NCBI GenBank assembly: GCA_047495785.1
Contig: JBLDXI010000055.1
Span: 2,019,284 to 2,083,283 of the forward strand
DNA length: 64,000 bases
Origin: Lepidodermella squamata
Lineage: Eukaryota; Animalia; Gastrotricha
Reading direction: 5' to 3'
The translations under genes were made by a program, and so were the position numbers. Position 1 is the stretch's first letter; each line of letters begins with the position of its first letter. This document shows, piece by piece, positions 1-64,000 of this stretch. Below the pieces are notes generated by a model that ran no database searches, was not told the origin of the DNA, and saw only the letters and a list, made by a program, of their open reading frames with translations.

Positions 1-1521
1 CAATAAGTTGCTATAATTAGTTGCTGTTCGTCGCATGTTCAGGCAATTGGAAGAAGTGGAAGAATAGGAAGAAGAAGAAGGGAAGAAGAGAAGGAAGAAT
101 AGGAAGAGGGAAGAGGAAGAATGATCGATTTTAACGTCTGATAAAATAGTCGAAGGTTAATCCGCCCTTGCCGCAGCTTCTTCCAAAAACGTACCGATTA
201 ATCTCATGACAAGAATAGCGAGGCCCGATTTACCATAGCATCGAAAACAGCTTTAAGGTTCCAATATTAATATAGATGCGACATGCGATCTATGGCTTCC
301 GGTCAAACAATATAATCCGATTATTGAAATGGAGTTGGAACTACATGACCAATTATTTCTGGCATGCACGACATGTGTATATTGATATATATAATGTCAA
401 AACACCAATTTCCGTTGGTCATGGAGCTATCCTTAGGCTTTATTTTGTCGTCTCTGTTTGTTGTGAAAAACTGTTCCTTAGCAGCCTATATTTATTTTAA
501 AAATTGTGGCACCAGTTACACAATCAATGCGCTTCAACCTAAAAGCTTTCAATGATTAAATAACTTGCATGAGCCGAAATCGGCAAATATTTTTGGTCGC
601 ATTCAATCGATTTTTGTCATCAGAATAATAGCCGACATATACCATTCCAAATTGCCATTACCACTATTGAGTTGAGAAGAAATTAAAATATGCCGCATAG
701 TCGAATAGCCTATGCGGATATGTGCCGCGCCGTAATGTCACATGGAGCGTATATAACCGTGATTATTATATAAATAACGATGTATTACACGCCACGCTCG
801 ACATTTGTCAAACATGGCCACCATTCGTACTCTTGCCGCAAACGTACGATGATTTGCTGCAGCAGCCACAAACAATGTCGTTTCTTAATACATGGCAAAG
901 TCTCGCAATCGCCAAAGTTGAAAATATTACGAAGCCATGGCAAACCCTGATTATAATAATAATAATAATAAGTGCATACTGCAGCAGGCCAGCAACAAGC
1001 ATGCGATATAATACAAAAATCTAGGCTGCGCTACCCATCATCAGAATCAGAATCATCATCGACTGCTAGCAAGTAGATGAATGGCATCTTTTTATTCGAT
1101 TGCCGAGCGCGCATCGCCGCAAATCTCGCAGAAATTACTGGCGCAAATTGAGGCAATTGAGGCGCACAATTGACGAAGACGTGTATATCGTCCTTGTGGA
1201 ATAGCCATTTAGCCAAAATCTAATGTTTATTGTGTTTTATGCGGTTGGTCTTCTTCTATAAAGAAGAAGAAATGCCCGCACATTTTTACATCATGTGATT
1301 CACAACGCTCAATGCGTATTGAACTCATCATTATTTGAAAACCGGAACTGCTTAGTTGACAGAATCATGGCGTTGCTTGGTTGACTTTTTTGCGAGCCGA
1401 ATCTTTGCCAGTAGCGTTTATTGTTGATGGCCGCGGCACGCAGATAATGAATCGAATTACCTATTATTTAGGTCATTATTTAGGGGTGGGCTGCATGCAA
1501 TGAGAGTTTCATGATAATATA

Positions 1522-1690
1522 CCGTATTTGTCCTATAGCAGCCCGGGCTACTAAAATTTAAACCTCGAAATTTGGAAAATTTCAAAAATGAATTTCTCGT
1601 GAATCGTTCATTATTCATGTTTTCGAACCGAGTTGACCCCTCAACCCTGGGCTACTATTAGTGAATGGGCTATTATTGGAACAAATACGG
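1522..1690. mobile_element. Small non-autonomous Tc1/mariner-superfamily (Tc2/pogo-like) MITE
   Basis: Terminal inverted repeats CCGTATTTGT...ACAAATACGG with TA on both flanks (TA target-site duplication); internal GGGCTA(C/T)TA repeats. Confidence 0.7.
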
Positions 1691-1945
1691 TAAATTGTGA
1701 AACTACCTTATAACGTAAATTTCACAACTGCTATATCATCGAAGCCATCATCCAATCCATCATCGAAGCTGATAATGTATCTTGCACATTGACTTTATCT
1801 TCGCTTCAAGTTCAATTCCTTTATATTATAAGTATCTGTGAGATGCCTGTGCTAAAGTGTAGATTTTATTCTGTTACTAAAAGGCGAAGTTTCGACATGA
1901 TAAAATGAAAGCATCGCATTAGATCTGGAGGGAACCTATCGAAGC

Positions 1946-4298
1946 ATGGGGGCGTCTGCTTCTAATATTCTGCATGGCATCAATCGACGCACCAACAAGC
2001 TAAACAAAGCGCAAAGGCTTTACCAGCAAGGAGAAATAGAGAAGGTTGGTACTTCTTCAGAGTTTGGTTTCATTTTGATATTCGTAACTTTATTTTTCAA
2101 AGGCCATCGCTATATGGACTAACATATCTGCAGAGGTAAATTGACAAATAACTGCGCAGTGATTTGTTTTCTAATTTTGATAATTTTATGTGAAAAGCGA
2201 CATGTACCGGATTGTGATAAATTGACAACTTTCGGCTGGCTGGCTATCGCATGTTTCACGACTGGTCATTACCGGTATCAAGGCTAAAGTTCCTATTAAA
2301 CTTCCGTGAATCCAATATTTTCAGAGAGATGGCTACTTGGTCAGCGCGGCAATTACGGCTAGCTAGGCAAATCTATCGCGAGCCGTCGCCTAATTCCACC
2401 TCAACGTCGCTTGTTGAAGCTCTGTTGAATGTTTCAAGATCCGAGTTGGGCCAGGGAAATTTGGCAAGGGCCGCCTTCTTTGCAGCCGAAGCTTTGGTTG
2501 CAGCCGGTGAAAGTGCAGATGCAAGTCTACAACCAAATAGCAGAGGTCCACCGAGTTCGCCCTTTAAAAGTTCCACCGCAAAGACAGAAGGCGAAGATGT
2601 TGTTTCTGATTGCCGGCGACTGTCAGGTTACTGTCACTTGGTAGCTGCTCATGCCAGTTTTGGTGGTATGCTGCATTGCCTGAGTTAATTCCACATTCTA
2701 TCATTTGATCACCACCCTTTTAGAAGGCAATGTGTCCACTGGTCTGGAGCATCTGGACAGGTCACTGCTGGTTGCAAGACAATGCACCGACCAACTGTTG
2801 GAGTTGTTCGTCCAAATGGCCTTAGCCCAACTTTTCATGGTACTAAAAGATTACAACCGTGCCCTGCATTACTGCGGCCGCTGTGAATCTATGGCTAGGG
2901 CTCTGCAGCCGGCCCAAAGTCCGGATATCACTGCTTGCCGAAGGTCTATCAGCCTCTACTACGCTACAATAATGCGGAAGCTTGGCCGTCCAGATTATGC
3001 AGAGACGATCGTTCAGGTGAGCGATTTTCTGCATGAAATTCCCCTTGAAAGTCTGTTTTTGCGTTATAAACAGGAGCTCTTGGGTGACAGCGCTTGTACG
3101 CGGGATCCATCATTCCAAGCAAACTGCTTCATCTTACTCGGAGATCTTTCGAGAAGCGAGGGGCAATACTTGGTATTGGTTTTGGGCACATTTCCCGGCT
3201 TTCTTACTTTCCATGTTTCCCTTTTTGTAGCGAGCGTATTCCCTATACGAGAATGCCTATTCGTTGATGCGACAGTCTGGTTCTAGGTTCGGGGAGCTTA
3301 CTGTACTGCTGCAGTTGGCGAAGGTGAAAAAAATTATCGAACAATAACAAGCTGAGAATAACAAATTATTTAATTATAGTGCCTGCTTAGAATGAGAGAT
3401 AACGGGACCGTGTGCGAATGTAAAGCAGTCGAAGTTCTTCAAAGGTAACCCACCGACGATGCCTTGCATTAGAAGTTGATTGCTATTTAACTCGTGCCTA
3501 GGTGCTGTCTTTTCGCGAAGTCAAGCAACGCTAACGTATGTTTTCTGATGACCTAAATCCTATTCATCCGAATATTCGTTTTAATATAAATAGATGATTC
3601 GAGCGAGAAGCTTGAGGTTCTTGGAGAAAGTTCTGACCTCGCTTGGTGATACTAAAGCTGCTGCTCTCACAAACGAAGAGCTGAATCGATTGCGTGCCAC
3701 TGTCGGGCTAGTTTGCGCGATTTGTAGGAAGGCGGTGGGCGAGAAACAAGCGGCGGTGTCAATTTTGCCGTGTGCTCATTTAGCTCACGACGACTGCTTG
3801 CTTGCGCTTGAAGCCGAAGAGACGTCGTTTGCGGTTAGGACTGGCAGTGCGAGTTGCTCGAATACGCTCAATCGATCGCATTCGTCGCCGAAAGAGACGA
3901 TTGAAAGTCATCGCGCACGTAGCTATCAAAACTTAGCTCAGCCGTCTTCATCTTCATCAACATTGAGGTGCCACCAATGTGCCGCCGGTTTCAACTACAG
4001 TGCATTCTCGCAACAGCACCCTAGTCTCACAGCGGGCCAATTGGGCGATGCGCCAAGCCCCCATAATTTACATATTAGCTCAGAGGCAGCTTACATGAAC
4101 CTCCAACCATCAGCCTTCAGCCTTCATCCCAAAAATAACTCAATGCCCTCTACCTCATCAACGACGCACCACCACCATCACCACCACCACCAAACGGCTC
4201 AAGTGACAAGCTACGCTTCAGTGATCGCGCCCTCTTCGCCACCAACCTCAGGTCAGATGCGTCCTCCCAATTTCCAGCACCATGGAGTTTTGGTATAA
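1946..4298 (+). CDS. RAPSN: Rapsyn (43 kDa acetylcholine-receptor-associated protein), multi-exon
   Basis: Spliced model starts MGASAS (Gly2 as in myristoylated rapsyn), TPR-like helical exons (ORFs 2251-2688, 2705-3286), then a C-terminal RING-H2 CAICRKAVGEKQAAVSILPCAHLAHDDC...CHQC matching the rapsyn pattern; stop at 4298. Internal exon boundaries approximate. Confidence 0.8.
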
Positions 4299-5270
4299 CC
4301 TGGCGAACATAGCGTAACACCACCACCTCAATTGATGTCATTTTATATTTACGACCGCATTTTGTTAGCGTCGCCGAAAGAGTGGGATTTAGGCTTGTTT
4401 TTTTTTATTTTTGCCGCCAATGGTCTGGCATCTAGTAATTTTAAGCTTAATTAACCATGCCGGCCTAATGTTTATATTTACTAACACCTTTCAAAAATGG
4501 TGAAAGGAACGCCTGTGGGGTAATCAGTTTTGCTTCATTATTTGGTATTATTATATTCACTTGCTGTTATGTCGGTAGCTAAACAAAGGGATATGGGTCG
4601 GGCAGTTCGGATAAGAAATAATAAATTCTAAATCCGACTTTTTCGGCAACGCTAACGACATTGTGACGTGATGAAACAAGTTTTTACAAAGCACTGAAGA
4701 CATCTTACAATGTATATTCCTTGTGAGATCGCTATTATTTGCCCTAATAAAAGGAAGAAAGTCTTAGCAGTTGCCTTCCCCTTTCAACACTTTTACTCAC
4801 TCATTGTTATTGGCTTTTCCAAGCCGAATTAAGGGAATAATCTATGGCTAGCCATGGAGAAATACTGAATACCGACTAATTTCATGCGCTATGACCTCCT
4901 CAAGAACTGCGTTTGCCTCGATAATTTATATTTTATCCGCCGAGGCCAAAACATATGGGTACAACAAAACTTGAATTTGAAATTTCACATGTTCGTCCCA
5001 GCGCATTAACGGAACCTCCCGCGGGTTGATGTTCATTATTGGGGTACTTCGTTTGCATCGTGAATTCAAGTCGAGCAAGTCAGATCGTTGTCATACACAA
5101 TAGCAGCCAATGCCGTCCGGCCTTCTTCTCCTCAAAAGATCACTGCTGTATATTTTAGGCGTCAAAATACTTCTTAGTGATAGCAGTTTTTCCGAAAGAA
5201 CTTTTATTGATCACAAATCACAAAGTAGTACAAGTACAAAGAAGAAAGCTGATTGATTTCGGCCTCGGTC

Positions 5271-7338
5271 TCAAGGTACCCACAACTTGAGAGTTCCATC
5301 GGTGGAATAGGATGCAAGCATGTTCTGATGAGGATGATGGCTGAGACCGATGACTTCCTGTTCGTGCACCTGCACTGTGCGTTCAAGACGGCCGGCTGAT
5401 GTCGAGAAGCAATAAAGCACGTTGTCTTCACCGACGCAGTAAATCCACTCGCCGCGCGGCGAAATGGTGGCGCATACAAAATCACCGCCGTCTCGCTTTC
5501 CGCTAGTGAACGAGCGCACGATTTGGCCCTGTTGATTCATGATCACCACCGTGTTCGATTTGTTTGCAACCAGAAACTGCTCGGCGTTGCGCGGCATCGG
5601 CAGAACTGTGTGGACCGGCGCCTCGCCACCCCCGCCTGTATTGCCCGACGCCGATGCCGTGGAAGAAGTCAGAGCAGCGGAGCCGCCTAACGGTTTCAGC
5701 GTCGCCGTGCATTCGCAAGATTTGACCGACCACATCTACGTAATTATAAAGATAACATGTTTAAGGATTTGCTGATCGGAGAAAAATAAACGTTGTTTGC
5801 AAATGGGAGAAAAGTTGTCATTTCCTAGGGTTCGGTATTACTAATTACTAGACTCAGTTTCCAACGGCAGTATTTATTGAGTGATACATTTCATTTAAGA
5901 AACGGGGCGCTCTAACCTGGTATTGCATTTTTGGCGTGCTAGAGTAAGTTTGAGCCGTTTTTGTCAAAGTAGGGATTAATTTTATTATTGCATCAACATC
6001 ATCGTGAGCAAAAGTAAGCAAAAGCGAGCGGGATTCAATGAGTCTAATTTAGGAATTCGGCATTGCGGCCGTCGAAGGGTTAAAATTTAGTTACCTTAAC
6101 TGTGCCGTCCGATGAAGCGCTGACGATGTGATGACCGTCAGAGCCGAACCACATAGCCGAGTTGACAAAAGAAGAGTGACCTCTGAACTCTTTCAACAGC
6201 TTGCCGCTTTTCAGTCCATACAGCCTGATTAGACCGTCGTACGACGTTGACAATAATTGCGAGTTATCGCGAGAAAACGAAAGAGATGTCACGCCTTTGC
6301 CATGCGCACGGTCGAACTTGCGCAAGCACTGCCCTGTAGCCACCTTCCACACCATGATTCTACCCTCTTTTGAGCCACTCGCTAACATCTCCGAGTCGCG
6401 AGAAAACGCCAAGCAAAGAACGGCTTCCTCCATGAGCATAACTGAAAAATGAGACAAAATATGACAAAATATTTAAAAAGCATATATCAGTCTAACACTG
6501 CTCGGAGGCTTGATACTTGAGATCTTTTCTGATTTTGCCGGTTTGATAATTCCAAACTTCGATAAAGCCATCAACACTGCCCGTGACAAGGTATTGCCCA
6601 TCGGCGCTGAACGCCGCAGCCTCGGCGTGCGCTTTCGCCGACATCTTGATCGTTCGGCTGAGCTGCGTGGGGTATCGCTCCTCCTCCTGCTCTCGAATCG
6701 CCGCCTTGCCCCGGAAAACGTCGATTGTTGAACCAGGGGGTAGCAAGCCTTGATGCTGCTGCCATTTCAAAGCCTGGCCGATGAGCGAGAGCAAGCGACT
6801 GGCAGGTACGACATTGACTTCACCGGCCAGTGATTGAGCTAACGCACTGCGCCGCTTCTCTTTCGTCATACCCTCAGGGTAAGCTTCGCGAGGGTTGAAG
6901 TAGTTACGAGCTAGAAGCCCTTCGAGATGGGCGTATCTGTCTAGCTGATTACGTTTCAGCGCTGCCATTGCATCGGTTTGCCGAAGCAACATTTTAGCAG
7001 CGGCCAGTTCGCGCAGCTCGATCAACTCGAGGACGATTTGCTCGTACAAATCTATGAGCTTGTTCTCTGGCAGGCGAAGGGGCTGAATGGCTTTGAGCAC
7101 GGCATCCCAATGACCATTGTTGATATCTGAGATGAAAGATTCAACCGAGTCGACAGTGTTCAACGTGACGCCGGTTTCCTCTTGCAGTGAACTGAGAGAT
7201 TTGAACAAGTTATGCTCCTTCAGATATTGCTGAACCAACCGAATTATGCTAGAAATGAACATGGTTTTGATCACGATTAAGAACCAGCATACGTGTAAAA
7301 TGTACTTACTCAGCAGCTTCGATTTCCACTGATGACAT
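5271..7338 (-). CDS. SMU1: WD40-repeat spliceosomal protein SMU1, 4 exons
   Basis: [35 protein letters not shown] LisH/CTLH N-terminus, [36 protein letters not shown]40 repeats ending [12 protein letters not shown] at 7338. Confidence 0.95.
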
Positions 7339-7527
7339 TCTTTCTTCTCTTTTCTACATCCAGCCGTAAACCGGCTGATGAACCAAAAGTTTTAATGTTC
7401 TATTAAAATATAATCGGGAAACATTCTTTAAAAGGTTTTCAACTTGAGTACTTCTAGTCGTTCAGCCGTTGTATTACTAAAAATGACGTTTCTGGTGAGT
7501 TAATATAAGGAAACCAGTACTTAAAAA

Positions 7528-9011
7528 TCATGCTAAATGGTCGGGCTCTTTCCGTAGCCCAGGGAACAGCCTGCTTTCTAAGAAAGCTGCGAACAATTGT
7601 GGTGTATTGCTGGAGTCTGAAGTGGCCTGTAAATGAGTTTTGCTTCGAAATAGTGATATAAAATCACGCCGATGGCGCTGAAGATCCGCATCAGTCACAG
7701 ATGGAGGGATACCAGCTTCGGTTTTGCAGCGGATGCTGAGCGGTGTCTTGGCTGAAGGTATGTTCAATACCACTGTATCTTCTGAAGTGACGCATCTTAG
7801 ATGAGCTGCAAATGCCTGACATGGAAAGTAAAGCATAATTCCAATACCGCGCGAGAAAAAGCTAACTTACGTTGACTACTTCCTGTGTTATTCTGTCGAT
7901 ATCATACGAAACATTTGTTGGGGCGACAGGCGTCTAAAAACAAATTTTCCAAATTCTTTAGTCTTTGCCCGCAAAGCAGAGTTTCAACGATCCATCTTTC
8001 CCTCTGCACGCAAACGGATTCTTGCTTCTAAGAATTATTCTTAGTAAGATTCGGCCGCGGTACCGCGGTTCTTCGGCATTGATAAAATTGATAAAAGCCC
8101 GTGAAAACATGAATACATAAATCTACAAGCCTCTCCCGAGTGAGTAATAGCCCGGGCTGTTGAAGGGATAAGGAATAGCAGCCGCCTTAATTTTTGTCAT
8201 GCCAATTGACTCTTTTTATAGAAATACGACCCAACAGTTTTATCGCTAAAAACTGTTGGAATGACGGATAATAAGGATGATGATGATGAGCAATACACAA
8301 GAACCCATAAATCAATGATCACGGCGTCGGCGAGGCCAAAATTTAAATCGCAGTGCAAATTAAGGAAGGAAAACTAAGGTTTCTTACAGCTAATGTCGCT
8401 TTGTTTTGCTTCGCAGGCTTTGACTTGAACAAAGCCACTTCGATTGCGTCGAACGGTGGTTCGACGTCTCCAGGTGCGACTAAGATGAGTGGCGAATCCC
8501 ATCGATTGCTGGCATCGGGAGGTTCGAATCGCTGCAGCAGATTTTTCATCGTCTCAGACGAATACGCTTGTCCGGATTCTACGCGATCCTTCGACTCGTT
8601 CCATTCGGTCGCCACTTCAGGAGTGCATTCGCAGTAAACGACGCAAAAAGTCGTCTGGGCAGATTTAGCGGCACAATAAAGCTCATATCGTACACCTGCG
8701 AACAAAATAAATTTAGCAAAATAAATAAATTATAAATTCAAACGCATACTTTTGATATAATTTAGAGAATCAACAATGAGTAGTCGGGTTTTACTGATCT
8801 TGCGCTGCACGGCCGAAAGAAATTCACCGCGAAGCTCTTTCTCTTGAACGGCAGTATCCGAATAAGCATCATTTTTGTCGAAATTCGGCGAGACACTGCT
8901 ATCATCTATGACAACAGCTTGCCGGCCAGAGCTGTTGAAATGAGCAGCTATAGCTACGGCACGACGAGTCTTACCCGACGAGGGCAAGCCACACATCAGT
9001 AGGAGAGGCAT
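7528..9011 (-). CDS. KTI12: KTI12 homolog (Elongator-associated P-loop protein), multi-exon
   Basis: MPLLLMCGLPSSGKT P-loop, IVDSLNYIK/GVRYELYC, RFEPPDASNRWDSPL, and C-terminal LQRHRRDFI motifs typical of KTI12. Confidence 0.92.
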
Positions 9012-9107
9012 CAGATAATTTCTTCTTGTCTTTCTAGGATAAAAATCTAAAATAGTATCGGATTTTTGATTGACATGCAACAATAAACGGGTATTATTCG
9101 AGATCAC

Positions 9108-10086
9108 TCAGCGAAAAACATGCTCGCGATACCATTTCAACTCCTTGATGCTCTCTTTGATGTCCGACATTGCCCTGCAATAAAAATAATACATGTTAGC
9201 ATCGAAAGCTGGAAAATTTAACACAAGCTTTTAGCTGGTCAGATTCTATTAGGTTTCATAAGCGAATTTATGTATCCGAGCAGCATAAGTTCAATCAGGT
9301 GCCCGTAGAAAACGGTTTTAAAACTGATAAGAACTACGTTAACCCGGAAGTCATTTCGGATAGGAGCCATGTTGGGAACGCACTTACCGATGAGTGCCCT
9401 CTTTCGGGGGTAGATCTTTCGCCACGTCTGGGTACCATCTTCGAACCAGCTCTTTGACAGTTGAAACATCCACAATTCGATAGTGCAAATACTTCAAAAA
9501 TCGCGGCATATGCACAGCTGAGAAATAAACCTATGTTGATAATGACCTATTGACACAGAGTTTCTTACCCAAGAATGCTTTGTCACAATGGACACTGGAC
9601 CCAGCCAAAGGGCATTTACCTTCCGGACAGTACTTAGATACAAAATCAAGTAACTGATGCTCAACTTCAGGCACGGTCAATCTGCTCTGCTTAACTTGAT
9701 CAATCAGGCCCGATTTTCCATGAGTGCTCTTGCACCAATCATCCATTGAATCAAGAATCTCATTTGGGCAACTCAGCACAACATGAGGTCCTTCAACTAT
9801 TTCATCAAGATTCGGCCCAGACACGAGACACGCTACTTCAATTATTTTCTCTTTCGTTACATCCAGCCCGGTCATCTGAAACAGCCAAGTACTAGATTGA
9901 AGAAAATAGCGCGGCACTGTAACCCACTTCCATATCGATCCATACAAGATTATCAGCGCTTTTTGCAAGATGGGATGTCATTCGACAGTCAGCGGCATAC
10001 ACAAGGTTGACGCGTGAAAGTTGAGCGCAGGTTGATCGCAGAAAATTATGTCTTAACACTGAATTAATCAGCTTTGTAAAAACCAT
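9108..10086 (-). CDS. REXO2: Oligoribonuclease (REXO2/Orn), multi-exon
   Basis: [85 protein letters not shown]. The upstream in-frame ATG (10086) adds a basic presequence-like leader; a second ATG is at 9981. Confidence 0.93.
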
Positions 10087-10189
10087 TAAACTAGACAAAA
10101 AATATTATTCACCCTTTAGAAAGAAATGTAATAATTTTATTGAGCAAATCACATAAAAACAAGGAGAGAAAAACACAGTTCGGCAAATT

Positions 10190-11955
10190 TCATCGCTTCA
10201 AAAATTTGTCGCCACCGGAAATTAAATCGTTACCCCGCCGCTGCACATTGAACTTGTTACGCTGCACTCGATCTCCGACCGATGTTTTATCTGCATGGTC
10301 CAACATAGTGCCCCTGTTCAAATGATGTAAAAGATTGAAAGCATCAAAATAAAACGAAACAATCATTACTGTAGGAAAGAAGCTTTTGCGCCTTTGCGCA
10401 TTTCTTCCTCAACCTCCAGTTCGTGCCGCTCTTCTTCGCGATAACGCTTGACGTTTTGCACTCGTTCAACGTTGCGCTCTTGTCCAGCCGCGAGCATTTC
10501 TTGTCGTTTACGCTCCATAGAGGCAGGTGAGAGTTTGCGACCTTTCTTGACGGCAGCTGAGCTAGCAGCCTTACGGCGATCGGCTGGAGACCGAGATTTC
10601 GATCTGGATCGGTCACGCCGGTGATCTCGGTGGTCTCGAGCCGGCCGTGGGGATCGTGACTTAGTCCGTCGTCTATCCCTTGAGTGAGATCTCGACCGAG
10701 ATCGATCTTTAGGTGCGCGATGTTGGAAATTTCGATCCCGTCGATCATCCGTTCGCTTAAAGCTCATTTCGACCGATTCTTGTTTGGGCCGCCTGTCTGA
10801 TGGCTTTGGCTGTGACTTGCTGTGCTGCGGCTTCTGAGGGCGTTGAGGTTTTCGGCTGCGCACAGGCGATCCACTTTCGCTACCACTAGCACTATCCTCG
10901 CGACCACCGCCAGGTCGAAGTTTTTCTCGCTCTTTCTTTTCCTCGGCTTTACGCGCTAGCTTTTCGGCCATCTCTTCTTCTGCCTTCATTTTGTGAACTG
11001 AATGAAAAAAACCCATTGAAAATGAATTCAAGCTTGCAAGTAGTTAATTGTCAGATATAAGAGTAATAAACGAGAGATGATGACCTCCTAAGTGCAATTA
11101 TCGGGTAGAGCAATTTTCCGAGTGACTTGAAGTAATTCTCTATAGGCGTCGGTAGAAAATTGCCGAAGAAGTCATCTACATTTCTTATCACACAGCCTAG
11201 TTTCAATCTAGTAGGCTTACCCTGAGCTTCTTTTTCCTTCAGCGCATTCATATATCCTTCGAGAAGATCATCGCCACTGCTGGAGGACGATGATGACGAG
11301 GAACGACTGCGACTGCGACTTCGGCGTTTCTTCCTATGATGCCGGCTTTGGTGACCAGATTTGTTAGATGCTAGCTGAAGTTTCAAAATCATAACCAGTC
11401 AAAGTTGAACAAGCTAAACCTAACAACAATTACCATTACAGACGCCTTCATGGCCTTTTCTTCGTTTTTCTGTTGTAATATACGCAGATATTGCTTTAGC
11501 AAGTTATCGCCGTCTTCGTCGTCCACTTTCGTCGAAGAAGAAGCGGCTTGGCTGGCGGGCGTTGGCTGTGGTTGGCGACGCGATGAGATCATTCCAATCA
11601 TATCCTGTAGTTTCCTCATCTTCAAGGGATTCTTCAACATCTCACGCTTCTCGTCTTCTTCGCGTTTCCGAATTTGAAATAAGGGATCATCACGCATTTT
11701 GGCCTGCATGTCAATGCTGATTCGCTGAGCCTCGATTTCTTCCGCACTCATCGTGCCGCCAGTGGCTTGTTGCTGCAACTCGGTGCGGATTGACTGGCGG
11801 TTGAGGCCATCGACACCGCCGAGGTCCCGCGTAGCAGCTGCTGCAGAAGTGAACGTATTCAAGTGTTCAACTTTCTCAATTTTCCTTCCCAATAAGAACG
11901 TCTCCGGGTCAGCACGCTCTTGCTTGTAAAGAAACTCGATGCGATCGTTCGACAT
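10190..11955 (-). CDS. CWC25: Pre-mRNA splicing factor CWC25-like, apparently lacking the conserved N-terminus
   Basis: FLLGRKIEK, DMQAKMRDDPLFQIRKRE, LKNPLKM, an RS-rich middle, MERKRQEML..RVQNVKRYRE and C-terminal DRVQRNKFNVQR match the CWC25 family; stop at 10190-10192. Confidence 0.82.
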
Positions 11956-12158
11956 TTCTATTAATTCACCTAGAGAAAAAAGAATAATAATTTTTCTATT
12001 AAAAATCTGAGCTTGTCTAGCTTTATTTTCTTGCAGAAAAACCATAACCAATATGGAACACATGCGATATATCACCATGTAGGAATGAGAAATGTTAGCA
12101 CTTTTGGCGTTTTACAATTATACATTATATTTAAAGCTTATTATTTCTAAAGTGTGCC

Positions 12159-12230
12159 TGTCACGCCCAGCAACATCGGGTACAGTCATTTTGTCGGAAC
12201 AAATTTGTGACTCCACCGTCATAAGTGACA
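12159..12230 (-). promoter_or_regulatory. Type II SECIS element in the SELENOF 3' UTR
   Basis: Minus strand reads TGTCAC-tt-ATGA-c-GGTGGAGTCA-cAAA-TTTGT-tccg-ACAAA-a-TGACTGTACC-CGAT-...-GTGACA: helix I, AUGA/GA core, 10-bp helix II with one mismatch, unpaired AAA and an apical mini-stem. Confidence 0.9.
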
Positions 12231-12303
12231 AGCGGGCAATAAAAAGATTGCGATATTAACCACATTATCCACGAAGTAGCCTTACATAACACGACTCGTT
12301 TTT

Positions 12304-13020
12304 CTAAGCATCGCTAGGAAGAGCGGATGCATCAGCGCCGAGGTCCAACCGCAAGTTGAAGAACTCGGTGATGGTATCCGTGTCCCATTTGTCGATGGCC
12401 AGAGTTTCGGCAGCGTCGCCCGATTGATCAAGCAGTTTGACAACAGGCTCGGCACCGCGCAAGTAACGAATCGTCAGTCCAGGGAACTTGTTTGGCAGTT
12501 CACTCTTGACAAAGGCTAAAAAACCAGAAATTTTAGGCGTCTCATCAGGTACTTCTCTCTTGTCTCATACCTTCAATTTGTGGATAATGTGGCAATTTTC
12601 ATCTAAAAGCATGCATTTAAGAAATGCTAATGGTAATACCAGCAAGAGCAATTTACCCGCAGATTTCGAGAATAGCATACTTGTACACCTTTTGTTTTTG
12701 GCCGGTTGAGCCGGAATCGTCTTCATGACAGCAGCGAACACACGACGGCTTCAAAAGATCGAGACCAAAGCGATCCAAGTCACCGCAGTGATTGCACATC
12801 AGATTTTGGCTGTAACCCAGCGCAAAGCATTCTTCCGCCCCGAATTTCGGCAGTGACTCGGCAACAGCCTTCATTGTGAAATATGTAACATATGCAGATG
12901 CAAAGTCAAGGGTCCTAGCCTGGTGAAAGGCTCCGAATTCCGAGTAAATCAACTTACCGAAACATAAAAGTGCAAAAACGAAACGAAACAGGTGACAAGC
13001 TGAACAGCTAGCACCTGCAT
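12304..13020 (-). CDS. SELENOF: Selenoprotein F (Sep15), 4 exons, in-frame TGA (12599-12601) read as selenocysteine
   Basis: Signal-peptide exon (ATG 13020), Cys-rich ECFALGYSQNLMCNHC..CVRCC domain; splicing gives AILEIC-G-U-KLPHYPQIEAFVKSE..GLTIRYLRGAEPVVKLLD..IDKWDTDTITEFF; SECIS present downstream. Confidence 0.93.
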
Positions 13021-13536
13021 CGTCGTTCGCAATTTAAGACTGCTTTAACACCCTCTATGACGCGTACAGTGTATACTTCTTTCTTCAAAACCTAGTGTAA
13101 CAGAATTAAGCTCTGTATTAAGTGATGTTACTTCTAGAAATGATGAAAAGTTCGAAAATGGAGATTAGTAAAAGAAATTTCTGCAGATGTGAAATCGCTG
13201 CCGTTCCGTAAATGACTTCTCATTTAAAAAACCTAGAAAAGCTCATTCAATTTCCAGCGACTCACTTTTATTCAAAGCTCAACATATCGCGCTTCGGCCA
13301 CCACAAATGTTAATTACATACATAGTCATATTTATTGTAGCAGCATATAACAGTAAACAGTTACGTTTAATATGTACCCTTGTCTCTCAGACAAAATTCA
13401 ACGTTGCTTCCTGTGTGAAGGGTTGATAGAAACAATCGTTAATGACTGCTAAAAAATCAGTTGCTGTATTAAAAGAAAGAAAATGCAAAGTAAGGAATAG
13501 CGCAATAGATGCAGCTATAATTCTCAATCAAGATTT

Positions 13537-16500
13537 CTACTCAGTCGTCGTTGGTGTCTTGATGTTAAATCCAAGCTTTTTAGCCAGGCTCAGAAGCTGA
13601 GTTATCTCCGCGGGCGCTGGGCCGCTCGATGCATCGCCTTTTTCCTTTTCTGATTTTTCAGACTTGGAAAGAGAAGTGGTCGAGGATGACGATTTGACTG
13701 CCGAAGAGCCGCTCTTTGAAGACTGCTGAGCAGATGACGACATTCCAGATATTATTGATGGATTGAGTGCGTACGGATTCTGCTCCCATCGAGCGTTGCT
13801 TTGAGGCAGCGAGGGATTCACCGGGAGAGCGTATGGATTGCGTGACTGATTGGACTGCGAACTTTGAGAGGAAATTTGTTGTTGTTGTTGTTGTTGCTGC
13901 TGCTGTTGCTGTTGCGACTGGTTCTGATTGCCGAACAGAGGAGGGATTCCTGCAGTAGGGTCAGGTCTGGAAGCGAATAATCCAGCCGGACCAGCGGCAG
14001 CTAGCGTGCTCAACAGCTGTTGCAAATGTTGCTGTGCCTGAGCTGAGTTCGTGTAAGGTCCCAACGCAGGCCGCTGCGGTCCGCCGGAAGACGACAATAA
14101 TGGCGGTATGTTGAACGGAAACTGCGACCCGCCACTGGACGCCCCATTAGACTGCGGATTTTGCATGCCAGGTGGACGGATCAGTGGAGGTGGACCGGCA
14201 AAGCGGGCGTGCTGTAGCAGCTGTTGCTGCAGGGCGGCCAAATGTGAAGGCACGGCACCTGTCTGGAATGGCGGCAGTTGCGGTGGCGGCTGTTGCAATT
14301 GAGCCTGATTGATTGGGGGAGGCGGTTGACCGAACTGCGGCAAATTAGGATACTGGACATTAGTCTGGCCCATTTCGGAGCTAGCATTTATTTGCTGCTG
14401 TAAGGTTAGGGCTGGCGAGTTGCTAGCAGCTTTCTGCGGCATACCGGCAATGTTTATTGTTAATTTCGGCGGTGGCACATTCACATTCACAGCAGTCGGC
14501 AGATTTACCGGCGGCGGCGGAGCAGAATGGAACACGGGTTGTTTGCCTGAAGAAGGTGCAGAAGATGGCGAAGAACCCGCTTGTGCCGATGAGATAGCAG
14601 ATGCTGAGGAAGAATTGGGCGCGCTTGACGCAGGCGGAACCGAAGAAAATGTGCGGGGTAATTCGAAGCGCGTTGATGACTTCAGAACATTGTTTAGACT
14701 AGCTCGCACTCGGTTCGCGATTTGCGACATCATATCTTGTGTAAACGGCTTGGAAGCCGATGCTGAATTGGCAACTGGGCGCTTCGGCATTTGCAACTCG
14801 TCATCGTCTTCCTCGTCTTGTTTAGCACCCATCTGAGGTAGAGGGACGAACGCACCACCAGCCTCCTCGGATACGCCATATGTTGCAGAAGTAGCTTCGG
14901 CGTCAGAAAACATTGCTGCATTTCCGACAGCCGATGTTTCATCATCCGGCGGTGGCGGTAGAAAATCTGATGGCGCTAGTAGCGACTCTCGGAGCCGCGG
15001 TCTTGGTGGACCCATAGTTCGCAGCTCAGGGTTGAATACAATTTCTTTGTGTCGCCACATATTCGTATTACGAAGAGTCATATAGCGCGAGAGAACGTCA
15101 TCCCGGTTGTAGGGTACGTCTTCGTCCTCGTAAAAACGAATTTTAACCAACTGAGTAGTCGAGCCCTTCTTGCGGAATTCGATACCTTGAACAGGCTGGC
15201 AATAGCCGATGTGTTCCGGAGATGCGGGTAAATTCATTTCATTGACCAGTAAATTAGCGATCAAGTCTCGGAACTCGTTTTCAGTCGAGAATTGCAAACC
15301 AGACACAACAAGACCGTTGCCTCGATTCTGACGAACGTTTTTTTCTTTGTCGAGGAATTCCGGATCTTCAATCAACTTCATGGTGCGTTTGACATCAAGG
15401 TCCTCGCCGGTTTCTTGATCAACATCCTGAAAATTAACCGCAACTTCAAAATAAGTCAACAAGAAACGGTAAAAGGCTGGTAAGATCCAAGATAGGCCCA
15501 ATCGGGACCACAGAAGTAAAGTATCGATCAATCAATTCAATACATATTAAATATAATTAATAATGCCGTTCACATTATATACTTTTCAACTAAAACACCT
15601 ATATAACAATAATTGTAGGATTTGAAATGCCGTTCAAAATGATACTGGGTTAAGGTCTTACCTTTAGAGACAAGGCTATTTTCGGCTGGTTTGAAATAAC
15701 TTTGACGTATACAGTCTGGCCCATCTGCACAACTTCGTCAACATTGGTCACATACCCATCGCGTTTCATCTTTATAAATTAGAATTATAAAAAAGCTTAC
15801 TAGGAGTAAACGGACAACATACCTCACTGATATGGACAAGACCGTACAACTTATTTCGCAGCCCCATCATCAGGCAGAAAAAGCCGAACGGTTTGATAGC
15901 TGCAACCACAGCTTCATAAATCTGAAAACGTCAATATGCATATTTCTCGCATTACAGAGCTGGAAAAAATAAAAACTCACTTCACCAATATCAGGGTATT
16001 TCTCACCCTCGAACCCATTAGCACCTTCTTCAAAGTCAGAGAAATCACCGTAATAATCGCTGTTCTTCCGAGCACCCCGCTTGCGGTTGTCATGGTTGTT
16101 CTTGGAGCTGTGCTTCTTTTGACGGCTGGTTGGCCGTGATTTTCGTCGCGAGCCATCGCTTCCAGATGATCTAGAGCTAGCCAAAGGTGACGCAGGGCCG
16201 ATGTCTTCAGGGCTGGGAGAACGTGGAGGTGACGGAGAGGCAGGAGGAGACGGCGATCTTGGCGGCGAGGGAGACTTTGGCGAAGGTGATGACGAGCGCT
16301 TACGACCCTTTTTTCTCCCTGGTGACGGGGAATGACGTTTTTTGTTTTTCTGTTTCACAGAATGCCTACAAAAAATGTAAGTCATGGCATCTCAATTTTT
16401 TTATCAATCGAGGCATACGAGGAGCGAGTTCTGGATTTGTCATCGAATTTCTTTGATGAAACGATAGGAGAGCGAGATCGACTTCGACGAATTCTAGAGT

Positions 16501-16636
16501 CCTTTGTCAGCTTAGAAACGTTTGAATCACTTCGACGATGCGATTGGTCATTCCGTGGTGAGCGACTGCTGCTGCGTTTCCTAGATTTCTTAGATCGAAT
16601 GTCAGCATAGCGAGCTTGACCTGCGATATTATCCAT
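13537..16636 (-). CDS. Uncharacterised RS-rich protein with a DHX8/Prp22-type S1 domain, an ORF1p-like RRM segment and a long P/Q-rich tail
   Basis: Spliced model: RS/SP-rich exons, then YPDIGE/IYEAVVAAIKPFGFFCLMMGLRNKLYGLVHISE/MKRDGYVTNVDEVVQMGQTVYVKVISNQPKIALSLK/DVDQETGEDL (S1 domain), then the large terminal exon inside ORF 13537-15531. No DEAH helicase motifs. Confidence 0.75.
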
Positions 16637-19549
16637 TTTATTCTAGAAGGAATAAAAGGAAAGAATATTGTGAAAGAGAGGCATCATAACTCAAACGAAA
16701 TGACATAATTAGTTAGGTATTACTAGTACCTACATAACGAATTAAGTGCTTTATATAAGGATAAAGAGGGGATTGTTGTATTTATAACAAAAGACAGCGA
16801 GGCGGTGTTGAGTATTTGCCATTTGCCATTCGCTAATCTCAGATAAGAGTTTACTCTTTCTTCAATCATGGAAGGTATAGTATGGGGTAGGGTATTGACA
16901 AGCCGGGCGCCACGAACGACTCAACGAGATGACCATAAGTTTAGCGTAGTGGCTAGTCCGACAAGCATCGAAGAGGACTGTACTGGATGCGCAGACCTTC
17001 TGCTGAACGCCCCTAACTGGGGATGACGAAAAACTAAGTAATTAGATGTTGGTTCCTCTGGGCATTCCGACCATTACATGAGAACGGCCGCCCACGTCTA
17101 GGCCCTTAAGCGGTGGCTGCGGGCGTGTCCATGTCAGAAGTTCGAAATCGAAAGTCGCACCACATCAGTCAAAAACCTTAAGCTAAAAGCATCCAAGAGC
17201 GATACCAGTCGATCGCACTTCTAAGGTAGGGTACTGACAAGCCGGGCGCCGCGCTAATCGAAAAAAAGCGCGGCGAAGATTTGGGTCGCGGAAAAAGATG
17301 GATCGATGTTCGACCCTGCCACTATTTCTTGTGATTTGACAGTGATTTTCCAGGCCTTGGGTTGATACCTTTATCTAACCTCAAACCTATATCAAATTCG
17401 CTAGGACAGTCAGTATTCAGCTTATTGTAAAATACTGCGTGGCCTTCAGGTAGCCGCTTTCGGAGCTGGAAATTCGGGGATCCACCTCTTACACTGGGTT
17501 TCGGTTTTCGGCAGCCAGCCCTTTCGCCTTTTGTCATCAGGCGCTCACCAGAGAGGTAGCGAAAGAGGTGGCTGCGCTCGCCGTCGCCAGTCGCCAGCTG
17601 AAGCCTGAGAACACGAGTGATGTGGAGGCTTCTAGCCCTCGACTCAATTTGGACCAGATGTAGTCCCATTGTATTTATTAACTAAAAATGTTAGTTACAA
17701 TTTGTTGAGTATAACAGCAAAGTATATTTAAATTTATGGTGAACATGAAATTTTAAAAATTTGGCGCTCGCTCACGCGTCCATAACAACCTGCCCATTCG
17801 TCTGCGCGACAGAAAACGAAGCGAGGAACTGCGGAACAGCCTGAAGCTCGACGATCTAGCTACTCGGCGCCGCAAGCGATACTCCGCCTTCGTGAAGAAG
17901 CTCCAAGTCAACGGGCATAATGACTAATAATAGGTGCAAAGCGAACGGTAAACAATAAAAGATTTGAGAGCTAAAGTCGCCGGAAAATTTGCCATGCAAT
18001 CACTGCGACCTGAATCTCGGCATCAAGCGCCACTACTACCTTCCGCCTCCACATCTGCCGGCCAGCTGACGGTCAGATTTCGGGGGACAGCGCTGATAAG
18101 AGACGAGCACGGCATGCAGAACGTACGAAAGCTAATGAACAATTTTGTGAGAGGCGCCTTATAACTACTTCGTGTTTTCCTACTATCTTTTCTCCTTATT
18201 ACCTATATAGCACCTTAGTCTATGTTTCTCTTCTTTTCTTGTCACTATGGTTTCAGAGAGATCAGCTGATGGAGAGTGTTTACGCAAACTTCTTGTTTGT
18301 TATGGGCGTATAACGGCATAGCCGTCGCCTTCGCTTCTCATTTCCAACTACGAGTAGACTAGTAAACCAGCGGCGTCGACTGATTGTTTCTTTCCAGCGT
18401 GGCTATGAAAAGAGTCCTCTACAATTTTCATGATTTCTATTTCTATGTCTATATGTCCTGTGTGCGTGTGTGTGAGAGTCAAAAGTTGTCAACAAACTTA
18501 CCGCAATAAAACTTTGAACTTTGAACTTTGAAGGAAAGGAATCTGCTGAACATCGCGGAAGTGATCAGTAAAGCTCTCCGAGAAACCAGCCAGAACAACG
18601 ATGCAGCAAGATGAACGCAGTTATAATAGATTCGAGCCTTCCGTGCCCTAACGACGATCGGTGCTGCGTGCTTGGTCCTCTACTATTCATTTTACATATA
18701 AACGATCTTCCTTCCGTCATGCAGCGTTGCGTGATAAACTATGAATGGGTGATATGGAAACTCGGCTGAAAAAAGTATCCGGCGCTATCAATGAAGAGTG
18801 CATATCTCCTCAGGAGCTAGCAGGGAGCTTGTTTGTGCCCGCCCTTTAACTTGCCCGATTAACTTGTCATTATGGAGCATTGGATCCATGCCTACACTTT
18901 CCGAGTTCAATGAGTTGACGATAGGTTAGATAGTTACGCTATTTACGTATCTACGTATCCGTCAACTATCGGATTACTGCACCGTCGCCAGGCCGAACCA
19001 TCACTCTCAATTGCGTACAATTTGGTCATGTGATTATCAAAACTACAGCTCGGAGTAGAACATGACCAGAAATTGTGGTAGCGGTTGTCAAATCTCTGAC
19101 TGTGCCTTAATGTTCGACAAGCAGCCGATTGATTGGCCTGATTAGCCGTGCCGAGTTACCATGATTATCTTCACTTCGCCGTTCACCTGTCCATGGCAAC
19201 GTATCTAGTTAGGGATTGCATTTTTCTGTCTCAACAAAGCAATCAAAAGCATCTACAGCACAATGCAGGAAATGCTGGGTTCAGTCGATTCAGGCCCTGG
19301 TGAATTTACTTGCTGGTAGCAATCCAACTGCTGAGTTTCATGCTTGCCTTTCGTCATCGTGAAGCTATTCAAATTGACAAGAAAATGTCATTGGCTGAGC
19401 CGAATCACGGTCCAATTTTAACACGATTCTTTGTAATTGTACTTACCTATGGCAACGTTATCAAGCGAATGCGTGCTGGTTGATTCCAATTGTTAATCAC
19501 AATAAAATAATTTTATTTTGCTTTGTCAAATTTTTACCCACTTGTTTAG

Positions 19550-20733
19550 GACCATTGTAGGACAACGCAGGATGAAATTCGGGCTTCTCTGGAGAGGGTT
19601 GGTTGGCACCAGCCAGTCATCAACATTGCTTTCGCGCAAACATCGGCATCAACGCAGAAAGTAGTCATACTCGAATATGAGTCTTCTTCAAAAGCTGCGG
19701 AGTTTCTTCGAGATCGGATTGGAGTTTGTCAGTAAGGTGGGCCACACGGTTTAATCTCGAAGGACAAGTTTTAGTAATAGATCGGATTGGAGCGAGCAAA
19801 ATGCTGAATTTACAGCGAAATGCAATCGTTTGCGCCGAAGTTCGCCCCTTCTTTTACGTCCAAGTCATCGATTTCTCCGGATAATTCTTCATCACGAGAC
19901 CTAGTGCACCTATATGGCGCTGTTCGCTGTCTGATCCCGCTTACTATGCTGCCAGCTTGGTGAATCTATGCTACTAGAAAGTCTTTCTATCATGTTTTCG
20001 CTCGAGTCTGGCCAACGCATCAGACCAATCGATCGCTAGGTTTCTCGACGAAAGTTTCAGTGGAGATTTCGCCGTTGACATCGAGCCTCTCCTCTAGGAT
20101 GAATTCGGAGAAAAACGTGCCAAGTCGATCCTATCTTTATTCGGACAATGCCGTACTCGTCGCCGCAGCTCGGCTATTATGCGAAATGGCTATTATTGCT
20201 ATTTTAATAACAATGTAATGTGCCTCCGCCAAATATCCGGGCGCATTCCTGTCCTGCATGATCTGAAGCAGACATTGCTGAATTTGTTCGATCGTGCGGT
20301 TGATGACTCTACGTTTTTCAAACGGTTCTTTCAAGCGATTGCTAGTTTCACGAGAAAGCCCGAATTTAAGAATTTTTTTACGAAAACGAATTTGTCGTAC
20401 TGTTCGTCGCGGTGTCATCGCTGCGCTCTAGTCAATCGTAATTTTTGCTTCATGATTTCCGGTCGCTTGGCGAAACTCGGCCTGTTGGATGAACATTGCG
20501 TCGTCAATGTTCTGTACTACATCAACGATTTGAATGGGTCGCTGATGATTCACCCTCTTGTTCACATGCGCAACCACGTACTAGCGATAAACAAATGTGA
20601 TCTGCATTCATCAGTCGGCTGCTTTTTCACTCGCCACACTCTACACTCGGCTATGCCGATAAAATTCCTATTTTCTCCTAGCCGGAGTAAAGAAGATGAA
20701 ATATACAAAGAATCAGCCCGCAAAAATGACTAA
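19550..20733 (+). pseudogene. Possible degraded or unknown gene
   Basis: Protein-like reading frame after an AG acceptor near 19550, interrupted by stops, plus a 184-aa ORF at 20179-20733; no recognisable family. Confidence 0.25.
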
Positions 20734-21009
20734 CGGAGGAAAATTGTGAATGAAATTGAATGACAACAAAGTAGCGTCGAAAATCAAGTTTGAGAATGGA
20801 AGACTTATGGTTTAAAAAAATCTGCATAAGCTACATGCTGCATTCGCAAACGCGAAATACTGAAATGCTGCCACAATTTCGAACCATGACCTGAGTTTAA
20901 ATGAGCCCGAATATCATGATATCAAACAGCTCAAACAGCCCGGGATAGCAGAACATATTTCGTGCTGTTTTACTGCATATTTTCCACAACAATATATTTT
21001 CCCGCAAAA

Positions 21010-21895
21010 AATGACTCCGAAGTCCAGGCCACACTGCAGAAGGACATAGACGAAGTTATAAAATGGCTGGGCAGCAACTCACTGAAAGTAAAAAAATCCG
21101 GCGAGAAAAGACGAGAAAAGGGCTTTTCGCACTGAAATTAGCAGCGCAAAATGGCTTAAATCGAAATTGTCTCAAAGCCATGGCCAATGGGCTCATCTTT
21201 ACGCATCTGCATTACTGCGACACATAGTTGTCGGTTGTCGGTGAGGCATGTGATACGTCTCTGCAAAGAATGCAAAGCCTGCAAGATAGGGCTGTCCATA
21301 TAATCATGAACGCCCCAGATCATGCCGACATTAAGGCCTTACGAAAATAATTGGGATGACTAGACCTAAAGGGCAAACAAGGCGTTCATTTAGCCACCCT
21401 ATCACTGTTTGGTTGACCAAGCCCCAAAATCCGTACAATCTATTTTTCAGCTAATCAGGCCATTCGACAAACACGTGGTGCCCGACTGACATTCAAAATT
21501 CCCAACATGCGTCTGAAAACTTTAGCCTCGCTTATCGAGGTCCCACTTTTTTATAACAAACTTCCTTTGTACATACATTGTCCTTACCATCGTCCTATTT
21601 ATATTCTTGCTTATACTGAATTACCTCCGGCTTGTACTTGTGGATTTAATGCTTGCCGCAGAGCGCGAACGCGTGCCGTCAAATTGTTTATAAACACCTG
21701 ATTTCAATAACGAATGAGCGTGTATATAACAAGCTGCTGTCGATCTCAAATAATTGTTTATTTTTGTACATCTACTTGACTCTTGAACAGGACTGAATAA
21801 TCATGACTTTGTTGCTACCTTTTTTCTTACTGACAATTTTTTTAACCGAGCTCTCAACTGTGGGATAAATGCTCTTAAATAAATAAATAAATAAA
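21010..21895 (+). mobile_element. 5'-truncated, decayed non-LTR retrotransposon (L2/CR1 group), 3' part of ORF2 plus tail
   Basis: Frames read LQKDIDEVIKWLGSNSLKV and HLHYCDT*..LQDRAVHII..LG*L, typical post-RT motifs with in-frame stops; ends in a (TAAA)5 tail at 21876-21895. Confidence 0.75.
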
Positions 21896-23752
21896 TGATC
21901 CGGATAACACATTATAAATGTAACATACACAAGCAAAAGATGTTTCTTCGGTGGACGATGAAAAGTGCCAACCCCGCAGCTGGTTAGAAAAATTGATTAA
22001 TTACCAGTCTCTTTAATTTGAAAATCTTAGCAATGAAGTACTCTGATTGAGAATTGAGAGGAATCGTTTGATAATACCAAAATTCGAGCTGAAATTCCTA
22101 GAATTCAATTGTATGCGAAATATAATTTAGTAAATAGCTGGAGGTGGTACTTCCCATTATTCATCTTTTCATCGTTTTAATATTATTTGAAGGTGATTTA
22201 CTTGACTTCAAATTTTCTATCTGCGAAGGTATTAATCAGAATAATCTTATGTATTCCGTCATCATTGAAACTTTACGCATGAGGTCGAAACGTAAGAAGA
22301 AAACGTTAGAAGAAACGTAAGAGCGACGTATGGGTATCACGCTTTGGTCACGAGGCATTAAGAGAACATGCCCCGATGCCTCAACCTTTAGCATCGTAAA
22401 TGCAAGTTAAATCTAACAAGTGGGCTCGTGAAGTATAAAGGGTGCAACCAACTTTTCCTACACAACAGTAGCCATTTCATGATTTCAAAAAAACGTAAAA
22501 AAGTTTCTCCGGCGTCCGGTTACTTCTTATCCTCAGTCGGGGCCCTTATATCATTGCCACAAACGCACGCTAACCGCCATCTCGAGCTGGTATACCTGCT
22601 GTAACCACATACATAATAAATGAATTACACGTGCAATATTGTCGTTATAATATGGCATGAATAACGCTCGGCGCTGTTATTGAATAACTATAAGTAGGGG
22701 CGATGCTGGTATTTACGTTCGGCGATGGACAGCGAAGCGCGCTTCAAAAAGTGGCAAAGCCGCGTTGAAATTTAATTTTCGTATATTATGCTACATGCTG
22801 TCATATCAGCCATAATATTGTTTTTACCACTGCCCATGCCCTATGCTGTATAAGGAGATAGTAGGTAGAATATATGCGCGCGGGCATGTGAGCGCTGTTC
22901 TCGTGCGCGCGTTGTTGCCAACACGCGCGGTGTGGCCGAGTGAAAAAGCATAGCACGCGCTGGAGCGCATTGGCGCGAGCGGCCCGAACGGCACTTTTAA
23001 ATTTCACGTTCAATACTTAATACACTAATGCGTGGAAAGCGCGTCAATGTGCTCAGCTTTTCATAATCATCGCCACCGTAATTCCAAGTTGCCCGCTCTT
23101 CACAGCATTCTCGTGCTATTGTTTCTTGCACATTTTTTACTCACCTCAGTTCACCAGCATTTTAGCTTTATTATTAGTATCATCATCGAGATGTATTTGC
23201 TATAAACTCTCTGAAGATAGCCATAGTAATGTAGGAAAGCGTTGCGCACACGATTCTCAGATGTATAAGCGCGTTAAAGTATTACAGTACGGGAGAATGC
23301 CATAATTAAATGCGAAGTTTTGTTAGCCGTGTAATAAGATTGTGCTTTGTTATTCCTCAAAAAATCATGCGCGCAGAATATGCACTCTTCCCATTGTGTC
23401 GCTTCACTTCGTTCACTCGTCACATTTAGTACGTACGATCTCCACGTTACCTAGATAGTCGACAAAGCGACTGCAAGTCCGGACCTTTGGAAACTTTGAT
23501 ACAATTGTCAAACTACCGCTAAAGCGAACTCGCAACCAATGCACTGGGTTGTCGGTGCTTGACGCACGATCTTTGTGCGGTCTTCACAACGCTGCAGTAG
23601 AATATAATGACTTGCTTTATTTAATGCCAATGACTTTGCACAGACTCGCTATTGTAACCCAGTCTCTTTACGTCTTAATTCATTTCATGCGCTAATTTAG
23701 GGTTAAAGAATTTGCGCTACACGCCGCTCGAGGACCTCGCGCATCATCAACC

Positions 23753-26700
23753 ATGACAGGTAACTTGATGTCAACTTTTTACTCGGAGTATAACTCGTAA
23801 TTTCGGGGTAATTTTGCAATTTTTGCGAGAATGCATCTCTCGTGCTGTCAAGTGATAGACGCTGTAACGACTCATGTATGTTTTTTCTTGAATTTTAGGC
23901 AACACTGGGGTGCTCAGTGTTGGATATACTGTCATCGGACTCGTATTTCTGGTCACCCTCGTTCAAGTGATCAAGGCCGATGAGCAGGCTCTATTTTCTG
24001 AGCAGTTTGATAACGTAAGAGTGATTGCTGTTCGATTGATCACGTTAAGACTTTATTTTACTCCGTTTACCCAACCAGGAGGAAAGCCAGTTTTTGACTG
24101 AGGAAATCGACCGCTCGGTAATACAGTTACAAATTAAATATATTCCGTGTAGACTTCGAATTATAGACGTGTCGATCGCCACAATGCGATTGCTACAACA
24201 CCAAGTCCACCGTTGCCGTATGTTATGCTGTAATTTACAAAAGCAACTCTTAATATTGTGTTATCTTACAGGGTGGACCCGGCATCGCTGGAACACCCGG
24301 ACCTATTGGTGACTTTGGAGAAACTGGTCGTCAAGGTCCCCCAGGTTGGAGATTTAAGCTTACAGGCTTCTGATTTTACTTACTGCTATTTTGTCAACTT
24401 AGGTCCACCTGGAGAAAATGGCCCTCCGGGTAATCCCGGCTGGAATGGAAATGATGGATCACCGGTCAGCTGAATGCTGCAAAAAATACATTCAATACGA
24501 AATTATTTTCTATCTCATAGGGACCTAAAGGTTGGGTTGGTGATCCGGGTTATCCGGGCGACAAAGGCATCAAAGGCCAGCCGGTAGCCAACTCTCAATT
24601 CTCGCATCTGTTTGATAATGTTATGCTATAATTTTGAAAAGGGAGACATTGGCCGCGACGGCAGCAGAGGCGACCAAGGTCCAAGGGTTAGTTGGCTTGT
24701 GTTAAGTTTCATTTGGGGTGGCTAATTTGCATTTTTCTGCAATTTTAAAGGGCCTCCCTGGCCTCCCTGGACCCAAGGGCGATGCTGGACGCCCCGGCTG
24801 TTCTGGTCGTCCGGTATGATTGGTAATAATTTCGTTCGGATTTTGTTTCAATCATTTTCTAGGGCATTGATGGCTACCCATTAGTGGCGTCTGAAGGCCC
24901 ACAGGGTCCTCAGGGACCCCAGGGTGACGAAGGTCTGAAGGGTGACAGAGGTGCGTGACTTTGAGGAGGGATGCCCTGGTGGGTGACTAACCTATACTGT
25001 TATTTATCAGGCGATACGAATAACTTCTACGGTTCCCCGGGTGAGCGCGGAGAACCTGGTGAAGTCGGCCCAACTGGTGAAACCGGCCGTGATGGTCGCG
25101 ATGGTGGGCCGGGATCGAAAGGTTTCCCAGGAGATAAGGGAGATCGCGGAATGCCAGGTCCGATCGGAGAACCCGGCCCACAAGGTCCCGTTGGCGATGA
25201 GAGCTTCGTTGCTGCCAACGGTAAGTGGATAGTTTCCGTTGAAATTGAGCGCAATCATCTCAAATGTTGTTTTGCTGTAGGACAAAGAGGTGAAAAAGGA
25301 CGTCAAGGTGATCGAGGAGGTGAGAGATCGTGTTAAAGAAATGACCCGTTTTATTGGTTAATATGACCGAACAGAAACTGGTGATCGCGGCAGGCCCGGA
25401 ATTAAAGGTGAATTGGGCTCCGACGGTGACACTGGTGAACCCGGCACAGCAGCCGTATGTGATGATATTTTTAAATTTATATTCGACGAATTCCCATTTC
25501 ATTCTTAGACTTTGCAAACCGCCGTGTCAGGCCCTCCCGGATTTGTCGGAGACGTAAGTAGCAAAGGAATTGAATTAATACATTATATGTCTTACCATCC
25601 TTGATTTTCAGAAAGGCATCAAGGGCCAGCCCGGTGACTTTGGCGACCAGGGTCCTCCTGGTGAAGCCGGTCCTTCTGGCCGAAGAGGTTGAAGTTGATT
25701 CTTTTAGCGGTTGACAATTATTAAACCAAACACTTCTATTTCAGGCGAGAAAGGCAACCGAGGGCCTATTGGACCGATGGGCATTCCTGGTAAATAATAA
25801 TATAAATGTTTTGCAACTTGAGTGCTACGATTCTTTTCAGGCCGAACCAACTTGAACCCAACGCTAAAAGGCAACAAAGGCGTGTCGGGTGAAATTGGTA
25901 CCCCTGGCGATAGAGGCCGCGATGGTCTTCAAGGCGACCGTGGCTTCCCAGGACCCCAAGGAGACACTGGAACCACCGGTTTTCCAGTAAAAACATCGTG
26001 TTTTTCGCTTTCATTTGCTAACCGGGTTTAACATTATCATAGGGTCCCAAAGGTCAGCAAGGTGATAATGGTTTCGATGGACTTCCTGGCCCAATCGGCG
26101 AACCTGGTAATAGAGAGTCACAACTATGCCTTACATATCTTATGCATCTTAATAACGCCACGCATAGGTGTTTCTATCGGTGGTTTTCCGGGCCCGAAAG
26201 GCGATATAGGTCTTCCAGGTTCACCTGGCGAATCTGGTTACGATGGTAAGCTTTAATTAAATGTAGCTGATTCGTCTAATTACTTGATTCACGTGCTTAG
26301 GACCAATCGGTGACAAGGGTGAGCCTGGCTCCGGTTTGGATCAGGGTCCCCCTGGAATCGATGGCAATGTTGGTCCTGAAGGTTTCCCAGGTATGTTACG
26401 TTGGCTTGAAGTGTAGGACGGAGCTATTTAGTGGAAAGGTCTTCATGAACTTGGCGGCTAACTCTTTTTCAACATAGGCCAGCGGGGTCCTGCTGGTGTC
26501 AAGGGTGAAAGAGGTCTACCTGGCAACCCTGGACAGCGCGGCCCCAAGGGCAATAAGGGCATTAAAGGCGATCGCAATAACGCTGCGGAGTCTTCCGTGA
26601 CCAATGTGATCTACGCTGTTCACTCGCAAACCGACCAGACCCCAGAGTGTCCACTCGATCACATCAGCGTATCAACTGGCTATTCGTTGCTGCACTTGCA

Positions 26701-27697
26701 AGACGAAGGGCGCACTGTCGGTCAAAATCTCGGCGCGATGGGCTCTTGCTTAAGCCTTTTTGACCCGCAGCCTATGGTATGTACCTTATTTCAAAGAAAA
26801 CTATGTTTTGGATATAATGACTTGCATCTATAGGTCTTCTGTGGAGCAAACGAAGTTTGCACATGGTAATTTTGCCTAAAAACTACTGGCGAGGCAAGAA
26901 ATATTAATGTTTGCTTGTGCATAGGGGAGCTCGCACGGTTTCTTCTTACTGGCTCACCAGCGCCCAACGTGATAACGAGAGGAGGGTATGACCTCTTAAA
27001 ATAACCGACCTTCAAAATTATTTATTTATTATATTATTCTAGAGCCAAAACGACCCTGACGCCAATGAGAGACCGATGAGCTACATTACCGAGCGCGAAT
27101 CCCTTCTCCGTCATATTAGTCGGTGCCGCACCTGCATGTCGAAAGGTGCGGTTCTCGCTGTACATTCGCAGTCAGTCGATGTTCCCGCTTGCCCTACCTT
27201 GCCCCGTAACAGCTACGGCACGTGGCGCTCGTTGTGGACCGGCTACAGTTTCCTCATGGTATAAATTGACGTTCTAGGTTGGATTTTGATTATTATGATA
27301 TGTTATTTTTATAGCACGCCATCGGTCCAGCTGGTAACGGCCAGCAGCTCGACAGTGCTGGATCTTGCTTGCCAAGCTACAGGCGCAGTCCTTACATCGA
27401 GTGTGATGCTGATGGTTATTGCCATTACTGGTCCGACTACATGATGTGAGATTCAATTATAATATGTGTCGCATTTCCTTTCTAACACTGATTTATTCAA
27501 TTAATTTAGGTACTGGCTTTACCCGTCCGACGCCAGTCTTTTCCCAAATAACACAATTAAGCGAACAGATGTTTCTGGAAGAATTGGTCGTTGCCGCGTT
27601 TGCGCCTACGAGCCGACACCTATCAACCAATTGAAGAGAAGTATTGTAGCTGAACGATTAGTACAATTGATTCCTAATAAAATATTTTTCAGAATAA
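23753..27697 (+). CDS. Short-chain type IV-like collagen with a complete C4/NC1 domain, many small exons
   Basis: Signal peptide, interrupted Gly-X-Y exons from about 24270 to 26570, then two NC1 repeats: [33 protein letters not shown] and [49 protein letters not shown]. Confidence 0.88.
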
Positions 27698-28199
27698 TCG
27701 TCTGCACATATGACCATCTCGACTAGAAATCCTGCTCGCTCTCAACAACAGTGGAAAGAAACAGTTTTTATGTTTAACAGTGTTTGAATGATAGAACTGC
27801 CACGTTACTATTCTGCGTGTACAGAAATGAAGCCTAGCCACCAGGAAAGTTTCGTTACTGTACATCACTGCCCCGATTATTTTTTATATTCCGTACCCTG
27901 AATGTCTGTACTCGCGCCTTTCCTCTGCCAGCCGTGTGTACTTGAAAGCACGGCTGTCAAGGAAGAGGATTGCCTCGCCATATATCATTGTCAACTTTGA
28001 AAACGTTGAATCCAATGTTTTAGGATTAACAAAGTCGTTTGAAGTGGCGGACGATATTTTATAAAACTTGGGCTGATAAATAAAAGCTGCTTCTTTACTT
28101 TTTTCACTTTTATTCCAAAGGGGACCAAACTTATTTGTATTATTTCTTTTTTCCCTTCTTTTGTTCTCTCAGCTGGTCGTTCATAGGCCCGATTCTGCA

Positions 28200-28500
28200 T
28201 TTGCTCTTCCTCTTCCATCTCTTTCTTCCCTAATCTTCCCTCTATTCTTCCCTATTCTTCCACTCTCTCTTCCCTTCTTCTTCTTCCAATTCTTCCACTC
28301 TTCCTATTTCTCTTCCTTTTCTTCCTTTTATAGAGCAAACTGGTGTTTTGAGTCACTGACGAGCCAATCACAATTCGACAAATTTCAATTTGAAAATGAT
28401 TAAGGCGCATTTTTTATTAATTTTTTAATGCTTTGTTGTGCGTGCGCATTTTACTCAAATGGCGCAAAAAGAGTTGCTAATTAGTTGCTGTTTGCTGTTC
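28200..28500 (+). repeat. Copy of a dispersed repeat family (CTT-rich tract, GAG(T/C)CACTGACG..AGCCAATCA, ATTAAGGCGCATT)
   Basis: The same ordered motifs recur at about 38105-38320; partial similarity at about 43200-43310 and 1-120. Confidence 0.6.
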
Positions 28501-29385
28501 ATCACGTTCGCGCACAGCACGACGTTCTCAAAAAGCGTGTGTACCTATAATAAACAGCACGCATTTTACAACTACTCGTGAGAATCGAAACCGTAGAGCA
28601 GTGGTTGTCAAACTATTTTCGCTCCCAGCAGTCAAAAATAGCGGCCGGCCGGTGACCTTTCCGCCTCTGCACTGCCTCTTGAACCCTCAACCGGCCGCTT
28701 GTAATAATAAAATGGGACTACCTATCCCAGAAAAACCCGGGCTGATTAAAAATGAAAAAAAATAAAAATGAACAAGATGAACAACTGCTGATGAGATGCA
28801 AGGTGACTGCGACTGTTTTACGTATAATAGGTGTCAGCCTCCGACATGCTCTACAGCAGCTATATAGCTGTATACAAAAATACCATGATCAGCCATATGC
28901 ACGTGGTACAACGTAAATGTAGTAACAGCAACCGTCAAATCACCTTATAATTATCCAACACACAGTTCCTACCTTTGCCGTCGCCAGATCATCAATGAAA
29001 AAAACGGAACTTTTCCTCATTTGAATGTTACAGTTTTCCTTTTCCATTATAGGAAGTCTCATGTTCTATTATCGCCTACAGAAAATAATGCTCAAAGGCA
29101 ATCTTTCCCACACAGCATAGTAGATTCCAGCACCTGCTTCGAAAAGCGACCTGAATTTCCTGGGATCAAACTGTTATGCCGAAGTTTTTGGGTGTCACAA
29201 AAACTGCTGATGAAGTCGATGCTCTCTGAATACTATGAGATGATTATTTAGCTGCGATTTTTTCTTCGCAGATTGCAGATCAAGAAAAGTGCTATTGCCC
29301 GCGCTTATTCTGCGGATAGGGGGGACATACAAAAAATAATTAAATCATCCATTTCTTATGATGTTGAAAAAAATAATGTTCGTCA

Positions 29386-29891
29386 GAGGGGTTTTTTTTT
29401 ATTCGCAACACTTCGAACAGTATATACTGTATTTAGTGTATTGTCGTTCGAAAATGGCACTTTCTACAAAAAATGCAATAATTTCCACGCGTTCGTAAAT
29501 TCGCTATATTTTATACAGTATAAACTGTATTTTTCCAGCACTTGATTTTTGAATCTGTGCAAAATGAAGAAATTATACGCCATTCGCAAATTTGACTTTG
29601 TTTATCGGGCGAAATCGGTGTGGAGGGTTCGACTTCTCGTGGGGTCAAGCCATTTTTTTCTTCTTATTTTTGCCCCGGCACTTTTTATGCGCACAAGCAG
29701 CCCCATTTCTACACTTTGCACACTTTTTTTGGCTGTATTCTTTGTAGGAAAAATAGGGCTGTATTTTCTGTACTTTTTTTTCGAATCCGTAGAAAATACA
29801 GGAGAAATACAGTATTTCTGTAGCGAATTTTCGAATGCAATAAACTGTAGCTGTAGCTGTATTTTTTGTGGCGAATAAAAAAAAACCCCTC
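29386..29891. mobile_element. MITE-like element
   Basis: Inverted repeats GAGGGG(T)nATTCGC..ACA and TGTGGCGAAT(A)nCCCCTC about 500 bp apart; no clear TSD. Confidence 0.5.
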
Positions 29892-30355
29892 AGTGCTTTA
29901 TGCATCTTTTTCATCACAATGACACCGGTGATTTTTTCAGATCATGCCGTATATTCGTTTCAGCAAAGTTTTCCTGCTAAAACAGCAACTTGCGTAGCGA
30001 TTCTTTCTCTCGAGGCTTTATTGCTTATTACAGCGCGACGATGCGTATCATTAAAAGTTTCCCGCACTTTTCACGAAACTCGTCGATTCTTGTCGCAATT
30101 TCGACATATTGCCAACATATTGATGATACGTTTTACAACACAGTACACATCAAATTTCTTGGAACTCTGCGGATGCCGTATTTACCAACATGCGATTTGC
30201 TGCTGCCATCATCGCAATAAAATGTCTCGATCGCGTTCCGCTAGCATACGTGCTGCCAATTTTTTCATTTTTTCGCCAGTTTCAAAAACTTTTGCTCTAG
30301 ATTTATTTTAGTAATCGCATCATCATGGCGCTCTTTTGATGCTCTGCTTTGCCAA

Positions 30356-30783
30356 CACTGTAAAAAATCTCTGGCTATATAGCAGTCGGTATTTAGCCAC
30401 TTTGGGTATTTACTGTTTCACAATGTCGAATAAAATAGGATAAATAGCCAAAAATATTTAACTTTGAGAGGAATCCAATTAATTCTCCATATTTTACTTA
30501 AATGATAATTACAGGACGAAATGTACTCATTTATAATGCGACTGCGATAGCGATGTTTTTGGCCTAAGAGTTAGAAAAGAAACTTTGCGCAAAACAGCAG
30601 CCTTGCTCATTTTCAAATACAAATTTTTCGTTAATTACCCAAAATAATTTCATTTTGGTAAATAGTCCGCGTAAAATAATTTGAAGGGCTAAATAGGAGG
30701 TTCTATGGGGGGTTTTTACCCAAACAACTATAAGGGCTCGAGGGGCTAATTAGCGGATATATAGCCAGAGATTTTTTACAGTG
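30356..30783. mobile_element. Non-autonomous CMC/EnSpm-like (CACTG-ended) DNA transposon
   Basis: Perfect 26-bp TIRs CACTGTAAAAAATCTCTGGCTATATA / TATATAGCCAGAGATTTTTTACAGTG, flanked by AA on both sides (2-bp TSD). Confidence 0.8.
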
Positions 30784-31005
30784 AACCCAATTGTTCTAAA
30801 TAACCTTCAGATGAGTGCTGTCTTTATATATGCTGCTCGATACATTTATCAGCTAATTTTTACATAAAATTATGGACAAATTTCGCATCTTCCGTATAAC
30901 GGCTCTGCTACCAGTTTTGACATTTTTTCAACTTTTTTAGATTTTTGTTGCTCGTGAAAGTTGCTTATTGTTTTGCTTATTTCAAGTTGTCAGGTTCTCA
31001 TCAGC

Positions 31006-31527
31006 ATGTCGAAAAATTTTCAGCAGTCCGAACCTTTCATTGGAATCCTGAGATTCTTCGGACCAATGAATACCCTCGGCTTCGGCATGAAGCATAAATT
31101 TGCGACGAATTTTGTTTTCTGCGAGAAAGGGAAATCCCAGCTCGGAGAGCTTTTCTTCAACTCGAAGGAGTTTTATGAAAATCTGCATTACGGTGACAAG
31201 TATCACATACAAAACTGCGACGTCAGCGCAGGCATGCCGGAAAAAAAGCGAAACTTTTTCCCTCAGCTTTCCTCAGGGCCCTGCTATCGCCTGATCGCAC
31301 GAGAGGAATCCGGCAACCTGCTGCTGGTTTCGAGTAATCATGATGGTGATAATCTTCAAGTTAGCATCGACGATTTTATGCCGTTAGTCGACGATGAGAA
31401 TGGATACGTCGACATTCGCTCGCTGGCCGACCTCAAGCCAGTCGGTCGCGAAATAGTTATTTCTATTGTTGGGAATTTCCGCGAATCCCGCTTTGTCGAA
31501 TTCCGCGATATCGGCGCTCGAAGCAAG
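31006..31527 (+). CDS. RPA70-like OB-fold fragment (possibly Helitron cargo), truncated
   Basis: FYENLHYGDKYHIQNCDVS..FF..CYRL followed by YVDIRSL..VISIVG resembles tandem RPA1 DBD-A/DBD-B folds; ends at a GTAAG donor, followed by rearranged sequence. Confidence 0.4.
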
Positions 31528-33750
31528 GTAAGGCGAACTCTTCATGATGGCGGTTTTTAGTAGAAGAGACCCGTCCCCTTGCAAGACGGCGCGAGAGATT
31601 CATTCAGCGAAATTTTTATTAATTCAGCGGCTGTACCTATAGTTTGAAATGTTGAACTTTTTTAAGTTGTAGGGCAGTTGAATGCTGGTTATTAGTAGGC
31701 TCAGTGTGGACTCTAAACCGGGCCTGCCCTTTATTTCAAACAATCGACCTTTACCGACCTTATAAACGCCTTATAAACGCCTTATAAACGCCTTATAAAC
31801 GGGCCTGCCCTCTATTTAGGTTCTGCCTTTTAATATGAATTTTACGGTATATTTGACAATCCACTGCAGGTAAGGCGAACTCTTCATGATGGCGGTTTTT
31901 AGTAGAAGAGACCCGTCCCCGAGCTCGGCTTGTTGGCAACGTTGACGTAGTACTCGCCGTTCAAGAGCGCATTTCGCTCTTCAAACCTAGTCGTCAACTG
32001 AGCGAAAAACCTGTCAAATCGTTCTGCAAGTTGGCGTATTTGTACGTTTTGCGCCTCGAGAAGCGCGTTAATTTGGCCGGCCAGCTGCGTTTGGACTCTC
32101 TCGACAATTTTTGGCACCAAGCGGTCTAGCAGCCCTTGGAACTGATCATCGGTAAGCGATACGATGATACTATAATGCGAATGCTTCCCACAGTGATGCG
32201 AAATTCTATTAGGATAAAGAAACCCACTTTGGAAGCGGACGTTCAAGAAGAAAGAAACAATCACCAGAATACCACACGTCACGCTATGCCGAGTAAGGTG
32301 CAGAAAGAAGAAATAATGACCCCTCAAAGACTTCTTTATTATTAAGAGTAGGTGTTTAGTAAGCACATTCTTCTCGTGCACTGACAGCAGGCACTGACCA
32401 GAGATGTTCGTCCGCCGAATATAGCACCGCACAGAATTATAATCATCATCATCATCATCATTGAATGAACTGTTCCGCCATTATTATTATCATCTTCCTC
32501 CACAAAACACGGTCGTATCGACTGCAGCGCCAAGTGTAATAAACGATAAATATTTTTTGTTATAACTCAAGGCGCCAGCATCTCAACTTTACAGCAAGTA
32601 TAACGACTTCCAAGAGGTTCAAAAGAGCAGTAGCAATGTACTCACGCGGGAACAAACATAACATGATTTCCGAGAATTGCATATTATCTTTTCGCATTAA
32701 GGAAAATTCAATGGGATATATTCAAATATTTTGATTGAAAAGACGATGTCATGCATGCCGGATTTCTGTCATGAGGCTCGCAGGTATGTACACGGGATAT
32801 AATCGCTACTCTTAGATAAGTTGGATTAGATGAAATAGAACAACATGTTTCCCGGTTGCTTTTCTCCTATCATCCCATAGTGATGGTACCATGAGGCTTG
32901 GCATAAATTTCTATATATTCTCACGACAGTAAAAATGTTGCTATATGTGCGCAACAGAGGCAAGCGAGGATAGAGAAGTGCAAATATATGTACAGCTCTT
33001 ATAATGGGTCAATGGAGCAGCTACTATTCAGCGACATTACAGGCCTGTCCACCTTTCCACTAAAAATTAAACTGACGGTGACTTATCTCTACAAACATGG
33101 ATAATATTATTAAGAAGATGCGCATCATCTTGCACTTCGACTATGTAAATTCCATGCTTGGTCGCGATAACGGCAGCAACTTAAGATGCATTTGTTGTTA
33201 ACGTCGAATAATTTGTTCTTTTATGCAACGCTAAAGATATAGCGCCAATATTCACAGAAAACTTGATTGGGTTGCTCATTCAGTCAATTATAGGAAGAAT
33301 ATTTTAGCGAAACATTCGGAAGTTTGAGGCAGTTTTTCCGAAACAGCAAAAAAATAAAAAATTATCGAAAACTATTATCATATAGGTTGAATTAGGTTGA
33401 AAGTCTTGTTTTAAACAAGCTAGCAATGTGCCATGTCAGGTGTCATCATTCAATTAAAATCACTAATAAAATATGGCACAAGGGTTTGGTGGCGCGCAAA
33501 AGTCACATACACTCCAAGGCAGTCGAATCAACAGCATGACACCCAGGTAGATTTGGAAGCTTGAGAACCCCGAAACACAGCACTGACGGAGTATAGGGTG
33601 AAAATTGTGCGATAAGGAGAATTTCGGTAACCAGCCTTAAGATTTGTCACTAAAGCGACCGATCTCATGCGGATCAAGAGCGATATTTCTATTGTTAATC
33701 ATGATGAGCCATCACATTTGCGGCCGGTCGCGTGTACGCCTTATCGTTGA

Positions 33751-35085
33751 TTACGATCGGGCACAATTAGGGCAGATTATTTCGGTCTCGTTGGTTAGGA
33801 AACCTAAAATAAAGCAAAATTTACAAGAAAAAATAACGACGTTGAGACAATCAAACCTTCGCCGACAAGAGATTTACTGCAGCGATAGCATGCGAAGCAT
33901 TCAGAATGCCAGTAGCGTTCTTCGAAGGAAATAAATCGAGTACCACCCAGACCCATGATCGGTTTTGTGCATCGGTCGCACTTGTTGGCGAATTCCTCGC
34001 CGTAGCAGTCAGCGCAGAACGGGCGGTCGTTCTTCGAAGTGAACTTCTCGCCTGCCAGCAACTTTCCACACTTGGTGCATCCGAAGCAATCACGATGGTA
34101 CGGCTCGTCTTTGTAGGTTACACCACCCTTGTTGATGACCTGTTGAAAGAAATGATAATCAACACGTTTTCAGGAGAACATTTTGCCAAGCGACGGCTGG
34201 CTGCAACTCACCCCGTTGCACTTCTTGCAGCGTTGAGCGAACTTCTCTTCATAACATGGGATGCAGATGACTTGTTCGTCACGAGGAATGAAACTGTTGT
34301 TTCCGATGGGCTTCTTGCACTCGCGGCACGTGAAGCATTGCTCGTGCCACTGCTTGCCACGGTATTCGTACTTCTTCATGCCTATCATGTAATAACAATG
34401 GCGGTCAGAAATTTTGTGCTCAAACTCAACACCTACCGGCGCGGAAAATGTTTTGACAGCCGTCGCAACGGGCAGCAAAGTTGTTGTCGTAACAATCGGC
34501 GCAAAACAGACGGTCGTCCCTAGTGGCAAAGGGCCGGTCGACGAGCGAACCTTTGCAGTCGCAGCAAAAGAAACATTGTTCGTGCCAGTGTCTATCTTTA
34601 TATGACAGATCCTGATCGAAAGAAATATTAGCGGTCAAATTGGGATCCTGCAATTAACATACCTTGAAATCACATCCAATCTTCTTCTTGCATTCAGCGC
34701 AGGTGTTAGCAAAGAGCTGCTCGTAACACTGAATACAGTACGGTTTTTCCTCGCGCAAAATGTATCTATGCCCGATAAGCGATTTCGTACAGTTTGCACA
34801 CGTGAAATTTGTTTCATCATCGCCCTCCGCCTGGTTGAAAAAGGATTTCACAATTTTATTGGAGAAAATGTATAGGGCTTTTATCACCTTTGACGTGACG
34901 GCAACTGTGGCGACGGGCTGCTGAAGTTGCGGAGCGGCGTCGGCTGGCACCGCTTGCTGCGCTGGGGCCGCTTCTGCTGGGACGGCAGCGTGGGCAGCTG
35001 GTTGCGGCGCCTCGGGTGCCGCAGGGCCCGTCGGTGGCGAGGCTTTGTTGCCTCCAGCACGAGGTGGCTTGAAACTGCGTGACAT
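33751..35085 (-). CDS. FHL2: Four-and-a-half LIM domain protein (FHL/Limpet/lim-9 family), multi-exon
   Basis: Splicing gives a half LIM (CANC..CIQC) plus four full LIMs (CAEC..HWHEQCFFC; CDGC..WHEQCFTC; CKKC..YHRDCFGC; CDRC..WHSECFAC..CPNC), stop 33751-33753; P/A-rich first exon from ATG 35085. Further upstream exons are possible. Confidence 0.9.
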
Positions 35086-38000
35086 AACTAAGACGACGTA
35101 AATAAAACAGAGAGCTATAAGTCAGCGATAATACACAACTTAGTAGAAGGAACCAGAAAGAAACTAGCAAAAGAAATAAATTTATGAGGTTTCTGAGATT
35201 CTGCAGTGAATATTCAGCAAAGCACTTGATGAATAGGTGCGGCTGAGATCCCTCGGGGTCGCTTAACGGAATATTAAAAGTCGACACAATGGCTCTTGAG
35301 GCAAGCCTGCTTCCTCCATAGACATAACCTATGATTCTTTAGATGACGGGCTCATGACACATCGGGAAAGAGCGCGTAGGTAGATCATGAGCCGGCAATA
35401 TTTATTGTTTGTATAATGATCAATGCGGCAGTCTGGTTTTTGCAGCAGTCATTATTCGGCGATTAGCGACAAATGCAACGCAACAGCCAAAAGATGTACT
35501 CCTTCTCTAGAGCGCGGCGCTTCAAAGAAAATATCGTCGCGCTACCGAGACTACACCGGCAATAATGAAGAGGGTGACTCCCCGGCAATGGGCACGTAAA
35601 AAACTAGTCACATATACCGGCACCGAATTTTCGGTGTAGCGGCGACAGCGGCAAATAATTACGGTGTATCGGTGCGGCACTCGCGGACCGAAATAAGTTT
35701 GTGTACACTGCACGGCCTTATTCGCTGGGCATAGCAAGACTGCAACATGCCAGTGCGAAGCTTTACAGGCTGTTAAATCATCGCATGGGCGTTGGCATTC
35801 ATTAAAGCCAGCGACAAACAGGCATTGGCGACCACGCCTCCAATACTGGGCGCGCGGAAGGCTCTGAAGCCTTTCTGGCCTAGCAATAAGCGCCATATAT
35901 AGGCTTGTGCGGAACAAAAATAACAAGCATATAGCTAGCGAAAAATCCGCCGCAACCACGGTCCATTGTAAGTCCAAGAGCCGCTGCTATGGCTATTTGC
36001 ATTCGGCAGAATGCAAGTGCCGCTCGAAGACTGTCGCCGAAGGTTTTATCACTGCTCAAGTGGGAGGAATGACGAGGAGTAAGCTTAGAAAGCTGTACAT
36101 ATGTATACTTTTAGCATGGCGAAAATAAATGTATTGTACACGGGAGATGAAGGAAGAAATAATGCATAAAACTGCGATGGCGATGTGTTTGCAAGGCCAT
36201 TTCGCACAGCAGGCATCAGGGGCAGGGCTGAGCAAGAGAGCACGTAAGGAGCCGCAAACAAAGATATGGTGAAAACTACCATCGTGCGCGGTAAAAATAG
36301 CAGTATCCCATTAAGTGTATGCGCACGAAGACGTATCAAAAAACTGACGCTGTGTCCAACGGTTGCCTAATACATGCGAGTTCCATATATAACGTTCTCT
36401 TGATTGCCGGGTTTATAGCGCTTACATCCCGACGAAGCTGTCTATATAATTATTATTATTTTGGTGAGCGGGTGCGGAACTCAGACGGCTCGCGAGCGCG
36501 TTTTACCTCCTCCCTTTTATCGTAGCTCTCAGCCCCGTGATTAACATAAATAATAACAACAGCAATCTTGCATTGCAAGATCGCAAGCTTGCTAAACTTT
36601 CCGCGTACATTTCCGGATCCAGGGCGCGAGTATTAGATCTGATATACGCCATTACTTTTTCAAGAAGCAGCGTTCCGTCTTCGTAAGCGCTAGTTTTTCG
36701 AAAGCGCGGCAGCTAGCCTTTACTTTTCCTAAGGCGGTGGCGAGTGGCGAGCATGAATTGCCGTGGTTACATGCCCAAATGCAATACTCAAAGCGGTATT
36801 GAGCGGTATGAAACTGCATCTGGTTTATAAAACAGTTCTATATGATGAGTAACCACTCATTATTTTATCGCTGCGAGTATTATCTATCTATTTCGCCATA
36901 TTATCATCATCAGCGTTCGGAAACTTATCAGAATAGCGAATGTGAGATGTTTTGCGCGCCGGCGCACCCAGCGCGCCAATCACAATGTAGCGCAGATAAA
37001 ACAAATGCCATGCTAAACAAGCTAAGCCGGGAGCGTCGAAAAGTCAGAGGCCGTATTCGATCGTAAAAATCGCAACATGATGGCCGCGCGCTCGCGAAAG
37101 AGATGCAGTACATCAGCAAACATGATAGCGAACGGTGAGCGAATATACTGGTTTGCCTTGAGACACGGCTGAGGTGAACTGCAAGCCCAGATCAGCAAAT
37201 ACGAAGAAGAAGAATGCGATCTGGTACGCCAATCAAGAGAGAGCAATATTGAGGTTGTTTTCGAAAGGGCCCTCGCGGCTGTTCGCATTACAAATAATAC
37301 TACTTCCAATCTATTTACTACGACGCAAGAAAATGATTAAATACGGAAGTGATGTAGTAAAGTGCAAAAAGCTACAGAGAGTGATGCTCTGATGAGAGCA
37401 AAGAAGAAGGAATAAGGATCATTCACACCCATAATGTTAACCTTGGGGTATCAATCTATTATCAGTAGAAACCGAGAATAATAAGATATATATATATAGA
37501 GAGAGAGAATTTTCAAAGCGCCGCTTCGTGAATAAAGCGAGGAAAGAATAAAGCGCATTTTCTACTTCATCTATGGCAATTATGAAAGTACAAAGCCGCA
37601 CGCAAAATCGTAATTTTGCTGTTATTCTTACAACCAGAACCATATATATTTATAATATATCGCTCGAGGTAATATATAATACGCGAATAAATTCAGAAAC
37701 AGAGCGCTTTGTTATGACGCTACCTTAGCTGTGGCTGTGCGAGAGCCCGCTAATCGCTTTTGAAAAATATAACTATGCGCACAGGCGCTTCCGAGTACCA
37801 TGGCTTAGTACCTTTAGTGGTCGCCGTATATTAAATTTTCTGAATGAAGTTTCCAACTTCGCAGAGAAGTGTCATGAGGACACATAAAATTTCTACAAAT
37901 TTGTGGTTCATAGACCGCATATTTGTAAAAAGTTGGGAACAAGTTGGCTGATTTCCTGTAGAGATATTATACAATATCCCGGTGGATATCATAGGTGGAT

Positions 38001-38104
38001 AGCACGATGAATATCGGCCTGAAGGACGAATATCCATCGCTGTCCACCGATGACACCCGGATATGGGTTTATCCGGCATCAAAAATCATCATCAAATACG
38101 GATA

Positions 38105-38320
38105 ACTCTTCCTCTTCCCTTCTATTCTTCCTTATCTTCTTTCGCCTCTATCTTCCTTCTTCCTTCTTCTTTTATAGCTGACCTCTGCGCGCGGCCCTCT
38201 TTGTTTTCACCCCTTTGTTGAAGAATTCTTGTGTTTGAGCCACTGACGCGAGCCAATCAGCTTTGACACATTATTCGAACATTATTAAGGCGCATTCTTT
38301 ATTAATATTTTGTTTGCTGT
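38105..38320 (+). repeat. Second copy of the CTT-rich dispersed repeat family
   Basis: CTT-rich tract, TTTGAGCCACTGACGCGAGCCAATCA, ATTAAGGCGCATT, as at about 28200-28500. Confidence 0.6.
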
Positions 38321-41300
38321 TTCACACACACAGCGATTGACAGATATTGTCGCACGCATAAATAAGTGTATATAGTGTCATGTAAGTGTGCATGATGTGT
38401 TGAAATGCAAAATGCAGTAAATGACTAAAAAAGCGTAAAACAATAAGAACTCTTATCAATATTTATAAAATAAAACTGTCGACAAGCTTCGAAACACGGC
38501 GTGGGCGCAGAGTGTGGAATGAAAGATGGCTGGAAAAGTTGAACGGTGACGTGGTTGAATTTTTACCGGCTTCAGTTATCTGGGCGCCAGCAATAGAGGA
38601 TGCGCTACCATGCTGACGGTAAGTTTTACTTTTAACATCGGACCCAGAGCAACTGATTTGTCCTATAAACGCATTTCCTCAATAAATGGAAAACAATCAG
38701 TAACTTGAAATAAATGTGCACATCTACATCATGCTCTCAAGAGCTTTTTAGCTCTTAACATGAAAATGATTTGCAACGCAAATACATTCGACTCAAAATA
38801 GTTCACCTTCGGTCGAAATAGCTGCGAGCTGTAACTGAAACACAATTATATCTGCTACATAAGCCCACCCATGTAGCAGACACCGGCTGCATGCGTACCA
38901 CCATTACCGTGTTGCACAATAATAGGTACATGAACAATATACAGGCTGAGCAAAAAAGAGGCGCTATCTCGGCGCCAGTGCTGCTTTGCCGTCGTGCGAA
39001 TGATGATCGTTGCGAAAAATTTGAAAAGCTTCAAGATATGATAAGATATGATATGAAAAGACAATCTATAGCTGTGACCTATGGAATATAATGCTAATAG
39101 GTGGAACTCGATTTGCCAGCATTTTTAGGTATGCATCAGCATTTTCACGCATTATCGTAGCATCTATACAGCGCAGGAAGCAGAAACTATATAGCGGATA
39201 CTAGTATTTTTACAGCAGGTATTGTGCTGCTGTTTCTTTTTGCTGAGCGAAAAGTTACATAATTCGGAACAGATTCGCCGTCGCTGTCAATCGCTGTTTT
39301 AATATGTACATCGCTCCTCACTTCTCAGCCCCAATTTTTCTACCCAATAGCCAATAGACGTAACCTAGGTTATCGCATTTACCTGCTTTAGGAACTAATG
39401 CGGTACACTCTTAGATTTTGCTCTGGAATTGAAATCTGAAAGAATTTCGGCTTTTGGAGTAATTTTCTCGAGAATCAGTGCCAGTCTAGTTTACGACCTT
39501 ACGAAATTATCGAAAAAAAACTAATTTTCGATAAGGTCAGATTATGATAAGGGCCCGCAGCGATATGCCCAAGTTGTAATAGAGATGCTCCGAAACCTAA
39601 AAAGTGGAAGGCCTCCATGAGCCACAGCATCATTTCGATGATGTACTCCTGACGAGTACGGAGGCACCCTTTGATTAAAAATTTGCATAAAATATAGGTT
39701 GTAAGGTTATAAGGTTAAAATTCGATATATCTCTTTTATTATTTACAAATAAATTCAGGCGCACACAGGTTATCATTAGTAGGCTTATAGCCGACGCCCT
39801 AGGACGTTCATATTTTCTTCTCTCTTGTTTGGAAAATCGCCATAATTGTGCCCATTTTAAAAGACGATAAGGATTCGCGGCTTCTTGATTCATGTAAACT
39901 GTAAATAATATACACCCTACACCCGTATCGCTGCTAGCGACTTCGCACAAACGTTTAGGGTTTAGCAACGAGGTTTTAGTGTTTGTTTTGATCGTTTTTA
40001 TGTAATAAACGACATAAAAACGATCAAAACAAACACTAATCATCAACCATGATCTCTTGTTTATAAGCTTTACATTATACAGACTGTCTACTTACACACA
40101 AATTTTATATCTATGAAATGTTATATTGTACCCCCTGAATCATCGTGGCATCAAGTTGTCGCGCCGAGAGCGCTGCGAGGCGTATGGCTGAAAAATAAAA
40201 TCTCGATATGCCAACGATCGCTGCCTAATTCTAATTCCTCTTCTTCTCTTCTTCCTTGAAAAAAATATATCTACCGCGTCACCAGTTAGTTTTTAGTTCG
40301 CTAAGATCAACTATCGAAGCAAATTTCCCCTTTTTTCCTGTTCATAAGCAACATAGGTAGTATAGCTCTATCCCCAGTGGTCGCATTTGTCTCCTCCAAT
40401 TGTAATTAGTTTTCTCAGGATAACGGTTCGTCCCGAGTTGGCAAAGCGGCTTTTGCCGCCGATGCCATTTATTGAGAGTACGGCAATGGTCACGCATCTT
40501 GTGCGAACTGTGAAGTGACGGAAGCGTCGGCTGACACTCACGCAGCGGTAGTGCAACCGCTGGTGGCTAAAACTATATAGATCCGGCGCAATGAAAAGCC
40601 CTGATTTCTGGAAATTATGGTGGTCCGACATCCTCAATCGCACTTGAATTGTACGGAGAGCCTATTCCACTAGTCAATAGGGTACGGTACCTCAGCCTCC
40701 ATCCTCAGCCGCCATACTCCAGCTGGAACACACTCAAAGGCAGATCACAACTCGTGACACATCGCGTCGTTCAAACGAACGGGGCTTTTCCTTGCAGCTT
40801 ATTTATTTCAAAGTTTCAAGATTAAATTAATATCTTATCCGCCCTACATTTTTGCATCGCATGCTTCTGCCATAAATAATGAGGCGCATGAAGTTGCGGA
40901 AGTTGAAGAAATCGGTTGGTAATAGGATTTCTAAAATATGAAAATTACGAAAATGTAATTCTTAAGAAAAATTTATCTTTGTGTTGCCGGCTATCAGAAT
41001 TTAAGATTGGGCAAGTTTTAAATTCCGCAGCCGCCATCGTGAAACGTCATCGGTCACCTTTACGACACGAGTCGTGGCTTAGACCCAGCCATAGTGGAAT
41101 TGACTCAATGCGCACTCATTTATGACATTCTTCCTCTTCCATTCTTCCCATCTTCTGAATATTCTTCAGAATTGCAATGATCTTAATGAAAGCATTGATT
41201 TTTGGCGTCCTGTTTCCATCTGTTCAATTGAAATTGCATCAGTTTTTTCTTCTTAAACGGTTATACGCGGCAGGGATTGGCAAGCCATGGCGGAATTATA

Positions 41301-43658
41301 TCAGTTGGCAGAAGACTAAATTGCGTCAATTTGAGTCAATCAAGTCGCAGAGATGAAAATTGTCCGTGCAAGGTGCGATTTGCCCATAGCGAGCATGATG
41401 GCGAGATCGCTTTAAAACCTGTCCAACCTGTCATTGGCTGAGATTCGCTCATGGCCTATTATGTAATTTTCTCATATTAGTCTTTTATTTATATAAATTT
41501 CAGAAAATAAAGCAAAATTCATCAACTGCATACTTATTTTACTAGACGAGCGTTGAACGCGTAATAATTATGATTTCAAGCAGCAATAACGATGCACGAT
41601 CGACCGAACATCGTTATTGCTGCTTGGAATTCAAATTATTACTCGTTCAACGTTACACGCGCACACGATTGTTATCTTGGAGTATGCCGTGTTTTTCATG
41701 TGTAGTACGCTCATCGTACGCGCACGATAGGGCGTACAGCGCGCATACGACAAAATAGCTGAAATACAACATACGAAGCGCGCGTACATACAATACATAC
41801 AATGTCTATGTATTCCTCCAAGATTGTTATACTCAGCTCAAAAAACATCAACGCACATTTGCGTGACAGTTTTATTGAATAGTGGCAAAACACCGTAACT
41901 CCTAAAGATTCGAAAAATACCAACTAATAGAGAATAAATAATTATAGTAATCACGACGCGCGCGCCATATGCTGCCGACCACTCGCGCACAGCTCGCTTA
42001 ATCGCACCGCTGAACAACGCCAGCATTTTGACTGACATCGACAACAACGGTGACCAAGATGATTCGATATCGCTAGAGCAAACCCGAGAAGAATTCTTAG
42101 ATGAATGGAAAAAATGAAAGATAGAACCCGTATTGGGAGAAAAAAGAATAACGAAAGGTCGGGGTACATCTACTTGCCACTCCCCAGCAGCAATCATTGC
42201 ATTCACGTTGCATCAACTATCGTACAAAAATAAGGAACATACCTTTCGGACTGCTAATAATATCTGCTGTTTCGACCTCGAGAGATTGACTTTTGGTTGG
42301 AGCACAGCAGGAAAACAAATCAGCCAAGGGCATTGGCTATTAGCTGCTATCAATAAAGAAATCGCGCTATATTAATATTGTTATATTGCGTTTATATGAA
42401 AATTCGTGCTACTTGCGCATCGAACATGAAAAAATCTAAAGATATAACAAGGAAAAACATATGAGATGATTGGATTCAAGCTTGAATCATGCCGGGTCCC
42501 GTGGTTTGCTTCTTCTCGAAAAGGAGTAGTCGTTGAAACTAATACATACGAATAAGAAGGATAAAGGTGAGAGCTCTCTCGGCGACTAGCTTTCTAATTC
42601 GGCTTCCTCAGCAATCGGCAAGTGAATTTCTTACCTTACATATTATACCCTAAAACCTGGAGAAGCAAATCACATATCATTTTGGTGAAAAGAACAAAGG
42701 CCCTTTCAATGTTTACTAGAGATTCCGCTGTGCATCAGGTGTAAAAAAGCCTCATTTTACTCATCAGGTCTGGGGCGGCCGGCAAGTTTGAAATATCTGC
42801 AATGAGCGCGGCCGGATGCCATTGGATGCCAAAAAAAACCGCGGCGCAATATAACACAGCCCAATTTCACTACATACGCGAGCGTTAAAAATCCCGCTTG
42901 CACGTGCAAGCGGTAAAAAAATTAGATGTACGGATTAAAGGATCGCTGCGGTCCGGCGCAGACATTTATAACAATGAATATCACCGCTATTTCACGATTT
43001 ACTTGTCTTGATGAGCACACATGGTTGAACTGATATATACAAATATAATAGGCCCTCCTATATCGCAATGATATCAGATTTAATGTTATTGGCTAAATAA
43101 ACGTATAGCGCTGATGTGCCAGAATATGGCAACACTTCTTTTATGATATAACCTCATCTCGCATCAGGATATTGTAAAGCACCAACCGATTTTTTTGCCT
43201 TCTTACCTATATTTCTCTATTTCTCTATTTCTTTATAATCTTTACGTCTTTATAAGATGGGCGTCACATCTTCTTTCTACGAGTTTTTATTAAGGCGGAC
43301 TTTTTATTTTTGTTGCATTTTTATTACAATTGTCTATTCAATTACAATATAAAATATAAGGCGAGTGCAGCGATGCCTTGAGACCTGAGATTAAATGAAG
43401 CGAAGCCGAGTCTAGTTGCGGAAGGCGAGTGACACGAGCCGAAAATTGCATGGTCGGAGACAGTCGAGACGTTCTTTATTCTTACTTCTTTCGCCTTTTT
43501 CGTTTCTTTCTAGCGGATATGATAGAGCGCAACGACCAATTGCGGCGGCGGGCCGCTTCTTGCCATCGATACGTAAATTAAAATTCAACGCGTTTTTTGA
43601 CATGAAAAACGACGCAGCGGACGAAGTTTTGACAATCATACCTTTGATTTTGAATTAA

Positions 43659-44030
43659 TTTCCCGCCAAAATAGGCGTAACCCTAACCCTAATCCTTAAC
43701 ACTATTCCTAGGGCTTAACCCTAATCCTTAACACTATTCCTAGGGCTTAACCATAATCATTAACACTAACCCTAATCGATAATCCCTAACCCTAGTCGAT
43801 ATCGATTGATTTTTCCAACGGAAAAATAATTTGAAATTTTCCCGCCAAAAACTATTTTACCGCCAAATTATGACCTTGACACACACACAATATTCCCGCC
43901 AAAACCCTAGTCAAAATTTGAATTTTCCAAAATTCCAACGGTCACTCGCTAGTTTTTGAAAAGGAAAATTGAAACTTTCCCGCCAACCATTATTTCAGCG
44001 CCAAAATACCAAAATGTGACCTTGACTCTT
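43659..44030. promoter_or_regulatory. Cluster of E2F-type, Myb-type and TGACCTTGA motifs
   Basis: TTCCCGCCAA at about 43660, 43839, 43893, 43977 plus two variants; CCAACGG at about 43815 and 43934; TGACCTTGA at 43871 and 44017; TTTGAA next to some E2F sites. Confidence 0.55.
43678..43795 (+). repeat. Degenerate C-strand telomeric repeats (TAACCC) with a 32-bp higher-order unit
   Basis: TAACCCTAACCC, then TAACCCTAATCCTTAACACTATTCCTAGGGCT x2 plus a partial third copy. Confidence 0.75.
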
Positions 44031-44477
44031 CCGGCATAAATTCAAACTTCTAAAATGTAATGGGCATGTGACGCAAAAGTAACCAATGCATGAGTCATCT
44101 TGCAAGAGTGAAAGTACCCTCTGGAATTGTCACGTTTTACGAGACCAAGCCAAGCTTTTATGTCTCGCCAACGGTCAGCTGCGAATATTCTTAAAATGTC
44201 AGCTTGACATAACGGCAACTTGCTATGATAATAAATGCGGAGTCAACCTTTTCGTCATATGTGTAGATTCCGCTCTGGTAATGAAAGACATTTCAGCATA
44301 CAAAAGTTAGTAAAACTCGACTGCATTTTTCTATTTGTATCCTTGGATTGAGAAAAGCCATGGAGTGCAATCTTTACATTTACTTCGATTAGATTTCGAT
44401 AGCGATTTCGAAATACAAAGGTTAATATAATGTTTAATAATATTGTAATAATGTTGATTATTTTTTTTATATACAGG

Positions 44478-44740
44478 TCACCAGTTGGCATTTTCCTCCT
44501 TCACAGGAGGACTAGGGGGCTGTGGAGGAGGATGAGGTACGAGTAATCCGTGAATGTCCCATATTATCTGGATGATAGTGTTGTAGCTGGCTACTGAGTT
44601 CTGCAAGTGATCATACATTTGACCTGCCTCGTCGTAGCTGAAGAAAGAAAAATATAAGGTATGTTGAATTTTTTGACATTAAATACGTACAGGTTTACAA
44701 ATAGTTGAAAGAAAATTTCAGCTATTTGAGGATTAGCCAT
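44478..44740 (-). CDS. Putative small two-exon orphan protein (about 69 aa)
   Basis: ATG 44740, GTACGT...TTTCTTCAG intron of genome-typical size, open frame MANPQIAEIFFQLFVNLYDEAGQMYDHLQNSVASYNTIIQIIWDIHGLLVPHPPPQPPSPPVKEENANW*. Confidence 0.35.
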
Positions 44741-44974
44741 TTCAGGATAAGTAAAGTTGCCAAGTAAAATGATGCGTAAGAATATGACAAGGTATTGTAC
44801 AGTTGATATAAATTTTGTAAGATTTCGCCAAAAAATTTTTTTGAAAACTGAGCATTGCATCTCGGCACCATTTATACAATGTATATGCAGAGAAGTCGTA
44901 AACAGGTAGAATGTAATAAAAAGCAAGTAAATTCGTCATGTTACCTCATTTTCTCATTTTTCTTGGAATATTAA

Positions 44975-45523
44975 ATGCTTGAAATTGATGTTACTGTGCA
45001 AAATGTTGTTTCCACACTCTCGCTGGGGGTACATTTTGATCTGCGGAAAATTATTCACCTCTTCAAAATGGATGAGCTTAAACAAAAGTTTCCAAATGCT
45101 CTCGTCATTAAAGAGCCGCACTCCAACGCTTTGCTATTGAAAAACGGGAAAGTAGTGCTTTTTACGAAGAATCCTGAACTGGCAAAAATTTATGGGCGAA
45201 AACTGGCAAGGAAACTACAGCGACAAGACAACACTGCCATAAAGGTATCTAAGATTCGCCTGGTAAACAGTACTCTTGCGGGAAAGATGCCAACTGGAAT
45301 AAACATAACTGAGGCCTTAATAGCTCGTGTTGCCAAACTCTGTGCGCGAGTGATATATGATAATACTAGATTTCCGGCACTGCGGTGTAAAAATGTGACC
45401 AATGGTTCAACATGCGTGAATGTATTTTCGTCGGGGTGGATAATAGTGACTGGCATTAAAGATTTAACTACACCTCTGACGCAGCTTGAAACTATATTAT
45501 ATGCGATACTATATGAGAAATAA
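44975..45523 (+). CDS. Intronless, highly divergent TBP/TRF-family protein (core domain only, 182 aa)
   Basis: Two TBP repeats: VQNVVSTLSLG..DLRKI..KFP..EP..ALL..NGKVV..ARKLQ and LVNS..I..YDNTRFPAL..NVFSSGWIIVTGIK; AATAAA overlaps the stop. Confidence 0.85.
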   Translation: MLEIDVTVQNVVSTLSLGVHFDLRKIIHLFKMDELKQKFPNALVIKEPHSNALLLKNGKVVLFTKNPELAKIYGRKLARKLQRQDNTAIKVSKIRLVNSTLAGKMPTGINITEALIARVAKLCARVIYDNTRFPALRCKNVTNGSTCVNVFSSGWIIVTGIKDLTTPLTQLETILYAILYEK

Positions 45524-45965
45524 AAATTGGACGCGACACACACTCGACTGAATGTTAATAGCCTACGTCCATGCTACTATGTAGTAGTAGCATGCCATTG
45601 AAATTGCGTACATTTATTCTTAAATTTAGCGTCTATGATCTTAGGCTGTTCCGATGCTATGGAAAGAAGAACTGCTGTAATAAAAATTAAGATTTCGCAA
45701 TGTAACTCTGGGGAATCAATTCTAATCTGGAGCAGTTATCCACAATTCAAGTTCATCGTTGTACTGTTTCGCCAATGCCTTTAATGTTGACGGAATCATC
45801 ACATTCCGTCGCAGTTTGCTCGAACGAAGTTATTCATAGAAATTAGAAATAGACCGTTTTACACACACTGGAAATCGATGGGATCCTCAGGTATGATTTT
45901 TCATGACTACATTTAATTCAAAATAGCTAAATTTCCATTTCATTCATTCAGATCATAAAGGTTAA

Positions 45966-46038
45966 AGGGTTAGGGTTAGGGTTAGGGTTAGGGTTAGGGT
46001 TAGGGTTAGGGTTAGGGTTAGGGTTAGGGTTAGGGTTA
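45966..46038 (+). repeat. Interstitial telomeric tract, 11 perfect TTAGGG plus partial units
   Basis: Direct reading of the sequence. Confidence 0.98.
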
Positions 46039-46300
46039 TTGGTAATAGTTTAATACAGACGAGCTGCAAACCGGGGCCTCTCGTTTTACCGAGAGTCAAA
46101 CCGGGCACTACCATTACTCCATCATAGGGATCCAAGATGAGCATCATTTTCATGTTTATGATGATTCTTCATCACAAAAATTATGTGTCCCTAACCACTC
46201 CGCAATAATACTGAGATCCGATAAAAAATTCCCGACAAATGGCTCAAAGGAACTCAGACAAAATTTGTATTCAAAGAATGAATACAATTCAATCAGAAGA

Positions 46301-46434
46301 ATGACCCAGGGGAGTCATTTTCTGCTTGAATTTAATTTACCATGACCCAGGGGAGTCAGGCAAATTATCTATTTTACCATGACCCAGGGGAGTCAGGCAA
46401 ATTATTAATATTTCACCATGACCCAGGGGAGTCA
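46301..46434 (+). repeat. Four copies of ATGACCCAGGGGAGTCA at 37-41 bp spacing (also in copies 2 and 3)
   Basis: Copies begin at 46301, 46342, 46379 and 46418. Confidence 0.9.
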
Positions 46435-47039
46435 GGGAAATTACAAAGGATAGAATTAGAAATAAATAAATTGTAAACATTTCAACATAAGTCTACTGCC
46501 TTGGAACAGTTTCATAACTTCGGAAAAATTGCTTACTTTCCGTCAAACGTTGAAGCAAAAGTTATGAAGGGTTTTACACTAGTGTCCTCAAACTTACTAT
46601 ATGTTGAAAACAAAGTTTAACAGATAGTGCTCTTGAAGAGCGATTGATAATTTTACAGTCTTCGAGAAAGACTTTTATAAGCTTCTTTGATTGAATGGCT
46701 GCGTAAATTATTTTCTCGCCAGATTTTGCCAATCGTCGTGCCAAGTCAAGTCACATGGATCTTATTCATGCGTTGTATTTAATTAGCGAGTCGTTCTTTA
46801 TGAATGAAATAAGATTCCAAGCTCAAGTCACGTGCAAACTAGAGCACATAAAAAATTATTTCCAAGATATTTTTGGAAATTAAAATGCAAATTACAGCAT
46901 GAACACAAGAAGCGGGCAAAACTGACAAGTGCAGATGCATCCCCTGAAGGTGCACCTCATCGTTATGCCAATCGTATTCAGCGGGAATGAAAACTTAACA
47001 AGCGAAATAAATGAGCAAGTAATTTCACAAAATTATGAC

Positions 47040-50000
47040 CCAACAGGTCACGTTAAATAAATCTGGAACCCTCAATATTAGACGTACCTCGTTTTGGATA
47101 TGATTTCCGCAATCAGCGGACCCCATTTTACTTATTCTTTGTGTTTAATCAACAGTTAACTCAGGATCAACGGAATTGTTGAAGAATTTGAACCTCCATA
47201 AGTGACATTTTAAATTTCAAAGTAGGTCATCTGGAACCGATCTGGAACCTTTTCCCTTCACCGTACATGATTTTCGACCACATTTCCACCATCAGCGGAC
47301 CCGATAATACTAATTCCATGCGATTAATCTGCAGTTGACTGAAGATCCGAGAAAATATGAATTATTTTGAAATGCCAAAAGTGAAAATCTCAATTTCGAA
47401 ATAGATGATTTTAGTTCGCTCCGGAACCTTTATTATCGACAGCCGTCTTGATTCAACTTGATATTCGTCATCAGCTGACTTGATAGTACTATTCCTGTCA
47501 ATATTTCACCAATTGGCTCTGAATCCGGTAAGTTTAGATGAAATTTGAAAGGTCAACCGTGACCAGATCGAGCTGAAAATAGGTCATTTGGGATCGATCT
47601 GGAACCTTTTCCCTTCACCGTACATGGTTTTCAACCACGTAATCGCCATCAGCGGACCTGATAGCACGATTCCTGTAAATTATTCACAAACTGGCCGAGA
47701 ATCCGACAAGTTAAGATCAAATTTGAAAGGTCAATCATGAAAATTTAAAAGTCAAAGTAGGTCATTTGGGATCGGTCTGGAACCTTTTCCCTTCACCGTA
47801 CATGGTTTTCAACCACGTTATCGTCATCAGCGGTCCTCGTATCATGATTCCTGTAAATTATTCACAAATTGGCGAAGAATCCGACAATTTAACGACCCAT
47901 TTGAAAGGTCAAACATGAAAATGTAAAAGTCAAAGTAGGTCATTTGGGATCGATCTGGATCTTTTATCTCGAATCGGGTGTGTTTTCCGACTTGATATTC
48001 CTCATCAGCGGACCTGATTGTGCTATTCCCGTCAATTTTTCACCAAATGGCTCAGGATCCGTCAAGTTATGATCAAAATTGAAAGGTAAAATTGTTTAAT
48101 TTTCCATTTCAAAGTACGTGATTTGGATTCGCTCTGGAACCATTATGGTAGATAGCCTTCTTAATCCGATTTGATATTCATTATCAGCGGACCTGACATT
48201 GCTATTCCTGCGATTTATTCACGAAGTGACCAAGAATCCGGGAAGTTTAGATGAAATTTGAAAGGTCAACCGTGACCAGGTTGAACTCAAATTAGGTCAT
48301 TTGGGATTGATCTGGAACCTTTTCCCTTCACCGTACATGGTTTTCAACCACATAATCGTCATTAGCGGACCCGATAATATTATTTCCATGCGATTCATCG
48401 ATCAGTGCCTGAAAATCCGAGGCATAATGAATTATTTTAAGATGCCAAAAGTGAAAATTTGAAGCCCGAAGTGGGTCACTTGGAATCGTTCTGGAACCTT
48501 TTTTTCACCGTACCAAGGTTTGGACGACACATTCATGATCGGTTGACCCGATAGTACTATTTCCATTCCAATAGCCGAAATTCCCCCCAAGATCCGAGAA
48601 TTCATGAATAATTTCGAAATGCTTAATTACAAAACATCAAGTTCAAACTAGGTCATTTGGAAACGACCTGGAACCTTTTTCCGAGATTCCCTCGCGAATC
48701 TGGCATCATATTCGTGCTCAGGAGCCCTGAGAGTACCAATTCCATGTATTTAATCGGCAAAAGCATGGGAATCCGAGAAATCCCTGACTATTTTGAAAGG
48801 TCCAAATAGTCCAAAAGTGAGAATTTCCAACTTAAAGTAGGTCATTTGGGATCGATCTGGAACCTTTATCTCGAATCGGGTGTGTTTTTCGACTTGATAT
48901 TCGTCATCAGCTGACTTGAAAGTACTATTCCTGTCAATATTTCACCAATTGGCTCTGAATCCGGTAAGTTTAGATGAAATTTGAAAGGTCAACCGTGACC
49001 AGATCGAGCTGAAAATAGGTCATTTGGGATCGATCTGGAACCTTTTCCCTTCACCGTACATGGTTTTCAACCACGTAATCGCCATCAGCGGACCTGATGG
49101 CACGATTCCTGTAAATAATTCACAAATTGGCTTAGGATTCGTCATGTTGAGATGAAATTTGAAAAGCCAAACATGGCTTCTACATTACTCACAAAGGTCA
49201 ATTGGTACCTCGCCGGAACCTTTTCTGTTAACAGTGTATGGTCTCGACCCCACAATCGCGGTTGGTCGACCCGATGATGCTTATTTGAATAATCGACAAG
49301 CGCCTGAAGATCCGAGGGATAGCCAAAAAGTTTATAAAATCCAAAAGTGAAATTCTTTAAACTGAAGTAGGTCACTTGGAATCGGTCTGGAACCTTTGTC
49401 ATTGGCCGCACATGTCTCCTGACCACATCCCCGCGTTAAGCGGACTCTATAACACAATTTCATTGCGGTTAATCAATAAATGCATGAAGATCCGAAAAAT
49501 TATGAAATTATTTGAAATGCCAAAAGTTAAATTTCGGAACTCAAAATAGCCCACTTGGAATCGATCTGGAACCTTTTCTGTTCACCGTACAAGGGTTTTG
49601 ACCACATAATCTTGATCGGCGGACCCGACAGTATTATTTCCATTCTAACGCTTGAAAATTCACCCAAGATCCGAATAAATATGAATTTCTTTGGCAGTAC
49701 CAAAGAAGAAACTCTCAAACTCAAATAAGGTCATCTGGAATCGATCTGGAACCTTTTCCCTTCACCGTACATGATTTTCGACCACATTTCCGCCATCAGC
49801 GGACCCGATAATACTATTTTCATTCGATTAATCGCCAATTGACTGAATATCCGAGAAATTATGAATTATTTTGAAATGCCAAAAGTGAATATCTCAAACT
49901 CAAATAGGTCATCTGGAACCGATCTGGAGCTTTTACCGTTAACCGTACATGATTTTAGGCGACATATTTGTCATCTGGAGACCTTATAACACTATGCCTA

Positions 50001-50070
50001 TGAATAATTCTTAAATCGGCTCAGAATCTATCAAGTTGACATGACATTTGAAAGGTCAACTAACTACAAA
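47040..50070 (+). repeat. Internal satellite array, about 17 diverged monomers of about 178 bp (also in the other copies)
   Basis: GGTCATTTGGGATCG recurs at 47582, 47760, 47938 (178-bp period); shared blocks TCTGGAACCTTT, TCAGCGGACC, ATCCGA, TTTGAAA. Confidence 0.92.
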
Positions 50071-50846
50071 ATTGACTGGCCGTGCGAGAGATTATTAGCA
50101 GAGTTTCGAAATGTCGGCATTCAAGTTCTTCAAGTTCAAATACGTGATCAGGATCCTGTCTATGCTCTCACTTCAGGAGGCTTCCGAATAGCCTCCAGTT
50201 TAGGAGGGTTCTGGTTAAGGTTAGTTTCAGGGTTCAGGTTAGGGTTAGGTTCAGGGTTCTGGTTAGGGTTAGTTCAGGGTAGGTGTGGGTTTTGCAATCC
50301 CAAAACGGCGTAACAATTCAGAGGTTAGCACCAAATTAGATAATTCAAGTTTCCATCAAGCTGGAATCAATTTTCAACCCTAATAACCTGTCCAATATCT
50401 TGCTCATGCGATAATTTTGTAAACCCGCAATTCCACAACTGTCGATTGAATATTTCTGTTTTTCTGTTTTGCCGCTCTATGTTGGACCTTTGTGTCCCAG
50501 GTAATTTGTTTGGAAAACAGTGGGATGAGTATACTTTCCCATAGAGGCACACAATTTCTTTACAATACGTTCTTCCGATTACATTTGCTTATCCGTATCC
50601 GCAGTAAAAATGTTTAACAAATGATAAAATCAAAAAATTCTTCCTTTATTTCGTATTGCCAGGTGCCAACAATATGCATACCTTTAGTTAGGAACATATT
50701 TTGAAGCGGCTGATAAATGACCAGAGGTAAACAGTTATTTTCCCTCGTCATCATTATTTAGAAAATATGAGGGATCTCATCGCTAAGCTCACTTTTCACC
50801 CTAATTCAGTTTCATGGTGATCCATTGGACCGAACGGGCGAGAGTT

Positions 50847-53800
50847 GTTAGGGTTATTGGTAATAGTTTAATACAGACGAGCTGCAAACCGGGGCCTCTC
50901 GTTTTACCGAGAGTCAAACCGGGCCCTACCATTACTCCATCATAGGGATCCAAGATGAGCATCATTTTCATGTTTATGATGATTCTTCATCACAAAAATT
51001 ATGTGTCCCTAACCACTCCGCAATAATACTGAGATCCGATAAAAAATTCCCGACAAATGGCTCAAAGGAACTCAGACAAAATTTGTATTCAAAGAATGAA
51101 TACAATTCAATCAGAAGAATGACCCAGGGGAGTCATTTTCTGCTTGAATTTAATTTACCATGACCCAGGGGAGTCAGGCAAATTATCTATTTTACCATGA
51201 CCCAGGGGAGTCAGGCAAATTATTAATATTTCACCATGACCCAGGGGAGTCAGGGAAATTACAAAGGATAGAATTAGAAATAAATAAATTGTAAACATTT
51301 CAACATAAGTCTACTGCCTTGGAACAGTTTCATAACTTCGGAAAAATTGCTTACTTTCCGTCAAACGTTGAAGCAAAAGTTATGAAGGGTTTTACACTAG
51401 TGTCCTCAAACTTACTATATGTTGAAAACAAAGTTTAACAGATAGTGCTCTTGAAGAGCGATTGATAATTTTACAGTCTTCGAGAAAGACTTTTATAAGC
51501 TTCTTTGATTGAATGGCTGCGTAAATTATTTTCTCGCCAGATTTTGCCAATCGTCGTGCCAAGTCAAGTCACATGGATCTTATTCATGCGTTGTATTTAA
51601 TTAGCGAGTCGTTCTTTATGAATGAAATAAGATTCCAAGCTCAAGTCACGTGCAAACTAGAGCACATAAAAAATTATTTCCAAGATATTTTTGGAAATTA
51701 AAATGCAAATTACAGCATGAACACAAGAAGCGGGCAAAACTGACAAGTGCAGATGCATCCCCTGAAGGTGCACCTCATCGTTATGCCAATCGTATTCAGC
51801 GGGAATGAAAACTTAACAAGCGAAATAAATGAGCAAGTAATTTCACAAAATTATGACCCAACAGGTCACGTTAAATAAATCTGGAACCCTCAATATTAGA
51901 CGTACCTCGTTTTGGATATGATTTCCGCAATCAGCGGACCCCATTTTACTTATTCTTTGTGTTTAATCAACAGTTAACTCAGGATCAACGGAATTGTTGA
52001 AGAATTTGAACCTCCATAAGTGACATTTTAAATTTCAAAGTAGGTCATCTGGAACCGATCTGGAACCTTTTCCCTTCACCGTACATGATTTTCGACCACA
52101 TTTCCACCATCAGCGGACCCGATAATACTAATTCCATGCGATTAATCTGCAGTTGACTGAAGATCCGAGAAAATATGAATTATTTTGAAATGCCAAAAGT
52201 GAAAATCTCAATTTCGAAATAGATGATTTTAGTTCGCTCCGGAACCTTTATTATCGACAGCCGTCTTGATTCAACTTGATATTCGTCATCAGCTGACTTG
52301 ATAGTACTATTCCTGTCAATATTTCACCAATTGGCTCTGAATCCGGTAAGTTTAGATGAAATTTGAAAGGTCAACCGTGACCAGATCGAGCTGAAAATAG
52401 GTCATTTGGGATCGATCTGGAACCTTTTCCCTTCACCGTACATGGTTTTCAACCACGTAATCGCCATCAGCGGACCTGATAGCACGATTCCTGTAAATTA
52501 TTCACAAACTGGCCGAGAATCCGACAAGTTAAGATCAAATTTGAAAGGTCAATCATGAAAATTTAAAAGTCAAAGTAGGTCATTTGGGATCGGTCTGGAA
52601 CCTTTTCCCTTCACCGTACATGGTTTTCAACCACGTTATCGTCATCAGCGGTCCTCGTATCATGATTCCTGTAAATTATTCACAAATTGGCGAAGAATCC
52701 GACAATTTAACGACCCATTTGAAAGGTCAAACATGAAAATGTAAAAGTCAAAGTAGGTCATTTGGGATCGATCTGGATCTTTTATCTCGAATCGGGTGTG
52801 TTTTCCGACTTGATATTCCTCATCAGCGGACCTGATTGTGCTATTCCCGTCAATTTTTCACCAAATGGCTCAGGATCCGTCAAGTTATGATCAAAATTGA
52901 AAGGTAAAATTGTTTAATTTTCCATTTCAAAGTACGTGATTTGGATTCGCTCTGGAACCATTATGGTAGATAGCCTTCTTAATCCGATTTGATATTCATT
53001 ATCAGCGGACCTGACATTGCTATTCCTGCGATTTATTCACGAAGTGACCAAGAATCCGGGAAGTTTAGATGAAATTTGAAAGGTCAACCGTGACCAGGTT
53101 GAACTCAAATTAGGTCATTTGGGATTGATCTGGAACCTTTTCCCTTCACCGTACATGGTTTTCAACCACATAATCGTCATTAGCGGACCCGATAATATTA
53201 TTTCCATGCGATTCATCGATCAGTGCCTGAAAATCCGAGGCATAATGAATTATTTTAAGATGCCAAAAGTGAAAATTTGAAGCCCGAAGTGGGTCACTTG
53301 GAATCGTTCTGGAACCTTTTTTTCACCGTACCAAGGTTTGGACGACACATTCATGATCGGTTGACCCGATAGTACTATTTCCATTCCAATAGCCGAAATT
53401 CCCCCCAAGATCCGAGAATTCATGAATAATTTCGAAATGCTTAATTACAAAACATCAAGTTCAAACTAGGTCATTTGGAAACGACCTGGAACCTTTTTCC
53501 GAGATTCCCTCGCGAATCTGGCATCATATTCGTGCTCAGGAGCCCTGAGAGTACCAATTCCATGTATTTAATCGGCAAAAGCATGGGAATCCGAGAAATC
53601 CCTGACTATTTTGAAAGGTCCAAATAGTCCAAAAGTGAGAATTTCCAACTTAAAGTAGGTCATTTGGGATCGATCTGGAACCTTTATCTCGAATCGGGTG
53701 TGTTTTTCGACTTGATATTCGTCATCAGCTGACTTGAAAGTACTATTCCTGTCAATATTTCACCAATTGGCTCTGAATCCGGTAAGTTTAGATGAAATTT

Positions 53801-55664
53801 GAAAGGTCAACCGTGACCAGATCGAGCTGAAAATAGGTCATTTGGGATCGATCTGGAACCTTTTCCCTTCACCGTACATGGTTTTCAACCACGTAATCGC
53901 CATCAGCGGACCTGATGGCACGATTCCTGTAAATAATTCACAAATTGGCTTAGGATTCGTCATGTTGAGATGAAATTTGAAAAGCCAAACATGGCTTCTA
54001 CATTACTCACAAAGGTCAATTGGTACCTCGCCGGAACCTTTTCTGTTAACAGTGTATGGTCTCGACCCCACAATCGCGGTTGGTCGACCCGATGATGCTT
54101 ATTTGAATAATCGACAAGCGCCTGAAGATCCGAGGGATAGCCAAAAAGTTTATAAAATCCAAAAGTGAAATTCTTTAAACTGAAGTAGGTCACTTGGAAT
54201 CGGTCTGGAACCTTTGTCATTGGCCGCACATGTCTCCTGACCACATCCCCGCGTTAAGCGGACTCTATAACACAATTTCATTGCGGTTAATCAATAAATG
54301 CATGAAGATCCGAAAAATTATGAAATTATTTGAAATGCCAAAAGTTAAATTTCGGAACTCAAAATAGCCCACTTGGAATCGATCTGGAACCTTTTCTGTT
54401 CACCGTACAAGGGTTTTGACCACATAATCTTGATCGGCGGACCCGACAGTATTATTTCCATTCTAACGCTTGAAAATTCACCCAAGATCCGAATAAATAT
54501 GAATTTCTTTGGCAGTACCAAAGAAGAAACTCTCAAACTCAAATAAGGTCATCTGGAATCGATCTGGAACCTTTTCCCTTCACCGTACATGATTTTCGAC
54601 CACATTTCCGCCATCAGCGGACCCGATAATACTATTTTCATTCGATTAATCGCCAATTGACTGAATATCCGAGAAATTATGAATTATTTTGAAATGCCAA
54701 AAGTGAATATCTCAAACTCAAATAGGTCATCTGGAACCGATCTGGAGCTTTTACCGTTAACCGTACATGATTTTAGGCGACATATTTGTCATCTGGAGAC
54801 CTTATAACACTATGCCTATGAATAATTCTTAAATCGGCTCAGAATCTATCAAGTTGACATGACATTTGAAAGGTCAACTAACTACAAAATTGACTGGCCG
54901 TGCGAGAGATTATTAGCAGAGTTTCGAAATGTCGGCATTCAAGTTCTTCAAGTTCAAATACGTGATCAGGATCCTGTCTATGCTCTCACTTCAGGAGGCT
55001 TCCGAATAGCCTCCAGTTTAGGAGGGTTCTGGTTAAGGTTAGTTTCAGGGTTCAGGTTAGGGTTAGGTTCAGGGTTCTGGTTAGGGTTAGTTCAGGGTAG
55101 GTGTGGGTTTTGCAATCCCAAAACGGCGTAACAATTCAGAGGTTAGCACCAAATTAGATAATTCAAGTTTCCATCAAGCTGGAATCAATTTTCAACCCTA
55201 ATAACCTGTCCAATATCTTGCTCATGCGATAATTTTGTAAACCCGCAATTCCACAACTGTCGATTGAATATTTCTGTTTTTCTGTTTTGCCGCTCTATGT
55301 TGGACCTTTGTGTCCCAGGTAATTTGTTTGGAAAACAGTGGGATGAGTATACTTTCCCATAGAGGCACACAATTTCTTTACAATACGTTCTTCCGATTAC
55401 ATTTGCTTATCCGTATCCGCAGTAAAAATGTTTAACAAATGATAAAATCAAAAAATTCTTCCTTTATTTCGTATTGCCAGGTGCCAACAATATGCATACC
55501 TTTAGTTAGGAACATATTTTGAAGCGGCTGATAAATGACCAGAGGTAAACAGTTATTTTCCCTCGTCATCATTATTTAGAAAATATGAGGGATCTCATCG
55601 CTAAGCTCACTTTTCACCCTAATTCAGTTTCATGGTGATCCATTGGACCGAACGGGCGAGAGTT
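50847..55664 (+). repeat. 4818-bp element, copy 2 (head-to-tail with copy 1)
   Basis: Junction GGCGAGAGTT|GTTAGGGTTATTGG at 50846/50847; near-identical to copy 1. Confidence 0.95.
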
Positions 55665-55866
55665 GTTAGGGTTATTGGTAATAGTTTAATACAGACGAGC
55701 TGCAAACCGGGGCCTCTCGTTTTACCGAGAGTCAAACCGGGCCCTACCATTACTCCATCATAGGGATCCAAGATGAGCATCATTTTCATGTTTATGATGA
55801 TTCTTCATCACAAAAATTATGTGTCCCTAACCACTCCGCAATAATACTGAGATCCGATAAAAAATT
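55665..55866 (+). repeat. 202-bp terminal repeat H closing the first array
   Basis: Matches the first 202 bp of the unit, then switches after GATAAAAAATT to GGGG(TTAGGG)n instead of CCCGACAAATGG. Confidence 0.95.
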
Positions 55867-56090
55867 GGGGTTAGGGTTAGGGTTAGGGTTAGGGTTAGGG
55901 TTAGGGTTAGGGTTAGGGTTAGGGTTAGGGTTAGGGTTAGGGTTAGGGTTAGGGTTAGGGTTAGGGTTAGGGTTAGGGTTAGGGTTAGGGTTAGGGTTAG
56001 GGTTAGGGTTAGGGTTAGGGTTAGGGTTAGGGTTAGGGTTAGGGTTAGGGTTAGGGTTAGGGTTAGGGTTAGGGTTAGGGTTAGGGTTAG
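55867..56090 (+). repeat. Interstitial telomeric tract GGGG(TTAGGG)36 TTAG
   Basis: Direct reading of the sequence. Confidence 0.98.
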
Positions 56091-59000
56091 TGGTAATAGT
56101 TTAATACAGACGAGCTGCAAACCGGGGCCTCTCGTTTTACCGAGAGTCAAACCGGGCCCTACCATTACTCCATCATAGGGATCCAAGATGAGCATCATTT
56201 TCATGTTTATGATGATTCTTCATCACAAAAATTATGTGTCCCTAACCACTCCGCAATAATACTGAGATCCGATAAAAAATTCCCGACAAATGGCTCAAAG
56301 GAACTCAGACAAAATTTGTATTCAAAGAATGAATACAATTCAATCAGAAGAATGACCCAGGGGAGTCATTTTCTGCTTGAATTTAATTTACCATGACCCA
56401 GGGGAGTCAGGCAAATTATCTATTTTACCATGACCCAGGGGAGTCAGGCAAATTATTAATATTTCACCATGACCCAGGGGAGTCAGGGAAATTACAAAGG
56501 ATAGAATTAGAAATAAATAAATTGTAAACATTTCAACATAAGTCTACTGCCTTGGAACAGTTTCATAACTTCGGAAAAATTGCTTACTTTCCGTCAAACG
56601 TTGAAGCAAAAGTTATGAAGGGTTTTACACTAGTGTCCTCAAACTTACTATATGTTGAAAACAAAGTTTAACAGATAGTGCTCTTGAAGAGCGATTGATA
56701 ATTTTACAGTCTTCGAGAAAGACTTTTATAAGCTTCTTTGATTGAATGGCTGCGTAAATTATTTTCTCGCCAGATTTTGCCAATCGTCGTGCCAAGTCAA
56801 GTCACATGGATCTTATTCATGCGTTGTATTTAATTAGCGAGTCGTTCTTTATGAATGAAATAAGATTCCAAGCTCAAGTCACGTGCAAACTAGAGCACAT
56901 AAAAAATTATTTCCAAGATATTTTTGGAAATTAAAATGCAAATTACAGCATGAACACAAGAAGCGGGCAAAACTGACAAGTGCAGATGCATCCCCTGAAG
57001 GTGCACCTCATCGTTATGCCAATCGTATTCAGCGGGAATGAAAACTTAACAAGCGAAATAAATGAGCAAGTAATTTCACAAAATTATGACCCAACAGGTC
57101 ACGTTAAATAAATCTGGAACCCTCAATATTAGACGTACCTCGTTTTGGATATGATTTCCGCAATCAGCGGACCCCATTTTACTTATTCTTTGTGTTTAAT
57201 CAACAGTTAACTCAGGATCAACGGAATTGTTGAAGAATTTGAACCTCCATAAGTGACATTTTAAATTTCAAAGTAGGTCATCTGGAACCGATCTGGAACC
57301 TTTTCCCTTCACCGTACATGATTTTCGACCACATTTCCACCATCAGCGGACCCGATAATACTAATTCCATGCGATTAATCTGCAGTTGACTGAAGATCCG
57401 AGAAAATATGAATTATTTTGAAATGCCAAAAGTGAAAATCTCAATTTCGAAATAGATGATTTTAGTTCGCTCCGGAACCTTTATTATCGACAGCCGTCTT
57501 GATTCAACTTGATATTCGTCATCAGCTGACTTGATAGTACTATTCCTGTCAATATTTCACCAATTGGCTCTGAATCCGGTAAGTTTAGATGAAATTTGAA
57601 AGGTCAACCGTGACCAGATCGAGCTGAAAATAGGTCATTTGGGATCGATCTGGAACCTTTTCCCTTCACCGTACATGGTTTTCAACCACGTAATCGCCAT
57701 CAGCGGACCTGATAGCACGATTCCTGTAAATTATTCACAAACTGGCCGAGAATCCGACAAGTTAAGATCAAATTTGAAAGGTCAATCATGAAAATTTAAA
57801 AGTCAAAGTAGGTCATTTGGGATCGGTCTGGAACCTTTTCCCTTCACCGTACATGGTTTTCAACCACGTTATCGTCATCAGCGGTCCTCGTATCATGATT
57901 CCTGTAAATTATTCACAAATTGGCGAAGAATCCGACAATTTAACGACCCATTTGAAAGGTCAAACATGAAAATGTAAAAGTCAAAGTAGGTCATTTGGGA
58001 TCGATCTGGATCTTTTATCTCGAATCGGGTGTGTTTTCCGACTTGATATTCCTCATCAGCGGACCTGATTGTGCTATTCCCGTCAATTTTTCACCAAATG
58101 GCTCAGGATCCGTCAAGTTATGATCAAAATTGAAAGGTAAAATTGTTTAATTTTCCATTTCAAAGTACGTGATTTGGATTCGCTCTGGAACCATTATGGT
58201 AGATAGCCTTCTTAATCCGATTTGATATTCATTATCAGCGGACCTGACATTGCTATTCCTGCGATTTATTCACGAAGTGACCAAGAATCCGGGAAGTTTA
58301 GATGAAATTTGAAAGGTCAACCGTGACCAGGTTGAACTCAAATTAGGTCATTTGGGATTGATCTGGAACCTTTTCCCTTCACCGTACATGGTTTTCAACC
58401 ACATAATCGTCATTAGCGGACCCGATAATATTATTTCCATGCGATTCATCGATCAGTGCCTGAAAATCCGAGGCATAATGAATTATTTTAAGATGCCAAA
58501 AGTGAAAATTTGAAGCCCGAAGTGGGTCACTTGGAATCGTTCTGGAACCTTTTTTTCACCGTACCAAGGTTTGGACGACACATTCATGATCGGTTGACCC
58601 GATAGTACTATTTCCATTCCAATAGCCGAAATTCCCCCCAAGATCCGAGAATTCATGAATAATTTCGAAATGCTTAATTACAAAACATCAAGTTCAAACT
58701 AGGTCATTTGGAAACGACCTGGAACCTTTTTCCGAGATTCCCTCGCGAATCTGGCATCATATTCGTGCTCAGGAGCCCTGAGAGTACCAATTCCATGTAT
58801 TTAATCGGCAAAAGCATGGGAATCCGAGAAATCCCTGACTATTTTGAAAGGTCCAAATAGTCCAAAAGTGAGAATTTCCAACTTAAAGTAGGTCATTTGG
58901 GATCGATCTGGAACCTTTATCTCGAATCGGGTGTGTTTTTCGACTTGATATTCGTCATCAGCTGACTTGAAAGTACTATTCCTGTCAATATTTCACCAAT

Positions 59001-61099
59001 TGGCTCTGAATCCGGTAAGTTTAGATGAAATTTGAAAGGTCAACCGTGACCAAATCGAGCTGAAAATAGGTCATTTGGGATCGATCTGGAACCTTTTCCC
59101 TTCACCGTACATGGTTTTCAACCACGTAATCGCCATCAGCGGACCTGATGGCACGATTCCTGTAAATAATTCACAAATTGGCTTAGGATTCGTCATGTTG
59201 AGATGAAATTTGAAAAGCCAAACATGGCTTCTACATTACTCACAAAGGTCAATTGGTACCTCGCCGGAACCTTTTCTGTTAACAGTGTATGGTCTCGACC
59301 CCACAATCGCGGTTGGTCGACCCGATGATGCTTATTTGAATAATCGACAAGCGCCTGAAGATCCGAGGGATAGCCAAAAAGTTTATAAAATCCAAAAGTG
59401 AAATTCTTTAAACTGAAGTAGGTCACTTGGAATCGGTCTGGAACCTTTGTCATTGGCCGCACATGTCTCCTGACCACATCCCCGCGTTAAGCGGACTCTA
59501 TAACACAATTTCATTGCGGTTAATCAATAAATGCATGAAGATCCGAAAAATTATGAAATTATTTGAAATGCCAAAAGTTAAATTTCGGAACTCAAAATAG
59601 CCCACTTGGAATCGATCTGGAACCTTTTCTGTTCACCGTACAAGGGTTTTGACCACATAATCTTGATCGGCGGACCCGACAGTATTATTTCCATTCTAAC
59701 GCTTGAAAATTCACCCAAGATCCGAATAAATATGAATTTCTTTGGCAGTACCAAAGAAGAAACTCTCAAACTCAAATAAGGTCATCTGGAATCGATCTGG
59801 AACCTTTTCCCTTCACCGTACATGATTTTCGACCACATTTCCGCCATCAGCGGACCCGATAATACTATTTTCATTCGATTAATCGCCAATTGACTGAATA
59901 TCCGAGAAATTATGAATTATTTTGAAATGCCAAAAGTGAATATCTCAAACTCAAATAGGTCATCTGGAACCGATCTGGAGCTTTTACCGTTAACCGTACA
60001 TGATTTTAGGCGACATATTTGTCATCTGGAGACCTTATAACACTATGCCTATGAATAATTCTTAAATCGGCTCAGAATCTATCAAGTTGACATGACATTT
60101 GAAAGGTCAACTAACTACAAAATTGACTGGCCGTGCGAGAGATTATTAGCAGAGTTTCGAAATGTCGGCATTCAAGTTCTTCAAGTTCAAATACGTGATC
60201 AGGATCCTGTCTATGCTCTCACTTCAGGAGGCTTCCGAATAGCCTCCAGTTTAGGAGGGTTCTGGTTAAGGTTAGTTTCAGGGTTCAGGTTAGGGTTAGG
60301 TTCAGGGTTCTGGTTAGGGTTAGTTCAGGGTAGGTGTGGGTTTTGCAATCCCAAAACGGCGTAACAATTCAGAGGTTAGCACCAAATTAGATAATTCAAG
60401 TTTCCATCAAGCTGGAATCAATTTTCAACCCTAATAACCTGTCCAATATCTTGCTCATGCGATAATTTTGTAAACCCGCAATTCCACAACTGTCGATTGA
60501 ATATTTCTGTTTTTCTGTTTTGCCGCTCTATGTTGGACCTTTGTGTCCCAGGTAATTTGTTTGGAAAACAGTGGGATGAGTATACTTTCCCATAGAGGCA
60601 CACAATTTCTTTACAATACGTTCTTCCGATTACATTTGCTTATCCGTATCCGCAGTAAAAATGTTTAACAAATGATAAAATCAAAAAATTCTTCCTTTAT
60701 TTCGTATTGCCAGGTGCCAACAATATGCATACCTTTAGTTAGGAACATATTTTGAAGCGGCTGATAAATGACCAGAGGTAAACAGTTATTTTCCCTCGTC
60801 ATCATTATTTAGAAAATATGAGGGATCTCATCGCTAAGCTCACTTTTCACCCTAATTCAGTTTCATGGTGATCCATTGGACCGAACGGGCGAGAGTTGTT
60901 AGGGTTATTGGTAATAGTTTAATACAGACGAGCTGCAAACCGGGGCCTCTCGTTTTACCGAGAGTCAAACCGGGCCCTACCATTACTCCATCATAGGGAT
61001 CCAAGATGAGCATCATTTTCATGTTTATGATGATTCTTCATCACAAAAATTATGTGTCCCTAACCACTCCGCAATAATACTGAGATCCGATAAAAAATT
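56080..61099 (+). repeat. Element copy 3 (H + B) plus closing 202-bp H (60898-61099)
   Basis: Offset +10051 from copy 1; again ends after GATAAAAAATT. Confidence 0.95.
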
Positions 61100-63984
61100 G
61101 GGGTGAAAAGTGAGCTTAGCGATGAGATCCCTCATATTTTCTAAATAATGATGACGAGGGAAAATAACTGTTTACCTCTGGTCATTTATCAGCCGCTTCA
61201 AAATATGTTCCTAACTAAAGGTATGCATATTGTTGGCACCTGGCAATACGAAATAAAGGAAGAATTTTTTGATTTTATCATTTGTTAAACATTTTTACTG
61301 CGGATACGGATAAGCAAATGTAATCGGAAGAACGTATTGTAAAGAAATTGTGTGCCTCTATGGGAAAGTATACTCATCCCACTGTTTTCCAAACAAATTA
61401 CCTGGGACACAAAGGTCCAACATAGAGCGGCAAAACAGAAAAACAGAAATATTCAATCGACAGTTGTGGAATTGCGGGTTTACAAAATTATCGCATGAGC
61501 AAGATATTGGACAGGTTATTAGGGTTGAAAATTGATTCCAGCTTGATGGAAACTTGAATTATCTAATTTGGTGCTAACCTCTGAATTGTTACGCCGTTTT
61601 GGGATTGCAAAACCCACACCTACCCTGAACTAACCCTAACCAGAACCCTGAACCTAACCCTAACCTGAACCCTGAAACTAACCTTAACCAGAACCCTCCT
61701 AAACTGGAGGCTATTCGGAAGCCTCCTGAAGTGAGAGCATAGACAGGATCCTGATCACGTATTTGAACTTGAAGAACTTGAATGCCGACATTTCGAAACT
61801 CTGCTAATAATCTCTCGCACGGCCAGTCAATTTTGTAGTTAGTTGACCTTTCAAATGTCATGTCAACTTGATAGATTCTGAGCCGATTTAAGAATTATTC
61901 ATAGGCATAGTGTTATAAGGTCTCCAGATGACAAATATGTCGCCTAAAATCATGTACGGTTAACGGTAAAAGCTCCAGATCGGTTCCAGATGACCTATTT
62001 GAGTTTGAGATATTCACTTTTGGCATTTCAAAATAATTCATAATTTCTCGGATATTCAGTCAATTGGCGATTAATCGAATGAAAATAGTATTATCGGGTC
62101 CGCTGATGGCGGAAATGTGGTCGAAAATCATGTACGGTGAAGGGAAAAGGTTCCAGATCGATTCCAGATGACCTTATTTGAGTTTGAGAGTTTCTTCTTT
62201 GGTACTGCCAAAGAAATTCATATTTATTCGGATCTTGGGTGAATTTTCAAGCGTTAGAATGGAAATAATACTGTCGGGTCCGCCGATCAAGATTATGTGG
62301 TCAAAACCCTTGTACGGTGAACAGAAAAGGTTCCAGATCGATTCCAAGTGGGCTATTTTGAGTTCCGAAATTTAACTTTTGGCATTTCAAATAATTTCAT
62401 AATTTTTCGGATCTTCATGCATTTATTGATTAACCGCAATGAAATTGTGTTATAGAGTCCGCTTAACGCGGGGATGTGGTCAGGAGACATGTGCGGCCAA
62501 TGACAAAGGTTCCAGACCGATTCCAAGTGACCTACTTCAGTTTAAAGAATTTCACTTTTGGATTTTATAAACTTTTTGGCTATCCCTCGGATCTTCAGGC
62601 GCTTGTCGATTATTCAAATAAGCATCATCGGGTCGACCAACCGCGATTGTGGGGTCGAGACCATACACTGTTAACAGAAAAGGTTCCGGCGAGGTACCAA
62701 TTGACCTTTGTGAGTAATGTAGAAGCCATGTTTGGCTTTTCAAATTTCATCTCAACATGACGAATCCTAAGCCAATTTGTGAATTATTTACAGGAATCGT
62801 GCCATCAGGTCCGCTGATGGCGATTACGTGGTTGAAAACCATGTACGGTGAAGGGAAAAGGTTCCAGATCGATCCCAAATGACCTATTTTCAGCTCGATC
62901 TGGTCACGGTTGACCTTTCAAATTTCATCTAAACTTACCGGATTCAGAGCCAATTGGTGAAATATTGACAGGAATAGTACTTTCAAGTCAGCTGATGACG
63001 ATTATGTGGTTGAAAACCATGTACGGTGAAGGGAAAAGGTTCCAGATCAATCCCAAATGACCTAATTTGAGTTCAACCTGGTCACGGTTGACCTTTCAAA
63101 TTTCATCTAAACTTCCCGGATTCTTGGTCACTTCGTGAATAAATCGCAGGAATAGCAATGTCAGGTCCGCTGATAATGAATATCAAATCGGATTAAGAAG
63201 GCTATCTACCATAATGGTTCCAGAGCGAATCCAAATCACGTACTTTGAAATGGAAAATTAAACAATTTTACCTTTCAATTTTGATCATAACTTGACGGAT
63301 CCTGAGCCATTTGGTGAAAAATTGACGGGAATAGCACAATCAGGTCCGCTGATGAGGAATATCAAGTCGGAAAACACACCCGATTCGAGATAAAAGATCC
63401 AGATCGATCCCAAATGACCTACTTTGACTTTTACATTTTCATGTTTGACCTTTCAAATGGGTCGTTAAATTGTCGGATTCTTCGCCAATTTGTGAATAAT
63501 TTACAGGAATCATGATACGAGGACCGCTGATGACGATAACGTGGTTGAAAACCATGTACGGTGAAGGGAAAAGGTTCCAGACCGATCCCAAATGACCTAC
63601 TTTGACTTTTAAATTTTCATGATTGACCTTTCAAATTTGATCTTAACTTGTCGGATTCTCGGCCAGTTTGTGAATAATTTACAGGAATCGTGCTATCAGG
63701 TCCGCTGATGGCGATTACGTGGTTGAAAACCATGTACGGTGAAGGGAAAAGGTTCCAGATCGATCCCAAATGACCTATTTTCAGCTCGATCTGGTCACGG
63801 TTGACCTTTCAAATTTCATCTAAACTTACCGGATTCAGAGCCAATTGGTGAAATATTGACAGGAATAGTACTATCAAGTCAGCTGATGACGAATATCAAG
63901 TTGAATCAAGACGGCTGTCGATAATAAAGGTTCCGGAGCGAACTAAAATCATCTATTTCGAAATTGAGATTTTCACTTTTGGCA
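61100..63984 (-). repeat. Inverted partial copy of the element body (palindrome arm) with a 545-bp internal deletion
   Basis: Mirror of sequence ending at 60852 (paired coordinates sum to 121953 up to the deletion); ORF-track entries are mirrored; departs from the element after about 63984. Confidence 0.93.
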
Positions 63985-64000
63985 CTCTCACGAGATGTGT

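Follow-up and report, generated by a model that had tools for sequence, protein, structure and literature searches.

Telomere-attached, protein-less elements at chromosome ends and their probable dependence on Penelope-like retroelements

Attachment to telomeres by endonuclease-less Penelope-like elements is, to our knowledge, known mainly in bdelloid rotifers, and only for elements that encode a reverse transcriptase (RT) and carry a hammerhead fold. The Drosophila element HeT-A, a Gag-encoding, poly(A)-ended non-LTR element, substitutes for telomerase; yeast Y' elements are subtelomeric tandem units with telomere repeats between copies, spread among chromosome ends. Both Y' and the TALT units of C. 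elegans multiply through recombination in survivors that lack telomerase, and Y' encodes a helicase. Endonuclease-less Penelope-like elements attach by means of reverse-complement telomere repeats that lie beside a 3' fold; telomere repeats truncate their copies at the 5' end, and the copies occur as partial tandems in which an inverted 5'-truncated copy lies beside the upstream pseudo-LTR (PMC8557442, PMC6431247). Non-LTR retrozymes are hammerhead-bearing tandem repeats that have been proposed to be non-autonomous derivatives of endonuclease-containing Penelope-like elements (PMC7229834; bioRxiv 10.64898/2026.07.22.740005).

Here we describe the terminal 18 kb of a chromosome arm, which consists of a 4.8-kb non-coding element, filled with satellite, in near-identical copies. 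The window, meaning the whole 64-kb stretch of DNA analysed, ends where the contig ends. Judged from its sequence, the element most likely rides on Penelope-like retroelements of the same chromosome ends.

Layout of the array and make-up of its unit

The first-pass annotation had read the region as telomere tracts (Tel) alternating with a 202-bp terminal repeat (H) and a body (B), and repeat finders, self-BLAST and base-by-base comparison all bear this out, giving the order Tel(12)-H-B-H-B-H-Tel(37)-H-B-H with H of 202 bp and H+B of 4818 bp (Table 1). Runs of TTAGGG 18 bases long were found 43 times, against 0.00 expected in shuffles. Telomere tract 1 starts 8 nt past the end of a multi-copy transposon; for tract 2, the TRF row covers 55868-56090 (37.2 units), and the part is given here as 55867-56090.

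Table 1. Positions of the parts of the array, in window coordinates
Feature	Position	Strand	Remarks
Telomere tract 1	45966-46038	+	12.2 perfect TTAGGG units; G-strand runs toward contig end
Unit 1	46029-50846	-	H 46029-46230 and B 46231-50846; minus is the presumed RNA sense
Three 37-39-nt repeats near B head	46335-46443	+	further copies 51153-51261, 56386-56494
Diverged 178-nt satellite, most of B	47185-50059	-	further copies 52003-54877, 57236-60110
Degenerate telomere-like 24-mer repeats in B	50205-50284	+	further copies 55023-55102, 60256-60335
Unit 2	50847-55664	-	H 50847-51048 and B
Conserved 3' module, ~90 nt	50848-50939	-	further copies 46030-46121, 55666-55757, 56081-56172, 60899-60990
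Third H copy	55665-55866	-	202 bp; terminates ...AAAAAATT
Telomere tract 2	55867-56090	+	GGGG, then ~37 perfect TTAGGG units
Unit 3	56080-60897	-	H 56080-56281 and B
Fifth H copy	60898-61099	-	terminal nucleotide same as in third H; GGGG again next
Junction GGGGT	61100-61104	.	between fifth H and inverted B copy
Inverted 5'-truncated B copy	61105-64000	+	unit 4778 to 2801, then 2342 to 1345; reaches contig end

Only three base differences were found among the array copies in 15 kb: at 46107 (A vs C), a substitution private to unit 1 that falls within the conserved module described below, at 59053 (A vs G), and at the junction base 56090 (TTA|TTGG vs TTAG|TGG). Whole 4818-bp units differ pairwise by one to three bases, with the differences between units 3 and 2 confined to 56090 and 59053. 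Over their first 620 bp the three units of the window are 99.7-99.8% alike and group together as a private clade. Units 1 and 2 stand head to tail with no telomere tract between them, just the 10-nt seed GTTAGGGTTA, and the third H copy acts as a pseudo-LTR-like terminal repeat of this first array. Tract 2 re-caps the array and then enters unit 3 one base out of step. The first pass had taken this offset between the two telomere joints, which we see as well, for a sign of separate attachment events; the identical H202-GGGG ends of the two arrays suggest instead that the second array was copied from the first and did not arise in full independence.

The unit is non-coding, as proposed earlier, with longest ORFs of 94 and 90 aa, neither of which has a Pfam match. 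A 125-aa ORF is no more than read-through of the telomere tract, and a tRNA-derived (SINE-like) head was rejected after ARAGORN found none. Genome-wide, the 178-nt satellite occurs only within module-bearing telomeric elements, and the unique segments of B are confined to module sites at chromosome ends. A B-like copy on another contig, C13, meets a telomere tract precisely at the telomere-like 24-mer repeats of B, which makes these repeats a second attachment site.

Beyond the fifth H copy the sequence turns back on itself. Neither the inverted copy past 61104 nor the contig end had been mentioned in the earlier annotation. The inverted arm matches units 1-2 base for base, save for one ~459-bp deletion within the satellite, and it carries G at the site where unit 3 has A (59053). 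The inversion point shows 4 nt of microhomology, GGGT being common to the junction and to TTAGGGT at unit positions 4779-4785 reversed, and the inversion is asymmetric, with a 246-nt loop and the 459-bp deletion in the arm. In one DNA run of uncalibrated depth, depth drops sharply across 61016-61212. A different contig end, C9, opens with a perfect spacerless palindrome whose arms are 100% identical over 2177 bp.

We consider it very improbable that the array, or at least its inverted arm, is an assembly artefact made by repeat mis-assembly or by chimeric fold-back long reads. Such an origin would fit the location of the feature at a contig end and the depth drop, and the C9 palindrome is just the product expected of fold-back chimeric reads; the inversion in the window, however, is asymmetric, unlike that palindrome, and collapse or expansion of repeats would not create private substitutions together with two different telomere joints. 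The same element and joints also recur at 10 other contig ends, and the unit and two of the joints are likewise present in short-read contigs from what appears to be a DNA run.

A conserved 3' module and its distribution at chromosome ends

The first ~90 nt of H form a conserved module, a three-way junction that includes a covarying hairpin and leads into the tail AAUAACCCUAAC. This 3' module and the 178-nt satellite are all that five or more diverged non-coding families have in common, their other unique sequence being unrelated. The hairpin takes five different sequences, with four of its five pairs altered on both sides, and 97% of cells are paired compared with 30-53% with slid partners. 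Five of the one-sided changes read as G:U on the minus strand and as A:C on the plus, one reads the opposite way, and from these five changes against one the RNA sense of the module is presumed to be the minus strand (C-strand). The module has an unremarkable folding energy (z from +0.2 to -1.9), no better on the minus than on the plus strand; since the z-scores are weak on both strands, energy backs neither the fold nor the strand, and the case for the fold comes from covariation alone.

Rfam gave no match at E<=1 in 45-64 kb of the window, no match at E<=5 in four loci (40 kb) of contigs C13, C21 and C41, and none in 144 kb of contig ends at the gathering score. A scan for the hammerhead motif (CUGANGA...GAAA) found no conserved core, and its one match, in a single satellite monomer, is not conserved. 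On these searches a hammerhead or other known RNA family in H or B was rejected, and the hammerhead position next to the telomere-complement stretch is taken by a different conserved fold. In exact-pattern scans of metagenome contigs for the module in other organisms, zero and then nine chance matches were obtained, none of which was upheld by the covariance model.

A census of the 121-Mb genome with a covariance model of the module identified 32 sites, 27 of them within 65 kb of 11 different contig ends, and all 27 have the C-strand RNA sense, that is, chromosome-end polarity with the 3' end proximal. Mapping of the genomic copies, which the first pass had called for, thus revealed confinement to ends with fixed polarity. 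Its further proposal that the element attaches to telomere repeats at its own seed also held: at least 12 Tel-to-module junctions, with differing upstream contexts, all lie within 1-2 nt of one position, and the 10-nt seed occurs even in internal H copies. The same is true of truncation and re-capping, as distal ends are cut at ~95, 260, 620, 844, 4473 or at full length, each capped by a telomere tract. The short-read DNA contigs contain one more Tel-to-module junction and also bear out the joint between unit position 4473 and a telomere tract. Searches of public runs yielded assembled contigs, none of them recorded as RNA; a supposed metatranscriptome run, which is probably DNA, holds pieces 90-95% similar to the element.

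Between C13, C21 and C41 the copies agree at 98.7-99.2%, against just 97.4% for two copies on C13 itself, and therefore the element has spread between ends, each copy lying behind its own tract. The distal contexts and truncation points of these related copies differ. On contig C14 a LINE fragment, cut and healed in its turn, interrupts the element, and so breakage and healing do occur at these ends.

Could such arrays arise without any RNA or RT, as a recombination-amplified subtelomeric repeat of the Y'/TALT kind? We see this as a real possibility, if clearly a minority one, and it competes especially for the local duplication. A telomeric 3' end would invade the seed or a proximal tract on the sister, another or its own chromosome (as a t-loop), and a DNA polymerase would then copy H-B-H plus anything beyond. 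As with Y', short telomere tracts part the tandem copies, and the clade formed by the local units is private; the identical H202-GGGG joints, with unit 3 one internal base from unit 2, would then reflect self-copying of the distal H-B-H-GGGG-Tel of the array, and the inverted arm, near-identical to units 1-2 and joined at 4 nt of microhomology, resembles the outcome of fold-back DNA synthesis. The C13 joint at an internal telomere-like repeat and the cut-and-healed fragment on C14 are in line with this as well. On the other hand, recombination does not predict a terminal module that undergoes compensatory change across otherwise unrelated families, and strand invasion would have very little to work with in a seed of 10 nt. 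Under break-induced replication the donor would be copied as far as its end, whereas the C13, C21 and C41 copies have different distal contexts and truncations, and the fixed co-orientation with RT elements of the same junction style (see below) would be left unexplained. Y'/TALT-type copying, in other words, fits the local duplication in the window but not the spread between ends.

Resident RT genes and a possible mode of copying

RT ORFs are interleaved with the element in the same chains, sharing its polarity and junction style. Pfam detects RVT_1 in these ORFs and no GIY-YIG endonuclease domain, and their nearest Atlas clusters (DUF8422, HTH_animal, RVT_1) are mostly from Rotifera. Athena-type RTs that share H, as envisaged at first pass, did not turn up: no module lies beside the RT ORFs in the 11 ends (model R1) or in three related metagenome contigs, in a comparison that leaves out six module sites on C20, C29, C46 and C9, and the 3' ends of the RT families have in common just the telomere-complement tail. 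Module and telomere repeats are both absent from the three metagenome/Logan contigs that encode relatives of the family-B RT, and a PDB sequence search with the RT returned weak bacterial RT matches alone and no telomerase link. Because it encodes no RT, the element is by gene content at most a dependent of endonuclease-deficient Penelope-like elements. Nor is it a new chromosome-end system, as had been suggested, because its mode of attachment has been published for Athena, Coprina and Terminons (PMC8557442, PMC6431247) and such RT genes stand in the same chains; the novelty lies in the superfamily without proteins, in its fold, which is no ribozyme, and in the census, the attachment trick itself being known.

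We think it probable that the element is a non-autonomous, protein-less retroelement of a telomere-attaching, endonuclease-less Penelope-like (Athena/Terminon-type) system, for which we infer the RNA, its strand, the priming and the copying RT as follows. RNA would be made in the C-strand sense (minus here), its 3' end consisting of the ~90-nt fold and ...AAUAACCCUAAC. The 3' G-overhang of a chromosome end would pair with this tail, with priming on the terminal UAACCCUAAC, and an RT acting in trans, most likely an endonuclease-less Penelope-like one from the same chains, would copy H, B and H. Copying would halt at the RNA 5' end or sooner, telomerase would re-cap the new end, and repeated cycles would leave a stack of elements with short telomere tracts between them. 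The partial tandem (pseudo-LTR) H-B-H-B-H and the distal inverted 5'-truncated copy match the architecture of Penelope-like insertions, in agreement with the Athena/Terminon-like behaviour suggested at first pass; at the same time, the identical H202-GGGG ends and the one to three base differences between units would fit local DNA-level duplication equally well.

It is also conceivable, though we find it highly unlikely, that telomerase itself copies the element RNA by running through past a missing template boundary, with no Penelope-like RT involved. The tail holds AACCCUAAC, resembling a telomerase template for TTAGGG, but in telomerase RNAs most of the RNA lies 3' of the template, while here the template-like stretch is the extreme 3' end. 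Penelope-like and telomerase RTs are sister groups (PMC8557442) and the module is shared with no RT element; against this, the module has no Rfam match and no link to known domains of telomerase RNAs, and several RT families that attach in the same style could serve in trans.

Within the Penelope-like reading, we tentatively raise the possibility that the protein-less superfamily depends on endonuclease-less Penelope-like elements in the manner of a SINE, the first to do so, and forms much of the terminal 5-40 kb at 11 or more ends in a telomerase-positive TTAGGG animal. It would be defined by a non-ribozyme three-way-junction fold before UAACCCUAAC and by its private 178-nt satellite. Since the recognition fold is absent from the resident RT elements, this would imply an unseen partner or structure-based recognition, conceivably by telomerase. 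If true, the telomere-priming niche hosts a parasite-of-parasite layer comparable to LINE/SINE pairs within chromosomes, and a fold beside the telomere complement does not have to be a ribozyme. The 90-nt module, with its five natural variants, and the defined junction would be objects for studying template choice by the closest RT relatives of telomerase; the finding also bears on the build-up of subtelomeres and on states intermediate between telomerase-only and Drosophila retroelement-only telomeres.

Comparison with known systems

As in C. elegans TALT1/2, the subtelomeric or templating units are in tandem with telomere repeats between them and have spread among ends (PMC4595603); unlike in Y' and TALT, a conserved structured terminal module common to diverged families is present. 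With HeT-A the element shares telomere specificity, the lack of an RT of its own, head-to-tail end arrays, 5' truncation of varying extent and a non-coding region made of repeats (PMC5537684), but here telomerase repeats cap every element. Like non-LTR retrozymes, it is protein-less and contains tandem repeats (170-400 nt in retrozymes), and in both cases a Penelope-like RT acting in trans has been proposed (PMC7229834; bioRxiv 10.64898/2026.07.22.740005). Retrozymes, however, are marked by circular RNA and by a type I hammerhead in each monomer, which neither the module nor the 178-nt monomers contain, and they are dispersed, whereas this element is telomere-attached, 4.8 kb long and equipped with unique head and tail segments. 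Unlike in SINE/LINE pairs, its 3' end is not shared with an RT element in the 11 ends or the three related contigs.

The likeness to Athena, Terminon and Coprina extends to the location at chromosome ends with the element 3' end toward the centromere, to a short reverse-complement telomere stretch directly after the 3'-terminal fold with an in-register G-strand joint, and to telomere-capped 5' truncation, pseudo-LTR partial tandems and an inverted 5'-truncated copy. Unlike them, the element has no Penelope-type RT ORF and no hammerhead, and its body is a 178-nt satellite; the repeat is TTAGGG, compared with the bdelloid hexamer TGTGGG (PMC7943196). The same attachment logic is thus met in three new settings: a TTAGGG host, a gene-less passenger and a different terminal fold.

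Layout of the array at the contig end

The last base of the window (G000:C55:2019284-2083283) is the last base of contig C55, with the G-strand running outward, and the array therefore lies at the contig end. TRF, pattern search, self-BLAST and base-by-base comparison all agree with the order proposed in the first-pass annotation, Tel-H-B-H-B-H-Tel-H-B-H, where Tel is a TTAGGG tract, H a 202-bp terminal repeat and B the body that completes a 4818-bp unit. The array is a real and striking structure. In the window, 18 bases of the TTAGGG repeat occur 43 times versus 0.00 in shuffles, and only three positions separate the units: 46107, 59053 and the junction base 56090 (TTA/TTGG versus TTAG/TGG, the slash marking the joint). 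The first-pass annotation saw no ORF above about 95 aa, and the longest within the unit are of 94 and 90 aa, neither with a Pfam match.

Features of the window at and near the array
Feature	Position	Copies or size	Method
Perfect TTAGGG tract 1	45966-46038	12.2 units	TRF, pattern search
Perfect TTAGGG tract 2	55868-56090	37.2 units	TRF, pattern search
4818-bp units (H+B)	starts 46029, 50847, 56080		self-BLAST, base-by-base comparison
Lone 202-bp H copies	55665-55866 and 60898-61099		self-BLAST, base-by-base comparison
Mobile element just inside tract 1	43850-45957	5-6 further copies
TBP-domain repeats in mobile element	44975-45523	two, in a 182-aa ORF
Degenerate repeats	43678-43801	19-32 nt

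The mobile element adjoins tract 1 on its inner side, and its other copies, 95-99% identical, lie on C42, C32, C36 and C10. All copies end at the same base, which in the window is 8 nt before the tract; because the element is multi-copy with a constant end, a linear replicon bracketed by telomeres is ruled out. The degenerate repeats, about 2 kb inside tract 1, are rich in TAACCCTAA-like words (C-strand sense).

Beyond the last H come GGGGT and then an inverted B, running from unit position 4778 down to the final base of C55. This inverted arm is identical to units 1 and 2 save for a 459-bp satellite deletion, and its junction has a GGGT microhomology and a 246-nt loop. The two arrays of the window have the same end base, with GGGG after it, and a single internal base separates unit 3 from unit 2. 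By these features recombination (DNA-level copying) is a serious rival to RNA-based copying for the duplication inside the window. A telomeric end invading its own array's seed and copying H-B-H-GGGG-Tel would yield this outcome, and so would a transcript starting in the distal telomere tract. Assembly may also have had a part in the inverted arm: a C9 contig end opens with a perfect spacer-less palindrome, although the C55 inversion, unlike that palindrome, is asymmetric.

The C9 palindrome (left end, piece L004, 18-4537) consists of a satellite-bearing element whose arms are 100% identical over 2177 bp around a centre near 2277; it reflects either an artefact of fold-back reads or a fusion between sister chromatids. 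On C13 (pieces L006-L007, 25716-36335), a 5741-bp higher-order unit composed of Tel(11)-unit(1-4473)-Tel(8)-977-bp element occurs as two tandem copies, so that DNA-level duplication extends to entire stacked blocks as well.

Genomic copies and their telomere junctions

H has 22 matching places on a few contigs, all oriented toward the nearer contig end. We listed every joint between telomere and non-telomere sequence in the contig ends bearing H matches. With few exceptions, a TTAGGG tract lies immediately before H, and GGGTTA/TTGG is the joint throughout, except for the one-base shift in the window. The sequences upstream of these tracts are all different, with at least 12 separate contexts that include a transposon end (in the window), the 5' ends of other elements and unique DNA. 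The distal cut points vary too, falling at about unit position 95, 260, 620, 844 or 4473 or at full length, with telomere tracts next. The unique head and tail of B are confined to C55, C13, C21, C41, C14, C32, C35 and C63, plus one C46 fragment. One public run, apparently of DNA, has contigs that contain the unit and the joint between unit position 4473 and telomere, together with one further Tel-H joint.

Individual ends show further arrangements. At C13 (L001, 1-1168), a 775-bp terminal telomere tract, with 393 bp of B-like sequence distal to it, meets B at an internal degenerate telomere-like repeat instead of at H; this repeat is therefore a second attachment site. At C14 (L003, 930-3116), 260 bp of H are followed by a 5' LINE part in G-strand orientation, which comprises ORF1, of CCHC type, and the beginning of an ORF for an APE-type endonuclease. 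The LINE is cut within ORF2, where a telomere tract caps it, and 35 nt from the 3' end of an RT element sit between two tracts (3039-3076). Window positions 56091-61990 were compared with the public runs X2, X3 and X8. They have a counterpart, a few per cent diverged and with indels, under a second organism label, X2 and X3 being the runs with a relative at that divergence, and pieces 90-95% similar occur in one environmental run, so relatives of the element exist outside the sequenced strain.

A conserved terminal module and a shared satellite

Directly next to the telomere tract, a stretch of ~90 nt has been conserved while the rest of the sequence diverged. This holds for at least five non-coding families, namely the C55/C13 family, a 977-bp element on C13, a C41 element, the C9/C21 family and a C32 element. 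A covariance model of this module, run on the 121-Mb genome, found 32 sites. Eleven contig ends account for 27 of them, each no more than 65 kb from its end and in the expected polarity, and five weaker ones are interior; the end location and fixed polarity for which a mapping of genomic copies had been proposed are thus borne out.

Between the conserved blocks is a hairpin with five different sequences, each of which is paired. On the model-based alignment, 97% of cells were paired by RNAalifold and pair counting versus 30-53% with slid partners, and four of the five hairpin pairs have two-sided changes. Of the one-sided substitutions, five leave a G:U pair when read on the minus strand (A:C on the plus), and one does the opposite; this is no more than suggestive of the minus strand as the RNA sense. 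With the tail held single-stranded, the minus strand folds into a three-way junction in C55 and C9, two families out of the five. An 8-bp helix closes the junction (GUAAUGGU/ACUAUUAC in C55, GUAGUGGU/AUCAUUAC in the C9 family), and AAUAACCCUAAC stays single-stranded. A related junction is seen in the C13 element, where the closing helix is weaker and interrupted, while the C41 and C32 modules fold differently, with only 3-4 bp of the closing helix possible by inspection. In an alternative fold, a conserved UAGGG is able to pair with CCCUA in the module tail. Folding energies of the module are unremarkable on both strands, and the searches matched it to no Rfam family and to neither a tRNA nor a hammerhead.

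B is filled by a 178-nt satellite that keeps the same orientation to the module in all module-bearing families but the 395-bp C41 element. Among the matches listed, the satellite is confined to module-bearing ends and one fragment 25 kb from the C46 end. Module and satellite jointly define one superfamily.

Proposed copying mechanism and relation to known systems

The best reading is probably trans-mobilised retrotransposition, in which the telomeric G-overhang would prime copying of the element RNA by an RT supplied in trans. That RNA would be of C-strand sense, ending in ...AAUAACCCUAAC or continuing into CCCUAA repeats, and might begin at H position 202. RNA copying is preferred over DNA copying because the module is common to the families and its hairpin has compensatory changes, because distal ends are truncated at varied points, and because copies from different ends, on C13, C21 and C41, are 98.7-99.2% alike, whereas two C13 copies reach only 97.4%, and yet those from different ends have different distal contexts. 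The telomere-primed copying suggested by the first-pass annotation appears largely right.

RT-encoding elements share the same chains, in the same polarity, on C13, C21, C57, C54, C46 and C9, and each meets its telomere tract through its own short telomere-complement end. Pfam gave a weak RVT_1 match alone and no GIY-YIG domain in these elements; DUF8422 and HTH_animal occur in their relatives, and the closest Atlas clusters come largely from Rotifera. An Athena-type RT sharing H, for which a search had been proposed, did not emerge: the module was found in none of the RT elements in the chains, in a comparison that covered the module sites other than those at C20:17-20 kb, C29:3.54 and 3.59 Mb, C46:0.29 Mb and C9:0.265 Mb. 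Just inside the C9 array (L021-L022, 18161-30000) lies an RT ORF of 666 aa. Two more frames come after it on that strand, an ORF of 530 aa and an open frame of at least 2484 aa continuing past the piece end, each of these two with a weak Thioredoxin_14 match; this stretch could represent a giant Terminon-like element, or else a host gene.

Terminon copies, too, are arrayed head to tail, and short telomere tracts cut most of them off at the 5' side; the telomere complement directly follows a 3'-terminal fold (PMC6431247). Read in the RNA sense, the window has exactly the published Penelope-like layout, with an inverted 5'-truncated copy followed by H, B, H and telomere. The attachment is thus of a known kind (Athena/Terminon-type), and the candidate new chromosome-end system of the first-pass annotation is not upheld. 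Protein-less dependents (retrozymes) have been published for endonuclease-containing Penelope-like elements (PMC7229834; bioRxiv 10.64898/2026.07.22.740005), and none is described for the telomeric endonuclease-less clades in the literature examined. What is new here is a protein-less superfamily of module plus satellite, with no RT element found to share its 3' end, a fold other than the hammerhead and a genome-wide census that includes polarity.
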